Shown here: piece by piece, positions 1 through 64,000 of the stretch
Layout: each line of letters starts with the position of its first letter
Position numbering within the stretch: the stretch's first letter is position 1
DNA from: Marsupella aquatica
Lineage: Eukaryota; Plantae; Marchantiophyta
Direction: 5' to 3'
Length of the DNA stretch: 64,000 nt
NCBI GenBank assembly: GCA_973895155.1
Contig: OZ316897.1
Coordinates: forward strand, 14,817,375 to 14,881,374
Notes under the pieces: generated by a model
What the model was told of the DNA's origin: nothing
Databases searched by the model: none
The model's input: the letters and a program-made list of their open reading frames with translations, nothing else
Translations under genes and position numbers: made by a program

Positions 1-1975
1 GTCCGTCTGGGGGTCCCAACGGTTGACTTTGAGTCCGGCCCTTTTCCATTGACCCAACCAGCCCTCAGCTAGTACAAGTCTTTAGTGTGTGTCATCAGCT
101 TAGCGCCTTGCCTTCGCCAGTGCCACGCCCCATTGCCCACAAGTCCCCCAATGCTAAGTCCTCCCCGGATGACCGTTCCGGGCTTGGACCATAGGGGAGC
201 TCGGCATCAGAGTAAACGACGCTGGAGCTAAGTGTTGAGGTAGTCGAGTTCCGCAACTTGAATAGACCAGTGATGACCAGGATATATATGGAGGTGGCAC
301 ACAAAATTCCAGATGCAAAACCAGAGGGGATGGCTCTAGACCTTGGATTCTACACAAATTGTGATGAACAATCAGCCAGACCATTAAGTATTGATTTCAC
401 TTCCAATTTCTTAACAAATTAATCAGGAATGACAATTTAGTTGCTTGGCAATTACATAGTCTGTTTTAACTTTGAAGGATCATTCACCACATGAGTCACA
501 CATTCAGCAACATGTATGGTTGAATGTCATTTTCAGCAAATTGATCCTCATTGTCAAATGGGTGGATGTAAACTTCTGATTATCCTTGTAACCCTGCTAT
601 TCCCTTTGATACTTGGGGGTTAAACATTGGCCCACTCTACATATAGAGTATTCATTGGGCAGATTTTCTAATGTGATTCCTGCACTAAGCTCTCCAAGGT
701 CACCCCTGCACCTGAATCTCTTTTTCATTGTTTATGCTCTTTCACCCCTGCACCTGAATCTCTTTTCATTGTTTATGCCTACTTCAGCTGTATTTCTTAA
801 CATAAGGGTTGAATTGTTTCAGTCCCCAAAATTTCCCATGTGAGCCTAACAAATTTAGGAAAGCCTTTGGAGTGTAAGATGACTAGCATGAGTCTGACTA
901 CCGTTTTGGGGAGGGATGGCTTACCCCAACAGCCAGCAAACTATTTGAGCCATTTGGCATGGCAACATTATCTCGCCCTCAAGCCACTCGACAAACTTTG
1001 CCAAATGCTCTGGCATGAGTTTCCGATTGTCTCCAATGAGGAGTATCTGTTGTGCTGAAGGGGTGGCATATCTTCCTGACGTGAAGCTTGGTATGAATCC
1101 GGAACAAGGAGCAGCTGCAATGCAAATGCTCCAATTTGCTCAAATACCCTCATCACGTACATGATTGACATGCAATTGTCCATGCTCACAACCTTAAGAA
1201 CAAGACCCAAATCAAATTTTGTGTCACAGTTGCTTGATTGAGAGGGGGAACGCAAGATTTGAAATTGAAGAACATAATTGTCGTGGAGGAAACAACACAT
1301 TTCAAATTTTTTTTCCTGTTATGACAACAGTTGGTGTTTCCACTAGTCGCCAAAATACTTAACCCGACACTTAAACCAAGACCTTCACCTACTGTAGATA
1401 GCGCTCATATAAGTGACCGTGGCACCACTCAATTATATTTAAACTAGCCCTAATTTGATTGAGCCCTAGACTGTTGATGTGGCCCTACTTTCGTGCCATG
1501 ACTTTTGCGGACGGACAACAGGGCCCCACACCCAGATTTCTAATTTTGAGAGGCCCTAATAGTTTGTAAACTCGATTCCTGATTGGTGCCTCTCCTGGGC
1601 CCTTCTCCCAAACGCAAGCGTGCCATTTGAAGAATTCCAAAAGGAGGACATACGACTAGGGGCTTTCGAGGAATCTGGTGGACTTCTGTAATTGCCAACT
1701 AAGGAATTCCAAATGCTCTTATTGGAGGAAAATTGAATCTGCTGGATTTATAAAATATGGACGACGAAGGAATTCCAAATGCTCGTGTTGGACGAAAATT
1801 GATGTGCGGTGGAATAAAAGAATTGAACTTGATTGGAGGAGACTGTTGGTTAATAGAAGGAAAGCAAAGGGTGAAGGTGGTTTGCAGCAATCACGTCATT
1901 CGCCATCTAATTAATCTCTCATCCAAACTTCCGACCGAGTGCATTTTGTTGGGCTGGACGTTTGGGCCGTCACAG

Positions 1976-1981
1976 TATAAA
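1976..1981 (+). promoter_or_regulatory. Putative TATA box of the Kelch gene
   Basis: TATAAA followed by a pyrimidine-rich leader, a donor-like G|GTATGA at about 2279, and an acceptor (CTGAT...TTTTCATCCACAG, ending at 3231) just before the ATG at 3234. Confidence 0.4.
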
Positions 1982-2569
1982 CGTGAGCACTGTGCGTTCA
2001 CATCGTCATTCTCCAGCTCTCGATTGCTTCTATTGCTCGAGCGGTAGAAGTCATTGAGCGCATGCTGTTGTAGCTGTGGTTCGCCGAGCTCAATCGTCTT
2101 CGCCGTGCTCGATCAGTCGATGTAGTTGAGTGGATGCTGTTGTGGCGGTTGTTCGACGAGCTCAATCTTTGCGGTCTCATTTGGAGTAGTTCGTATTTCT
2201 GCGATCGTTCTGGAAACGAAGTGACGGAAGTGATTGCAGCTTAGGGCTTCAGATTCAGTGTCGGGTCACTTCTTTACGGTATGAACGTCTGCTCACCTAT
2301 TTGTTCTGGGCTTAATTCCTTTCCGGAGTCTGTCCTACCGAATAGTCGTCATGTTAAACTTGTGATAATTTTCGGGTTTAGGTTCAACGTTTTTGTTAGT
2401 CACCCTCTTTCTATCTGCTCGATCGGCCATTTCCATCCGTGGCGTCATTCCTTTTATCCAGCTTGTATACTCATTCGTTCAGAGTACACAAGCGGAAATA
2501 TTTCTTGTCAATTCTTAGTTTGCAGACTTAGCTTAGTCAGTTGTCTGATTTCATGTCGCAGGGTTGCAT

Positions 2570-2834
2570 GCTGCTCGGTTTTTCCCGAGTGTTTGAATTG
2601 ACGTCGGTCATTATCTTTCGGGCGCTTTGTCATTGACCCTCAGTTGATCGTAAGTCGGCTGCTCGGTTTCTCCCGAGTGTTTGAATTGACGTTGGTCATT
2701 ATCTTTCGGGCGCTTTGTTATTGACCCTCAGTGATCGTAAGTCGGCTGCTCGGTTTCTCCCGAGTGTTTGAATTGACGTCGGTCATTATCTTTCGGGCGC
2801 GCGCTTTGTCATTGACCCTCAGTTGATCGTAAGT
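2570..2834 (+). repeat. Three tandem copies of an 87-88 bp unit in the Kelch 5' leader
   Basis: Near-identical units start at 2570, 2658 and 2745 (GCTGCTCGGTTTYTCCCGAGTGTTTGAATTGACG...GACCCTCAGTTGATCGTAAGT). Confidence 0.95.
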
Positions 2835-3233
2835 ATTACCTTTCTTCCTTTCTATCGCTCGGTCATTTTCTTACGTGGAGTCATTATTTTGTTTTCGCTT
2901 GTATACTCATTCATTTCATTAGCAAGTCTGACCGTACATTTGGTTGCTAAACCTCGATAGTCAAACTTCAGGGTTTACTTACTTTTTAGCATGGATACAT
3001 TCTTTTTGGGGTCGACAGTCATTTATCCACAGTTGATCGCAGTCTGCAGGTTGAACGTTCTTTCGTTCTGCTTGCGCGGTCAATGTTTTCCAAGCTCTCA
3101 TTATTCATCTTCAGTTTTTGTGTCATGCATTTCCCGGCCTGGGTCTTCTGTGTAAATGTTCTCTTTCGTTGCGAGTTTACTTGATCCTTCATATATCCGT
3201 TGGAAAGTGGCTGATCAATTTTCATCCACAGGA

Positions 3234-4433
3234 ATGGATTCAGGAATGTCTACTTCCGCAGAACCAACCACGCATCCCGCAAAGCGTAAACACACTCGTC
3301 CGGGGATCTTAAGGCAAAAAGTGTCATCAGTCACTAGTGGCCCGGGAGAATCGAGTCGGAGCCGGGGCCAAACCAACGATCCAGCAAGAGGACTCCCAGC
3401 TGGTCAGTATATTGCAGTGCATTATATTCGATCTGGACGTTCCGGTGCGCCAGATGTCCACGCGCTTGGTATGTTCTCCGTCACACATAAACGGAATTGG
3501 TATGATTTGCCGCCGATCCCCTTTGATGGAGGAATCCGTTCAGGATGCCAGTGCATCTCACTCGCCCGCAAGATTTTCGTCTTGGGAGGTGTGATGGAGG
3601 GTCATGTCGCCAGTGGAGAAGTGTTTGTGTACGATCCGATGACAAATGAGTGGGCAAGGTGTGCAAGTATGCTACACCCAAGAATGAATTTCGGTGTTGG
3701 CGTCCTGCATGGACAGATCTACGCGTTTGGTGGTAGGAATCGTCGTAAATCTGTAGTTGAATGCGAGAGGTATGATCCTCAAATCAATTCCTGGCTAAAA
3801 GTATGTGTCATCTTGGACGCTCGAGTGAATCCTCGAGTTGCGGCAGCGGGAGAAAGCTTAACGGTGTTCGGCGGAATAGTTCTGGATGCTGATTACTTGA
3901 ATCCCCAATTCCGTCGGACTCTAGGTAGGGATTCTGAGACTTGGGTGAATTCAATATTTGACGGAGCGGGCCGTAACGAGCCTGGCGGAGACTCTGATGA
4001 CGTGTTTCCATCTACGGTGATGTTTTATCATCCAATACAGAATAGATGGACATGGATGCGGACTGACAAAGGACAGCATTGGAGCGACAGTGTGTTCCTG
4101 GCGCAAGGGGTATTCCATCGGTTGACAAATGCTGGCATTTTTGTACATACCAAAGACTTTGGCTGTGGTGAACTGTCATGGAGTCTTTTGCATTCGTTTC
4201 AGGATGCTGATGAACTCCCCTTTTGGCTTATGTTGCACAAACTCAGTTGTCGCACTCTCCTTCGTGCCGGTGAGCTGTGGATCGTGAGTAGTCCTTCTAG
4301 TGAAGGAATAGCTTGTCTTCTTCGAACCAAAGGCTACGGCAGCCGTAACCCGAAGATTGAGTTGAAGATGGCTCTATGTTTGTCAGGGAAATTTGACGAA
4401 GGTTCTACTATAATTTTTCCTGTAGACTTGTGA
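3234..4433 (+). CDS. Kelch-repeat (beta-propeller) protein, 399 aa, intronless CDS, no recognisable F-box
   Basis: Kelch motifs KIFVLGG...VFVYDPMTNEW, MLHPRMNFGVGVLHGQIYAFGG...ERYDPQINSW and LTVFGG. The ATG at 3234 directly follows a splice acceptor, so the ORF-track start at 3156 (non-ATG-context, in the intron) is probably not used. Confidence 0.85.
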   Translation: MDSGMSTSAEPTTHPAKRKHTRPGILRQKVSSVTSGPGESSRSRGQTNDPARGLPAGQYIAVHYIRSGRSGAPDVHALGMFSVTHKRNWYDLPPIPFDGGIRSGCQCISLARKIFVLGGVMEGHVASGEVFVYDPMTNEWARCASMLHPRMNFGVGVLHGQIYAFGGRNRRKSVVECERYDPQINSWLKVCVILDARVNPRVAAAGESLTVFGGIVLDADYLNPQFRRTLGRDSETWVNSIFDGAGRNEPGGDSDDVFPSTVMFYHPIQNRWTWMRTDKGQHWSDSVFLAQGVFHRLTNAGIFVHTKDFGCGELSWSLLHSFQDADELPFWLMLHKLSCRTLLRAGELWIVSSPSSEGIACLLRTKGYGSRNPKIELKMALCLSGKFDEGSTIIFPVDL

Positions 4434-5024
4434 GACGATGTCGATATCCAGTATGGGGCGAAATCAGTGCATCTCCATCGTCACATACCCACGATTCAAG
4501 AGTGACTTGTTACAACTTCTTGTTTAGTACATTTTGCGCGTTGGCAATAATTGATTAGTCAGAGCAGGCAATAATTGATTAGTCGAAGGAATGTATTCCT
4601 TTTTGGTGTGGGCTGTAGGCAAGGTCATCTTTCTTGTGAAACGATGGCTACATCCAGTTAGGGGCCAAATCAGTGCATCTCCATCGTCACATACCCACGA
4701 TTCACCACTCAGTTGTTACAGCTTGTAGTTCAGAGAATTTTGCGCATTGGCAATAATTGACTACTTAGTCAGAGCAGGCAATGGATTCATCGAAGGAATG
4801 CATTCCTTTTTGGTGTGTGGCTGTAGGCAAGGTCATCTTTCTTGTGAAACGATTGCTACATCCAGTTAGGGGCCAGATCAGTGCATCTCCATCGTCACAT
4901 ACCCACGATTCACTAGTCAGTTGTTCTAGCTTCTAGTTTAGGAAATTTTGCGCATTGGCAATAATTGACTACTTAGTCAGAGCAGGCAATCGATTCATCG
5001 AAGGAATGCATTCCTTTTTGGTGT
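4430..5024 (+). repeat. Three tandem copies of a 206-208 bp unit starting at the Kelch stop codon
   Basis: Units start at 4430, 4636 and 4844 (GTGARACGAT...ATCAGTGCATCTCCATCGTCACATACCCACGATTCA...GAAGGAATGYATTCCTTTTTGGTGT). Confidence 0.95.
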
Positions 5025-5853
5025 ATGAGGTTGTTTTCTTTCTTATTTTGTCTTGAGCTCTGTATATGGCAAATGGGCCCATTTTGAGAGTCAGGGCAAC
5101 TTCTATCGACGATTGTACATTTTTGACATTGCTTCTAATAAAACAATCAACTTCCTATATTGTTAGGGGTACACCAAGAGCATAATTATATCCAGATTTG
5201 TAAGTTGCTGCAGTTTGGTGTCAACTGTGTAGAATTAGTGTAATGTTTGGAGGAAATTCAAACAAGTGCAAGTTGTAATTATTTGTCCTCCCAATTTACA
5301 AACGTTATTTGGTAGGAAACTAAATTGATATTTTACTTACCTTTTTCAATTGGAAATGCATGCTTATTCATTCTCTTTCATTGCAATGATTTCTTATGTG
5401 CAACTAGTGTAGATAAGTCCTTTAGCTAGTGCAATTTTTACAAATAAATCCAATTATAGTGATTATTTTGAAAATGACATCAAATCTAATTTTATCCAAC
5501 AAGTATGGCATCAACAAGAAAATGGTATGTTTTTGAAAATTATTCACAAAAAAACACTTGGTACTATTGCCTTAAGCTAGAGCATTATAAAAAAGATATC
5601 AATAAGAAATGCTTCAGTTCAAGTGAATTTTTGCTAATTATCCAAAAATTAATTAGATTATATCAATTTTTACAGACTAAATTCTAGCAATATAGATAGT
5701 TGACTACAAGGCCATGTACATGTGATTTCCAAGCTGAGTAAAACTCCAGACAAAGGAACAGGTAATAAATTTGTATGTACATACAATCTCTCTAAAAATT
5801 CCTCTAATTATGCAGGACAGAAACCTTCTATAATGTAGATATATATTGAACTA

Positions 5854-7123
5854 CACTCTTTACAGTATTTAGTTTCACACACTTTAATTACTCTGAGGTT
5901 AGATTCGAGGTAAGTGAGGGTAATTAAGGTGTGTGACACTAATATGGTATGACACTAATTATGGTCACAAGTCAAATAGTGTCACACACACAGTTAAGTT
6001 AAAAAAATAGAATGGACAATAGTCAAATTTGCTTATAAAAAATTTTAAACTGTGCATAATATTTGATTACAGGTTACAAAATTTACTACTCAGACAAACA
6101 TTGAGAAAACTTCAGAAATTTATAACTCCTTCCATATACTACTCAAACATTGAGCAAACTTCAAAAATTTATAACTCCTTCTCACATAGCACAAAATTGC
6201 AGTTTGGGGTACTCAACCACATTGAGCAAACAAGACCTCTTCGATTCACTTCTATCAACTATGAATAACACATGCAATCTCACATAAGCTACAACCTATC
6301 CCATGTGTCTCATCCTTGCAAGACGGCGTACAGCCCAAGAGAAGTGGGTTGACTTGGCTCTTCACCTGGTTCACCAACATCAAGAGCCACTTCAACATTA
6401 GCATCAATGTCAAGGTCAACTCGACTCCCTTCAAATTCACTTGATACTTTGCTATAATGATATTTTGAAGCTCAGGTGTAAGTTGTTTTTCAGACTATAC
6501 ACTTTTGACATTTAGAGACAAATCGATATTTATTATTGAATTTGGTCAGTGCATAAGACATTCCATGTCTGTCAACAAAACTGTTCACCTCAACTACAGA
6601 GTCCCTTGCCAATGTCAAAAACCAATGTTTGCTTGGATTTATCAATATCCCAGATATGCAATCCCCAAATTTTTTGGGTCTTCATTTATCATTTTTTGAA
6701 GAGCAGCGAGCATAAGCCAAAGGAGATGCAGATTAATTACCAGTGACTTTTTGACATAGTCTTGATTCTCTTTCCCTTGCTCTAGCAAATTCAGCTATGA
6801 TGGCCAATCCATTCCCGCCATGTTATCGATCTGTCAACCTCCTTCACAAGATTGACAAGCTAAAACATAAAGAAACTTTCTAAGAACATACACACAATGA
6901 AAGAGATGTTGTTGGTAGCCTGGCAAACTTTGGAGTGGGTCCAGTTTAGGGTTACCACCAATAACATTGTCACCTCTAATTATCAATATTTTCAATATAT
7001 TAATTTATTTTTCAAAATTAGGGGGTGGCGGTAAATAGTGTCACTTGGCTGAAAATCAGGGGCTACCCCTAATTAGTGAGTGTGACACTAATTGTTTCAT
7101 GACACTAATTACTGTAAAGAGTG
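5854..7123. mobile_element. Non-autonomous TIR DNA transposon with a TA target-site duplication (Tc1/mariner-like signature)
   Basis: Left TIR CACTCTTTACAGTATTTAGTTTCA versus reverse complement of the right end CACTCTTTACAGTAATTAGTGTCA (22/24). TA flanks both ends (5852-5853, 7124-7125). GACACTAA subterminal motifs repeat at both ends. No intact transposase. Confidence 0.8.
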
Positions 7124-10100
7124 TACTTGAATGACAGCTATGCCATGACAGATGTTACTGGTCAACCTGATTCACGGGTAGATCAAGTCCCCAATCAAGT
7201 GAGACTCTAGTCACTAGTACACCCATCCTGTAATTTCTATGGAAATAAGGACTTTATATGCACAATCACAAAAATTATTCAAATGGAGTCATTTTGAATT
7301 TTATTACGGACCCCCATGAGAAGTCTCCTGCAAATTCCCTGGCAGGACTTGCCATATCAACATTGATGTCAACAAAGAAGACAAAACTGTTTTGCAGAAA
7401 AATAATCCCAGATCCTGTTTGTGGTGAGTTTTCTTTAACAACTAGGACGCCATGCAGTAATTCCTACAAGTAAAAGTGAAATAAAAGTAAATCAAACACA
7501 CAAGAAGACTTCAGTCTTTTCAAACAGTAGCCATTTATTAAAAATATACGATAAATTCTGAATTTTGGCAACAAACCAAAAACAAAAACAAAAAAAACGG
7601 TTCCGTAAGAGTAACCAACTCTGAATTTTGAGTTTTTTTGCTTCTTACATGGCTTCTTGGAATTGTGAAGCCTACTTTGGAAATTGTGGTCGGATAGGAA
7701 GCAGTTGGGTTACTCTGGGTTGGAAGTAATGATGCGGTAGTTTGTTTGTGATCGATGTTCCACTTGAATTTCACTATGGGTTTATGACAACAGCGGCACT
7801 AGAGTTTATGCCCAGCTGCCTGCCTGGATTGAGAACCCAAGCTATGGGGAGCGCCCTGGAGTTACAATAATGTGTCATTGGTAATATCCAATGCTTCTTG
7901 AGAATCGCAACAAGGAGATTTACACTCTTTGTCCATGACGGTGAAACTGAGTATCAATGAATAGTAAAAGCTTTCACATCTCTACAACACAAACATTGCA
8001 AGGTAAAAGTATTGAGTGTCTGCCATGTTTTACAGTTGTGTATATTACACAGGAGATGGGGAGTCTACCACAAAAGAAGTCCCCATCAATAAGCACGGAT
8101 TTTTCCAACAGATTTGGGATGATAATTTGATAGCGACCTCTTAGTGTCTTCTGTTTAGTAAATGTTATGTGAGAGACCAAAAAACCAACTTCAGGTCATA
8201 AGAAACGTGGTCATTTGTGGAAAGCCTTTTTTGAGTAAGTATTCTAAGGAGTATTAAATCTACACTTTTCAAAACTTTTGAAGCATTTTAAGTGACAAAA
8301 TGAAGTCACTTAGAGAAGATGAAGGAATTAAAGCTCTAAAACTGCTTTCACATTGAAGTATCATTTTTAATGGACAACTACTTTTATATTGGAAGAATCG
8401 CTCAGGCATTTTAAGTTGGATTTTGATTCAGGTCATGTTGAAGATAATTAGGTGTACTCATAAAATAATATCAAAATTAACAAACTAGCGTCCTTTTCAA
8501 TCGGCTTTACTAGGACTGACATGTGGAACGCGAACAATGGATAAGTATGATTGTCATGATAGTCTGAATTGAGTGACATCTATTGCTAGTATTTAAAACT
8601 AGTTGAAAGGAGTACTAATAATCACAAGGCACGGTCTAGTTCTGAAATTGTAATCCATTTCTAGCACCCGTCTTTATTGCGAGTTAATTGTCTCTTGCAA
8701 AATCATGCAACTTAGAACAAGCCATGGTACAAGATCGACAACCAGTCCTTTGCAAGAGAACTCTGGCTGAGGTGCATCTAGTAGGAGTTGGAATGCTGAT
8801 TTCTGTCTTCTTCACGTACAAATGGTAGTGTTTGATGTGTCCAAGGCATGACATTGTATTCCTTGAAAAATGAGGAAGCAAGATTAGCTCGATCAAATGA
8901 GACAAATGAGATAAAATGGCTCATCAAGATATTCACTATGAAGAGACACGCTCAACAGAATGCACGTACCTGTCAATTGTAGACTCCCATTCATATATTA
9001 CTTCTGTGTGGTATTAATGTCATCACTCAAGAAGCTGGAGATCATATTATCTGGGCAAGAAAATGTTACCATGGGATGCTCGATGAGATGCTGGAATCTG
9101 TGGTAGCCTTCGATCGTGTACCTCAAAACACGTTGAGTTGCTGCAAGATGGTCGACTGCGGATTAGACATGGGCTTGCTAGAATTGAGCCAGTGAACCAA
9201 TAATACCAAATTGGGACTTGCGTTATCAAATAGTTTGGTTTCCACATTAGAACTAAGGCAAGAACTAAGGCAAGAACAAGTATAACTGATCGTTGGAGCA
9301 GATTTGTCAGAATGGACATCGGCGCCCTCGCTTTCTTGAGCTAACCGTCCTCTAGCTAGAATGCATTAGGCTAACATATAGTCTATTGAACTGCATGTCA
9401 CCGAGAATTCTATCCCATGGTATCGTTTAATGAACCCTAGATCTTTCATTAAACGATGCCATGCATGATTCAACTGTTTCTTTCAGCCTTCGAATCACCG
9501 TAGGCTACGATTTTGTGATCATCAACTCCAGTAGTAGGCAGTTCATCCACATGCGTAACTATGATTACTATCAGTGCACGTTTACTACGAAAAGGTAGGT
9601 TTTGATCAAAATTGCTCCTAGTTTATTCATGAGACCGGAATTCACTATCAATCTGCCTCGCTGTGCTGTAGGTTACTATTTCAGCCCAGGCATATGCTGG
9701 TTAATTGAGTTTCCACGCTACTCTAAGTTATCAAAGTCAACGGCCTCAAAACCCTGGTGTTTGGACTACGCCTACTCATTCTTTGAATCTGATCTTCATA
9801 CAACTCAGCAATGATACTGTCATTATTTTGGTTTTTCATCCTGCCAATAACGACACATCTGTTGACTTTGAGCACTCTGAGTTAGCAATAAAATTCCATG
9901 TCAACTTAAATTGAACATAGCTACAGTAGAACGTACAATATTTTAACCCCTTCACAATATTTAAAGTTTCTCAGGTTTGGTTTGTCTCCCCATAGCTGCT
10001 GCAATGGGGTTGGCAAGATATAACGATGGTATTTGTACCCCCGTGGTTTTCAGCCTAGACAATCTATTCTCACAAGCTAGAAGTCAGGCAGCTCGTCTGG

Positions 10101-13100
10101 AGCTTCATACTTCTGATAGCTTTGAGTAAAGTACATTCCAATCTTCCTTTTCCCACCCTGTTCTGGTCCAGGGACATCACAACAGTGAGCTGACTGCATC
10201 CGTCCCTCTTTCAGATCATAGAGACCTGCCGATCCTCGGAAAGCTTGTACCCGATCAAAATGACTGATGTTGTCCTGGCTGCAGCCAATGTATGTCTGGA
10301 AATACGCACGACAATACTGTCTATATCTTTATAGCACGACCTGACTCTTTGTGGATAGATAGAGTAGACCTAAACCCTGTAGCCCGAAAACCATATAAGA
10401 AGAAAGTTATAGGGAAGGATGTTTACTGGGTTACGTAGACTATGGACACATATTACTAACTTTATTTGTGGGCCTCTAATGCAAAAGCAGGCATGAAGTG
10501 CAGTGTTCAATTTTTTATTCTCCCACTTGGACTTATTGACTTCATCGGGAGCTCAAGCTCTAACTTGGGCATAGTATTTCCGAATATTTTAATTGGTGGG
10601 CTATGGAAATTGTGGATAACCCATGCACTGCAGCTAGCGTGAAATCATACAGGGATTGCTAATCAATACTTGTCTTCTACAGAGAAGAGTACTAATATAT
10701 GACGTTGCGCTGTGGCTTCTGAAGTGTTAGCAAGTTTATTTGCTTGGACGAAGTGCTGTGCAAGCCGCCCGCTGTGAAATCGATATCTTGAAGCGGGTCT
10801 TGAAGCTGACATTTGGGCAATTCCTGATAGGTAACACTAGACAGAATGCCTTTAATTGGTGATATTTAGGATCAGGAAAAATTAATTGGCGTGGAATCGG
10901 TGAACAAAATTTAACGTGAACCTATCACTCCAAGATACAAAAATGGAAGGATCAAGCTGGTTGGAACTCTTAGAAGCGAAACAAATCTCTTTAGATTTTT
11001 ACAGAAACGATTTCAGGCTGAACCAGAAAATTAAGCAAAGGGTTTAGAAAACAAAATTAAAGAAGGTCCTGCACATTACCCTTTCAGATACAGGATATTG
11101 GAGGAGACGGACTCTCCAATTATTCCCTATCCGAGCAGCAGAGAGTGAAGACATATTTACAGAAAGAAAAAAGATCAAGACAACGTTAGACTTTTCATTA
11201 TATATCTTGAGTTCGTTACTGGCTCAAGTAGACAGGGAAAACGTGCAGGTCATAAAACAAATTCTGGAGAATAACCTTTTGGTACATACCGACCGCGAAT
11301 ACATCTCCTGGAACTCGGACTTCATTTCTTTCCTTCTTGGTTCCTTACTTCAGCTTTTGTGAGCAATATCTTCTGTATAGGCAACTGCTCCTTGAAGCGT
11401 TGTAAACTTCTCCAATGTAGACTCGTCAGAAGGAATACCACAAAGTCCTGCTTCATATAGCGGCATACCTTACTAACCCCAAACAACCACAAATTCGACA
11501 ACCACAGAAGGCTGCTTACGACTAGAGAGCTGTTCTTCGGCACCTTTGATCTGAGATACTAATGGCTAAGTTAACAACCGAATGCCCTTTGACGAGACTT
11601 TGGACGTCCTTGTTGAAACGCCAGTGATGGACCTAGCTCGCTGATGGAAAACTTGCAGGAATGAGTTGGTACGTACTATATAACATTTGCTGATCGATTT
11701 GAATGCCATTAATATTTATGAAGTGAATAGGTCTAGGCTGGGTGTTGATCGAAGGCTTGATCACGTACTCTTCCCCGGGAATATCATTCTATAAATACAA
11801 ACATCCTCGAGCAGGGCTTCACTTCATCCCATGCAAGTTAGCACTTGAAAAAGGCATTAACATTTGCCAGAAAGGTCGTCATTCCTCTTGAGAGTAGCAC
11901 ATGAACTTGACAGTGTGGCATTACCTCGGTCATGAAGCAGTCTGACAGAGCTGTATCTGTTTCAGATCCGAATCTGGACATTCTCAAGGTGTTTCTCGGC
12001 GTCCAGATGATGAAAGATGGACAGATTCATCAATTCGGTGCTCCGGAAGCGTTGGTTGGCCTACAAAAGCAAGAATACATTAGCATTTCGAACGAATAAC
12101 TCCTTCATGAAATTTAAAGATGGAGTTGCTTCCTGTACCTTATCAAAGGCATCACATCGCGAAGAACTCCTTCATAAGATTTAGAGATGTAGTTGCTTCC
12201 TATACCTCATCAAAGGCTTCACATAGTGGGTGCGCAACCTGTCAACGTACACAACCATGAATGTGCAAGAAAACGGATGATTGTTTCAGAGAGGGAGAGC
12301 AGGGTTTTGAGTACCTCAGTTTCGATACAAAGTAACAAGAAACAAGTCAACCTCACCTTCCCGCATTATAATAGTCTTGCGGCGTAAACTGGCAAGCTCC
12401 GCCTCGACTGCAGCAATCCGAGTATCAGAGCCGAAGGATCCTGGCGATTCCGTGATCAGCAAACTAACTTAGGGCTGGAGTCACCCGCGCGCATGTCATC
12501 TCATCTACCGATCCCATCCTCTGCAGAGTGCGGCAAGTTTGATCAGAAGATCTACTCGGCCTCGCCGACTGTCTGTCATGGCCATGAGAGGAGCGCTTAC
12601 TATCCAGATCTTCGAGATTCGATTTATTGAGATGCCCAAAAACGTCGTTCGGTGGACAAAACTTCTCACGGGGAATCATAAGTAATTGATTAGTAAGTAG
12701 GACCCTACCTCCATGGTCAGCTAGACGAACATTACGCATTTCCCTAATTTTCTACTAATCCAATCAAGATCTCAGCCACAAAATTCGGTCTAGACAACAA
12801 ATCCTCGCAAAAGTGGGCCGATGCAGGCAGAGGTTAAGGAGTTACATAACCGTTCACAATTTAAAGAGCTTTCTTTCCCACATATTTTATCACGAACTGT
12901 ATATTATTGTTTGTTAATTTTGCACAATCCTCTCAGTTTCTATTTTCGCATCATCTGAATGTTTACCTTCCCTTCCTGTGGATCGCGGGGGTCGCCAAGA
13001 AACTTCGTTCAAGGGTGGGCGACGAGAAAATTGGCCTACCAAAGGAAGGGCAGCAATGCAACGCCACAGAGATGTCATCCATGAACCCGAGGTTTCTCAT

Positions 13101-16100
13101 ATTGCTCGATCCCTTACTTCGGATATTATTACAAGGCTAAACTTTGCAAATCTTCTCTAATTACTTTAAATATTGTGGAATCCGCATTCTACAGTAATTT
13201 GTTGACTCAGGGTCCATTATACATTGCATGCATTCAATTTGAGGCAGACTAGATGGGCAAGTACCAACAGGGGCAGGTGCTCGTCAATATCGTGAGTTTT
13301 GTCAGAAACATTGGGCAGAGAGCTACTGCTCTGCGTTGTTTATGCCTTTTTCCTCGATGCTTCCATCGCCTCCCTCCTCTGTTCAGTACGGATTCTGTCA
13401 AGGTAATCGGGAGGAAACTGCGGGTTTGCGGCCAACAGGAAACCTACGTACTATCCTATCGAATTCTCAGACCTGAGCACCTTTAGGTTATCATTTATGT
13501 TTGGCAGCTGGGATGATATGTTGATAGCCTTGCTCTCAGAGGACAATGGATTGTAGCCACCAGCCAGCGATAAATTTCTCCTTTGAACTTTACACGTAAG
13601 TCACAAGCAAACCACCAGTACTGCAAGCTTGCCTCGTCCATGGGTCAGTACTCGCCTGCCTCTTCACTTTTACGTCCTCAAATAACAATTCGAGACACTG
13701 AACAGTGATCAACGAAGTTGCGTGCACCGCCTCTCTGATCCAGGGCTGCATGCCTGCCAGGCCGGCCCTATCCCTAGTTTCATTTCTGTGCCTGCAGTTT
13801 CCAGATATTGCCTTCTGAATTTTCTGATCATTGCAGGGATCTTGAGAATGACCTGGTCCCCTGGCTTTACATCAAGCCCTGCACCGATGTAAACGGAAGT
13901 AGAGTAATCTTCTCAGCTGTATGCTATAAAGAGAGGGGAGTCCTGAGGTAACATAACGTAACTCAACAGGGTGTTCTGAAGCACGCTCTCGAAGTTGACT
14001 TCCGATCAAAGCGCCCAATAGTTGCACCATGATTAGAGAGGTTCCCTGGATTTCACGGTGGAGAAGAGCACCGTGCTATGAATGCTACAAAATGATGGAT
14101 GTCCTCGACAGACGACAAAAACTCGAAAGGTGCATCCGTCGCCGTGATCCCAAAAGCACAGACCAGTTGGGCAAGTGATGCCAAAAGCACAGAACTACTA
14201 CTGTTCCAGAACTTCGGCGGACGACAAGCTTGCATTTTCTAGCCCTGTACTAATAATGTAATGATACGTGTGCCACTATTCAAGTGTCCAGTATTCAAGT
14301 GTCCATTATTTTGTCCGAGTCGTGAAGCATTGGGAGGCGCAAGACCGTATTGTGCTCATCTTGCTCGTGTCGAGTCTTTACAAGTTTTCGTACTTGTTCA
14401 GTCACACGCGTGCAGCGTGTTAGTGCTTTTGCTTCGATACGGTAACATCAGTGTTATTTTATTGAAAGCACTCAGAGGAGCAATTCATGTAGCTAGGGGC
14501 ACAGGATGAGGAGTGAGTGCAGAGGAAACTCTCATTACCCATCTAATTTGTCTGCCTAGTATATAACAATCAAGAGAAAAAGCGCCCGTCTAGATGTGCC
14601 CTTGACAACAACCTGTTGTTATTATACCAACACTAGAATTGGGAGGTCATAAGCGTGAATGTGAGTTTGAATCTTTGCTAATTGTGGAGCATTGGCCGGT
14701 CTACATAAACCTGTACTTCCCCTGCTCCTGGCTAGGTTAGTTCACACGAAATGCCTCTATCTTGGTACTGAGCTGCCCTACTTATTGCATTTCAATCTCT
14801 GGTCCAATTTTCAATTCGGCATCCTCATTCTCCCCCCTCCCAGACCAGCTGCCCTCTGTTGTATATTTTTCATGGCAAGAAATTCAGATCACTTCAAGAA
14901 CTATTCCAGTCAGTCATTATCATGAAGAAAGCTAAGATAAGCTGATGAAAACATTTAGAACCTCTCTATTGAAAACAGAGAAGAGTACGAATGACATTAC
15001 AACGCTAAAGGTTCTGCAGTGTACCGCAATTTATCGTGTAAATGAAAGAGTTTAATTTCGTTTCGCAATTGGACCGGTGTATGAGCAAAAAAGCATTAGA
15101 ATGAGAGCATCCTAGGCCAGTACAAAGGGCATAGACTGGTGTGTGGTGAGTGTGATGAGCCACAGCATGTCACAAAGTACCCCCAACGTTTCAAATTCTG
15201 TCAAATTCTGTCACGAAAAATTGTACAGTATTGGTATTTACACCCTTGCTTACAGGCCATGTATTCAGCGTACCCACATACATATTGGTACTGCTTGGTA
15301 TGAAGCTCTGCGTTAGCTGACTAAAGTCTGAACGTCTGAACCTCGGATCTAAGACAGAAAGTCGGGAAAAGAAGCTCTCCGCTTGGTGCCCCTCACCTGA
15401 CCGGCCTACTGTAGCCAGCAAAAAGGTTCCAACTACGGTATCGATCTTTATTCCGCAGAACCTCTCTCAGCATAGATTAGATCCATATCTCAAATCTCGA
15501 ACCGTACCAACCAATACTGGCTGTCAGTATGTAAGCCTTCCTGGGATCCTTGTGGTGTACCGATGTCCTCAACTCGGTGAGAAAGATGGTCGTCAGGCCG
15601 TCCCCCTGATTGATCGGTAGCCCAGTAAGCAGCTCCGTGCATCTCTGAGACAGACTGCACTGCTCAAATCGCTCCGAGTCTGTCTAGGACAACAACCCCG
15701 GTTCACAGCAGACAGTCCTTTCTCCTGTTATTATTATGAGCCCCAGAAGGCTTTGGGAATCCTGGAACTTCTGTCTTTACGGTTTTCTACGGTCTTCATA
15801 CCGGAAGCTAAAGTTGGAACCAAGGATGAAGAACATGGGTCTGGACCTGCCCACCGGCCACCTCCCAACCGATGGATACCTTGTCCTCCTCGTTTCATGT
15901 TGTAGTGCTCCGTCATGTGTTGGTGCTGATTCTTTGTTGCCTTGAAATCGAAACATGATCCATCCATCTTCCGATCATAATCTCTTGAACATTTAAGATA
16001 CCTCACCCGGGCGACCCATAACCAGGGATCAACAGAAAACCCTACCACATGAGACAGAGGTTTAAATCAAGGTCTCAAAATAAACCACCATGGGCCAAAA

Positions 16101-16129
16101 ACATAAGTAATACATTCCATGGGAAGGGA

Positions 16130-16206
16130 GGTTTGGACGTTGGACCTGGAACCCAAGACCTTTGGGTTCCAGGTTCATGGAAAGGCCTGACCAACTGCAC
16201 AAGCCG
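16130..16206 (-). repeat. Possible tRNA-derived SINE head (degenerate Pol III A and B boxes)
   Basis: The minus strand reads GGCTTGTGCAGTTGGTCAGG...GGTCTTGGGTTCCAGGTCC, resembling A and B boxes. A similar GGTCTTGGGTTCAAAT occurs at about 38219. No full cloverleaf. Confidence 0.35.
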
Positions 16207-16940
16207 ATTACTTTGTAGTGATGATTCACTTTGTTCTTTATGATCTGTTTGGCCCTAGAGAGAGGACCTGCATCTGTTTTTTTCCTGTCTTTCTTTCAAC
16301 AAAGGAGAATGGATGTTGCCCGCCCCCAGTCGTCGGGCAACTTGCAGCTCCTTTCACTCTTGCCCGGGCACCCCTGTGAGACTTTCAGTCTATGTTGGCG
16401 GAGCAAAAAGGGACACCACCACCCTACCAGGGAGTCACCAGACCCTCGAGCGCCGACCGTCCAATAGAATACTCAAATGAGGTAAGAGTTTTGATGTACA
16501 GCACTCTACAGCCTCGCACATGGTGGACTTATAATACTGGACGTCTGGACTCCTCCCATACGGAAGCAGACAGAATACAGTAATGGAGGGAGTGTCTCAT
16601 ACTGTATCATTATAAGTGGTATACTGTACGTATTATTGCAGGGTGTGCCCCTGTATCCTTTCGGTTGGAACTGAAGCAGGCTCACCTTCATTATGGGAAG
16701 ACCAATTCGGTATCCTACGTAAATGGGGACTACTGTATTCTCCTGCATGTGGCACACAGTAGCATAAATGAGTTAATTACTCAGGATGCACTGAGAAAAT
16801 TCGAGAGGAACTTTCTTCACAGTGAGTGAAATAAAGGTGAACCCAGAAGATATGAGACCCGTACATTTCTCACTTACTCAGGAAAAGTTAATAAGTTGAT
16901 TGCTAATTGAGAGAAAGTTTAGATCATGAACACAATAATC

Positions 16941-18540
16941 CACCCTCGTGCGTCCTATTTGGCTCGGATACATCCCCCTACCGAGGATCTTTATCTACAC
17001 CTCCGAGCGTTTGATGTCTCCATTCGTGAGACTTTGGCCTCTCTTTTAAGGCCAGGTACTTTGCTCTCATCTCTGTGGCTTTATCGACAACTCAGTCTTC
17101 CTATTTCTCATGGTGGTTTTGGGCTTACTTCCACTGAGCGCCTTGCACCTTTGGCCTTCTTGGGCGCGTGGGCGGCCGTCTTCTCATTGTTGGCAGATTG
17201 TTTCCTTACTGAGGATCAACCTTTTTTACTTTCGTCTCTCATGGAGGTCAAGGAGGGTTCCCTCCCATTTCAGGTTCATTTGCGCACGGCGCGGTCATCA
17301 TTACTCGATCCTGTTCGAGCTGCGTTACCTTCATTCCAGGAGTTTTTATCCTTGGACCCCGTCCGTCTTCAGGCAGACCTTGCTGGCCGTATGCACGCTT
17401 TCACCCTCTCCAGCATCCTCACCGAGGCACCTGACACGGACCGAGCTCGGATTCTTTCTTCCGGAGGGAAGGGCGCAGGAGGCTAGCTTCAGGCCAATCC
17501 AGTCATTCCTCACTTGCGGATGTCTTCAACGGAGTTTGCGACAGCCATGCGTCTTCGTATGGGCTTGCCCCACCCACTTCTTGCTGGTTTACCTCCTACT
17601 TGCACTTGTGGGAAGCTTTGTGATGCCACAGGTGTCCATCTTCTTCGATGCAGTTTGGGCAGCGAAACCATTTTTGTTCACGACGCTGTGAGAGATGCGA
17701 CTGCTCAGGTTCTCTCTGGCTCTTTGGTCTGCGCGCGGCGGGAGGTGGTGCTCGAGTTACCTGGTCCTCCATCACAGCGGTTACAGGTGGATCTTACCAT
17801 GGTCTGTGAAGGTCACCGTACTTTGGCAGATGTAGTGGTGGCAAACCCATTGCGCCAAGACATCATTGGGACAGCGGCAACAACGGCAGGGGCAGCAGCA
17901 TCACGAGCAGCAACAACGAAGGAGGCCAAATATGTTGCACGAGCTTCATCTAATAGTTTCCTGCCCCTTGCTCTTGAGATATTTGGGCGTCTCCATCATC
18001 ATTTTGACGGGCTTCTTCGCCAAGCTGCTCGGGATGTTCACGGCCAGATGGGTCCCATCGGGCCCCCACTGTCTGTTTTGACCACGCACTTTCGCCAACG
18101 CATTTCAGTCACCTTACAGCGTGCTCAAGCTCGGGTCGTCTATCGTCGATCTTTGACAGTGGGTGCTAGTGTGACTCCGCAGCGGCTAGCCCCCCTAGAG
18201 GACATTCCTGTCCCACTTGCCAATCTAGTTTCGACACTTGATGTAGACCACTAGCTTGTTGCCACATTTGCTAGGAATGATGAGGACCTCGATCCATTTG
18301 CGGTAGTTTTAGTTCCTCTTTTTTGGTTTTTAGGGGTTTCCTTTTACTCAGTTCTTTTAGTTCCTCTTTCTTGGTTTTTAGGGTTTCCTTTTGCTCACTT
18401 CTTTTGCGTTTGGTTTTGTCCACTTGGGACCTCTCTTGTTTATTCTTTTGTACTCTATTTGGCCTTTTTCTGTAACAAGTATGTGTATATTTCACATAAT
18501 GTGGTTTGCTTATTTCATTGATGAGTACTGATCCAATCAC
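16941..18540 (+). mobile_element. 5'-truncated non-LTR retrotransposon of the RLE type (CRE-like): RT C-terminus, CCHC knuckle and restriction-like endonuclease, plus 3' UTR
   Basis: QLSLPISHGGFGL, AFLGAW, GAGG*LQANP (TGG>TAG at 17484-17486; both ORFs share a frame), EFATAMRLRMG, CTCGKLCDATGVHLLRC, VHDAVRD, QVDL...LADVVV...KEAKY, FLPLALEIFG, RISVTLQRAQA; stop at 18254. The T-rich 3' UTR has a ~49-bp duplication. Ends are approximate and no TSD was found. Confidence 0.85.
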
Positions 18541-21500
18541 AAAAGAGTGTTGAAACAACATCATTTCTGTGGACCAGTAGGTGGATGATACACGGATACA
18601 GTATCAAAGATTGAAGGGCAAAATTCTCTTTTTAAGAATGTCTAGACAGTACTATACAATTCTGCAGAGCACATCTGTGGGACCTAAACATTGACATTGT
18701 ACTTTTACAATATTCCAGAAAGCAGTTGTAGCATCAATGTGATAGACAGTGGAAGCACCTGATGAGGTGAAAGGATTATGTTAATCGTGTTGTTTCTAGC
18801 GTACTAACGTCTTGCTTAAGCTGAAAAACAAATAGGAGATCGATGCAATTGGCACATTTCAAAGTAACGCAAACAAAGGAAAAGCAATATCCCCATTTTG
18901 CTACGGTCAACCGAAACTTGATGCTGAAGTGCTTGCCTACTGTCCAAGAAAAACAATTCAAAATGTTAAAGTGTGCATGTGCAGTGAGTCTGTCTCCCGA
19001 AGAGAACCTGTTCGGGAAACGAACAGCGTTACCCTAAATGAGTGCTCGCAGAATTATTAGCTGTATTTCGGAGAGCGATTAAGGAAGGGGGATTAATCTG
19101 AGACGTGCCTGCCCGATGTTTGCCTCAACTTGCATGGATTCATCTTGGGTACATTCTGAAATTTGAGACGAGGAATGCAGACTGGCTCTCCACAAGACAA
19201 TCATAGTGAACGAATATTGGATCGGAGTGATGGAAGCTTACCGAAGCCATGAGGTAACTATTCAGCCGGACATAACGAGGTGTCATTGTTGGGTAAGTTG
19301 AGTTCCATTCAGCGGCCAGTGCCCAGTCATATCGAAGGTCCAGGAAAGGGCTTTGATGGATGAGAAATTAAGGCATGCAGAAAGTCCAAATTGTCTAAAG
19401 CCCCAGGCCGACATTGGATAACAACATGCAGGACTGTGGTCACTCAACCCATGATATCCTTAGCAGGAGAATGCTTCCGTTGGAAGCGTATTCCAGACAA
19501 ATTTAAAAAGTGACGTAGGTGTGCGACTTTACCTTTAAGAGCCACGGGATATTAAAAAGCCACGAGATATTAAAAAGCCACGGTGCGCATCCTGTCAGAC
19601 AAAGATGAAACTTCTTTCTCCGTGACGCGAATTGATCCATAGAGATCATTGTTTTTGCGCCGCACACATATTCCAGCAATAATCGCAATACAGTATCTCT
19701 TTCGTGCGGTACAGTACATAGGGACAGGAGTACTGGGGCCTATACAGTGTATGCTACTGTCAATTCATTTGTCAGGTTCATTATCCAATCACCGAGCAAG
19801 AATTTTCTTCTCAATTTTAATTTCAAGTACGACATTGGGAAAATCAGTGCCATAAAAAGACAAAGACTAACCAATAAGTGGGAAAGTAGACCAATACATA
19901 AAGGTCACACGGAGAAACATTAATAGAAAGAGTAAAAGAATGGCAAGAAAGGAAATTTTCTCCCAAATAATACCCCCTTACAACCTACTGGGGCGTAGAG
20001 AGCATAAGTTGTTACAAGACGATTCTAAGTGCCTCGTGAATCCAATGAGAGAAAAAAAATGAGTTCAATTCAACAGCCGATGACTTGCATTACTCGAAGG
20101 TATTCTTGTGGCAAACAAAGTACTCTTCAATATCAACAGCTTGCAAGGTCTTGAAGGGCACAAAAGTTAACTGAAGAAGAGGTGGTCAGGAGACACCCGT
20201 GTTTTGGTCTCAGCTCTGTTTTTCTTTCCCTTGAAAAATCCTTTTGAATTCCATTCACAAATACAGCACTCTAAGCACTGTTTTGCGCTTTCATCTTTCG
20301 ATGGTGTCAAAAACTAACGAAGTACGAGGCCAAGAAGAATATCATTTTGCTTTTCTTCGTTCTAGCTTGGGCTACTAAATTCGAATTTTGTGAATGTATG
20401 TGTATTTTTTAAGGGATAATCAATAATTGATTACGAGCCATTCAGAAATTGTACACTCTCTTCGATAATGCCTGTTCGTTTGAGATTTCCTACCGTCAGG
20501 TGGGGTCTACAAGCACACAGCCAACATGACAGAATCTCTGGCCGACTGAGGGTGTGTATCAAGTTCAAAGTACATTCACAAAGAATCGAATAAGGAGCTC
20601 GCCTCCTCGGTAGCTGAGCTCTGTCGACTGTTGTCTATAGGGAAAAGGTTGGCTGGGTCGTTGGGAATTTCTCAGCAAAGCCGAGAAACTCTAGCAGTAG
20701 CACAGGGACAATTTGTAAACACGACCGCCAAAGCAGTCTCTTGATTTCAACAAGGCAGCGCGTTCCACCGTTTTCTGTCCCTTGCCTCCTGACTCCAGAT
20801 TTTGATAAAACTTACTCAGCAGCTTCAATAGGAGGCTGATGATTGGAGAGGCCTCGATTGAAACCAAAAGCAGAAATGGTTTTTCAACGTTGGGAAAGAT
20901 CACGCCAGAAGAAGAAACAATCTATCATTGCCCAACTGAGTTTGGGGACCCTCAAAGCCTTGTCGTATTAAGAAGATGTCTCGAGCCCATCTAGAGCTCT
21001 CCTTACACCGTATCCAGGTCCACCCTCGACTGTAGATGAGGCTAACCATACCGGCCTCATATAACGAGCCTCCTATATAGGATTCCCCACCACATTCAAG
21101 ATTTATTATCTGTCACGGCTCCGGGCTCAATAACTTGTGAACGTAGCTAGTTCCTGTAGCTACTTAGCTCCGCTTGGTAACTTGGTGGTCCATGCTAAGA
21201 TTGTACCCAAAATTCCCCAAAATTTCTGTGCCCAGTGAGTCATAGGATGAGAAAACAATGTGCATTCACACTATTCTGTCCTCACTGGTACCACTATTTA
21301 TGCATTGTACTGTAGTATTTCTTTTTTAATGAAGAAGAACCCTCGCGCAAGCAGAGCAACCCGTGCAACTGGTTGCGTTGCTGGGGCGGGGGGGAGTCCA
21401 AATTTATGCCAGGAGAAAAGAGAATACAAGGCCACAAAAGAGCAAAGCTGGAGCTGAAAACCAGACACAAAAGCACAGCCGAGAACAAGAGGCTAGCAGA

Positions 21501-22559
21501 AAACCCTGCCAGAGCAATCCACGGAACACCTCAAAACTGCCAAACAAGAGCTGACCCCAGAGCTGCAGAACTAACGTAAGAGCACGAAAGCATCTGCCCA
21601 AAAAGCCACAGTACTTCCTTCTTTACTATTTGGTCACCACATCACGGGAAAACTTTAAGTTGCTGAAAAGAAAGAGCTACTGTACTTCTTCGTTTTATTT
21701 AGTAATAGGCGACAATGCGCCAAAATGTGAGAAGAGCTACACGAGTCAGGAACTAGGAAAGCACTCCTAAGATCAAAACTCTTGCCGTTTCCACTAATTA
21801 TACAAAGATCCTAACTCCAGGCATATGTAGGATAGACATTGAAGGGCTGAATTTGAAGCGATGTGTTATAATTCCAGATGCTCGTCTAAAGGAGGACTAG
21901 ACGTGTGGAGGTTATTATTTGTATTCATCGCTTCTTCTCATACAGCAGAATTAAATCAACAACTGAAGACAACAGAGAATAGACTTCAAAGCAAATAAGG
22001 CAGGTACTAAACTAAACCTAGCCTACATAAAGTTTCCTGGACTTCCGTATTCTGGAGAGAAACATGGTCATTTATGTCACCTATGGAGATTGTACGACGA
22101 GTTAGGTGTTGTTATTCGTAAGCTGTCCAATGCCAAAATTTCTATGGGATTTGGATGCAATGTAGAAGTTTTGAAAAACAATTGTGCAAAAATGAGATGA
22201 ACACCTAAGTGGAGGGGAGGGGGGGGGGGGGGATATTTTGTAGGGGGATGGGAACAGATACATTGGTCCTGTTAGCCAAACACGCATCCAGAATGGGCAA
22301 CAAAACCGGGTAAAAGAGAATGAAAGGGACACGGTCAAAGAACCCAAGCAAACACAAAGCACAGAGCCACCACCACAAACCGGGAACAAAAGGAACAAAC
22401 ATGCCTTATCTGCTTGGAAGTCTATTCTTTGTTCGTTATAGTTGCTGAGAAAACATTGAACAAAATTTCTTCCTAAGCCAAACCACCACACAAAGCGACT
22501 TTTTCCTCCAAACCAAACTGGTGTCACTTCTCTAAATATGGACTCCAGACCAATAATAT

Positions 22560-22820
22560 TTTTAAATGAACTTCAATAAATGTAATTCCCTTGAATGAAG
22601 GAGTGAATGTTTGGACCACCTTTGAAGGTGGTATAAACAGACAACACAATCTCTTCACATCAGCATTTGTTTTGGGCCCACTTTGCCACGCCTAGATGGG
22701 CCCCCCAAGTTCTTGAATAGTCAAGTGCAAACATTTCCACTCAATTTTAGATTCCAAATTTAATCTCAAGGGGAATAAGGGGAAAAGAATGGGCCCCCTA
22801 TGCCTTGTAAAGCCCGACAA
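22560..22820 (-). mobile_element. Degenerate LINE-like remnant, with related copies at about 25180-25240 and 38715-39255
   Basis: Shared blocks TCCCTTGAATGAAG, GGGCCCC(C)AAGTT...AGTCAAG(T/A)GCAA and GAATGG(G)CCCCCT..GCCTTGTAAAGCC recur at these positions. No ORF. The LINE assignment is tentative. Confidence 0.4.
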
Positions 22821-25365
22821 TACTAATCGGATGTAGTGACATTAATAACCTAGCTTCTGCGTGGCTGCCAGCGAAGATGCTGCAATTGGGACTACCGGAT
22901 GAATTGGCACCACCCGTCCCCCCCCCCCCCCCCCCCCTCAGAAGGAAGGGCAGACATGTCTGACTACCCGTTTAAATGTAGCCATTCTACAGTAGTTACT
23001 TCCTTCTTGTGCAGTGTACAATGTCATAAGAGGCATTGCTGATCCAAATATTTACTTTTTGACTCTTTTGGAAAAATCATTGTGGGACTTGCAAGTAAGC
23101 AGGTTCTCGCCAATGAATAGAAATTAAAATTGACCATATTTTCTTCTGTAATGGTAGTAACGCACCTTGGGAAAAGGATTTCTGCCAAAGAAGCAAAAAC
23201 TGATGGGGCCCAGGGTCCATCAAGCATATGCCTCGTAATGTCAAAGATAGTGTACCTAGTTACAACTACAGTATCTCCACATCCCAAGGTATTTGCTAGA
23301 TAGACCACCAAAATAATATATATGACTTGATGAGACCTCTGAGATTTTGGGCAAGTTGATTTAAGGTCTATCAACATTTGAGGTATATCAACTGTCCACA
23401 TCAGGTCCCTTGATGTAATATTTTTCATTTTGGTGGTCCATCAAATATACACCTCATTCCAGCTAAAACTTGGGAAGCCTTACCTGACTTAAAGCGCAGC
23501 GCATCATTGTCGAATTCTGTTTCCATGCATATAAAGACGGCGAAAAATCACTCTCCATCCAACCCAGCTTGACAGGACGATGCGTTCGTGAAGGAAAACC
23601 TGCTGTACAGTACGTGAGGGCTCTCATGTAAGTTGCTGTTCACACTAGACTAGGTTACTTACTTGATCACTCAATCCCTCGAGTGCCCTTGAGAAGAAGA
23701 AGGAATCAAATCAAATAGGCTGCGGCGGTGCGTTCGTTGACATTGGCCTCGTTCATCCTCCCCCGAAATCTATTTTTGGCCGCTCTCTTTCTCGTGGATC
23801 GAGCTCGCTGCTCCCTGTCTCCCTCCGTCTACCCCGTCTACTTTGTACAATCCACACTGATGACTGTAACAGACAACAATCCTGCACTGTAGAGCGTGAG
23901 CATCATTCTGAGCTAGCGACATGAAGAATGGTGACTGTGCCGAGAAATTCCTCGATCAAGCGCAGTCTATGAAACAGACGCCGCTGCCCTACTCTGTGTG
24001 TACTGTAAAAACTATTGCAGTTCCGCCAAAGTCAAATCAAGTCCGGCTTTTCTTCTGTTGCATCCAACTGCCCTCCACGATCTACGATGTATATGATACG
24101 CATTTGCAATCACTCACCGTACCTAGAACGCACTTTCTCGAGCTGGCTGGGATGCCTAGGTGACTCGAAGACTGGAGACAGTCATTATCAAAATGCTTCG
24201 CGTACAGTAAGTTAGAAAGAAGATCACAGCAAGTTAGTATAGTAGTATAGGTATGGTTCAATGCTAATCTTGTACTGTAATGCTACCGGTCCAGGACGAG
24301 ATGCTCCAATTTGCGGGATACACTTGTCCTGCATGGCTTTACCGATGCATGAAAGGGGCTTGTACTGCACCGAAGACACTGTTGTTATCTCCAATTACTC
24401 TATTGTTATCTAATAATTTGTCGCGCAAAACGATCTCAGTACGGGTGGCCGCCAATGTCACGAGCAGGCACTGTAGCTGATCATGACTCGGTACCGGAGA
24501 TAGTAGGGGTGGTGGAAAGTAGGACCCGGGGAGGACCTCGTGGGTGCTGTACAAAGGGTTTAACGAAGTACACATCTACGATAACAAACTCCACGGCAAG
24601 CAAAGGCTGGAGCGAGTAATTAGCTCGAGAAAGTCGAACCTTTTTCAAATGGAAAATAGGGTTGAGTAGGCTCATGACGTTTTCGGGGGAATAAAATGGT
24701 TGTAGGTAATGAGAAACTAAATTGAACCAATTACGGTCGTCTTGGTAACTGCACTCTGAGGTCAGTGACGTATCATGTCGATTAGAATCAAGATGACAGC
24801 GTGCAAGAAAGCATGTAAACCAATCTTGCCGTATTCGGCACGACGAAAGAATGATCTCTTTCATTCATGTACAGTAGATGTTTTTGCTAGTCCCGAAACA
24901 AATCAAACCTCTAGTATGACAGTGGAGAATGGGTCGAAAGTATGCTGAATTTAAACTTCGTGTCGAAAGAGCTGCTAACCAAGACAGAAGAAGATAAGTT
25001 TTGCAATTCAGGTATAATCAGATCCGTGACCAACGAGCGGTTCACAACCAAAAAAGTGAAGATACCTAGGGTGGCTTTACAAAAAGTGTGGCACTTGTGG
25101 GTTTGGAAACTGGTGGGCCATTACTGTTGGAAAGATAAACTCCACACCAAAAATCTTTGAAACTAAGTTGGATAATATCAAATCCCTTGAATGAAGCAAA
25201 CAAAGTTTGTAAATGTTTTCCTACCTCTGGAGGTGTTCTTATCTAGACATTGAGATTTAGAGTACTCCATGTCGTTGGCTACAACGTGTATACAAGTTGA
25301 CTCTTTAAGCAGTTACCAATTTGGGTGCTGAGTGCTTCTAAGCAGCAGTTTCTAGCGGCAAAACT

Positions 25366-25740
25366 TAGCCAAATTCCACCTTATTGCAAAGTCTTGGCCA
25401 CTTTTGACCAAAATTCCTCTGCTTTTTGTCTTGGATTAGCCAGTTTCCCACTTAATAACAGACTCCAGTAGCTAGAATGAAGGTGATCCTTGAAAAGGTC
25501 AAAAATCAATCTAGCAGCATTTGAAGAAAACTGCTCTTAGCATCTTCATATTGTGAAATTGCCACTTTGCAAAAACAATTACAAACTACCCTCACTATTG
25601 GCCAGATTTACTTTTAGTTGGCTGTTAGCCAGTTTCCCACCTAGCCACAGACCCAGCACGGCCGAGTAGCCAGAATCTGATTCTTGTCCTTACATACAGG
25701 GAGACGTAAGGGTCAAAATTAATCTTAGCATCTTCTCTTC
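25366..25740. repeat. Dispersed non-autonomous repeat family (other copies at about 31637-31880, and inverted at 35050-35280 and 35620-35880)
   Basis: Shared motifs TTAGCCAAATTYCACC, TTAGCYAGT(T/G)TCCCAC, TAGCYAGAAT and CCCTAGATTTAA occur in both orientations. Confidence 0.6.
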
Positions 25741-25753
25741 ACACAAGGTGGAG

Positions 25754-26040
25754 AGATATGCTTAATAGACTCTCTACCAGAAAAGTTTTACCTGAGCAGC
25801 CACTTGAAACTTTCCTTGCCTGTCAACCCCCTCTAAAACCACCACTAGTCATGAAGAAATCCTAGTTACACCAGGTGGAATAATAGTATCATTTTCTGAA
25901 ATTGTGAAGCATATGCAACGGGAGAGGAGAAGAATGAGAGGAAAGTGAAAAATGGAGAATAAGAGGGGGTTGGGTGGGTAGGAAAAATTTACAAGGGGCT
26001 GATCAAGTAAAGTTTTTCAGGCCGTCTGTTAAACATATCT
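25754..26040. mobile_element. MITE-like element with ~60-bp diverged terminal inverted repeats
   Basis: AGATATGCTTAATAGAC...AAAGTTTTACCTGAGCAGCCACTTG is an imperfect reverse complement of 25981-26040. It is flanked by the direct repeat TTCAC(AC)AAGGTG. Confidence 0.55.
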
Positions 26041-29000
26041 AAACATATCCCTTCACAAGGTGACAGTGGCAACCTTGGCAAAGAAAAGACCTTAAAACTA
26101 CTCTCACCAGTGACCAGGGGCAGTATTGTTCCTTCTGTTACCCAGTTTTCCACTAGGCACCATCCCAATAGCCTGAATCTGATGGTTATTCCTAACTCTA
26201 CTGAGATCTAACCGTCATGAAATTGACCTAAGAAAACCATAAGAAATAATCCTTGCTTGTCCTTCGAAAGACAAGTTCACTCTTTAGGCATTTACCGGTT
26301 TGCGTGCTGACCGCTTCTACAGTAAGTGTCTGGGTAGATGTGCCGCCCAGAGGCCAAATTCGAGGAACAACCTCTATTAAACTATACTCAACAACTGAAG
26401 TGAATCTTTAAGTCCTTCGATTCCTATCATTACCAAGTGATGTCACTTCTGCGTCATGGTGATGTCTGCTGTCCTGCATGAGCGCTAATCAAGACATCCG
26501 TGCAAGAGCAGCATTTATTTGTTCCTAAAATGAACAAAACTGAGAAATGATTACCGCATGGCTATAATTGGCCTTTGTTTCTTGGTCCATTGTCTTCTCT
26601 TCTACGCTAGTGGAGTAGTGGAGCAACTTGTGTATAGCTGTATCATTGCGGCCGCCGTAGCAAGAAGGTTGAGCTTGAACCGAAATAACTCATTCTCGAG
26701 ACTCGCTGGATTTCATCAATTTGCCCCAATTCTCATAACTATGTAACGGTGGGCCCTTCTTTCCTTTACACCAAATTCGCCATTGAAGTTCACAGTTCCG
26801 AAGTTGATGCTAGTCAACTCCTGAACTCTCGGCTTACGACATTCTTTCCTTTTTCTTCAATTTTTGATTTACACCAAATTCACCAGTAAAGCATCTCAAA
26901 GTCCATTGTTGTTAACTCGAGAGACCTGGTTATAGACATCATCCTCATGGAACTTTGAAATAAGACTTCGTTAATTTTTTGTTCGTTGGATATATATATA
27001 TATATATGCAAATGCCATGGGTACAAGGAAGCTTCACAGGCTGGGCCAGAAATCAATAAAATGTTCACTAAATAGTTAGTGTCCAATAATAGGACCAAAA
27101 CTTCTTCACTTGATGCTCCATTGAGATGCCCTAGTAATCTGATTGCTGCTTGTTGAAGTTGTGATCTCACTGCATGCATTCATAATAGATATCTTTATCT
27201 TCCAAAGCTTTCAAATTATCGTTCTACTTGTCCAATCAGCACTTGCTATCATCCATATACACTGATTTATGTGTAATAGCCTAACTACTTGTGTCTCTGC
27301 ACATGAAGGAGGCATACTCAGATTGCTCATGCTCTCCCTACTCAAAAGCATGGTTTAAATATATAAAATATTGTTACCAGAGAAATTATTGCGTGTGACC
27401 TTGGGGGTTTCATTTCCATAGAATCTGCAGATCACTGAGGACAAAGAATATATGGTACTTTCATTGATTTTAAGAAAAGACTTAGAAGCTTTTATGGAAA
27501 AATTTAGGGTCTTTTAAATCCAATTTGAAGTCTTGTAAGAACAATATGGTACTTTTAATCAAATTTTCGGAATATTCCATGAACATTTCAACTTGATAGT
27601 GTTTTTTTAATATATTTTTTCTTACATTTGAGGGGATGGAGGACTTAAAAATGCCACAAGTGATGGTGGGCCTCTATGTAGTGAGACCCCCAAGCCTATG
27701 ACTTCACTCTTTGAAGTAGGGCATCAACGGCAACTTGGATTACAAACCCGTTCATTGCAAACTATATCATATATATTGTTGACGCTTGTTGACATCCATC
27801 TGCACTGTGCTGTGCCTAGTAAGCTCAGAGTTCATACTCTTGGCTCTACGTTTAAACTTCCCAAGTCCAACATCTGCATCATCTGCCCTTATATGTTCAG
27901 CTCATGGATTGTCAGGTGCATTTGCTCAGCCAAGTGTTAAGGATTGCTCTTAGTCTTGTGACTCAAAGGTTACGGCAATTAGGTTAACCTCAGTTAGGGA
28001 CTTAGCTGAGGTTAGGTTAGTCGTGTGTGACCTTGCATATACCAGGGCTAGTGTAAGCCGCTGGTATGTGGTGCTTGCTCATTGTAACGGAGCAACTTGA
28101 GGAAGAGAGAGAGCTTGTGTGTTTGACTACTCTGAAGTAAAGTTGGAGTGTTCATTTGGACGTAGTCTTGGAGAAAAGGTGAACCACGTATGAATTGTGT
28201 TGAATATGTGTGCATGTGATGAGTCACTATCGTATCGTCATGAAGGAAGACGTCATAATTCAACACCAAGAGCACTCATTCCATTGAGTGTCAGTCTAAG
28301 CTTCTGCAGCCCCATCATATGCAATAATTATAGGAGATTTAAGATGGTCTTAAGTAACAATTTACAAAAATTAGTAGAAAAACACTAAGGTCAATGTCTA
28401 CCTCACAATCCACAGAAATGGAAATATTGGGCTATTTAAGGTACGTGTTAGATGCAGTTCAAGCAAAACTGACCGATGTGCACATAGCCTGGACAGGTGC
28501 CTACAGTAACTTATGAGGGGAGAATTATCAATATATTTGCTTTCTAAGTAATTAAATTGTTGCAGTACTTTCACATAGAAAGACAGGCTATATCTAATAA
28601 ATAATCCAGTAGGTCTAGGGTTACAATTGTAACCATAGTTAGGGCTAATTGTAGTCACAGACTTGGTTAGGTTAGTTATGGTACACACTATATCCCAAGT
28701 TGTGTTTGCTTGGATAGGAGGAACTCGGGTTCATTGTTACGGAGCCTATTGAGAGATAGCAAGAACTTGTATTACGGAGACTCAGTATGGCCAACGGGCC
28801 TAGAGTACAGGAAAGCTCCCATGTGTTCTCGTGGACGTAGCCACAGCTGAAGTTATGTCCACATCTCTCTCTGTGTCGACTACTTGTGCGTTGCATGATC
28901 ATGTGCTTGCCATTGTGAATGTCATCTTTGCTCAACACAAAAGACATTTTACACTGCTTGGGAGAAGAAAGAGTGAGACTGCCGAATGATCTGGAACCAA

Positions 29001-30222
29001 AAATATAGCAATGTGATTCATATCCCAACAGTGTGTGCATTAGCCTTGCAAATTTGTCGTAGTATTCTTTTAGTACAATTTAATAAATCCTTTGAGTGCA
29101 AGATCTTGCTGCTTGAACCCCGATTCTTACTATGTGCTTATTCTGTTTTTAAAACTAGCAATGTGATCCCCAATGGGAGATTTTGGGTGGCTCAATGAAT
29201 CTCTCAATTGAAAGTCCACACCCCGAGGTACTCAGTTCTTTTTTTCTGACCCATAGAGGGGTTTTAATTGAATTGGGAAAAATACTTTGAATGTTCTGGT
29301 GAAGAACAATAGAGGTGTTTTAATCCAATTCTGCGAATAAGAATTACAGGGGTCCTAATACCAAATTATGGGATATTCCTAGAATATTCCATAAAGTTAG
29401 GGGTGGAAAACAGTTACAAACACTAATTTTCTTCTGTTTTAGGGTGTTTATTACTCACAAACTTTGCCTTTGATATGAGGCCTCCATCGAGTGAGGCCCC
29501 TGAGGTCCAAACTAACCCAACTTGGACCTCAGCAGTTTATGCCCAAGTTTATATACACAGTTTACTCCCGACTTTACTATCACCTGGTTCCAACACATTT
29601 GATATCTGCAACTTATTTACCATGAGGCAAATAGCTTGAGAGAAATACTTGATGGAGTTATCCCTAAATTGAAAGTGTTACTAGATGGGCCCATGAGGTT
29701 TTGGGTAGGTTGATTGATGGTTCATTAACAGTGTGGAAGACCATGGATTTCATCAAGTAACACTCTTCATTTTGGGGGTCCATAAGTATTTTTCTTCCAA
29801 ATACTACTGCATATCTATTAAGGCATCTCAAAACCAGTGTGGAGTAACCCCACATGGAAAAGTATGTTAGTCCATAAATCATTGACTGAGACAATAAAGT
29901 ACAGGAACTAAATTGTGACAAGGGCCCAACGAAGGCAACTGGCAAAGAGTAAGTTCAATCCCAGGGCAGCCACCCAGGTAACTGATACGTAGGTGGGAGA
30001 TGACGGGTTTTGGGTGCACCAAGGCCTTGCTCCCTACTCCTGGCTTCCAGCCATCTCATCCGAACAAATATACGGATGAACTGCAAAGACTTCTTTGGAT
30101 CAACACACTGGCAGCATAGACAGCTTTGGCATGGGCTGAAATAGGTGGCATGGGCTGAAATAGGTCCTACAGGCAAGTAAGGAATCACAAAACAAAGAAC
30201 GAGATACTTGCTTGACTTCCAT

Positions 30223-30350
30223 AATGAAAAGTGTTACTTGATGGGACCCTTGAGGTTTTGGGTACGTTCATTTAAGGTCTATCAACAATCCAAATCACTC
30301 AAGGGTCCCACAAGTGACACTTTTCATTTTGAGGGTCCATCAATCATATA
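30223..30350. mobile_element. Palindromic MITE-like repeat (other copies at about 23322-23455, 29672-29790 and 33565-33730)
   Basis: Arms 30223-30254 and 30298-30328 are reverse complements at 30/32 (AATGAAAAGTGTYACTTG(A)TGGGACCCTTGAG). The copies share the tail TTCATTTTG.GGGT(T)CCAT.AA. Confidence 0.65.
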
Positions 30351-33300
30351 CCTCAACAGAGACCGTGAGGGGAAACACACCCTACCTTGGGCTTTTTGTC
30401 CAGGGTCACTCTTTGTTGTTCCTCGACTTTTATTGGCTCCCCATATTTTGGGTCCATAGGCACTCCCAAGGAACCTAGCTCTTAGAAGCCCTGCAAATTT
30501 GGCCAACCGCAAATTTAAGAAGTTCCAATTAGCCCGAATATACATAGTGAATCTATTGTTTTCCCAACGTGATATCTACATTCCTACTAATGTGGAAAGA
30601 TAGGGCTACATTCAAAACCTGAATTTTATACAAAAAGGATGGCAAATCATTAAGAAAGCAGAGCACAATTGAGAAAAGGAAAAAGAAAAAGTGGCAAATG
30701 AAGGAGAAACAAAGAACCGCAACTTGCAGCTGTCAGAATTCAAATTTATTCGCCCCTGATAGAGGGGCACCCTGCTTGCACGATCCTTTGCAAAAGCTAC
30801 TGTACACAGGGGAGGAAGAAAAAAAAGGACTCCTACGCTCAGATAAAAGGTGGACACCTTCCTACAATCTAGACAGCCACGCAAGTTTCGAAAGGCATTG
30901 TTTTATGAAAGCCTGCAATACTAGAGGAAAAAGGGCAAACCATAAAAGATGACAACACGAATTTGGTATGAAAGGGGAAAAGCATAGCTGCAACAAAACT
31001 GACACCATTCTGTCAGAAGACAAAATAATTCGTCCTGGAATCCACCTTTTTCTTGTTTTTTCTGTTTTTATGGAAACCCAGGAATCAAACTTGTATGACC
31101 GAATGGTATTTTTAAAGGGGGTTGAAAAGCCCGGAATGAAACTTTCCTGACCGAATGAAACAGACGTAGAGCGGAAGAGGCCAAAACATCCCACAGGGGA
31201 CGAGGCCAAGACAATTGTTCTTTGGTTTGACATGGAAATCCAGATTAAAGAATATTGTTCTGGGAAGTGGCTTCAGTCTTAGGTCCTCCTGGACATATTC
31301 CCCTTTGTGACCATCTTCTGCCATTTTACCCCCGAGCTTTACCTGTGTACAATCAAGTTTGGCTGTAGTTCCTTTGCTTTGTATGGAACTGCCTGGCTCG
31401 TTCATCTTCCTGGGTTTCCTTGTTTTGTCACCTTTTCTGGGTCTCCTACCTTTGAGATCTTGTCTCACAATTTGGCACTATTCGCTCTTTGGCAGTGTCT
31501 TATATACCAGGAATATATACCACCTGGAACATAATAGCCACTGTGAATGCAAGTAAGATGAACATCAACTAACTGAAGAAAAGTAACACATTAAATTTAT
31601 GATGGATTGTAATCAGCATTTTTTTAGTGGCAAAATTTTGCCAAATTTCACCTCCCCAAAAAGCTTCAGTCACTTTTGGCACAAATTTGTTAGTATTTTT
31701 CTGTCTCATTAGCTAGTGTCCCACCTATCACAGGCCCCATTAGCTAGAATCTAACAGTCATCCTCAAATCTAGGGATATCTGATAGTCAGGAAAATTATC
31801 AGATAAGGAATATTTTGAGTATCTTCTCCTTCACACTGGACATTTGCCACTCTGGCAAAAAAGTATAAACCTTAAAAATTAGGCTCCTAGCAAAAAAGGA
31901 TCTGTAAGATCAATTAATCTGGACACCGAATTGAATTGAAGGAATTCCAGAAATGACTGTCGTCCATGTGGGAGGACACATGAACAATGATTATTTGGTT
32001 GTTCGTTGCAGAAGGTTGCGGGAGGGCCCAGGTGTGACTTAGACTGAGAGCAGCAGATTCAGATTACCCTGTTCTAAATCGAGCTCTCATTGAAAATGGT
32101 TGACCTCTCATAAAAGTCACTCAACTGAGGTGCGTAAAATGTCCATTATGATTGAGTAAAGAAAGACTTTCTTTTTGCCTTCAAGATCCAGTTTCATTGA
32201 CATAAGGAACAGCCTACAAGAGAGAAATACAAATGAGCAATGAAATCATTCTTAGTACTATAGCTCTTAAAAGGAAGGTATGCATCAAGTGTCCTCTTCT
32301 AACTTGGTGATTTGAATGTTTGCATGTTTTTGTCACTTAGACCATTAAGTGGAAGTCTGTCAACTTTGAATATCTACTAAGATTATCTTGTGAGGCCACT
32401 GACATAGTAAGACATTAGCCAAACGGCTAATGTATATGGGAGTAGAAGAGCTTTGTACTTCTTAATACCTGGAGAAAACAAAGCATAAAATCAAACCCCA
32501 CTCAAGCTTGGTTTCCCTTTTGAAGTTGAAGGCTAATATTGAGGCTTGCATTTACCATGCACTGAGCTCCCATGGTATACTTCACTTGTAGATCCCTCTT
32601 ATAGTTGTCACTTTCTATTTCTGTAGATAGTTATATCCCTTGCTAGCCTGGCCCAAGGGTTATGAGATTTTGGCACCAGTGGCTATTTTGTCTTGAGTAC
32701 GTGTTATCCAATGTAGGCACAATTTTCAGGTAAAAATTGAAACAAAATCACACCTGGGGGATTATTCATTAATCCACGGGCACTTGAAAGCAATGGCTAT
32801 CACCCCATCCTGCTCACCACCCTTGGTGTTTATATCCCAATTTGATCTAAATTGCTGCAATTCGTCAAAGCCAACAGACCAGTGATTGTCACTGCCTCCC
32901 ACCCGGTTAATTTGCTCGTCATCCCATTCCTTTTGTGCTTCCTGCATATGTTAATTTTGAATTTGACCTCCACTTCAAGTCCAACAATGGCATCTTCCGG
33001 CAATCTTCTTCCAATCCGGATCCAATTGTTGGGATGTCAATGTGATGTTTTTTGAAGTGCTCAAATGTTCCAACTTGCTGTGTCCACCAGCAGATAGTTT
33101 GCACATCCAGACTGTGACAAACAGTGTGGTGGATTGATGGCACTGTGAGGCCTGAGTTTTAAGAACTGTAAAGATCAAGTTGGGTGGGGATAGGACCAAG
33201 GCAATCCCCGCCGAAATGTCATGCTGGGCTCCCTATCCACCCCAAAAGTGGGCGCAAAATACCAAACCCCTTGGGGCTATGGGTCACTCTACACAATTTA

Positions 33301-34464
33301 CCCCACGCCAGAAGGATCAGGGGAGGGCATCCTAAAATTTCATAGCTACTGAAGGATGATGATTTTTGGCCTTAGACAAATGGCCATAGCTTTTTTCACA
33401 GGGTCAAATGTTAAAGGTTTTTTCTCTAGCCTCTTGTAATGACTTATGGTCATGACATATGACCAATCTTTATGGTAAAAATCTATGCATCATGACTTTT
33501 GTAGTCCATAGTTTTTTCTCTCTATAACCTTAACTACTAACTTAAGGTCCATCAAATTTTGAGGAAAGATTACTTGATGGACCCCTAAATTTAAAAGTGT
33601 TACTTGACCGATCCAATGTGGTACCACAAGGTTCTAGTTATGTTGATTGAAGGTCCATCAACGGTCTAGATCACTCATGGGGTCCATGAAATAAAAATAA
33701 TTCATTTTGGGGTTCCATCAAATAGGGTGTCTCAAATCTCTTATTTCTACCTCTGGTCGTCAGTGGTCAAAGGCAAATTCCCACATAAAAAGAGTGTCCG
33801 CGGCGCACTCCTGGTTGGTAATGGTAACAAGTTTTTTTTCTGAAATTGAGACGGGCTAGTATATCTCTGAATTTGGGGGTTTTTATTTTCTTGAATGGAG
33901 CACTTTACCCATCAGAAAAATGAAACCCAATAAAACAGTGAATAACCGGCCAGACCCACAAAAGAGTCAAGGACCCATAACCACTCTAAAAAGACCCAGA
34001 CACATCCAGCCAACAGGGCAAAGGACCCCCTAAATAGAGCACTGTGGTTACAACAAGTACTCGAGAGTGGAGTCGATCTGCATGGCCTCATATACTCCCT
34101 ACGGGAATGAAAATATGAAATAGAAAGCGCTGTTCAGGCTCTTACGGGAACGAAGGAGAAAGCGCCGCGATACAGTACCAGTAGTGTAGTAATAAGGAGT
34201 GATCGCATTTTCCAAACGGAAAAGCAGGATTACCGCCGGTGCAGTACCTCTTGCCGCCGGTGCCCGGTCATTCGCGTGGGCCCACTCGGGGTTGACCCGG
34301 TTGACATGTAGGTACGGCGCCGCCCGTGGACCGCTTTCTGTCTCCGTCCCGCATTATTTTGGATTTCGCGGCAGCCGCGTTTCCGGCCTGCCCGTGCCCC
34401 GTCCCCCGTGCCGCGCTCAGTAGTAGTAGTAGTAGTAGTAGTAGTGCAGTGAACTTGCCGGAGT

Positions 34465-35070
34465 GCCGGATATCAAAATACTTCTCGAGGGTCACACGAA
34501 GAGGACTAGAATAATCATTCGTTACTGTTTTAACTTTTCTGCCACAAGCTGCCGGATATAAAAATACTTCTCGAGATTCACACGAGGAGGACTAGCGTAA
34601 TCAATCGTTAAGGTATTTGTTTTTTCGTTTTTCGCCACAAGCTGCCGGATATAAAAATACTTTGTCTAGGGTCATACAAAGAGGACTAGTGTAATCAATA
34701 AGGTTTTCCAATTTTCGCCAAAAATAGCCGGATATAAAAATACATCTCGAGTGTCACGTGAAGAGTACTAGAATAATCAATCGTTATTGTTTTTACTTTT
34801 TTGCCACAATCTGCCGGATATAAAAATACATCTCGAAGGTGACACGAAGGGGACTAACGTAATCAATCGTTAAGGTGTTTGTTTTTCCTTTCTCGCCACA
34901 ATCTGCCGGATATAAAAATACAGTACTTGTCTAGGGTCACACAAAGAGGACTAGCTCAATCAACAAGGTTTTTCAATTTTCTCCAGGACTAGCCGGATAT
35001 GAAAATACATTTCGACGGTAAAAGGGAGAGTACCAGCTGAAGATCGTTAAGGTTTTTACTTTTCGCCACT
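34465..35070 (+). repeat. Tandem array of seven 83-93 bp monomers with a ~262-bp higher-order trimer, preceded by an (AGT)n microsatellite
   Basis: GCCGGATAT starts at 34465, 34551, 34644, 34727, 34813, 34905 and 34992. Spacings are 86, 93, 83, 86, 92 and 87. Confidence 0.95.
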
Positions 35071-38000
35071 GGGGACAATGTCACTTTCTCTAAAGGAGAT
35101 GATGCTAGGAATAGTTTTATCTGATTTTCCTACACTTTCAGTCAGTCGTCTCCCTAGATTTAAGGATGACTGTTAGATGCTGGAAAATGGAGTCTGTGGC
35201 TAGATGAGAACTGGCTAGTTTGGGAAAAAATCTAGCAAAAGTTGCCAAAACTTTTTGAAGCGGTGGAATCTGGCTTTAAAATAATACTTAAATTTGCAAG
35301 GTTTTTTCTTTCTGACCAGAATGCCACCTTGTATAAAGCAGAAGATCCTAGAAAATATATTTTTTATCTAGTTTTCTACCTGTAATTTCTGGCTACTAGA
35401 TCTCTCTATATTTAAGAATATCATTTGATTTTGACTAACAAGGTTTGTGGCAGGGTGGGAGACTGGCTAATATAGAGTGAAAAACCGATTGACACAGTAC
35501 CGTAATGGTCTCCAGTTCCAATTAAACCAACTGCAACCTTTCCATTAATTATATTGTCCAGATTTAGTTTTCATTTGGAGTGACTAGAAAGAAAACAAAG
35601 GGCCGTATGGTATATACTTTTTAAGGTTTTTTTACTTTTAGTCAGTGTGGCAAATGTTTTTTTCTCTAAGGGAAAATATTTTAGGAATATTTTTTATCAA
35701 AATTTACTGAAATAAATTGTGGCCATCAGATATCCCTAGATTTAAAGAGTACTGTTAAATTCTGGCTAATGGGATCTATGATTTGGTGAAAGAGTGGCTA
35801 ATGGTGTGAAAAAAAGCTAGCTAATATTAGCCAGAAATGACCAAATGTTTTCGGGGAGATGAATTTGGCTAAACTTTGCACTTAAAAAAACCTGTGGTAC
35901 GGCAGGTAATTCTTGAAAATCCAACCGGAGCCCTTCAACTTATTATACTATTCGGACTTAATCTCACAGTGAAATACAAAATGGACTCAACGTACTCTAA
36001 ACACACTCGAAGAAAGAACCAGAGGGAGAAAATCTTCCTTACGCGGTCATCTGCCAGCGACCAGTACAAAGGAGAAAAGTCATCAAATACCTACCTATGT
36101 AAGCAGAGTAATGGCTGCACCTGACTTTATGTTGATATTTATGTGTCAGGAACTCATGAGAAAAAGTACATCCCAAAGCAAGCCTCTAAATAATGGACCT
36201 TAGCGAATTTTGGATTAATCGATGCCCTTGTTCCATCTCAGAACCTTTTTTTCGTCCGAAACTACTGTGCTCGTTACCGTGAAGGAGGAAAATATAGACC
36301 CAAAAGAAGCCAGAATATATGGACCTTCAGGGTCTCAAAATTACCCAGATAAAGTCCAGAGAGTCATGGCTGTGTGGTAGCTTATTTGAGTTGACCATTG
36401 ATCTAAAATTCAAATGTTCTATTTTCATGAGGTTTCACAGATTTCACCTATTAACAAAATAAAATAAAATAATTATCCAGATAAACTCAGGCAACCTGCA
36501 TAGACCTCAAAACTTTGTCTCAGATGATACATATTACACCGGAGAGACACCAGAACAAAACAAAATAGACATCATTAGAAATTTGTAGCCTCAATTAGTA
36601 ATGAACGTTGGCGTTATTAGTTTGGTTGAAAAATGGAAAGCTTTTTCTAAGGCTCAATTAAGGAGCTGAAGAACACCCATCTTATTGAATGGAATATTCA
36701 GGTAGTCACTGAAGGGATGATTGTTTTAAGCAAACAGTTATGGAAACTGGAAGGGTGTCAGCTTTTTCAATACACATATAAATATACATTGCTAACAAAA
36801 ACAACAACAGTGCATATGCATAGTATTAGTAATATATTTTCAGAGGTGGCCTGCAATAAAGTTTCCGATTCTAAAAGAATGAAAAAGTTCAGTTTCTGTC
36901 GGGGCTTAGCTGTTTCTGTTATTACTTTTCATCACTAAAGGTGCCTGCACAACAAAACAAAAAAGTTTGGAAAAATATATGATATGAGTTGGATGTTTTT
37001 AAGAGATGTTACCGAATCAGAGTTCTCTAGAGTTTCTTTATTTCTCAATTGATGTGAATAACAATTTTGCTATGTGCTTATCACATCATGGATATTTTGA
37101 AGGATCTGGTAATCACACAAATGAGCATGAATACCCGAGCTTTGCTGGAAAATTGCTGGTGAGATCCACATTGCCAGTGCAAAAGCATAATGAGCCCCCA
37201 AGTCACCCCAAATCTGGTTGCACCCAGATCTTTCATATATACCATCTTCTGTTTTATGCCCCTTAATCATTTACCCCACTCATAGTTATGGCTTTGATAC
37301 TTATTGGTACGAATGACCATATTCCAATGTTTAGTAGATCTATGTGCTAGTTCCCACCCATTAGGTCAAGACCATTTAGGTCTCTAAAATTCCAGGCACT
37401 TGATCTCAGCACTGTAGGTGTTGCTCACAATAGGCTGGTAGACTAGGACAACCCTAAGCAGGCTCTCGTTGAAAATATATTGGGGTTCATGTTTTTGGTG
37501 ATTTTTCACACAGAGTTTAAACAGGTTGCAGCCAGGCATGAGGCAATGAACACTAAGATTTCCTCAAAGACAGCTCACCAATTTAACCTATCATGCTCAA
37601 TTGAGAAGGTCAGAGCAGTCCCGACCAATCTTTCTTGGGCCCAAGCACAACAGCAAGGGTTTGGTTGTTATATCAGCTCACAATTAGGGCAGGATCAGTG
37701 CAACCAAATAGATGGATGGTACAAAATACAATTTAAGATCTCTGTCTTCAGAAAATTTGTGACTACCGCCTGGACCAATGGGAACTCTCCCACATGGTCT
37801 CAAACAAAGATAGCTGGTCACTCTTTCTCCCTCTTTAAAAGTTGATTACTAACCAAATAAGTAGACAAATGGAATCTCACGTAGGCAACATATATCGATC
37901 TTGGGCATGTGATTGTCTTAATTACACTACATGGCAAAGCCTCTGGCTCAAATACAGAGTTATCAAGGAATCTAGTTATCTCTATCTAGCTAGTCTTGTT

Positions 38001-41000
38001 TAACGGAAATGCCACCAATTTCTTGGATATGTTTAACTTCACCACGATTGCTGAAGAAAAGTAGTGCCTACATTGGCATGAATTGTTGAAACCAACTATC
38101 ATACGCTCTTGTCATATGTAGTATATAAAATCTGGATATGAATGTTTTATGTTATTAAAACATGCTTTCCCAAAGAGGCATGGCTCTATGTGGAAACTCT
38201 CTTGAGTAGTGAGTCATAGGTCTTGGGTTCAAATGCAATGAGGGACTCTTCCCTTTCTGTGGGGTTTCACAGATATCCCCTTAAACTTCTAACAAAGAAG
38301 AAGCATGGTTGTCATCAGATTGCTTGTATTGCTAACCATGCACAAGTCATTGGTGAGAACTTAATTTCTTGTTTTAAGAGATTCAAACTTCAAACACACA
38401 CTTGTGAAGTGTTAGGATTATTTACAGTAGCTTCTAACTACATTGCCACTGAAATTGTTCTAATTTACAATATTGTCAATCCCACCTTGGTTACTTTATT
38501 GAACTTGTTATTATTAATATACAAAACTGTGAAATATTTGTAAATACAAAAACCATGCCAGGTTTATGAATATAAGTAACTTTAGTGGCAAAATAATTAA
38601 AAGTTGTTATTTACAAAGGCAATTGAGACTTTTCTCACCAACCCAAAACTGGAGGACCACTTTTGCTTCTAAAGATAACCCTGAACCAAATGTTCTGAAA
38701 GGAACTACAATAAATGCAAATCCCTTGAATGAAGGAGGGAAAGTTTACGGGAATGTTTCAAGAGCACCTTAGTTTGGAGGTAGTATAAGCTTTTAGACAA
38801 AACAAGCATTTCCCATGATTGAGTTTATTTGGGCCCACTACTTGCCATGTAGGATTGGTCATACTTATTCTAATCAACACAGAAATTCCTCTCCGATACC
38901 ATCAGATTGTTGTGTAGGGTACTTTCACTCCCACAGCTAGAGCAAGGTAACCATGGTCGCTGAGTGGCCATGGATTAACGAGCATGACCTCCAAGAGTAA
39001 TTTGCTCTATTTTTACCCAAAAATTATACCTGAAATTGGATAATCCTCCATACAGGCTAGCGAGGCAGTGAAAATCTCAAAATCCCCACGCCAGACTGGC
39101 ATGGGGTTATGGCTCAGAACCATAGAGAACATGAAACCTAAGTGGGCCCCAAGTTTATGTAAAGTCAAGAGCAACCATTCCACTCATTAGAAGGGCCGAT
39201 GTAAACTCAAAGTGAATATAACAAAGAGAATGGCCCCCTGTTGCCTTGTAAAGCCACCCTCACTGATGGTATACTCTTCTGGCCTAATCTAAATCTACCT
39301 GTGAACCCTAAATCTTGACGATGGGTTTGTCACAATAAACTACCAATTTTGGGTACCAACTACCAAGTGTTTGACAGAATCAATTATTTAGCAATTATGA
39401 CTTTATTAAAGCTACTGCTCAAAATGGCACTAAACTTTTGGACCTGATTGGCAAAATATTCTAGAGTGCTTGTGAAACCAATAAAGAACTTGATTTGCAA
39501 ATAATTGTATATTAAGTATCTTGATCCAAACGCTGACTTATCCATTGTTTTAAAACTAAGAAACTATTTTAGTATGTGCTTGTATGGCAGTTTGCATTAT
39601 TTCATGTTTTAGCCTTTAATAAGTATAGTACGTTTGCGTTTGCTTTTGGGTTCGGTTCGTTAGTTTTGGTTTGTGTTTGGCGATTTGGGTCAATATTATA
39701 GTTGACTACCCCAATCCATCTGTTTTGCACACACGGGCAATCCTAAGTGATGTTGAGTGGAGGTATTGTTCATAAGTGTTATTCACATAATGAAAATTTA
39801 TAAACAGGCCATTGGAAAGAAAGAGCAAAGAAAGAGCAGGATTGCATATGATAGTGGTTATAAGTTGCACTAGTTTGTTTAGACATGCAACCATTGCCCT
39901 GACCGGCCCTTGCTCATATTGGTTGGTAATCAATTGCATGATGTTGTAATATGTAGCGGCTACCAGGCTTTTTGGCCTGCTGCTCAGTAGCCCCTTTGTT
40001 CTTTGTAATACGTGTTGAAGAGAACTCATGGGCCTTTTGGCTCTTTGGCCTGCTTGGGGTTTTTTTTTTATATTAGGAAGGCCATGACATCTGGAGTTAC
40101 ATATTTTGCAATTGATAAGGTTATGAAAATCAAATTTTTTCCTTATTTTCAACATAGTGGTAGGTAACTTTTAAAAATACAATGGCAATGTCTGCACCAG
40201 ATTTCCCGTGTAAAAAATCCTAAAGGAGCTTATCAGTAGCCTGCCCATTGACTTGAAATAATCTGCTTTCTGGTTTTAAAAAGCAAAAAACGTCACTTAA
40301 GCTTATAAATGATTTTCAAGCAAAAGGTTTAGATGGACATCCTATGGGAACTTATCGCTCTACTGATAGACTTGGAATAAATCTGGTTTCCAACTAGAAA
40401 CTATATATTAATTATATGGATATACAGCACATTACTAATAATGAAAAATGCCCAGTTGGGATTTAGTATCCTATAGGCAGGAGGGAAGAATATGAGTGAA
40501 AACCCCGGGCAGATGAGAGAGCCATAAAGCCTAATAGTGTCCCACAAAGCCAAAGGAACTATTGCACTACTGACTATCAAACTGAAAAGCCTACTGTAGT
40601 TAAATTCTAGAGGAAACCACATAGGAGGGCCACAGAGAGTAACTATTTGTTTAGAGTCCCTCTTAAGGCCAATGCCCCCGGCCCTTCAAAAGTAATGAAT
40701 GGTGACCCTCCATAGTACTGAAGATTTGTCTCACCAAGAGAGATACAAAAAGAAGGAGCATAAGAAACAGCTAACCGGGAATTTGGCCACAAGGGTGGAT
40801 TATACCAGATTAGGGATGGCCTTCTTATCATGGATTATTGACCTCAATTTGTGGACTTTTGATCCACTACGAGGTCTTGTTTGGCTGACATGTGGTTTCA
40901 CTTAACTTTTTGGTATTCCACTTGTGATAGAATTAGTTTCTCCTCTTTAGTTTGCAGATGGTTAATGCTTATGAATTTTAGTCCCGGGCACAGCTGTTCA

Positions 41001-41817
41001 GTTATTTGTGTTTGCTGGTTCTCACACTGATGCGTCGGGCTGAGCGGGCCGTCAGATTTGCTGATTTCCTTTGAAAGTCTTTTCTGGGTAAGTGGCATTC
41101 TTCTTACTTTTCACTCTTGCTCCTGCTTTAATTTTCCCATTCTCTCGGGTCTGAATATGTTTGGGCTCTGGGTGACTCTTGGTCCTTGACCACTTGTTGT
41201 CTGGCCGTTTCATTCCCTATTTTATTTGTTGGGTTTTACTGTCATCATAAGTAAAGTGCTTATTTCAAGGAGAAGAAAAAGAAACATCTAAAGGAACAAG
41301 AAAAATAACACCAAAAGGGTCAAACAGAGTACACCAAAGAGCAAACAAAAGAACTCCAAAAAGGACAAACACATAAGAAACAAATGTAACCCTGAAGAAA
41401 TAAATAGATGAATAAAAGAAATAGGGAACTACACTAGAGGGCCAGACTCCAGCGAGTACGTGTGCAGCAAGGACTTTTGCGTCCCAAGGACTTTACTCCG
41501 GGTGAACGACGGAAACATCCCAAGCCCGTTGTGCGTCGTGACGGTGCTCTGCCGTAAGAAACACTTCGTCTTTCATCGACCCACCGCTGGACGGTCACCG
41601 TTGTTGCTGATGTCACTACTAGCGACGGATTACACCGTACTGTACCGCGTTTGGCTACTGGGCAGCACCGTATAAGAGTACGGTGGTACTCCGGCTGCGA
41701 AACACCGACCGATTACGCAAAGGAATGATTCCGTCTCTGAAGTACGTTGTCCTCCCGGTTTGACCTTGCCCGTCAAACTGGGCGTTTGAGAGCGGCAAAT
41801 TGACAACCCGGCACCCG

Positions 41818-42360
41818 GGTTCGGAAGCAGTCCGGGAAAGGAAACGTCCGGTTCGGGGTTCGGGTTCGGGAGGAGGTTCGGGAGGAGGTTCGGGTGGGGG
41901 TCCGGGTGACTAATCGGGTCCGGGTCCGGGGCGGAGGCGCTCGGTGGGGGCTCGGGGTGGGGTCCGGGTGGGGTTCGGGTCCGCTCGGTGGGGGTTCGGG
42001 GTGGGGTCCGGGTGCGGCTCGGGTCCGGGAGGAGGAGGTGCGGGGGGTTCGGGTGGGGTTCCGGGTGGGGTTCGGGTCCGGGTCCGAGGGGTTCGGGTTC
42101 GGGAGGTACGGGGGGTTCGGCTGGGGTCCGGGCCCGGGGCGGAGGCGCTCGGTGGGGGTTCGGGGTGGGGTCCGGGTGGGGTTCGGGTCCGGGAGGCCGG
42201 GGTGGGTCCGGGTGGGGATCGGGGTTCGGGGTCCGGTTCGGGGTTCGGGGTTCGGGGTCCGGTTCGGGGTTTGGAAGTTCGGGGTTCGGGATTGAGGCTC
42301 GAAGAATTAGGGTTTCGCGATTTAGGGTTGGAGGATGGGGCCGGCCGGGAAAGGGTCGGG
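41818..42360 (+). repeat. Left subterminal G-rich repeat field (GGGTTC/GGGTCC hexamers, ending in TTAGGG-type units)
   Basis: Dozens of CGGG(G)TTC and CGGGTC units; ATTAGGGTTT and TTTAGGGTT at about 42306-42329. Confidence 0.9.
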
Positions 42361-42620
42361 GGCTCGGGAGAGGATAAAAGGAGGAGATCCCTCCTCTCCC
42401 TCCTCATTTTCGGTTTTGCAGAAAGGAGGAGAGGAGGAGAGGAGGAAGAGGAGGAGGACAGGAGAGGAGAGGAGGAGGAGGAGGAGGAGAGGAGGAGGTA
42501 AGTGTTTGGTTTTGGTTTTTATTTTTGATTTTTGGTTTGTTTTTATTTGTTTGTGTTTTTTTTTGTGATTTTTTAATTTTTTTTTGTGTTTTAAACCTTA
42601 ACCTTAGAGCCAAATGGAGG

Positions 42621-43002
42621 GATATAAAGAAACACTTGTACGCGCACGCTTTGAGCCTCGGTTCGGTTTGCGATACTCCGTACAAGAATTTCTTAATATC
42701 ACCTTAACAATTTAGTCTCCTTTGTTCATTAAGTAAAACATTTGCGGAGATAGAGGAATCCATGTACGCATGCTTAGAGTTTCGGCTCGGTCTGCGATAC
42801 TTTGCATGGATACCACGATTCGCCGAGAATGTTTTTACTTGAAATACAAATGAGTGTTAAGTTATAGACACCAAATCACATATGTCGAAGCAGGAATATA
42901 ACAACTTTGAAAGAAAAGAACACTTTTGTGCGCATGCTTTGAGCGTCCACTCGGTCTGCGATATTTCACAAGTGTTGTCTTTCTCTTTTATTGTTGTTAT
43001 AT
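42621..43002 (+). ncRNA. Three conserved bulged stem-loops (L1 42621-42700, L2 42731-42840, L3 42896-43002) in the kinase leader, probably inside an intron
   Basis: The apical module CGCAYGCTTWGAG-N-(C/T)TCGGTYTGCG plus a 6-nt 3' bulge sits on three different lower stems. It lies between donor GAG|GTAAGT (42498) and acceptor TTTTCAG (43099). Confidence 0.7.
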
Positions 43003-43190
43003 AGAAAGGTAATTAAAATCATGTGTGCAATAAAAATACATAATGCATGGGAGAAATAAACCGGGAAAAGATAATAACAATACGACTTGTAATTTTCAGG
43101 TTGGTCGTTGAATCCTTATTGGAAGGATTTTATTTAAATCCCGGTAAGATCTTGTTCCTCCCTCACATATTCCTTTTGTGAAGGGAAAAC

Positions 43191-44846
43191 ATGGTCATCG
43201 AAAATTTTAGTTTAGAGTATAGGCAAGTGTTGGAGATGATCACAAAACATGTGAATGAGGGATATGAGCCGAATCTTGTTGCTCTGGATGCATTGAAGAA
43301 TGCTCGAAACACTCTCGAACATGCTAGGAATTCTAGCAAAGTGGCCGGGAAACGAAAACGGAAGGGGGCAAACGAAGAGGCAAAACAAGTTCGACACAAT
43401 GTGGTAGTGTCGATATGGAAAGAGATACTTTATCGCTACACTCAACCGAAACAGTATGGGGTGGACGGGTTCGAGAGGGAGTTCACAAGACACGGAGAGA
43501 AAGGATACAAGAACTTTCTTGGTGAGATAACCCGTTGTATGCGGGAAAGTGTACAAAAGGAGGACAATTTCACACGAGAGCAAATGAAGTCATTTGAAGA
43601 TGAAACTGAGAAACCGGGAGGATTTCTGGAAAATTTGGCACTCAACTTGGAGAAGCATGTTTGGGATAATTTGGCAGCCAAAGTGGAAGAGGGTGACACT
43701 ACATTGCTTGGAAACCCCGGGATGTACACACACAAGAGAGAATTGCTAGTGAAGTGGAGTAAGGAGTTGGCAATCGCAAAATCTGATAGCAATGTCAAAT
43801 ATGCTAACGAGATTGTGCACTTTGGGGATGTCAGCATCAAAAGTGCTCGAAAAGGAACACGTCCATCGCGTGTAGTTCCAGAGGTTAGGAGTATCCATTT
43901 TCTTAAACCTGAGCAGGTGCACAACACACGTCGCATTGGGAAAGGAATCCAAGGAGAGGTATACACTTGTCGTATATTACATTGTCCTCTCATTCCCGTC
44001 AATGTGACCTTAGTCGCAAAGCGGTTCAAGGATGGAGACAAGCATAAGAGACGAACTGACGCATTACAAGAAGTGCTTATGGGAGGACTGAATCATAAGG
44101 GAATCGTTGGAGCTCTTGCGTTGACTATTGAGGATCCGCCAAAACTTATTTACGATCACTATAATGGAGGTGACTTGGGTAGCTTTATTGATAAGTGCGG
44201 CATATCGTCAAAGAGCAAGGGGAAGGCACAGATCACGACGGACCTTGATTTCAAGTTTATTTCGGAGAAGAAACTCTTGTTGGAGAACCGGTTGGGAATC
44301 GCCTTGGCTTTGCTGGAGACACTGCAATACTTGCATGAGCATGATCGATTTCATTGTGATCTTCACTTTGGAAACATCCTTCTTCATTTCGATCACGAGC
44401 ACGATGTGGCTATTAAGGTGTATGTTGGTTTATGTGATTTTGGCTTGTCTAAGCATAAATCACAGTGCAAATTACCAGCTAATCGGATGTGGCCCACAGC
44501 AACAGAAAAAGCAGCAACATACCAAAAACAATTTCCACAGTTGGCTCCGGAGCTTGTTCAACCTACCCCTGTCGAGTTTAGTGAAAGTACCGATATATAT
44601 GCTTTGGGGAATATTTTTGAGACATTGTTGACAGAGAATTGGGATGGAATGTCTAAGGGTTCACGGTTTTTGGGGAGGGGTTGGAGTGCACAAGTGCATG
44701 GCCCCAAATTGGATATCATAATCCGTGAAATGATGGCCACGGATGCCAAGAAAAGAATGGATTGTGCTTTTTGGAGTTTGAAGATAGTTCGAACGTTTCC
44801 AGATTGCACATTGCATTTGCACAACAGTCCATATCTTAGAGATTAG
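43191..44846 (+). CDS. Transposon-borne protein kinase (551 aa) with an uncharacterised ~240-aa N-terminal region containing an NLS-like KRKRK
   Basis: All catalytic subdomains are present: IGKGIQGEVY, VAKRFK, alphaC Glu (LQEV), HCDLHFGN, DFG, APE and DIYALG. The ORF is intronless and uninterrupted. Confidence 0.9.
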   Translation: MVIENFSLEYRQVLEMITKHVNEGYEPNLVALDALKNARNTLEHARNSSKVAGKRKRKGANEEAKQVRHNVVVSIWKEILYRYTQPKQYGVDGFEREFTRHGEKGYKNFLGEITRCMRESVQKEDNFTREQMKSFEDETEKPGGFLENLALNLEKHVWDNLAAKVEEGDTTLLGNPGMYTHKRELLVKWSKELAIAKSDSNVKYANEIVHFGDVSIKSARKGTRPSRVVPEVRSIHFLKPEQVHNTRRIGKGIQGEVYTCRILHCPLIPVNVTLVAKRFKDGDKHKRRTDALQEVLMGGLNHKGIVGALALTIEDPPKLIYDHYNGGDLGSFIDKCGISSKSKGKAQITTDLDFKFISEKKLLLENRLGIALALLETLQYLHEHDRFHCDLHFGNILLHFDHEHDVAIKVYVGLCDFGLSKHKSQCKLPANRMWPTATEKAATYQKQFPQLAPELVQPTPVEFSESTDIYALGNIFETLLTENWDGMSKGSRFLGRGWSAQVHGPKLDIIIREMMATDAKKRMDCAFWSLKIVRTFPDCTLHLHNSPYLRD

Positions 44847-45033
44847 AGATTAGGGTTTACACAATTTTGTAAAGGTCACCTTAACGATTATATGTTTATT
44901 CATTGTATGTCAATTACAATGTTCTGCATTTTGTTGATAATATTCTATCAAACTTTGTCATGAATGCCCAAAATTGTGCTAAATGTGTTTGTACATTGTC
45001 AAATATCGCAGACCTTTTGTACACATCGCAAAC

Positions 45034-46980
45034 ATGGGACGATGGGAATTGTCTTCTGATGATGAAGACAAAGAGTTCACGACACAACATCTTACCATGC
45101 AAGATGGTCAAGGATCCTATTGTGACGATGAAGCTCTTCGTAATAATGTGTTGGATAATCTTACAACCATTGGCATTCACTATGAGGCTAAACCCAAGGT
45201 TGATGGAACACCGGCGCCAAACACAAGAAGATGGGAAGATGAGGGTATGAAGGATGAATGGAGTATATTAACGCCCAATGTAAATCCTCCCCATGACGAA
45301 TGGGCCATGAATGCAAAGGAATTGGAGATGTTGATGCCAAAGAAAGACTTTTGGCCATGAGCACAACAAGTTTTTCACGATCCGGATCTTTGGGCAACAA
45401 GATCATGGGCGCAAGAAAAATTCACCATGTCCAAAGTAACACATGCAGGTGTTAAATCACATTGGCAGCAACGATATCGAGAGTTTGCTCCACACAAAGC
45501 CCAAACGAAAATGAGTTCCGTTTACCCTCCTTTTATCCGATGTCTGATTGCTGAATTCATTCTCAAGTGGAAGGTGGATTACCGTTGGGAAAACAGTGCT
45601 GGCAAGCTGACTCATCAGGTGCATCCATCAGTGGTTGCGATTGCAACGAATAGGAATACAACTATTGCAAAGGACCCTTCAATGGAGACTTCCAACAAGG
45701 GATCCAAAAGAAAGCTAGATGACACTGGGGAGGGATATGCGCATGAGAAGGGGAAAGCGGCTGTACTTCCTCGAGTCTCCATGCCTGACCGTGCAGCACC
45801 ACCAACCAATGTGGAGTCAACGCACACCAAAAAACCAATCCTTGTAGGTGTTGGGAGTAGAACTCCACATGCAAAGAACAACAATGTTACTGATGCTAAC
45901 AAGGATAAGTTCAACCTGCACAACATATGCAAGAGCTTGGGGGCAGATGTTGCAGAGGTGATTGAGACAAATCTCCGCACGAAGTATGTAGTGGAGCTAT
46001 GTGAATGTGGCAGCATCGAAAAGTTCAAGTCACAATTGCAACAAGCTGATATAAAGATGAGATCACTTGAGAAGAAGCAGAACGAGCCGACGACCAATTC
46101 GGAAGTGATGTTGTACAAGTGTCAATTGTTTGACAAGATGGAAGAAATCAATAAGCTGACAAAACAACTTGCTGAAAAAGAGCGTCAATGCAATGAACTG
46201 GCACGACTTGAGGAGAAGGACAAGATCATTAATGATCTTAAAAGTGAACTTGCAACGCAAGCAATCATCATATCAAATCTTCACGAAGAGGTGCAAGAAT
46301 TTAACAATGGTGCTTTGGGGATGAGGTCAAACAAAGGGCAAGGTGAATTATCGCGGCCAAATTTTGTTAACATGCAAATCATAGATCCTACAGGGCACAG
46401 CAACCTTTTTCCAGATGTGGAGGTTGACGCGGAAGGTATTGATAGGTTTTTTGATAAGTGGAAAAAGAATGAAACTATGGCAGCATTTGTTCGTGAAAAG
46501 GATGACAAGTGTACTTGGTGCCTATATCCTTGGGGCCCTGAATCTGTTTCCATGTTGGGAACCTGCGGTCATATATGGCATCATGCTTGCTTGTCTAAAT
46601 GGTTGAAGAAAAGCCGAAAATGTTGGTGTCGCACACCATTTCATGAACGCGAGTATGAGCAACGAGGATTGTTGAAGCAAATGCCATCAATGGAGACTCA
46701 ACAAAACACTGAAGATATGACTGAAGATACTATACCGGCGATGCAAATAGATGAAACTCCCATTGAATATTTCACAATCAATGAATATAATTTGTCAGAT
46801 GGGGAATTTGACAGGTTGTTATTCAGTGGTCGACTCGATGAGTGGAAACAATATGCGGCAGCCAACCAGCCATCAATAGATGAGCAAAATTTGCAACGAT
46901 CCATTCGGCGCCATCGACGACGTCAACAACAGGCAGAGGTGAAAACAGAAGCTGTTGACAATAACAACAAAAGGAACTAA
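45034..46980 (+). pseudogene. Transposon-borne coiled-coil + RING-H2 (E3 ligase-like) gene, 648 codons with one in-frame TGA at 45358-45360; the downstream ORF 45427-46980 is intact
   Basis: ORFs 44983-45360 and 45427-46980 are in the same frame and read through (...KDFWP*AQQVFHDPDLWATRSWAQEKFTMSK...). RING-like CTWC-x14-CGH-x2-H-x2-C-x10-CWC. Heptad-rich segment KMEEINKLTKQLAEKERQCNELARLEEKDKIINDLKSEL. Confidence 0.8.
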
Positions 46981-47287
46981 AACCAATAGTCTCTACATTT
47001 TGATGTTATTTTCATGTAGTTACTATTAGAGACATTTTGTTAAAATAGAAGCGGCATATCCTCTTTGACAATTATTTTCAACTTGTAATTGGTAAAGAGA
47101 TTTTGGAGTGACATTACATTGCATATCTCGATGAGTACATATATTTTTCATTGGGGGCATGGCGTCGCCTTTTGGAGAATGTGTATTTTCGTAAGAATAT
47201 TCCATCCTCCAATCAGCCATAGGTTTTGGAAGCATATTGTCGGGCTCACAATCATATTTTTGGACAAGTATGAGGAAAATAGACGTG

Positions 47288-48820
47288 ATGAGAGACGGTA
47301 GCACAGTGGACTCAGGTACTGATCCTTCTCTGAAATCATTTCCAAAAGGAGATCGTGTAGCACAATGAGTTCAACAAAGTCAACATCGCAATGGTTTTAG
47401 CCGCCCAAGTTGAGAATGATTTTGTAGAAGGATGTATACCTAAGTCCACTCACTTTTCCTGTCTTTCATAATTTTTTCCGCTATTGCTGCTACGGCCAAT
47501 GACATTCATGCACATGCGAACCGAGGCCAACGCCTACTCCTTTGCCCACCGCAAAAATGGGCCCTCATTACAACTTGAAGTTGAACGGAGTGTATTTGAG
47601 TACGAGAGAAGTTCTGAAAGCAAATGCACTCTCAGGTCAAATTTTCAGGGTCCTTCGAGCAAAAAATTACTGAGTATGTCATCGATCCGTTGGTTTCACA
47701 ACTTCTCTCGTACTCAAATAAACTCTGTTCAACTTCAAGTAGCGTAGCTGCTACGACCAATGACATTCATGCGCATGCAAACCGAGGCCAACGCCTCTAC
47801 ATTTGCCTACCCCAAAAATGGGCCCTGATTAGAACTTGAAGTTGAACAGAGTTTTTTTCATTATGAGAAGGTTTATTCAAGCAATGGCACTCTCAGGTCA
47901 ATATTTCAGGTCCTCCTGACTTTGTTATTATTGAATATGTTCGTGCTCCGTTGCTTGAATAAATCTTCTGATAATGAAATGAACTGACCAATTACTGGAG
48001 TACGGCTACTACGGCCTATGACATTAATTCGCACAATTGCATGTTTATATCCTCTCCTTTCCGAATTCCAATTCGAGCTTGGACATCCTCTCGTCAGCTG
48101 ATCTCCACCATTGCAGTTGCTCTTCACGCAAACCAAGATAGCAGTCTCTAGAATCCTCGAACCTATTTTATTTCAATGCATCATTCATAGTGTTTGAGGA
48201 ATCCAGAGGTTCGCGTGAGGAGCAACTGAAAGGGTGGAGACCTGCTGACGAGAGGGTGTCCAAGCTCGAATTGGAATTCGGACAGGAGAGGATATAAACG
48301 GGTGAACTTTGACTTGAAATTGGTGATTGTATTTTGCGTCTGCATATCAATTTGGTGACCGATCTTGCGGAATCCCCGTGACCGTGTCTGATCATCATCA
48401 TGACATTGCTCTCCTTGGCCACCAATGGGCCCTCATTACAACTTCAAGTTGAACGGGGTTTATATGATTATGAGAAGGTTACTGATTATGTAGGCGATGT
48501 GTTCATTTCACAACTTCTCTCATAGTCATATAAACTCTGCCCAACTTCAAGTAGTGCAGCTGCTACGGTCAACGACATTCACCCACCCCAAAAATGGGCC
48601 CTCATTACAACTTCAAGTTCAACTAAGTTTATTTTATTACGAGAAGGTTTATTCAAGCAATGACATTCTCAGGTCCAATAATGAGGTCCTCTCGACCTCA
48701 TTATTATTGAATATGACGGTGCTCTATTGCTGGACTAAATCTTCGCATAGTGAAATGAACTAACCAATTAATGGAGGGGGCTAGTATGGACTACGGCTGC
48801 TATGGCCAACAACAAGGTAC
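47288..48820 (+). ncRNA. Cluster of six long fold-back hairpins joined by conserved linkers (putative polycistronic miRNA/siRNA precursor)
   Basis: Hairpins at 47288-47469, 47573-47740, 47850-47985, 48043-48299, 48441-48552 and 48626-48761, each with 35-90 bp stems. Compensatory substitutions occur between paralogous hairpins, and G:U pairs favour the + strand. Confidence 0.75.
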
Positions 48821-49048
48821 TTTGAAATAGTCAGTGTTGGAGATTTGGAAAACATGTTGCGTTGGTGTGTCTCTATGGCATTCTCAAATGCAAATACAAA
48901 TAAATTATTCAATCATTGTACAATAATAAACACACTGCAAGACAATACAATCATGTTACAAAAAATATAATTGTTTATAATTTTGTCTATGTCAGATACG
49001 ACAATATAAGAGTAGCAACACTTGATATTATCCTAATGAAAAGATGCT

Positions 49049-51954
49049 TCAAGGCTGTGAAGAGAAATTTCGTGCATTGTTGTTAAGATTTTTGCACAAA
49101 AGCGCATTCCACTCGTCTTGTTTGTCACCCCAACTGAGTGGATCACGATTGTGTGACTGAACATTGTGCGATGTTTCTTGAAATGATGATATTCCTCGAA
49201 ACCCACCAAGGCCAATAGGCCTGTTCGACGTATATGGATTCATGACACTTGGCCCTGCATACGCATTCAAGGGTGGACCTGCATGGTGTTGCCAGTTTGC
49301 ATGTGGGTCGTTTGAAGTTTGACCTTCATGATTGTTGTATCCATGAAAAAAGGTTGATGTCCTTCCATTCGTCGGATGCCCTACTGTGCCTGTGCGTTGC
49401 TCGTTGAAATATGGTCTGCTTGTGTCAACATCATTCGCAAAGTTCGACCAAGGTGACCTTGGTTGGGAAGGCATCACAAAGTTTCTGTCCAGTGATGCAT
49501 CTTCCTCGTCTTGGATTTGCGATTCATCAATTGTAGGATACATCTCCAAATCCATTTCATTCTCCCATTCCTCTGCAGCAGTGATGTCTGTATCTGGTGG
49601 AATACGAGTCAAGAACTCACTATCCTTATCCAGTGAAAATCCGTGTAGCAATTCATCAGCATCATCAATTGTATCATAATCTTCGACATCTTCTTCACCA
49701 AGAGCCGCACGTGTTGCATCGTACTCTTCATTGCTGCACAACTCCATGGAGATAGGTCTAGGTCCATCATTTGTTCTTCTTCTTTGGTCATAACGTTCAT
49801 ATATAAACGTATGCGGGTTTCGAACATTTGTGAGCCCTTTCTCTACCCTCATGTTTGTAAATACAAACACCAAATCTTTTGCTCGATCATTTGTCAATCG
49901 ATTGCGACTTTTGGAATGTATAAATCCATACGAACTCCAGTTTCGCTCGCAAGCTGATGCGCACACTTTTTGGTGTAAGATTCTTCGCGCCAGGATTCTC
50001 AAATGTTTATAATCTGCACCATACGCATGCCACCACTCTGCTGGACTGACATTACCTATACTTGATTGGGCGGCTCCCATCGCTATTGATGTGTTGGGAT
50101 TTTTTTTTGGGCGTCAATGGCTTGACTGTGGATGGCAGAAATAAGTTCTTTGACGTCGCGATCATGGTTGATCCCCTCCTTCACCTGTTGTTCTGAATAT
50201 CTAGCAATGTATTCACTGAAACCCCTGTAGAGTTCTGGATCTCCAGCGACATCTATGTCCTCATCAAAAAACATTTGGGGATTGAGATATGCTGCCGCTA
50301 GCATGAAATCAGTGGTAAGAGATTTTTTTCGATCCAAATACACTTTTAGTATCTTCGGTTTCAATACCTCTGTTACCAATGGACAATCCTCCATGCTTGC
50401 TTTCAAAACATCAATCCCTCTTTTCAAACTCCAATACAACCAACCTGATTGCGGAGAATCACCATCAAATTCTCGCAACATCTTGACCAACGGAGTAAAG
50501 AATTTAACTGTATCCTTCACTTCAACCCAAAATGTATCTTGCTGTATCCACATTTTAAGTTCGTCTGCCTTTCCCCTCGTCATGTGTCCAGCTGATTTTG
50601 GTCGCAATGGAAGTCTATCACGATAAGACTGCCAATTATCATCAATGACCATCTGTTGTAAAGCTCCTCTTAGCTCCAACGCTCTTTGTGCCATTAGGAA
50701 ATTGGTCGCAAATCTAGTTGCATTTGGATTCAACAGTTTTTTGTCAGGAGATATTCTTGCAAATATTGCAGAAAGCTTTTGCGATGATGAAACTGCTTTT
50801 ACTATCCACCTCAACCGTTTAAAAATCTTTTGGAATGGATTCTGTCCAACATCATCTACCACTACACGCTTGTGACCACACATATCCTCTAGCAGCAAAT
50901 TAAACACGTGGGCAGCACACCAGCTCCAAGTGACATGAGGATACTTTTTCATGACTACCTCACAACCTGCTACGCGATTTGCGGGTGCTCCATCAGTTAC
51001 AATTTGAATAATATGATCTGCACCAATATCCTCAATGTATTTCAACCACATGTCGCCAAGATATTTCCCATCTTTCTTGTCAGCTTGCGCAGCATTCCAA
51101 CTATCCAAGAAGAAGTCACCTTTAGAAGTCAACAACATGACATTCATCAAAGGTTCTCTTCGGACGTTTTCCCATCCATCTGAAGAAAGAGAATACCCAT
51201 AAGGTTTTGCCTCCTTTAAAGTTTGCGTCATGTCCTTTGTGAGATCCTCCTTACTGTCTTCCAATAATTTCAATCGCAAACTTCGCATCGTAGGTAGAGA
51301 ATAACCATTGATAATCCCTTTTGAAGTCTCTATGACTGCTTCTCGAAAAAAAGGATTATTTGAAACATTGAATGGAATACCACTGGTGTAGAAAGCTTTC
51401 GCCCAAAGCTTATCCAAATTTGTTCTATTTGGAATTTGATAGGCATCCATAATTGGGTTAGGAAGATTTACTGGCCTATCTCCTTCCCTTACATGTGTAT
51501 CATCCATGTCAACATAGTTTGACCCTCGTGTGGATGCTTGCGAATATGAACTTCCAACGCTTGGCCTACGACCTCTCACATCCCGCAAGATATGACTTCC
51601 ATCTCGTCGTTTGTACTTTAAGGTCGGTGGAACCTTTATCACATTGTACATAATGTTGATGGCATCCAAATCGACGACACCATAGAGTTGCATGCAAGGG
51701 GGCGCATCCCCTTTTTGGATGTTTCCCATCAAATGCGCCTTTGCTCGTGTTGCATGATGAGTAACGTATGTTAAACAATACTTGCATCTTCGATAGATAC
51801 GATTGACATCATGACATGTTGAAGGCGCATCACATCGTTCAAAATATCTCCACACTGGAGATTGTTTTGAAGGGTGTTCTTGCACACGAGTTGGACCAGG
51901 CCTGGGAGTAGTGGAATGATATCCAGTTTCATGCGAATCCTCTTCATCAGACAT
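49049..51954 (-). CDS. hAT transposase (BED zinc finger, DUF659/RNase H-like DDE core, hATC dimerisation domain, long acidic tail), about 968 aa if the frameshift at the A9 run (50100-50108) is corrected
   Basis: SPVWRYF..CKYC..HATRAKAHL (BED), LSSDGWEN and IVTDGA (catalytic Asp residues), WSWCAAH (CxxH), TRFATNF, PAEWWHAYG, SACERNWS (catalytic Glu), HSKSRNRL. The likely start is MSDEED at 51954. The two ORFs join with a one-base shift. Confidence 0.92.
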
Positions 51955-52014
51955 TGTTACGACTCTCAATGGTAAAAAAATAAAAGGGTTGATTCTTTTG
52001 ATTTTGTGAATATA

Positions 52015-52393
52015 ACAAATATAGTACAATGGGTTACTTTCCTGAATTATCGCAGACTGGGCCTAAGCTCAAAGCATGCGCAGGAAAGTTTCCCAAATTC
52101 TTATATTTGTCAACATCCCTACTTCAACCTATGTTATGTAATATCTATAACTTCACAATAGTTTATCTTTGAAGTGAACATATGTACGAGAAATCGTGAT
52201 ACCCATATGAAATGTCATAGACCGAGCCAAAGCTCTAAGCATATGCACATGGGTATCTCTTTACTCGCAAGTAGTTCACTTTCAAACAAAACAATGATGC
52301 AAAGTTGTTAAGGCGATATAAGGAACTTCTCGTACGAATTATCGCAGACCGAGCCGAGCTCAAAGCATGCGCGTACAAGAGTTCCAATGTATC
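52015..52393 (-). ncRNA. Three conserved bulged stem-loops (R3 52015-52110, R2 52172-52281, R1 52315-52393) in the transposase leader, an inverted homologue of 42621-43002
   Basis: The minus strand has the same apical module and 6-nt bulge. R2 carries the compensatory change CGCA/TGCG to CATA/TATG. Confidence 0.7.
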
Positions 52394-52530
52394 CCTCCGA
52401 TCTCTCCCTAATGCTAAACCACAAGAGAGAGAAACACAATGAGACTTTGGATTAGTGAAATGAATTAGTTATTCCTACTTATACTAAATCATCTACTTCT
52501 TATCCTCTCTTAAAACTCTTAATCTTTGAT

Positions 52531-53160
52531 CCTAACCCTAATTGCGCCTCCCTTAACCCTAATCTCGCGCCCCTAACCCTAATCCCGCCTCTAACTCTTC
52601 CCCGGCCACCAATTCCCGAGCCCCGTCCCCGAACCCCGCACCCCGTTCCCCGAACCCCGCACCCCGTTCCCCGAACCCCGTTCCCCGCATCCCCGAACCC
52701 CCTACCCGAACCCCCTTCCCCGAACCCCCTACCTCGTTCCCCGAACCCCGTTCCCCGAACCCCGTTCCCCAAATCCCCGAATCCCGGCCCCCCTTTCCCG
52801 CCCCCCCTTCCCCGGTTCCCCGAATCCTCTTCCCCGAATGCCCCCCGTCCCCGGTTCCCCGAATCCCGTCCCCCGGGCCACCTTTACCCCGGCCGGCCCC
52901 GGAAGGGTCCGGGCAGGGTTCGGGTGGGGGTCCGGGGAGGGTTCGGGTGGGGGTCCGGGGAGGGTCCGGGAAAGGCCCGAGAGTCCGGGGAGTGTTCGGG
53001 GGAGGGTCCGGCGAGGTTCCGGGAAAGGCCCGGGAGGGTCCGGGGAGGGTCCGGGAAGGGCCCGGGAGTCCGGGTTCGGGTCAGGGGGAGTTCGGGTTCA
53101 GGTCCGGGGTGCTCGGGAGGTGTTCGCGAAAGGTCCGGGGAAGTCGGGGTTCGTTCGGGA
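52531..53160. repeat. Right subterminal repeat field: CCCTAA units, a C-rich block (to about 52880), then a G-rich block (about 52901-53160)
   Basis: CCCTAACCCTAAT units at 52531-52585. CCCGAACCCC repeats switch to GGGTCCGGG repeats at CCCCGGCCGGCCCC (52887-52900). Confidence 0.9.
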
Positions 53161-55139
53161 GAATCTTCAGGAATATACGTCAAATTGCGTGTTTTCGGGC
53201 CGTCATTTGACGATTTGACGTGCCCGACAAGGCGTCAAGGTGCCCGTCAGATTAAACCGGGGTTGTCCTGCAAAATGCGGAGTACAGGTACTGTATGGAA
53301 GTCCAGTACGATGCAATACGACTACTAGAGTAAAAAGTAGTAAAAGGACTGTAATGCTGTACAATCGTCTGTGGTGACTGTGTAATGACTGTCTGACTGA
53401 CTCTCGGCGCTTCGAGCAGCTTCACGGAAGTAATGGAGAGGCAAGTTGGGTCTCTTTGGTGAGCTTAAGAGTGACGAAGGAATTAGTCACAGCATTGAGA
53501 AGGGCCATATTATTGCTTACGCAGTGACGGGATTGATTGTGATAATGGCGAAGTTTGGGTACTGTGATAGGGCACTGGAGAGTTTGGGAGTTTGGGGCCT
53601 GGGGGTATATACTTTAGAGTACAGTACAATGAAGCTGTCGCTTACGGTACACAGTATCTAGACCTCGAGGAGTGATGACGAGTACGGTAGAGTGGCGTAC
53701 AATACTGACTCTGTGACTCACTGACTGACCAAGCAGGTTGAGTCACTTGGGTGGCAAAGGCAAAGGGAGAATTAGTTTATTGGTACTTTTGGAAACAGAG
53801 AATTAGTTTTTTTATTTACGAAGTGATACCTGTAGTCACAGTAAGAAGAAGGTCACATTATTAGGCTCCATGCTGAGAAAAGGAATCACTGTAGTTACAG
53901 TATGATCGAAGAAGCTTACATTATTACAGCATGGTGATGATTATGGCAAAGTTCGGTAATATAGCTAAAGAATTTGCTAACGGAGGTTATTGCGAAACAG
54001 TAGTTTTTGTGGACGGTGGAGTTCGAGAAATTCTTTTCAGTACAGTGATGTTGTGTGTATTCCATGCGAGGCCAATTATTGCAATTGGGAGTCTACTGTG
54101 GACTTGTGGAGGTACAGTCTAACGAAGGTTTCCATTTTACAGTACCGTATCTCTGAATTGGCGATGATGAGGCAATAGGAGGGTACTAGCGTATTGTTGT
54201 TATTAATTACGCAGTATTGAGCGTGGTAAGAAACGTAATCTATGCGGAGAGGGAATCGATGCGAAGGAAATGAGATTAGGGTGGGTTGGGATTTGGGAAC
54301 TTTGGATGGGTTGAATACGTCCAGAGAGGAAGACCTACTGGGTGCAGGAGAAGGCTAGAAGTGCTAGAGTGCGCCGAGCTAAGGGAAAGCTATGGAAGCT
54401 ATGGAAGAGGAGGAGCAATGTATGGGAAGCTGGAGAAGCTACGGTGTAGCAGCAGCAGCAGGCCGTAGAAGAAAGGGGAAGGATGGGAATTGGAAAAGCG
54501 AGGCTGAGGACGGTCAGAGAGCGTTGCTAGTGTTGCTGTTGCTGTTGGTGCGCTGCTGCGTATTGGAAGGGTCGTGTCCAGCGTACCGTAGAGTCTACAA
54601 CTTACTGAAGTAGAAGGTGGTGGTGGGCTGCTGCACTTTCTTTCAGGCAGCGGCGCAGGCAGGAGGAAGCAGCCACGGGCTGCTGCATCAGGTTGAAGGA
54701 AGGAGGAACTTCGGGATTTGTGCACAAAGCTCTGGTTGGAAGAGAAAAATATGTGGCAGCGGCAGATGCGGTGTGGGGCAAGGTTCTTTCTGCGCACATA
54801 GAAGCGAAATGCTGCAGCAGTGCTACTAAGGACGCGAGATCATCAGACGCAGCAGTGAATCTGCTCTACCTCAAACACTCCTGAAGAAGATTTCACATTG
54901 CAACAGTAGGCAGTTTTGTAGAGAGCCAGTTTCGTAAAAAATTACGGTAACGTTGGCAATTTCCGAAAAAGAGGAGGTGATCCAGAAAGGAAAGGTTGGG
55001 TAGTCTGACAATACAGTAGCCTACGGTAGTCAGTCAGGAGGATTCTGAGAGGAAGGGCACGAAAGGGAAGTGAAGGGAAGGGAAGGGAAGGGAAGGGATC
55101 TGGAGGGAGCAGCGTAGTCTTTGCGGTTATCGTGAAGCA

Positions 55140-55146
55140 TATAAAA
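55140..55146 (+). promoter_or_regulatory. Possible TATA box of the MYB gene (implies a ~1.3-kb 5' leader)
   Basis: TATAAAA downstream of a (GGGAA)n tract at about 55063-55098; position only. Confidence 0.3.
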
Positions 55147-56502
55147 AGCGGAGTCGACTGCAAATCACCCCTTTCGCACCATCCATTGCTGCAGTGCTGC
55201 TGTGCGCTCCTGTGCTGCTGGATTTAGAGCTGCAGGCCGGCTCCTTGTATCACGCTTGTGGTTTCACTGTACCTCAGCTAGTGAGAGGAGGTCTTGGGTA
55301 TTACGTTATGTGCGAAGAGTAGTTTCCATTGGCAAGCTGCAGTCTGTGGAGGTGAAGGGAAGGGAAGAAAGGCTAGTTCATATCCGACGATGGATGAATG
55401 AAGACGGTCTCTTGAAAATTCCTCATCACATCGTAACATCAACATTTATCGAACCAAGGAGTGTTTTATTGCACGTGATCCAACTCGTTTGAAGGGTTTG
55501 CTTGCTTCGGTGCTAGTCTAATACCGATAACGGGCTTCGCACTTCGCAAGCTTGAAGGTGGATTGTGCAGGGCCGTGCCATTCTTCTACTGGATAGCTAG
55601 CTGTGCATATCTCAGACTCACGGGGCTGCGAGTCGTTTCGCGTTCAGATTTCGACACTCCCGAGCAACCGGATCCGAATCTGACAAGACTTCGGAGCTAT
55701 TTTGAATCTGCTAGGTTCATGCGGTTATCCCTCGGTCCACGAAATCCTTGAGGCTCTCATCTGCGCATAGCTTGTACAAGTCTCTCTCACCTCTCTCCAT
55801 TAGGTCATAGCGTTGGTAGAGCAAGACTTGCACCACACTACAAACTATCACTGTCTAAGCCCATCCGAGAGGTATTCCTGATCTTGTGTTCCATTGAGCC
55901 AGGGACTGAACTACTGATCTGTTCACTCCTATCCTGTTCGGAGAGAACGTAGTTAGTCGTGCTGTTCTGCACTGTTTGTTCAACTTCCCGTAACGTCCCA
56001 TATCGTTTCAGGAGAGAGACAAGTTACCGCTGCACGAGTGCACTCTTTCACCGTGATTGATGAGCTTGCGCATGACCAGTTTTGTTTGATCGCGGCACAC
56101 TGAACAGGCTGTGAATTCCGTGCCCGCCGAGTGTTGTAAGTCATTCCGTGTTGATCACTGTCTCAGAAAGTTAGTGACAATTGCTATCTTGGTTATCCAG
56201 AGTTCAAATGTCTCCCCCTTGCATACCTCGGCGCCACCTCTGAGTGCTGCCGTGTCAGCAGTAGCGCTGTACTCACTCTCTTCTAGTTTCATCGCTCCAC
56301 CAACAGCCTGGGGTGAAGTTTTGTGGTTCACCCGACGTTTATCTTGACATGCTGCGTATCCAGGACACTGCGCACATCACCTGAAACGCTCTTCCACTCT
56401 ATAGATCCTCCTATCCCCGGATTCGCAAATTGTTGTCGACTTTCGACCCAAGGATTCAAAGTCCATCTCGCTACACTGTTGAAAGGTATCCACTGAGACA
56501 TC

Positions 56503-58969
56503 ATGACCCGGTCTGTGAAAGAATGCGAGGATCTGCGGAAGGGAGCCTGGACCGCTGAAGAGGATGAGAAGTTGAGAAAATACATAGAAGCTCATGGAAC
56601 TGGACACTGGCGCAGTGTGGGCCGCAAAGCAGGTTTGTTACACTCAATCTTGTGCTACACCTTGAAGCAATATGCTCATGATCGCAGCTTAGGCAATCCA
56701 GGCCTACATAGCTGACGAACGCGATGAACGGTGTTCTAAACCGAGCAACAGAAGTGTCTTCTCACCCAGAACTCGCGGGCAGTGTTGCGCACGGTCTCTT
56801 GAATCCTAAACGGGTGATCTTGTGGCATGTGTTTAGTAGACGAATGATGAACAGATGGATGTACTTATCGTTTCGTCAAAGTGAATGGCTTTGGTTTTGG
56901 AAGAGCTGCATGCGTTCACTTGCACTGATAGTCTGGTTGCGGTAATTGACTATGTGTCGTACTTAGGTCTAGAGGTGGGTTGGGGAAATCTGAGCCCAAA
57001 GACCCGTTCAAATTGAAGCTGTCGAGCTTCAATATGGAACTTGGTCACGATCTCGTAACCCATGTCCCAGACTCAGGGTTAAGACCTTCGAATTGAACTC
57101 CACCTCGAGAGACATCCATTATTTAAGATCCATGAGATGGTGTAACACCACCTCAACCGATCTAGTTCGCCAGGAATGGACTACAACCCGGCGATGAGGA
57201 CTCGCGTCGTAGTTGGAACTCCAATTCAGGTCCTTCAAGGACTTAGATTGGCTGCGTAGCCCTTAATGTGAAGTGTTGCGGACGGAGGCTGAGTATTCCA
57301 CCTACGTCGATTGAGCATTTCGCCGAAGTCCGTGTCCTCTTGGCGTCGTTCCTGACCAGACTCCTGAGGAATTCTATCCTCTGAGTGCACTGAGTCCCTT
57401 CATTCATGTTTTGCAGGACTTCAAAGGTGCGGCAAGAGCTGCAGACTTCGGTGGACTAACTACTTGCGCCCCGACATCAAACACGGAAACTTCTCACCCG
57501 AAGAGGAAAAGCTGATCGTGGAGCTTCATGCCTCATTTGGTAGCAGGTTGGGCTCCCTTCCCGATCCAGTTTGGTTGTTCCACAGTCTGCCTGGCGCTCG
57601 TTTGGGCCCTCCTGCAAATTCTACTTGCAGAAGTGTAGTCGGATTGTATGGCGAGTCTGAATCGGTGACGGATTGACCAAGTTGTCAATAGTTCATGGGG
57701 CTTTGCGATAGCTAGCTCCAGAAGTCAGAAAACGTTCGACATCTTGTAATGCTGTTTTGGATTAGTATAGGACTTCTTGGGTTGTGCATTGATAGAGGCT
57801 CGCTGTTTTGCAGGTGGTCTTTGATAGCTGCGCGGCTACAAGGGCGAACAGACAACGACATCAAAAATCACTGGAATACACGGCTGAAGAAAAAGCTGTG
57901 CGATATGGGCATTGATCCTGTGACGCACAAGCCAATTTCAGAAATCCTAATGGATCTGGCAGGGAACCAACAAGCTGCTCGTAGATGCTTCAGCGACAGC
58001 CTTTTGAGCAAGGCTGTGAGGCAATGTGCCAAGCCTTACTCGACGGAGCCGCAGGAGCATTCGGAAGGGGGTAAATTTGGAAAGGAGTATCCTCCCAAAG
58101 GAATGGAGGACATGTCGTTGGAGGAGATGTATGCAGAGAGTGCTAGTTTCTCCGATATGAGCGGAGGCTTTACAGACCCCGAGATAGTCAACCCCGAAAT
58201 TGTAAGTCCCCATGTGAATTTGGACAGCAGCAATGGTGAGAACACGGGGGCTTCTCCGAAAGGCCTCGGTGCTAGGAAGGTATCTGCTCACGAGGTGTCA
58301 CCAAACCAGGCTTTGCAGGGCCATCCAAATAGCCTGATGCATGGGAAATTCTTAGGGAGGCTGCTATCTTCTAGCAATAGTAGCAACAAACTGCCGGGTC
58401 CGACGTTGCACATGCTTGGGGATCATTCAACTGGACGACCTGGGCAGCATCACAGCGACAGTTTCCAGCCGCAAGGTCGTGATTTTGGTGGAGACTACAT
58501 GCTACAACAACACCACAGCAGGCATGGGGACTTTTTTGGGGCTGAAAATAGGAATGGCGTGCGAGTAGAAACAGGTGGTAGTTCTTGCATGTCCAGCCAG
58601 GAGCTGAGCCGTGCCATATCCCACAATCAGGGCTTACAGCTAGGGTTGCAATCAGTTGGTCACCCTTGTGCAAATTTCAGTTTGGGAATCGGCCAGTCCG
58701 CAGGTAAATCTGAGGATCTGTACCCGGCTCACAATGTTGCTTCACCCTCTCCTCGGCTCTTTGATCGCTTCATTGCTCATATGGGTATGGAACAAGGTGC
58801 AGCAATGCCGAGACCCCTTAATGGTATATTGTTCGGAAATCTTAATACCAAGACCCCGGAACAGCTGTGGCAGTTAAGTGATCAAACAGGCATTCGGAAC
58901 AACAACAGCCCTCATGAGAATATGGACATCACTGGTCCCAATCGAGTTGCTCCATTATGGGACTTTTAG
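56503..58969 (+). CDS. R2R3-MYB transcription factor, 471 aa; exons 56503-56632, 57417-57546 and 57814-58969; GIDPxTHKP motif, resembling the MYB80/MYB35 group
   Basis: [11 protein letters not shown]...[11 protein letters not shown]|[30 protein letters not shown]...GSR|[42 protein letters not shown] introns sit at the canonical positions with the canonical 130-nt exon 2. Confidence 0.95.
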
Positions 58970-61900
58970 GGGACCAGCATTATCATGGGGATTACTGTAC
59001 TTTAGTACATGGGGGAGACGATATCCCTCCTTCTCGCCAACACTTCATCGCTGCTGAACTCGTCCAGCACATGATGAATTATTGTTAGCTAGATACATGC
59101 TTGGAACAGTCTAAGGACTTGGCTACAGGTGATAGTCCCGTGTGAACAGACGCGTACAATGTTTCAAGCTAGTAGCATAGAGCCAGTTGAATGCGGAAGG
59201 TGACAGACTCTAACGCAGTCTTCCTTCGCGGTTGGTCTTTGATCCCATTTGATTGAATGCTGACCTTGTCAGGGAATGCAAAAGTTCGGTCGGTATGATC
59301 TGGATGACTTGAGAGCTTCGTGTAACCCTTCGAATGTTCTGTCGTTACATATTACGAGGCAATTTAGGTCAGACTGCAATGGGTTTCATCCGAGCTTTAC
59401 GTAGTTAGGCTCATGGAGAGGTTTACGGAGAGGTAGATTGAGAGACATGCTCTCTACGACCGTCTGTGTACACGAGAGTGGAAGTTTGTCTCATGTAATA
59501 AATTTCTTCCAAGAATTTGCACTTCCCGCCTGCATTGTCGCTATTGTTTAAGACGTAAGGGCATGATTGTGTTGCGGCCATGATTGTGTTAGTGGTTAAC
59601 TATTGTAGTTCTCTGCAGCGATACCGCAGTATTCAATGGTAGCAGCCAATCTCGTATGCTACTGTAGTGTGCGTGCACACTATCCCGATGTAACGTCTTG
59701 GTTATCGAGCTGCAGAGAGTTTTAATATACTGAGTTAGATTTCTGCCACTGGAACCTCATATTTACCAGACCAAGGACACTTTTTGCTCCGAAACACTTT
59801 TTGCGACCCAGCTAGCTATAGACCATGAAAACCCGCCTCGTCCATTAGTACCGACAGAGTGCTTGTTTCATTGACATGCAATAAAGCTTATTCGAAACTG
59901 AGGATAGAGGGTTTTCGCTATCTTCATTGTTGTGCTTGCGGCTGCGGTAGTAAGCTCCAGCAAGAAGGGATTGAACTCACGGACATTTTGGACTCGCGCG
60001 ATCCTACGACAGATTCATGACTAATGCAATTAAGGAGTCGTTGAGAGGCTCCGAGGTGGCTTCGCTTCGAGGTTGTCGATGCCAATGCTGCTGTGTATGT
60101 ATCATGTATATATATTATAGCTAGTGCAGTTGGTGACGCTGCAGTTAAGATCAGTCTACAATGCACTAGTTCTTGGACAGCATTGTTTGATAAATGATTT
60201 TGTCCATTGCTAGTCAGAGATCTTGCCGGTCAATAGTCTCGTTGTCTGGCCGGGAGTGCGTGATGCGGGTTGGAGCTCTCACTCAAAACGGGATTGCGTC
60301 TCAGCTCCGCCAAGGTAGGATTAAATTCTAATGTGCTCCATTCGACATTATATGCTTTGGCCAAGCTTTCTCATTCATCGGTTCTCTGTAGACAAGATCG
60401 CCCGGTCAGCTTAGAATCCCCCTCATCTATATGGCGTCTAGGGAAGGTCGAGTACGTTCATATGATTCCTGACTTACTGCTCGAGCTGCATAACAAACCG
60501 TTAATTAACTATGTGCAACCTTACCTTGACTACAAGTACTTCGAGATTCGACCGCAATAAATGATATGAATTTGGTTAGAATCCTTCTGTACGTGTACCT
60601 GGTAGAGTTTGACATGTTTGCAAAAGAATGAGCAACATCAAGTGCAGACATTGGGGAATTGATGAGAAAAAAAAACGATACGTACGGTAGTCGAACCAAA
60701 GGGGATTACAGTTGAAGATGTTAAACAGCAGGCAAGACAAGACAACTATGAGACTGAGACCGATATTGTACCCTAATACTACTTGTATCAATGAAATGAA
60801 AGGATGATTACTTAGTTGTTTTGATCGGTTCCGGAGGTGCTCATAGAACAAGGAGGGCCCACTGTTCAGCATTCTCGACTCAACTTAACACTCATTCCAC
60901 ATCTTGTAGAGACCATGTTGCCATCTCAATTACACCATGTTGCCATCTGAATTGCACCAGCACCTCAGACACATGCCGATTGCAGTTGTGGCTTCAACTA
61001 AGCGGGGTAATGCAGATAGCCGGCAATGGATAACGTTATTGGGTTTTTCTAGCTGTGGAGGTCGCACAAATCCGGTTGAAGACGGATTCAAGAGTACGTG
61101 TCGACTCGTGTGTTAAATGTGTCTGGTAGGAAATGAACGAAGTATCGTACAGCAAACCTCATTGACATGGAAACATACTGACTCAGGTTGACTCCTGGAT
61201 GATGAATACGGTATGTTCAAAATTTGTCCGTGCTCAGACAATCTTCAAACGCAACGAGGAAAGCAATGAGGATGGGCTGATACCGAGCGGACATAAATTC
61301 AATCCAAGGTTGGTCAGGGCCAAAATACCTTTTCTAAATAAAGAGACTCTGCCATCATTAAGTTTACACTGTCAAGCTTTGATCTGCAGTTCGAGCACTG
61401 AAGGGCAAGGGATCGGGTCGGGCAGTCAACTGGTATCTTGAAGATAGGCGACCGGTAGTAGAACGATTCTTCGAGGAAATCTCTGAGACTCAGAGAAACC
61501 GGTCTCGCAATCACGCACTGGGCCTGGGTTGCGACAGCGTACCACTATGGGGCAGCAATTCAAAAGAAATGGCCTCCATCAGCTCCAACCCTTCTCTAGA
61601 CTCACTTACGATCCATAGACCTTGCCCCCATGTGTCAAGATCGATCGCTTCAGGTCTGGGTTTTCAGATTGGCCTTCCAACAGCTTTGCTGTCAGCACAT
61701 GGGAGCAAGGACGGGGATCAGACTGCTAATTAGCTTATCTGCAAATATGTAATATGGGAGAAAAGGCTTTGGCCAGCATGCTAAGCGAGCTACATTAGCT
61801 ATTCTACCTTTGGTTTCTTACATGGTGCAACTGATTAGCAATCAATTATTGAAGTCCGTCGGCCCGGAGAAGATCAAGAATGGTGGGACTTCTAGTGAAA

Positions 61901-64000
61901 CGAGACTTTGTCGTTGCAAAGGGAGCTACAACAAATTGCCCAAACAGATAAACCTTGCTGCGACCTTGGTTTCTATCTTTTGTATGTATGAAGAGCTCAG
62001 AAGACATTTTACAAGCTCTAGTATTGTGCAGCCCTGTAAATTAATAGCCCGCCCCATGCCCCCCCCCTTCATGCTTGGCTGCATCATACAGTTGGCATGC
62101 CTTTTCCCACTCAAACTATCCCTAATTGCCAAATCATTCTCTATTCATTTTAATAATCGCTCACAACTTCCGCTGTTCCATTCGCCCATTCCATTACATT
62201 CCGCGGGCAGGCCTGCGATAGGCTCGGCATTCGATATCCCTCCACGGCGGCTCACTTTTATAGTCGTCTGATGAGTGCCTCAAGTCTCTCAAGTCCCTCA
62301 ATCTTTCCCAACATGCGAAATCGTTCTCCAGCAATAATAATATAATAATAATACACTTTCCGACCCATCGGTTTCCACACCCGCTTACCTCTTTCCTCTA
62401 CTCAAGTCTTCCTTCCCTCCCCAGTCCAATGACACGGTACCGTACCTCCTCAGGTGTCGTCTGCTACACCAGATGAGATTTCACACGTAGCGCCATTGCC
62501 CGTCGAAACGAAAAGATGGGCTGCTGATGTGATCCCTTCCCCTCATCAACTACCGCGAACTATCCCGCAGCACAGCCGTCCGTCGTCATTCGAGTGTTTG
62601 TCTGCTGCCGCTGTTGGTCCTGCTGCCTCCATCCAAGCCAACTAATACGGCACCGTAGTTCGTTACGTACTTACTAGCTCAGTAGCACCAGGCATGACCC
62701 AGGTCCAGCGAGCCCAGTAGTAGCCCACCTTTTCCTTTCCTGGCCGACAAAACCTGCGGATTCTTTATTCCAGTTTCACAACACAGCCCCCCTCCCTTCC
62801 CCCCAACAATTAATCGGCCCAGTCTTTCAGCCCACCAAACTTCCCCTCTTGCCAAATAATAAGCAAGTCATCACTGCTCTCCAACTCATCCCTTCTCCCT
62901 ACTGTTCCTACGGTAGACTCCGACGCCCTAGTACCGTAGCAATGTATGAAGCGGGTACCGTAGTGGAGTAATTGATACAGGTCGACTATCGTACGGTACG
63001 GTGCGTCACTGTTCCATCTCCAATCAATTTATTCAATCCTCCCACGTGGTTGAGATTTTGACCACTATTATATTCCGCTGGCTCCAATGTCACCCCCAGT
63101 TTTTTCGGGAAAGAGAGGCCATACAGTGAGGTACACAATGGGTACCATAAATGTATGGATACATTCATTCGAGTCTTTATACCCGTACACTGTGTTTTCC
63201 TCTGGCTACATGTCAGTCGTTCGACTTTACTACTTTCGTTTGTTCGGATACGTTCGAGTCCTACCCTCTGATTTCCTGGATACTGTCCTGTCAGTGCTTC
63301 TACTTTTACTTTCGAAGAGATACGTACGAGTCCTTCCTCCTACTGCGCTGTTCAGTACAGTACTACTACTCATGTTTTCCAATGGGAGGGCAACTTTTCA
63401 TTAATGTTTGGGGCTCAAATTGGAGGGAGGAATCAATCTGCCCAATTCTTGCATCCGGGCCGTGAATATGTGATTTCAGTCGATGAACGGGATTTTATTT
63501 CTAGAACTTTTTAAATTCAATTCACGGGTGAGATCGGGAGACTCTGCGCCGAAACGACTGACAACCGCTTGCATGAGGCTTGCACGAGATGAGAGATTCA
63601 GTGAGATTGTGGAGGAACGTCTTGTTCTTTCTATTGGATCGCTAAAGCTTTTGGAGATAACGGATCAGGAAAGAATGTTCATTTTTCTGGGTACTCAATC
63701 CTTTCGTATCTACCACGAAGATCCGAAAGCCAGGGGTGATCAATGAAACTTAAAAATATGTACTCGCCCAGATGTTCCTCAACGACTTCTCCCTCTGCAG
63801 AAAAATAAACTCGCGAGAGATGCACCTAATTGATGAGTCCTCTTATTATATTTGTCGGAATGACTCTCTAAAGACCGGTTATAGGAGAGTAAGTTGAACA
63901 ACATAGAATAAGGAAAAGAGCAGTAAGTCGAAGGTCACGACGTCAGTACATATCAGTACCCTTTTGGACAGCTCCTTTGGCACTTGCTCTCGCTCCCAGG

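Follow-up and report, generated by a model that had tools for sequence, protein, structure and literature searches.

A large hAT transposon of the liverwort Marsupella aquatica with predicted kinase and RING ligase genes and structured leaders

Why would a hAT transposon carry a protein kinase gene, a RING gene and a cluster of hairpins, and do these parts work together? The question is raised by an element lying in the window, a stretch of 64,000 nucleotides from Marsupella aquatica (contig OZ316897.1), which the first-pass annotation had read as a single co-evolved cassette rather than as randomly captured host genes.

Ends and genes of the element

The element spans positions 41754-53261 and, as first annotated, measures 11,508 bp between two perfect copies of the 8-bp target-site duplication GTTGTCCT (Table 1). 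The terminal inverted repeats CCCGGTTT are real and perfect over 8 bp, with nine of the first ten positions matching, but they are very short. Two configurations of target-site duplication plus inverted ends (at least 7 nt) occur in the whole window, the other one being an AT-rich 7-mer. The motif GGGTTCGGG is present in 14 copies at the left end and 11 at the right end, and is absent from the 41.7-kb left flank. The subterminal repeat arrays are likely transposase-binding regions, a role that we assume from general hAT biology. The ends begin with CCCGG; hAT ends usually start with CAG or TAG. An 8-bp duplication, short inverted ends, subterminal repeats at both ends, and a DUF659 plus a dimerisation domain are shared with hAT elements coding for DUF659-type plant transposases, from which the present element differs by its length of 11.5 kb, its two added genes, its predicted RNA leaders and its hairpin cluster. 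It is likely multi-copy and recently active.

Table 1. Features of the element, in positions of the window
Feature	Position	Strand	Basis
Left target-site duplication GTTGTCCT	41746-41753		8-bp direct copy
Left terminal inverted repeat CCCGGTTT	41754-41761	+	sequence
Left subterminal G-rich repeat array (GGGTT/CCGGG units)	41845-42295	+	sequence
Candidate first intron of left leader (GAG/GTAAGT donor, acceptor directly before hairpin 1)	42498-42607	+	consensus match, predicted only
Left leader: three bulged hairpins (42616-42712, 42740-42836, 42904-42995), upstream ATGs	42616-42995	+	folding, alignment
Kinase gene, 551 aa	43191-44846	+	Pfam, motifs
RING gene, 648 codons: N-terminal domain, coiled coil, RING-H2	45034-46980	+	Pfam, homologs
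Central hairpin cluster, five hairpins	47480-48800		repeats, folding
Four paralogous central hairpins	47570-47742, 47831-47990, 48438-48556, 48607-48765		alignment
Fifth central hairpin, unrelated, 92-bp arms	48043-48299		inverted repeat
hAT transposase (DUF659, dimerisation domain)	49049-51954	-	Pfam
Right leader: three bulged hairpins (52303-52398, 52176-52272, 52011-52107), homologous to left	52011-52398	-	folding, alignment
Right subterminal repeat array	52606-53172	-	sequence
Right terminal inverted repeat	53254-53261	-	sequence
Right target-site duplication GTTGTCCT	53262-53269		8-bp direct copy

The right arm had been assigned a transposase, and PF04937 and PF05699 indeed score above their cut-offs on the minus strand. 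The motifs SSDGW, TDGA, CAAH and ERNW are also found, and we take them to fill the roles of hAT DDE/CxxH-type motifs. However, the gene is frameshifted in the window copy, where a homopolymer near 50100 splits it into two frames; the dominant sequenced contigs have a single intact frame of 968 aa. The transposase has a tail that is long, acidic and poorly conserved.

The kinase of the left arm combines a helical N-terminal part with a non-RD kinase domain in which GKGIQG, VAK, HCDLHxxN, DFG and APE are all present (Gly loop, lysine and HxD included), a set of motifs that predicts a catalytically active enzyme of the non-RD (HCD) type. Eight relatives share 48-73% identity with it, and the kinase and RING proteins each form a family of their own (38-82% identity across both). 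Database E-values run from 1e-260 to 1e-45 within the kinase family and are 1e-22 or weaker for outside kinases, and no single-copy host gene close to the kinase was found among the database matches. A quick tree groups the family (SH-aLRT 96), but long branches meet in it and we therefore claim no origin for the kinase. Fold searches with the whole protein, an Atlas search included, returned generic kinases only; MLKL structures rank level in Z with many kinases, the alignment being confined to the kinase domain. Scans for the kinase were positive for 2 of 91 candidates in metagenome contigs, and for none of 47 in viral contigs and none of 22 in prokaryote genomes, while the transposase scan of viral contigs (one candidate) and the RING-alignment scan of metagenome contigs (457 candidates) gave none. 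The kinase is under purifying selection: the proposed check for neutrally evolving cargo gave a dN/dS of 0.118 against the relative L001 over 421 codons, which is not near 1 (against L002, dS is saturated).

The succession of kinase and coiled-coil RING proposed for the left arm is upheld by Pfam and by the predicted structure of a RING relative (P0027), where a long helix at residues 325-421 matches coiled coils only, in a model of poor quality (mean pLDDT 43). What had to be revised is the start of the RING gene, now at 45034, and its integrity, as the window copy carries an in-frame stop at codon 109, a position through which seven homologs read. Of the two cargo genes of this copy, only the kinase is intact. 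The RING gene begins 187 nt after the kinase and has no leader hairpin of its own. The best RING-H2 Pfam score, obtained with the frame 45427-46980 (+), is 27.2 against a cut-off of 27.3. The C3H2C3 zinc ligands are present, the last pair being C-x-C instead of the usual C-x-x-C; the eight-ligand pattern is identical in 6 of the 7 relatives checked, and the ligands are kept among relatives at 38-70% identity. We predict a ubiquitin ligase of the RING-H2 type. An Atlas search with the N-terminal domain of a RING relative gave no usable match. Among the read differences shown in a filtered table (40 of 1,625 rows), seven of nine are synonymous in the kinase, three of five in the RING gene and 3 of 14 in the transposase, the last figure making so small and filtered a table a weak guide to selection.

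Structured leaders and central hairpins

Both arms had been thought to start with homologous structured leaders, and this is borne out: 42616-42968 aligns with 52043-52398 in inverted orientation at 72% identity over 359 nt. Across eight paralogous leader sequences, the same eight from which the structure was derived, both sides have changed in 15 of 23 pairs and 94.6% of the cells are paired; none of 500 shuffles was as good, and slid controls reached 28-45%. The sense strand gives the more stable fold in five of the six leader copies of the window and in all three pieces from L002; for one copy, Rh3, the antisense strand folds better. From this pattern of substitutions, the leader likely folds as RNA.

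The leaders also contain 10-12 upstream ATGs and splice-like signals. The description of the cargo as intronless is correct for the reading frames; the leaders, by contrast, may be spliced, as consensus scoring detects candidate signals in L002 and in the left arm. No donor matching at least seven of the nine consensus positions is found in the right leader, and the splicing step proposed below is therefore not symmetrical. Acceptor-like sites are frequent (3.3 per kb). An Rfam search with the leader gave no match above threshold; shape-driven resemblances, such as that to MIR7533 (83 bits, where 230 are required), were rejected. The leader and end motifs do not occur in the shortened sequence entries of the available part of the PMC12973397 supplement, nor did a motif search match the available part of the PMC12730594 supplement.

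The central hairpin cluster stands as annotated, with folding z values of -5.4 to -20 for its five hairpins on the plus strand. In the four paralogous hairpins, 7 double changes in 29 pairs keep the pairing, which 2 of 500 shuffles equalled. Stable, compensated stems are a trait of miRNA and hpRNA clusters. In the window and in L001 and L002, no small-RNA target of the hairpin 21-mers did better than expected at random: the best score was 3.5 with all 21-mers, and 5.0 with a 150-mer sample against 4.0-5.5 in five shuffles. The 21-mers had no match to the kinase better than chance, and the translated arms gave no useful E-value against the compared proteins. Two read sets (X1 and X3) have variant joints within the cluster; depth over these hairpins is low in two others (X5 and X6), where gaps in cover carry no evidential weight.

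Relatives in other genomes and read sets

One claim of the first-pass annotation, that of a fixed co-evolved cassette, finds no support in its stated form. In the metagenome contig L002, the same leader and an intact kinase are followed by a gene with a DUF6729 match (E 2e-11) that shows no relationship to the hAT transposase, and the 3.6 kb examined contain no RING gene. Leader and kinase, here without a RING gene and in front of a non-hAT gene, hence look portable, not bound to one fixed assembly. The DUF6729 gene is likely a transposon gene. Its motifs SADH, YLDKCC, LDNHH and GSGKNE look Zisupton-like to us; the pieces of L002 that were scanned have no match to PF18758 (KDZ transposase domain). 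We found no mention of DUF6729 in the literature searched.

In Calypogeia fissa, the kinase cluster has five members on four scaffolds and transposase pieces number eight on five scaffolds, a dispersal expected of mobile genes, and the accession numbers of the kinase, RING and transposase relatives are not adjacent. The longest listed contig measures 5,391 nt for both a kinase cluster (48% identity) and a RING cluster (41%), an agreement in length that may point to an old kinase-RING pairing. Four sequencing runs from four organisms cover 30, 30, 29 and 21 of the 30 bins of 42600-52560, and the depth of the contigs suggests that more than one near-identical copy exists, probably several. One read contig, 85% identical, spans the leader-kinase junction, and another, at 93%, the transposase-leader junction. 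The near-identical low-depth pieces of X6, perhaps a trace of the same organism, were excluded as independent evidence.

Possible functions and known accessory systems

We tentatively favour the view, which comes fairly close to an even chance, that the predicted kinase and RING ligase are accessory genes of the hAT element itself, gated by RNA leaders and likely countering host control. Both arms would be transcribed inwards from the subterminal regions, and the ATG-rich triple hairpin would repress both messages until bound by a protein, an event that in the left arm would likely alter splicing around the hairpins. The kinase would then phosphorylate host repressors of the element and the ligase would have them destroyed, while small RNAs from the central hairpins may act against genes of the host or of rival elements. 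The kinase and leader would be traded as a unit between transposon superfamilies, like fungal TET genes. Counting against this reading are the lack of a RING gene behind the L002 kinase, the non-adjacent Calypogeia fissa accessions, the chance-level small-RNA targets, the missing donor in the right leader, the antisense fold of Rh3, the C-x-C ending of the RING and its broken state in the window copy. A more specific version, which we regard as rather doubtful, posits a portable RNA-gated kinase module in at least two liverwort DNA-transposon superfamilies, where an element protein would bind the triple hairpin and flip both arms on in a Tat/TAR- or P5SM-like manner; the hAT would add an E3 ligase and a battery of five small-RNA guides, opposing silencing by phosphorylation, degradation and RNA.

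It is unlikely that kinase and RING instead target the transposase itself, setting its activity or lifetime as MURB may do with MURA, with the leader only synchronising the arms. Such a role agrees with the homologous leaders at the head of both arms, with the reported binding of MURA and MURB (PMC12973397, available text), and with an acidic, poorly conserved transposase tail that could bear modification sites. However, a transposase-specific substrate is hard to square with a kinase of the same family adjoining a gene unrelated to the hAT transposase.

Improbable to a further degree is a toxin-antidote or spore-killer system, in which a toxic kinase would be counteracted by the RING protein or by small RNAs from the hairpins, and loss of the element would be lethal to spores or cells. 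A non-RD kinase with a helical N-terminal part, the closeness of the RING gene and its lack of a leader hairpin, strong gating as befits a harmful product, and a hairpin-RNA drive system reported in maize (PMC11390486) would all fit. Against it speak the intact kinase of L002 with no RING behind it, the window copy with its intact kinase and broken RING (though other copies could supply the latter), the chance-level match of the 21-mers to the kinase, and the place of MLKL as one kinase among many of equal Z. Equally improbable is a chance assembly of old selected passengers, shuffled passively and sharing no circuit, with the central hairpins as inverted-repeat debris or sources of self-silencing. 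It agrees with the different partners in L002, with the variant hairpin joints in the reads and with the passive transfer by which the spread of TET genes in fungi has been explained (PMC12730594, available text), but not with the same covarying leader in front of both kinase and transposase, nor with the compensated pairing of the central hairpins. Finally, a Pack-type capture of recent host genes now in neutral decay would account for the RING stop and transposase frameshift of the window copy and for a stop in the L001 kinase, but it is largely refuted and most improbable given the low kinase dN/dS, the conserved RING ligands, the remoteness of non-family kinases, the lack of a single-copy host gene among the matches and the dispersed copies in Calypogeia fissa. 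The first-pass view that the cargo is no random host capture is likewise supported by its own protein families, intact motifs and leader covariation.

Kinase and RING domains are rare in the plant hAT elements of one published survey: of 337 active hAT clusters from 1,007 plant genomes, among them three liverworts but no Jungermanniales, only 1 has an accessory protein with a kinase domain and only 1 an accessory protein with a RING domain (PMC12973397, available text). We found no published hAT element of such build, in a search largely outside subscription papers and Repbase Reports; the available parts of PMC13547354 mention no kinase, RING or hAT, those of PMC12218528 no transposon or liverwort, and those of PMC9297572 give no motif detail. 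In Arabidopsis, the VANDAL accessory protein VANC removes methylation via tandem DNA motifs (PMC5735166, available text). VANDAL elements likewise combine a conserved accessory gene of their own with repeated non-coding motifs, but they are Mutator-like, whereas here the transposase is of hAT type, the accessory genes code for a predicted kinase and a predicted RING ligase, and the repeats resemble an RNA structure in their behaviour. A fungal TET/JBP gene is common to several transposon superfamilies, hAT and Dileera/Zisupton included, and fungal IS3EU families also bear an alpha-kinase gene (both in the available text of PMC12730594); an accessory gene crossing superfamilies is the likeness, but those elements have a shared dioxygenase and an alpha-kinase, and ours, in a plant, a TKL-like Hanks kinase with a structured leader. 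Rice CACTA elements carry the hairpin miR820, with the proven target OsDRM2 (PMC3459959, available text), which is similarly a possible small-RNA source within a DNA transposon, but with one hairpin against the present five predicted ones, for which no target was found. In P5SM of plant TFIIIA, a protein-bound structured RNA amid splice sites sets protein output (PMC3378873, available text). This is alike in proposed logic only, our leader being tripled, placed in a transposon, without Rfam match and with a hypothetical ligand.

The element extends the accessory-gene transposons (VANDAL, fungal TET-bearing elements and miR820 CACTA) by a hAT with a kinase, an E3-type gene and a covarying leader. 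Kinase and leader likely make up an exchangeable kit that assists transposons in activating themselves in spite of host control. Few cases of evasion of silencing by DNA transposons are known (VANC, miR820 and fungal TET genes), and if our reading is true, post-translational attack and RNA gating would join the list. Should the leader have a specific protein ligand, it would also offer a way of switching plant transgenes that is both compact and orthogonal.

Element boundaries and transposase

The 11,508-bp unit is bordered on both sides by the direct repeat GTTGTCCT and has the inverted ends CCCGGTTT, of which 8 bp are perfect. When the whole window was scanned for inverted ends of at least 7 nt bordered by an 8-mer direct repeat, two matches came up, the element and one AT-rich 7-mer. 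Dense GGGTT/CCGGG arrays occupy both ends of the element, with none in the left flank. As the inverted ends are short, it is the duplication, arrays and transposase taken together that support the boundary. The minus strand encodes a DUF659 domain (E 2e-30) and a hAT dimerisation domain (E 5e-11), split over two frames, and by the features tested the element is a hAT.

Contigs from two sequencing runs of coded organisms, X1 and X3, were compared over 42600-52560 and carry an extra base within the transposase (contig depth 235.5/254.1 in X1 and 1,459/3,524 in X3), so that the frameshift is peculiar to the present copy or its assembly. With this base the frame is 968 aa long and contains SSDGW, TDGA, CAAH and ERNW. 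Its nearest named relatives are Calypogeia fissa proteins (75-79%), followed by maize proteins (30%), which makes a leafy liverwort the probable host. The unit, 8-bp duplication and inverted ends described in the first-pass annotation stand, and the annotation is corrected in that two genes are broken in the present copy, the transposase by the frameshift and the RING gene by a stop.

Coordinates of the element, its parts and other features (window positions unless a contig is named)
Feature	Position	Strand	Remarks
hAT element	41754-53261		
Predicted strong splice donors, left arm	42498; 43009	+	
RING frame start	45034	+	
Hairpin cluster	47480-48800		
Long hairpin	48043-48299		each arm an open, protein-like 29-codon frame
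Extra base in X1 and X3	50099		
Intronless Kelch gene	3156-4433		
Three-copy tandem repeats flanking Kelch gene	2570-2834; 4427-5024		units 88 and 208 bp
Two neighbouring frames	16923-18254	+	187 and 255 aa, Cys/His cluster; no Pfam match; perhaps a retroelement remnant
Tandem array	34464-35033		periods 86/176/262 bp; short unit x5.5
MYB-domain frame	57716-58969		4.4 kb right of element
Kinase relative, contig L001	L001:3-1280		56%; in-frame stop within glycine-rich loop
DUF6729 gene, metagenome contig L002	L002:2584-5521		probable intron near 3470-3617

Accessory genes

The kinase frame (551 aa) combines a kinase domain with a helical N-terminal part, of which residues 61-200 are modelled at pLDDT 75-92. 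An initial search gave eight relatives at 48-73%, and a profile run against 1.84 billion representative sequences yielded 19 matches at E <=1e-30 and 63 at E <=1e-10. The family retains the GxGxxG, VAK, HxDLHxxN, DFG and APE motifs and a conserved, NSPYLRD-like end; its distant relatives with solved structures are CTR1, Roco4 and EGFR (E ~1e-13). C. fissa has five members of one kinase cluster, spread over four scaffolds, and a more distant relative comes from Riccia fluitans. The relative on L001 is a decayed copy.

The RING gene has 648 codons, and alignment to homologues, which start with MGRW or MGKW, defines its frame. The region of its stop, at codon 109, is uninterrupted in seven homologues, and the stop is not among the 40 contig differences listed out of 1,625. 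The ligand pattern C-x2-C-x14-C-x-H-x2-H-x2-C-x10-C-x-C is conserved in six of the seven relatives checked, and the C. fissa gene model diverges upstream of it. Searches with the N-terminal domain returned no known match.

Leaders and central hairpins

As first proposed, both arms are headed by homologous structured leaders, in which the same covarying bulged hairpin occurs three times per arm. In this hairpin the lower stem is variable and is followed by a 6-nt 3' bulge; the upper stem, interrupted by small bulges, is conserved, and the loop measures 3-6 nt. Over eight copies (six in the window, two in L002), 94.6% of cells are paired and 15 of 23 pairs are changed on both sides. Slid controls are 28-45% paired, and 0/500 shuffles were as good, a figure that is not a probability, since the structure was derived from these same, related copies. 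Conserved G-U pairs, together with a lower energy of the sense strand in five of the six window copies, favour a leader that would act as RNA rather than DNA. The leader model found no further copy in the window or L001, and Rfam gave no match. Upstream ATGs number 12 in the left leader, 10 in the right and 11 in that of L002. Two strong predicted donors lie in the left arm (background 0.19 per kb) and no good one in the right, and in both arms an acceptor-like site, of a kind that is common, lies directly 5' of hairpin 1; a predicted splicing switch is thus a lead, with the left arm as the best case.

Of the five hairpins in the central cluster, four are paralogous and one, the long hairpin, is unrelated; their folding z is -5.4 to -20. 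The paralogues keep a 25-bp stem with double changes at 7/29 pairs (2/500 shuffles), and the joints of the cluster are rearranged in other copies. The 21-mers of the five hairpins had no above-chance target in the 71 kb searched, a tiny part of the genome. The arms of the long hairpin look as if taken from coding sequence, and their translations had no match among the proteins compared.

Linkage of the parts and possible mechanism

In favour of linkage, all 30 bins of 42600-52560 are covered in X1 and X3. Long near-identical contigs span the leader-kinase and hairpins-transposase junctions, a contig at 85% spans leader and kinase, and one at 93% from a further run, X5, spans transposase and leader. 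One kinase cluster and one RING cluster each have a longest contig of 5,391 nt, which is no more than suggestive of kinase-RING linkage. At most, the depths in X1 (184-243 for near-identical contigs, 16-19 for divergent ones) hint at about ten young element copies, contig depth not being copy number.

The 5,822-nt contig L002 has a kinase at 47%, preceded by the same leader, which aligns at 69% over 149 nt and has two model matches of 73-75 bits. The kinase is followed by the DUF6729 gene, which has no similarity to the hAT transposase, and no RING gene lies behind it in the contig. We take the motifs of the DUF6729 gene to resemble Zisupton/KDZ transposases; a PF18758 search gave no match, and the element ends lie outside the contig. 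In C. fissa, the accession numbers of kinase and transposase on scaffolds of equal length are hundreds apart. The covarying leader thus precedes both arms and the same kinase in another context, and a fixed cassette is doubtful. What holds of the co-evolved module first envisaged is the selection on accessory genes: dN/dS of the kinase against L001 is 0.118 (421 codons; against L002, dN is 0.44 and dS saturated). The analysis establishes a hAT element with selected accessory genes and a covarying leader.

For their working we tentatively propose, at a little under an even chance, that the leader is an off-switch whose block would be released by a bound protein, that kinase and ligase would then act on host repressors, and that the central hairpins would supply small RNAs. 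Kinase and RING might instead control the transposase itself, which we consider unlikely. A toxin-antidote module is quite unlikely, as are passively shuffled passengers. Given the dN/dS of the kinase, neutral gene capture is highly improbable.

In fungi, one study already reports an accessory gene common to several transposon superfamilies, and a kinase gene within a DNA transposon (PMC12730594). Among the active hAT clusters surveyed across 1,007 plant genomes, a kinase domain and a RING domain each appear in 1/337, given without comment in the passages concerned (PMC12973397). If the off-switch mechanism holds, the element would work similarly to VANDAL/VANC (PMC5735166) and to the miR820-bearing CACTA (PMC3459959), while being a member of neither.

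Follow-up and report, generated by a model that had tools for sequence, protein, structure and literature searches.

An array of six fold-backs lies in the spacer between two genes of a hAT transposon in the 64-kb window, by which we mean the whole stretch of DNA analysed here, and this array is a real, unusual transposon module. We give about an even chance to the reading that it is a tandem inverted-repeat module renewed by arm-to-arm copying of DNA in a young hAT element, and that it would yield hairpin siRNAs if transcribed. Under this reading, one unit consisting of a linker, a GGGCCC box and a fold-back would have been duplicated in tandem to give types A and B, and a second duplication would have produced the pairs HP1/HP2 and HP4/HP5, with HP0 and HP3 as separate fold-backs. 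Self-complementarity would be kept or regained mainly in DNA, by reverse-complement copying of one arm onto the other through template switching or gene conversion within the inverted repeats. Such copying may accompany gap repair in cut-and-paste transposition, and the arms would afterwards decay roughly neutrally. Read-through or a local promoter may transcribe the spacer, and Dicer-like enzymes could then cut the 38-92-bp stems into heterogeneous hairpin siRNAs. Since these siRNAs would match only the element's own copies, their likeliest effect would be to trigger or tune self-silencing, and not to act as guides against host genes.

The linker-hairpin array and its carrier element

The carrier was assigned to the hAT elements by its 8-bp target-site duplication (TSD), its short terminal inverted repeats (TIRs) and a transposase with a C-terminal dimerisation domain (Table 1). 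The TIRs, CCCGGTTTGACC and CCCGGTTTAATC, match at 10 of 12 positions, and the TSD, GTTGTCCT, is perfect over its eight positions at 41746-41753 and 53262-53269. The transposase contains DUF659 (E=2e-30) and PF05699 (E=5e-11) domains; the split between its two ORFs, at 50078-50085 on the - strand, is either a frameshift or a short intron. Upstream of the array lies a RING ORF, whose best named homologue comes from the liverwort Calypogeia fissa (53% identity), and a kinase ORF is located further upstream. Subterminal repeat arrays of the GGGGTTCGGGG type, in inverted orientation, were found near both ends of the element (42067-42290 and 52615-52781), and longer inverted repeats are located internally at 42616-42968 and 52043-52398. 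The RING and transposase genes are convergent, and the array sits in the spacer between their tails, about 300 nt downstream of the RING stop and about 230 nt from the transposase stop. AT-rich sequence follows both gene tails before the array starts, suggesting that the array is placed outside both likely poly(A) regions.

Six fold-backs, HP0 to HP5, each spanning 126-271 nt, were located on the + strand within 47288-48790, an interval that contains no coding sequence. Their places agree with those given in a first-pass annotation of this DNA, and each of them folds far better than its shuffled versions, with minimum free energy (MFE) z-scores on the + strand of -5.0 to -18.1 against 30 mononucleotide shuffles. 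The arms that the annotation had assigned to HP1, with 47 of 51 positions paired, and the arms of about 90 bp that it had assigned to HP3 were both recovered, with the lengths and complementarities listed in Table 1. The whole window has seven close inverted repeats of at least 30 nt, and five of them fall in the 1.5 kb of the array. Outside the hAT element, the only other sizeable close fold-back is at 23287-23454, with 52-nt arms that are 73% complementary and 64 nt apart.

Table 1 Features of the array and of the hAT element that carries it, in window positions.
Feature	Positions	Strand	Description
hAT transposon, 11.5 kb	41754-53261		TIRs, TSD, transposase domains
RING-H2 cargo ORF	45427-46980	+	zf-RING_2 at 27.2 bits, marginally below the Pfam cut-off of 27.3
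HP0	47288-47470	+	-61.7 kcal/mol on +, -67.1 on -; sequence unrelated to the other hairpins
Linker 1 (68 nt) and GGGCCC box (47556-47570)	47486-47572	+	Motif match
HP1, type A	47573-47740	+	51-nt arms 47573-47623 and 47690-47740, 47/51 paired, 92%
Linker 2 and GGGCCC box (47817-47831)	47747-47833	+	Motif match
HP2, type B	47834-47985	+	38-nt arms 47850-47887 and 47948-47985, 87%
HP2 5' lower-stem relic	47834-47849	+	Without 3' partner
Linker 3, first 28 nt only, ahead of HP3	48005-48032	+	Motif match
HP3	48043-48299	+	92-nt arms 48043-48134 and 48208-48299, 91%; distinct sequence family
Linker 4, shortened, and GGGCCC box (48424-48438)	48400-48438	+	Motif match
HP4, type A minus apical 56 nt	48438-48555	+	38-nt arms 48438-48475 and 48518-48555, 82%
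Linker 5, shortened, and GGGCCC box (48593-48607)	48559-48607	+	Motif match
HP5, type B	48610-48760	+	38-nt core arms 48626-48663 and 48723-48760; perfect 12-bp apical stem
Last linker copy, truncated	48796-48809	+	13 of first 14 nt match; 6 mismatches over 22
Transposase, two ORFs in different frames	49049-52029	-	DUF659 part 50083-52029; hAT dimerisation part 49049-50080

The repeated parts between the hairpins are of two kinds. A 22-nt linker sequence occurs four times with 0-3 mismatches (at 47486, 47747, 48005 and 48559) and 0 times in shuffles; the annotation had placed a linker after five hairpins, and four of these copies stand, while the fifth, at 48796, turned out to be truncated (13/14). 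The box AATGGGCCCTSATTA is present exactly four times (47556, 47817, 48424 and 48593), each time directly before a hairpin, as had been claimed, and the window has no further copy of it. The linker is 68 nt long in units 1 and 2 and shorter in units 4 and 5, and CCAAT is present in two of the linkers. One unit, made up of linker, GGGCCC box and fold-back, is present in four paralogous versions, HP1, HP2, HP4 and HP5, and their flanks in common indicate that the units arose by tandem duplication. The claim of a modular linker-hairpin array inside a transposon is thus upheld, both by the shared units and by the hAT structure with its TSD. Tandem Repeats Finder made no call on the array, because the units are too diverged and contain indels. 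In the same interval, an ORF scan returned nothing above 92 aa, and a tRNA scan returned no tRNA.

Across units, conservation is 81-100% for the linkers and the GGGCCC box. When type A is compared with type B, the scaffold is conserved at 86-94% and the upper stems at 62%. Type B retains the 5' lower-stem sequence with its 3' partner replaced (columns 9-15 of the paralog alignment), so that the lower stem cannot form there and the conservation of the 5' side is not due to pairing. The invariant box contains TGGGCC/GGGCCC and appears to resemble the plant 'site II' or TCP-binding promoter motif; each unit might have a separate promoter, instead of belonging to a polycistron.

Matched changes on the two arms of the stems

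The pairing scheme of HP1 was imposed on an alignment of HP1, HP2, HP4 and HP5, that is, of four paralogs in one copy of the element. Both-side changes affected nine pairs, compared with 3.9±1.4 in shuffles and 1-3 in slid controls, and shuffles as extreme as the observed covariation numbered 1/500 or 0/500. Covariation among the four paralogs exceeds chance and is statistically real, and the matched changes on both arms of HP1 and HP4 described in the annotation are real as well. This covariation collapses to about four substitution events and one 2-nt indel on both arms. The substitutions are UA>AU in HP4, GC>CG or UG between types A and B, and UR>GC and UA>CG in HP1, and the indel, a GA present or absent on both arms, is the source of the 'changes' seen in columns 43-52. 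Of the four substitution events, three (UA>AU, GC>CG and UR>GC) are double transversions without a wobble intermediate.

The relationships among the arms cut across the hairpins. The 5' arm of HP1 shares 92% identity with the reverse complement of its own 3' arm and 83% with that of HP4, but only 73-75% with the other 5' arms, and is thereby nearer to the 3'-arm lineage. HP4 is chimeric, its 5' arm grouping with the 5' arms of HP2 and HP5 (79-81%) and its 3' arm with HP1 (89%). In HP5, the apex forms a perfect 12-bp stem, in which the changes relative to HP2 are clustered and lie on both sides. The first-pass annotation had taken the covariation as the product of selection on RNA structure. 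The excess over chance holds; since the events are few and mostly double transversions, and the arms are copied, the covariation is no proof of RNA selection. Judged from the four paralogs, the both-side changes look more like arm-to-arm copying of DNA, by template switching or conversion, than like RNA selection. Template switching creates and repairs hairpins with multibase 'compensatory' changes (PMC8794818).

Multibase 'compensatory' changes and mirrored indels that arise in a single DNA event are features which the array has in common with published template-switch mutations and hairpins (Mönttinen & Löytynoja 2022, PMC8794818; de novo miRNAs, PMC10710096), and they fit HP1, the apex of HP5 and the indel between types A and B. 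Whereas those studies reconstruct events on phylogenies, the events in the array are inferred from four paralogs in one copy. Even if the array is non-functional, template switching inside a transposon can produce hairpins that resemble miRNA precursors, and its ability to mimic RNA covariation is a caution for structure-based screens.

HP2 and HP5 form the cleanest paralog pair. They differ by 11 one-sided changes in 38 pairs and by no two-sided change, and 7 of the 11 break pairs, a divergence that appears to be about what neutral decay would give. Changes amount to 11/76 (14%) in the stems and 33/128 (26%) in loop and linkers (p=0.08); this slower change of the stems, together with the conserved linker and box, may be a hint of constraint.

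The strongest alternative is the one put forward by the annotation, namely that the array is a transposon-encoded polycistronic small-RNA cluster. A + strand transcript would contain several precursors with a constant scaffold and diversified stems, and each would be diced into a guide of its own against host or transposon genes. We consider this possible but doubtful. Covariation above both shuffles and slid controls is in its favour, as is a scaffold that differs less between types A and B than the upper stems do (86-94% versus 62% conserved). Against it, a cause at the level of DNA is the simpler account of the covariation, the divergence of HP2 and HP5 is one-sided and mostly pair-breaking, and type B is without the lower stem.

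Folding, small-RNA searches and known systems

Over the whole array, the folding energy was -592.5 kcal/mol on the + strand and -575.0 kcal/mol on the - strand, a weak strand bias that fits the arm-copying reading. HP2, HP4 and HP5 fold better on the + strand by 7-14 kcal/mol, as a polycistronic + strand transcript would lead one to expect, whereas HP1 and HP3 are strand-neutral and HP0 favours the - strand. Counted over all arms on the + strand, G:U and A:C appositions stand at 25:15 (p=0.15); G:U is in the lead in each hairpin but HP1 (1:1), and the excess is not significant, which detracts from the polycistronic reading. For HP2 and HP5, where the annotation had noted an excess of G:U, its direction was confirmed (8:2 in the cores), but two of the G:U pairs are common by descent, and once this shared ancestry is allowed for, the remaining 6:2 independent pairs are not significant (p=0.29). 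The gain in + strand folding of HP2, HP4 and HP5, the lead of G:U, the slower change of the HP2 and HP5 stems and the conserved linker and box are the observations that speak against the arm-copying reading.

At gathering scores, Rfam returned no family in the whole window, which counts against a polycistron of miRNAs, and by the same search none of the fold-backs belongs to a described miRNA family. The best Rfam match at the E-value level (47000-49100) was MIR7533 on the minus strand of HP3, which scored 83 bits, where the gathering score is 230; identification of HP3 as MIR7533 was rejected, the match being one of a generic long hairpin far below the gathering score. Readings as a snoRNA cluster or as a tRNA-linked array were likewise rejected, given the lack of box motifs and of tRNAs and the far too long stems. 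BLAST of the array against the remaining window found no target or source sequence, and the arms match no gene of the element. A scan of the window for 21-mers with up to 3 mismatches gave one match (48438 versus 57022), compared with 0-2 in shuffles, indicating that the window holds no target or source sequence. This agrees with the annotation, which had seen no target inside the window, and it weakens the polycistronic reading. A 27-nt degenerate motif common to the four units gave 0 matches in a metagenome scan and 0 in viral contigs, and a metagenome scan with the transposase C-terminal ORF gave 81 pattern matches, 0 of them confirmed.

The fold criterion for MIRNA genes, reportedly laid down by Axtell and Meyers in 2018, is a fold-back of no more than 300 nt with a duplex of 20-24 nt that has at most five mismatches, at most three of them in asymmetric bulges. 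The array offers single fold-backs of at most 300 nt, with 4 mismatches over the 51 pairs of HP1 and 91% complementarity over 92 positions of HP3. Their ability to host duplexes with few mismatches is compatible with a polycistron, although any long inverted repeat trivially offers as much. Very long near-perfect stems usually yield populations of siRNAs and not a single miRNA, a further point against the polycistron; the distinction between hp-siRNA and MIRNA loci is said to be that of Axtell in 2013 and of Axtell and Meyers in 2018. With 38-92 near-perfect pairs, the stems appear closer in geometry to hairpin-siRNA loci than to canonical MIRNA genes, and if the array is transcribed, hairpin siRNAs are a more likely product than miRNAs.

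To our knowledge, very few transposons produce regulatory small RNAs of their own, and miR820 is the textbook case. The miR820 genes reside in rice CACTA DNA transposons, and their target is a methyltransferase of the host, OsDRM2 (Nosaka et al. 2012, PMC3459959), which gives the polycistronic reading a precedent. The annotation's idea of guides against host silencing genes follows this model. Both systems have a hairpin-type precursor inside a class II DNA transposon. Each miR820 element, however, has a single hairpin; its expression and target are proven, and miRNA and target have co-evolved, whereas the array has six hairpins in a hAT element and is known from sequence alone. If expressed and processed, it would be a second case, richer than miR820, in a young hAT of an early-diverging land plant and beside cargo genes.

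In bryophytes, polycistronic loci account for about 25% of the miRNAs of P. patens, whereas only one such locus, with two hairpins, is known in M. polymorpha (PMC9291395). The array resembles such MIRNA clusters in that precursor-sized hairpins follow each other head to tail on one strand with short spacers. These clusters are host loci with sequenced mature miRNAs, whereas the array is transposon-borne, matches no family and has much longer stems. Hairpin-siRNA and proto-MIRNA loci arise from inverted duplications, and Mu killer in maize silences its own transposon family. The array is similar to these loci in its long near-perfect fold-backs (here 38-92 bp) and in that its small RNAs would match the element itself. 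Unlike a Mu killer-type locus, which is one large inverted copy of a coding region, it consists of small repeated fold-backs in a constant linker scaffold, and its arms match no gene of the element.

A more far-reaching proposal, which we think unlikely, combines copied arms with functional guides. A liverwort hAT family would carry, besides a kinase and a RING gene, a modular small-RNA cassette in which a constant scaffold holds exchangeable stems, renewed by template switching, so that the guides change. The scaffold of linker and GGGCCC box would have a role in processing or as a promoter, and host silencing genes, for example, would be the targets of the guides. Rice miR820 would then have a far older analogue with several guides.

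We regard as quite improbable a role of the array as a putative structure at the DNA or transcription level, for example as a barrier to convergent read-through that averts antisense dsRNA against the transposase. The position of the array exactly between the AT-rich 3' regions of the convergent genes would suit a barrier, and so would the near-equal folding of the two strands, which is expected for a function in either direction. However, a barrier leaves the repeated linker and GGGCCC box unexplained, and in plants it is poly(A) signals, and not hairpins, on which RNA polymerase II relies to terminate.

Copies and depth in public sequencing runs

Four public runs under two coded organism labels contain 77-86% of the sampled words of the window, and none of them is recorded as RNA. 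Contigs of runs X1, X2, X5 and X6 were aligned to 46400-49600. The depth of the exact sequence was uniform over the gene tail, the array and the opposite tail, at ~213-229 in X1 and ~401-433 in X2. This uniformity across tails and array indicates DNA and not RNA, and the high depth of the exact sequence, compared with 13-50 for diverged contigs, suggests that the element exists in this version in multiple copies. The hAT element is probably both young and multi-copy. In the multi-copy version, 47592 G>T restores a pair of HP1, raising it to 48/51 paired, and 48101 A>G restores a pair of HP3, indicating that the copy in the window carries private pair-breaking mutations. In runs X1-X6, hardly any difference separates the element under coded organism label A from that under label B over 46400-49600. 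In X2, contig depth over the RING-domain part at 46507-46720 is up to ~20 times that elsewhere in the element, and it is also high in X6; this excess indicates that the RING-domain part is common to many more copies or families than the array.

At 80% likeness or more, the depth over HP0, HP1, HP4 and HP5 was barely above that of the element itself, indicating that these hairpins are not dispersed as solo repeats, whereas 47898-48432, from the 3' arm of HP2 to the spacer behind HP3, was 2-4 times as deep as the remaining array in X2. It is highly improbable that the hairpins are nested MITEs or fold-back elements inserted singly, an option for which the annotation had looked to TSDs of their own: this deeper stretch and an 8-bp direct repeat, ATGACATT (48018-48025 and 48400-48407), which has the length of a hAT target duplication and brackets HP3 with the next 100 nt (48026-48399), are in its favour, but HP1, HP2, HP4 and HP5 were duplicated with their shared flanks included and lack target-site duplications of their own, solo copies are missing by run depth, and, as ATGACATT is part of the linker consensus and the block 48026-48399 does not end in inverted repeats, a nested insertion is only weakly possible even for HP3. 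At low depth, the element was also found in samples labelled C and D, and in D the sequence of HP1 is ~95% alike, with 7 differences over 151 nt.
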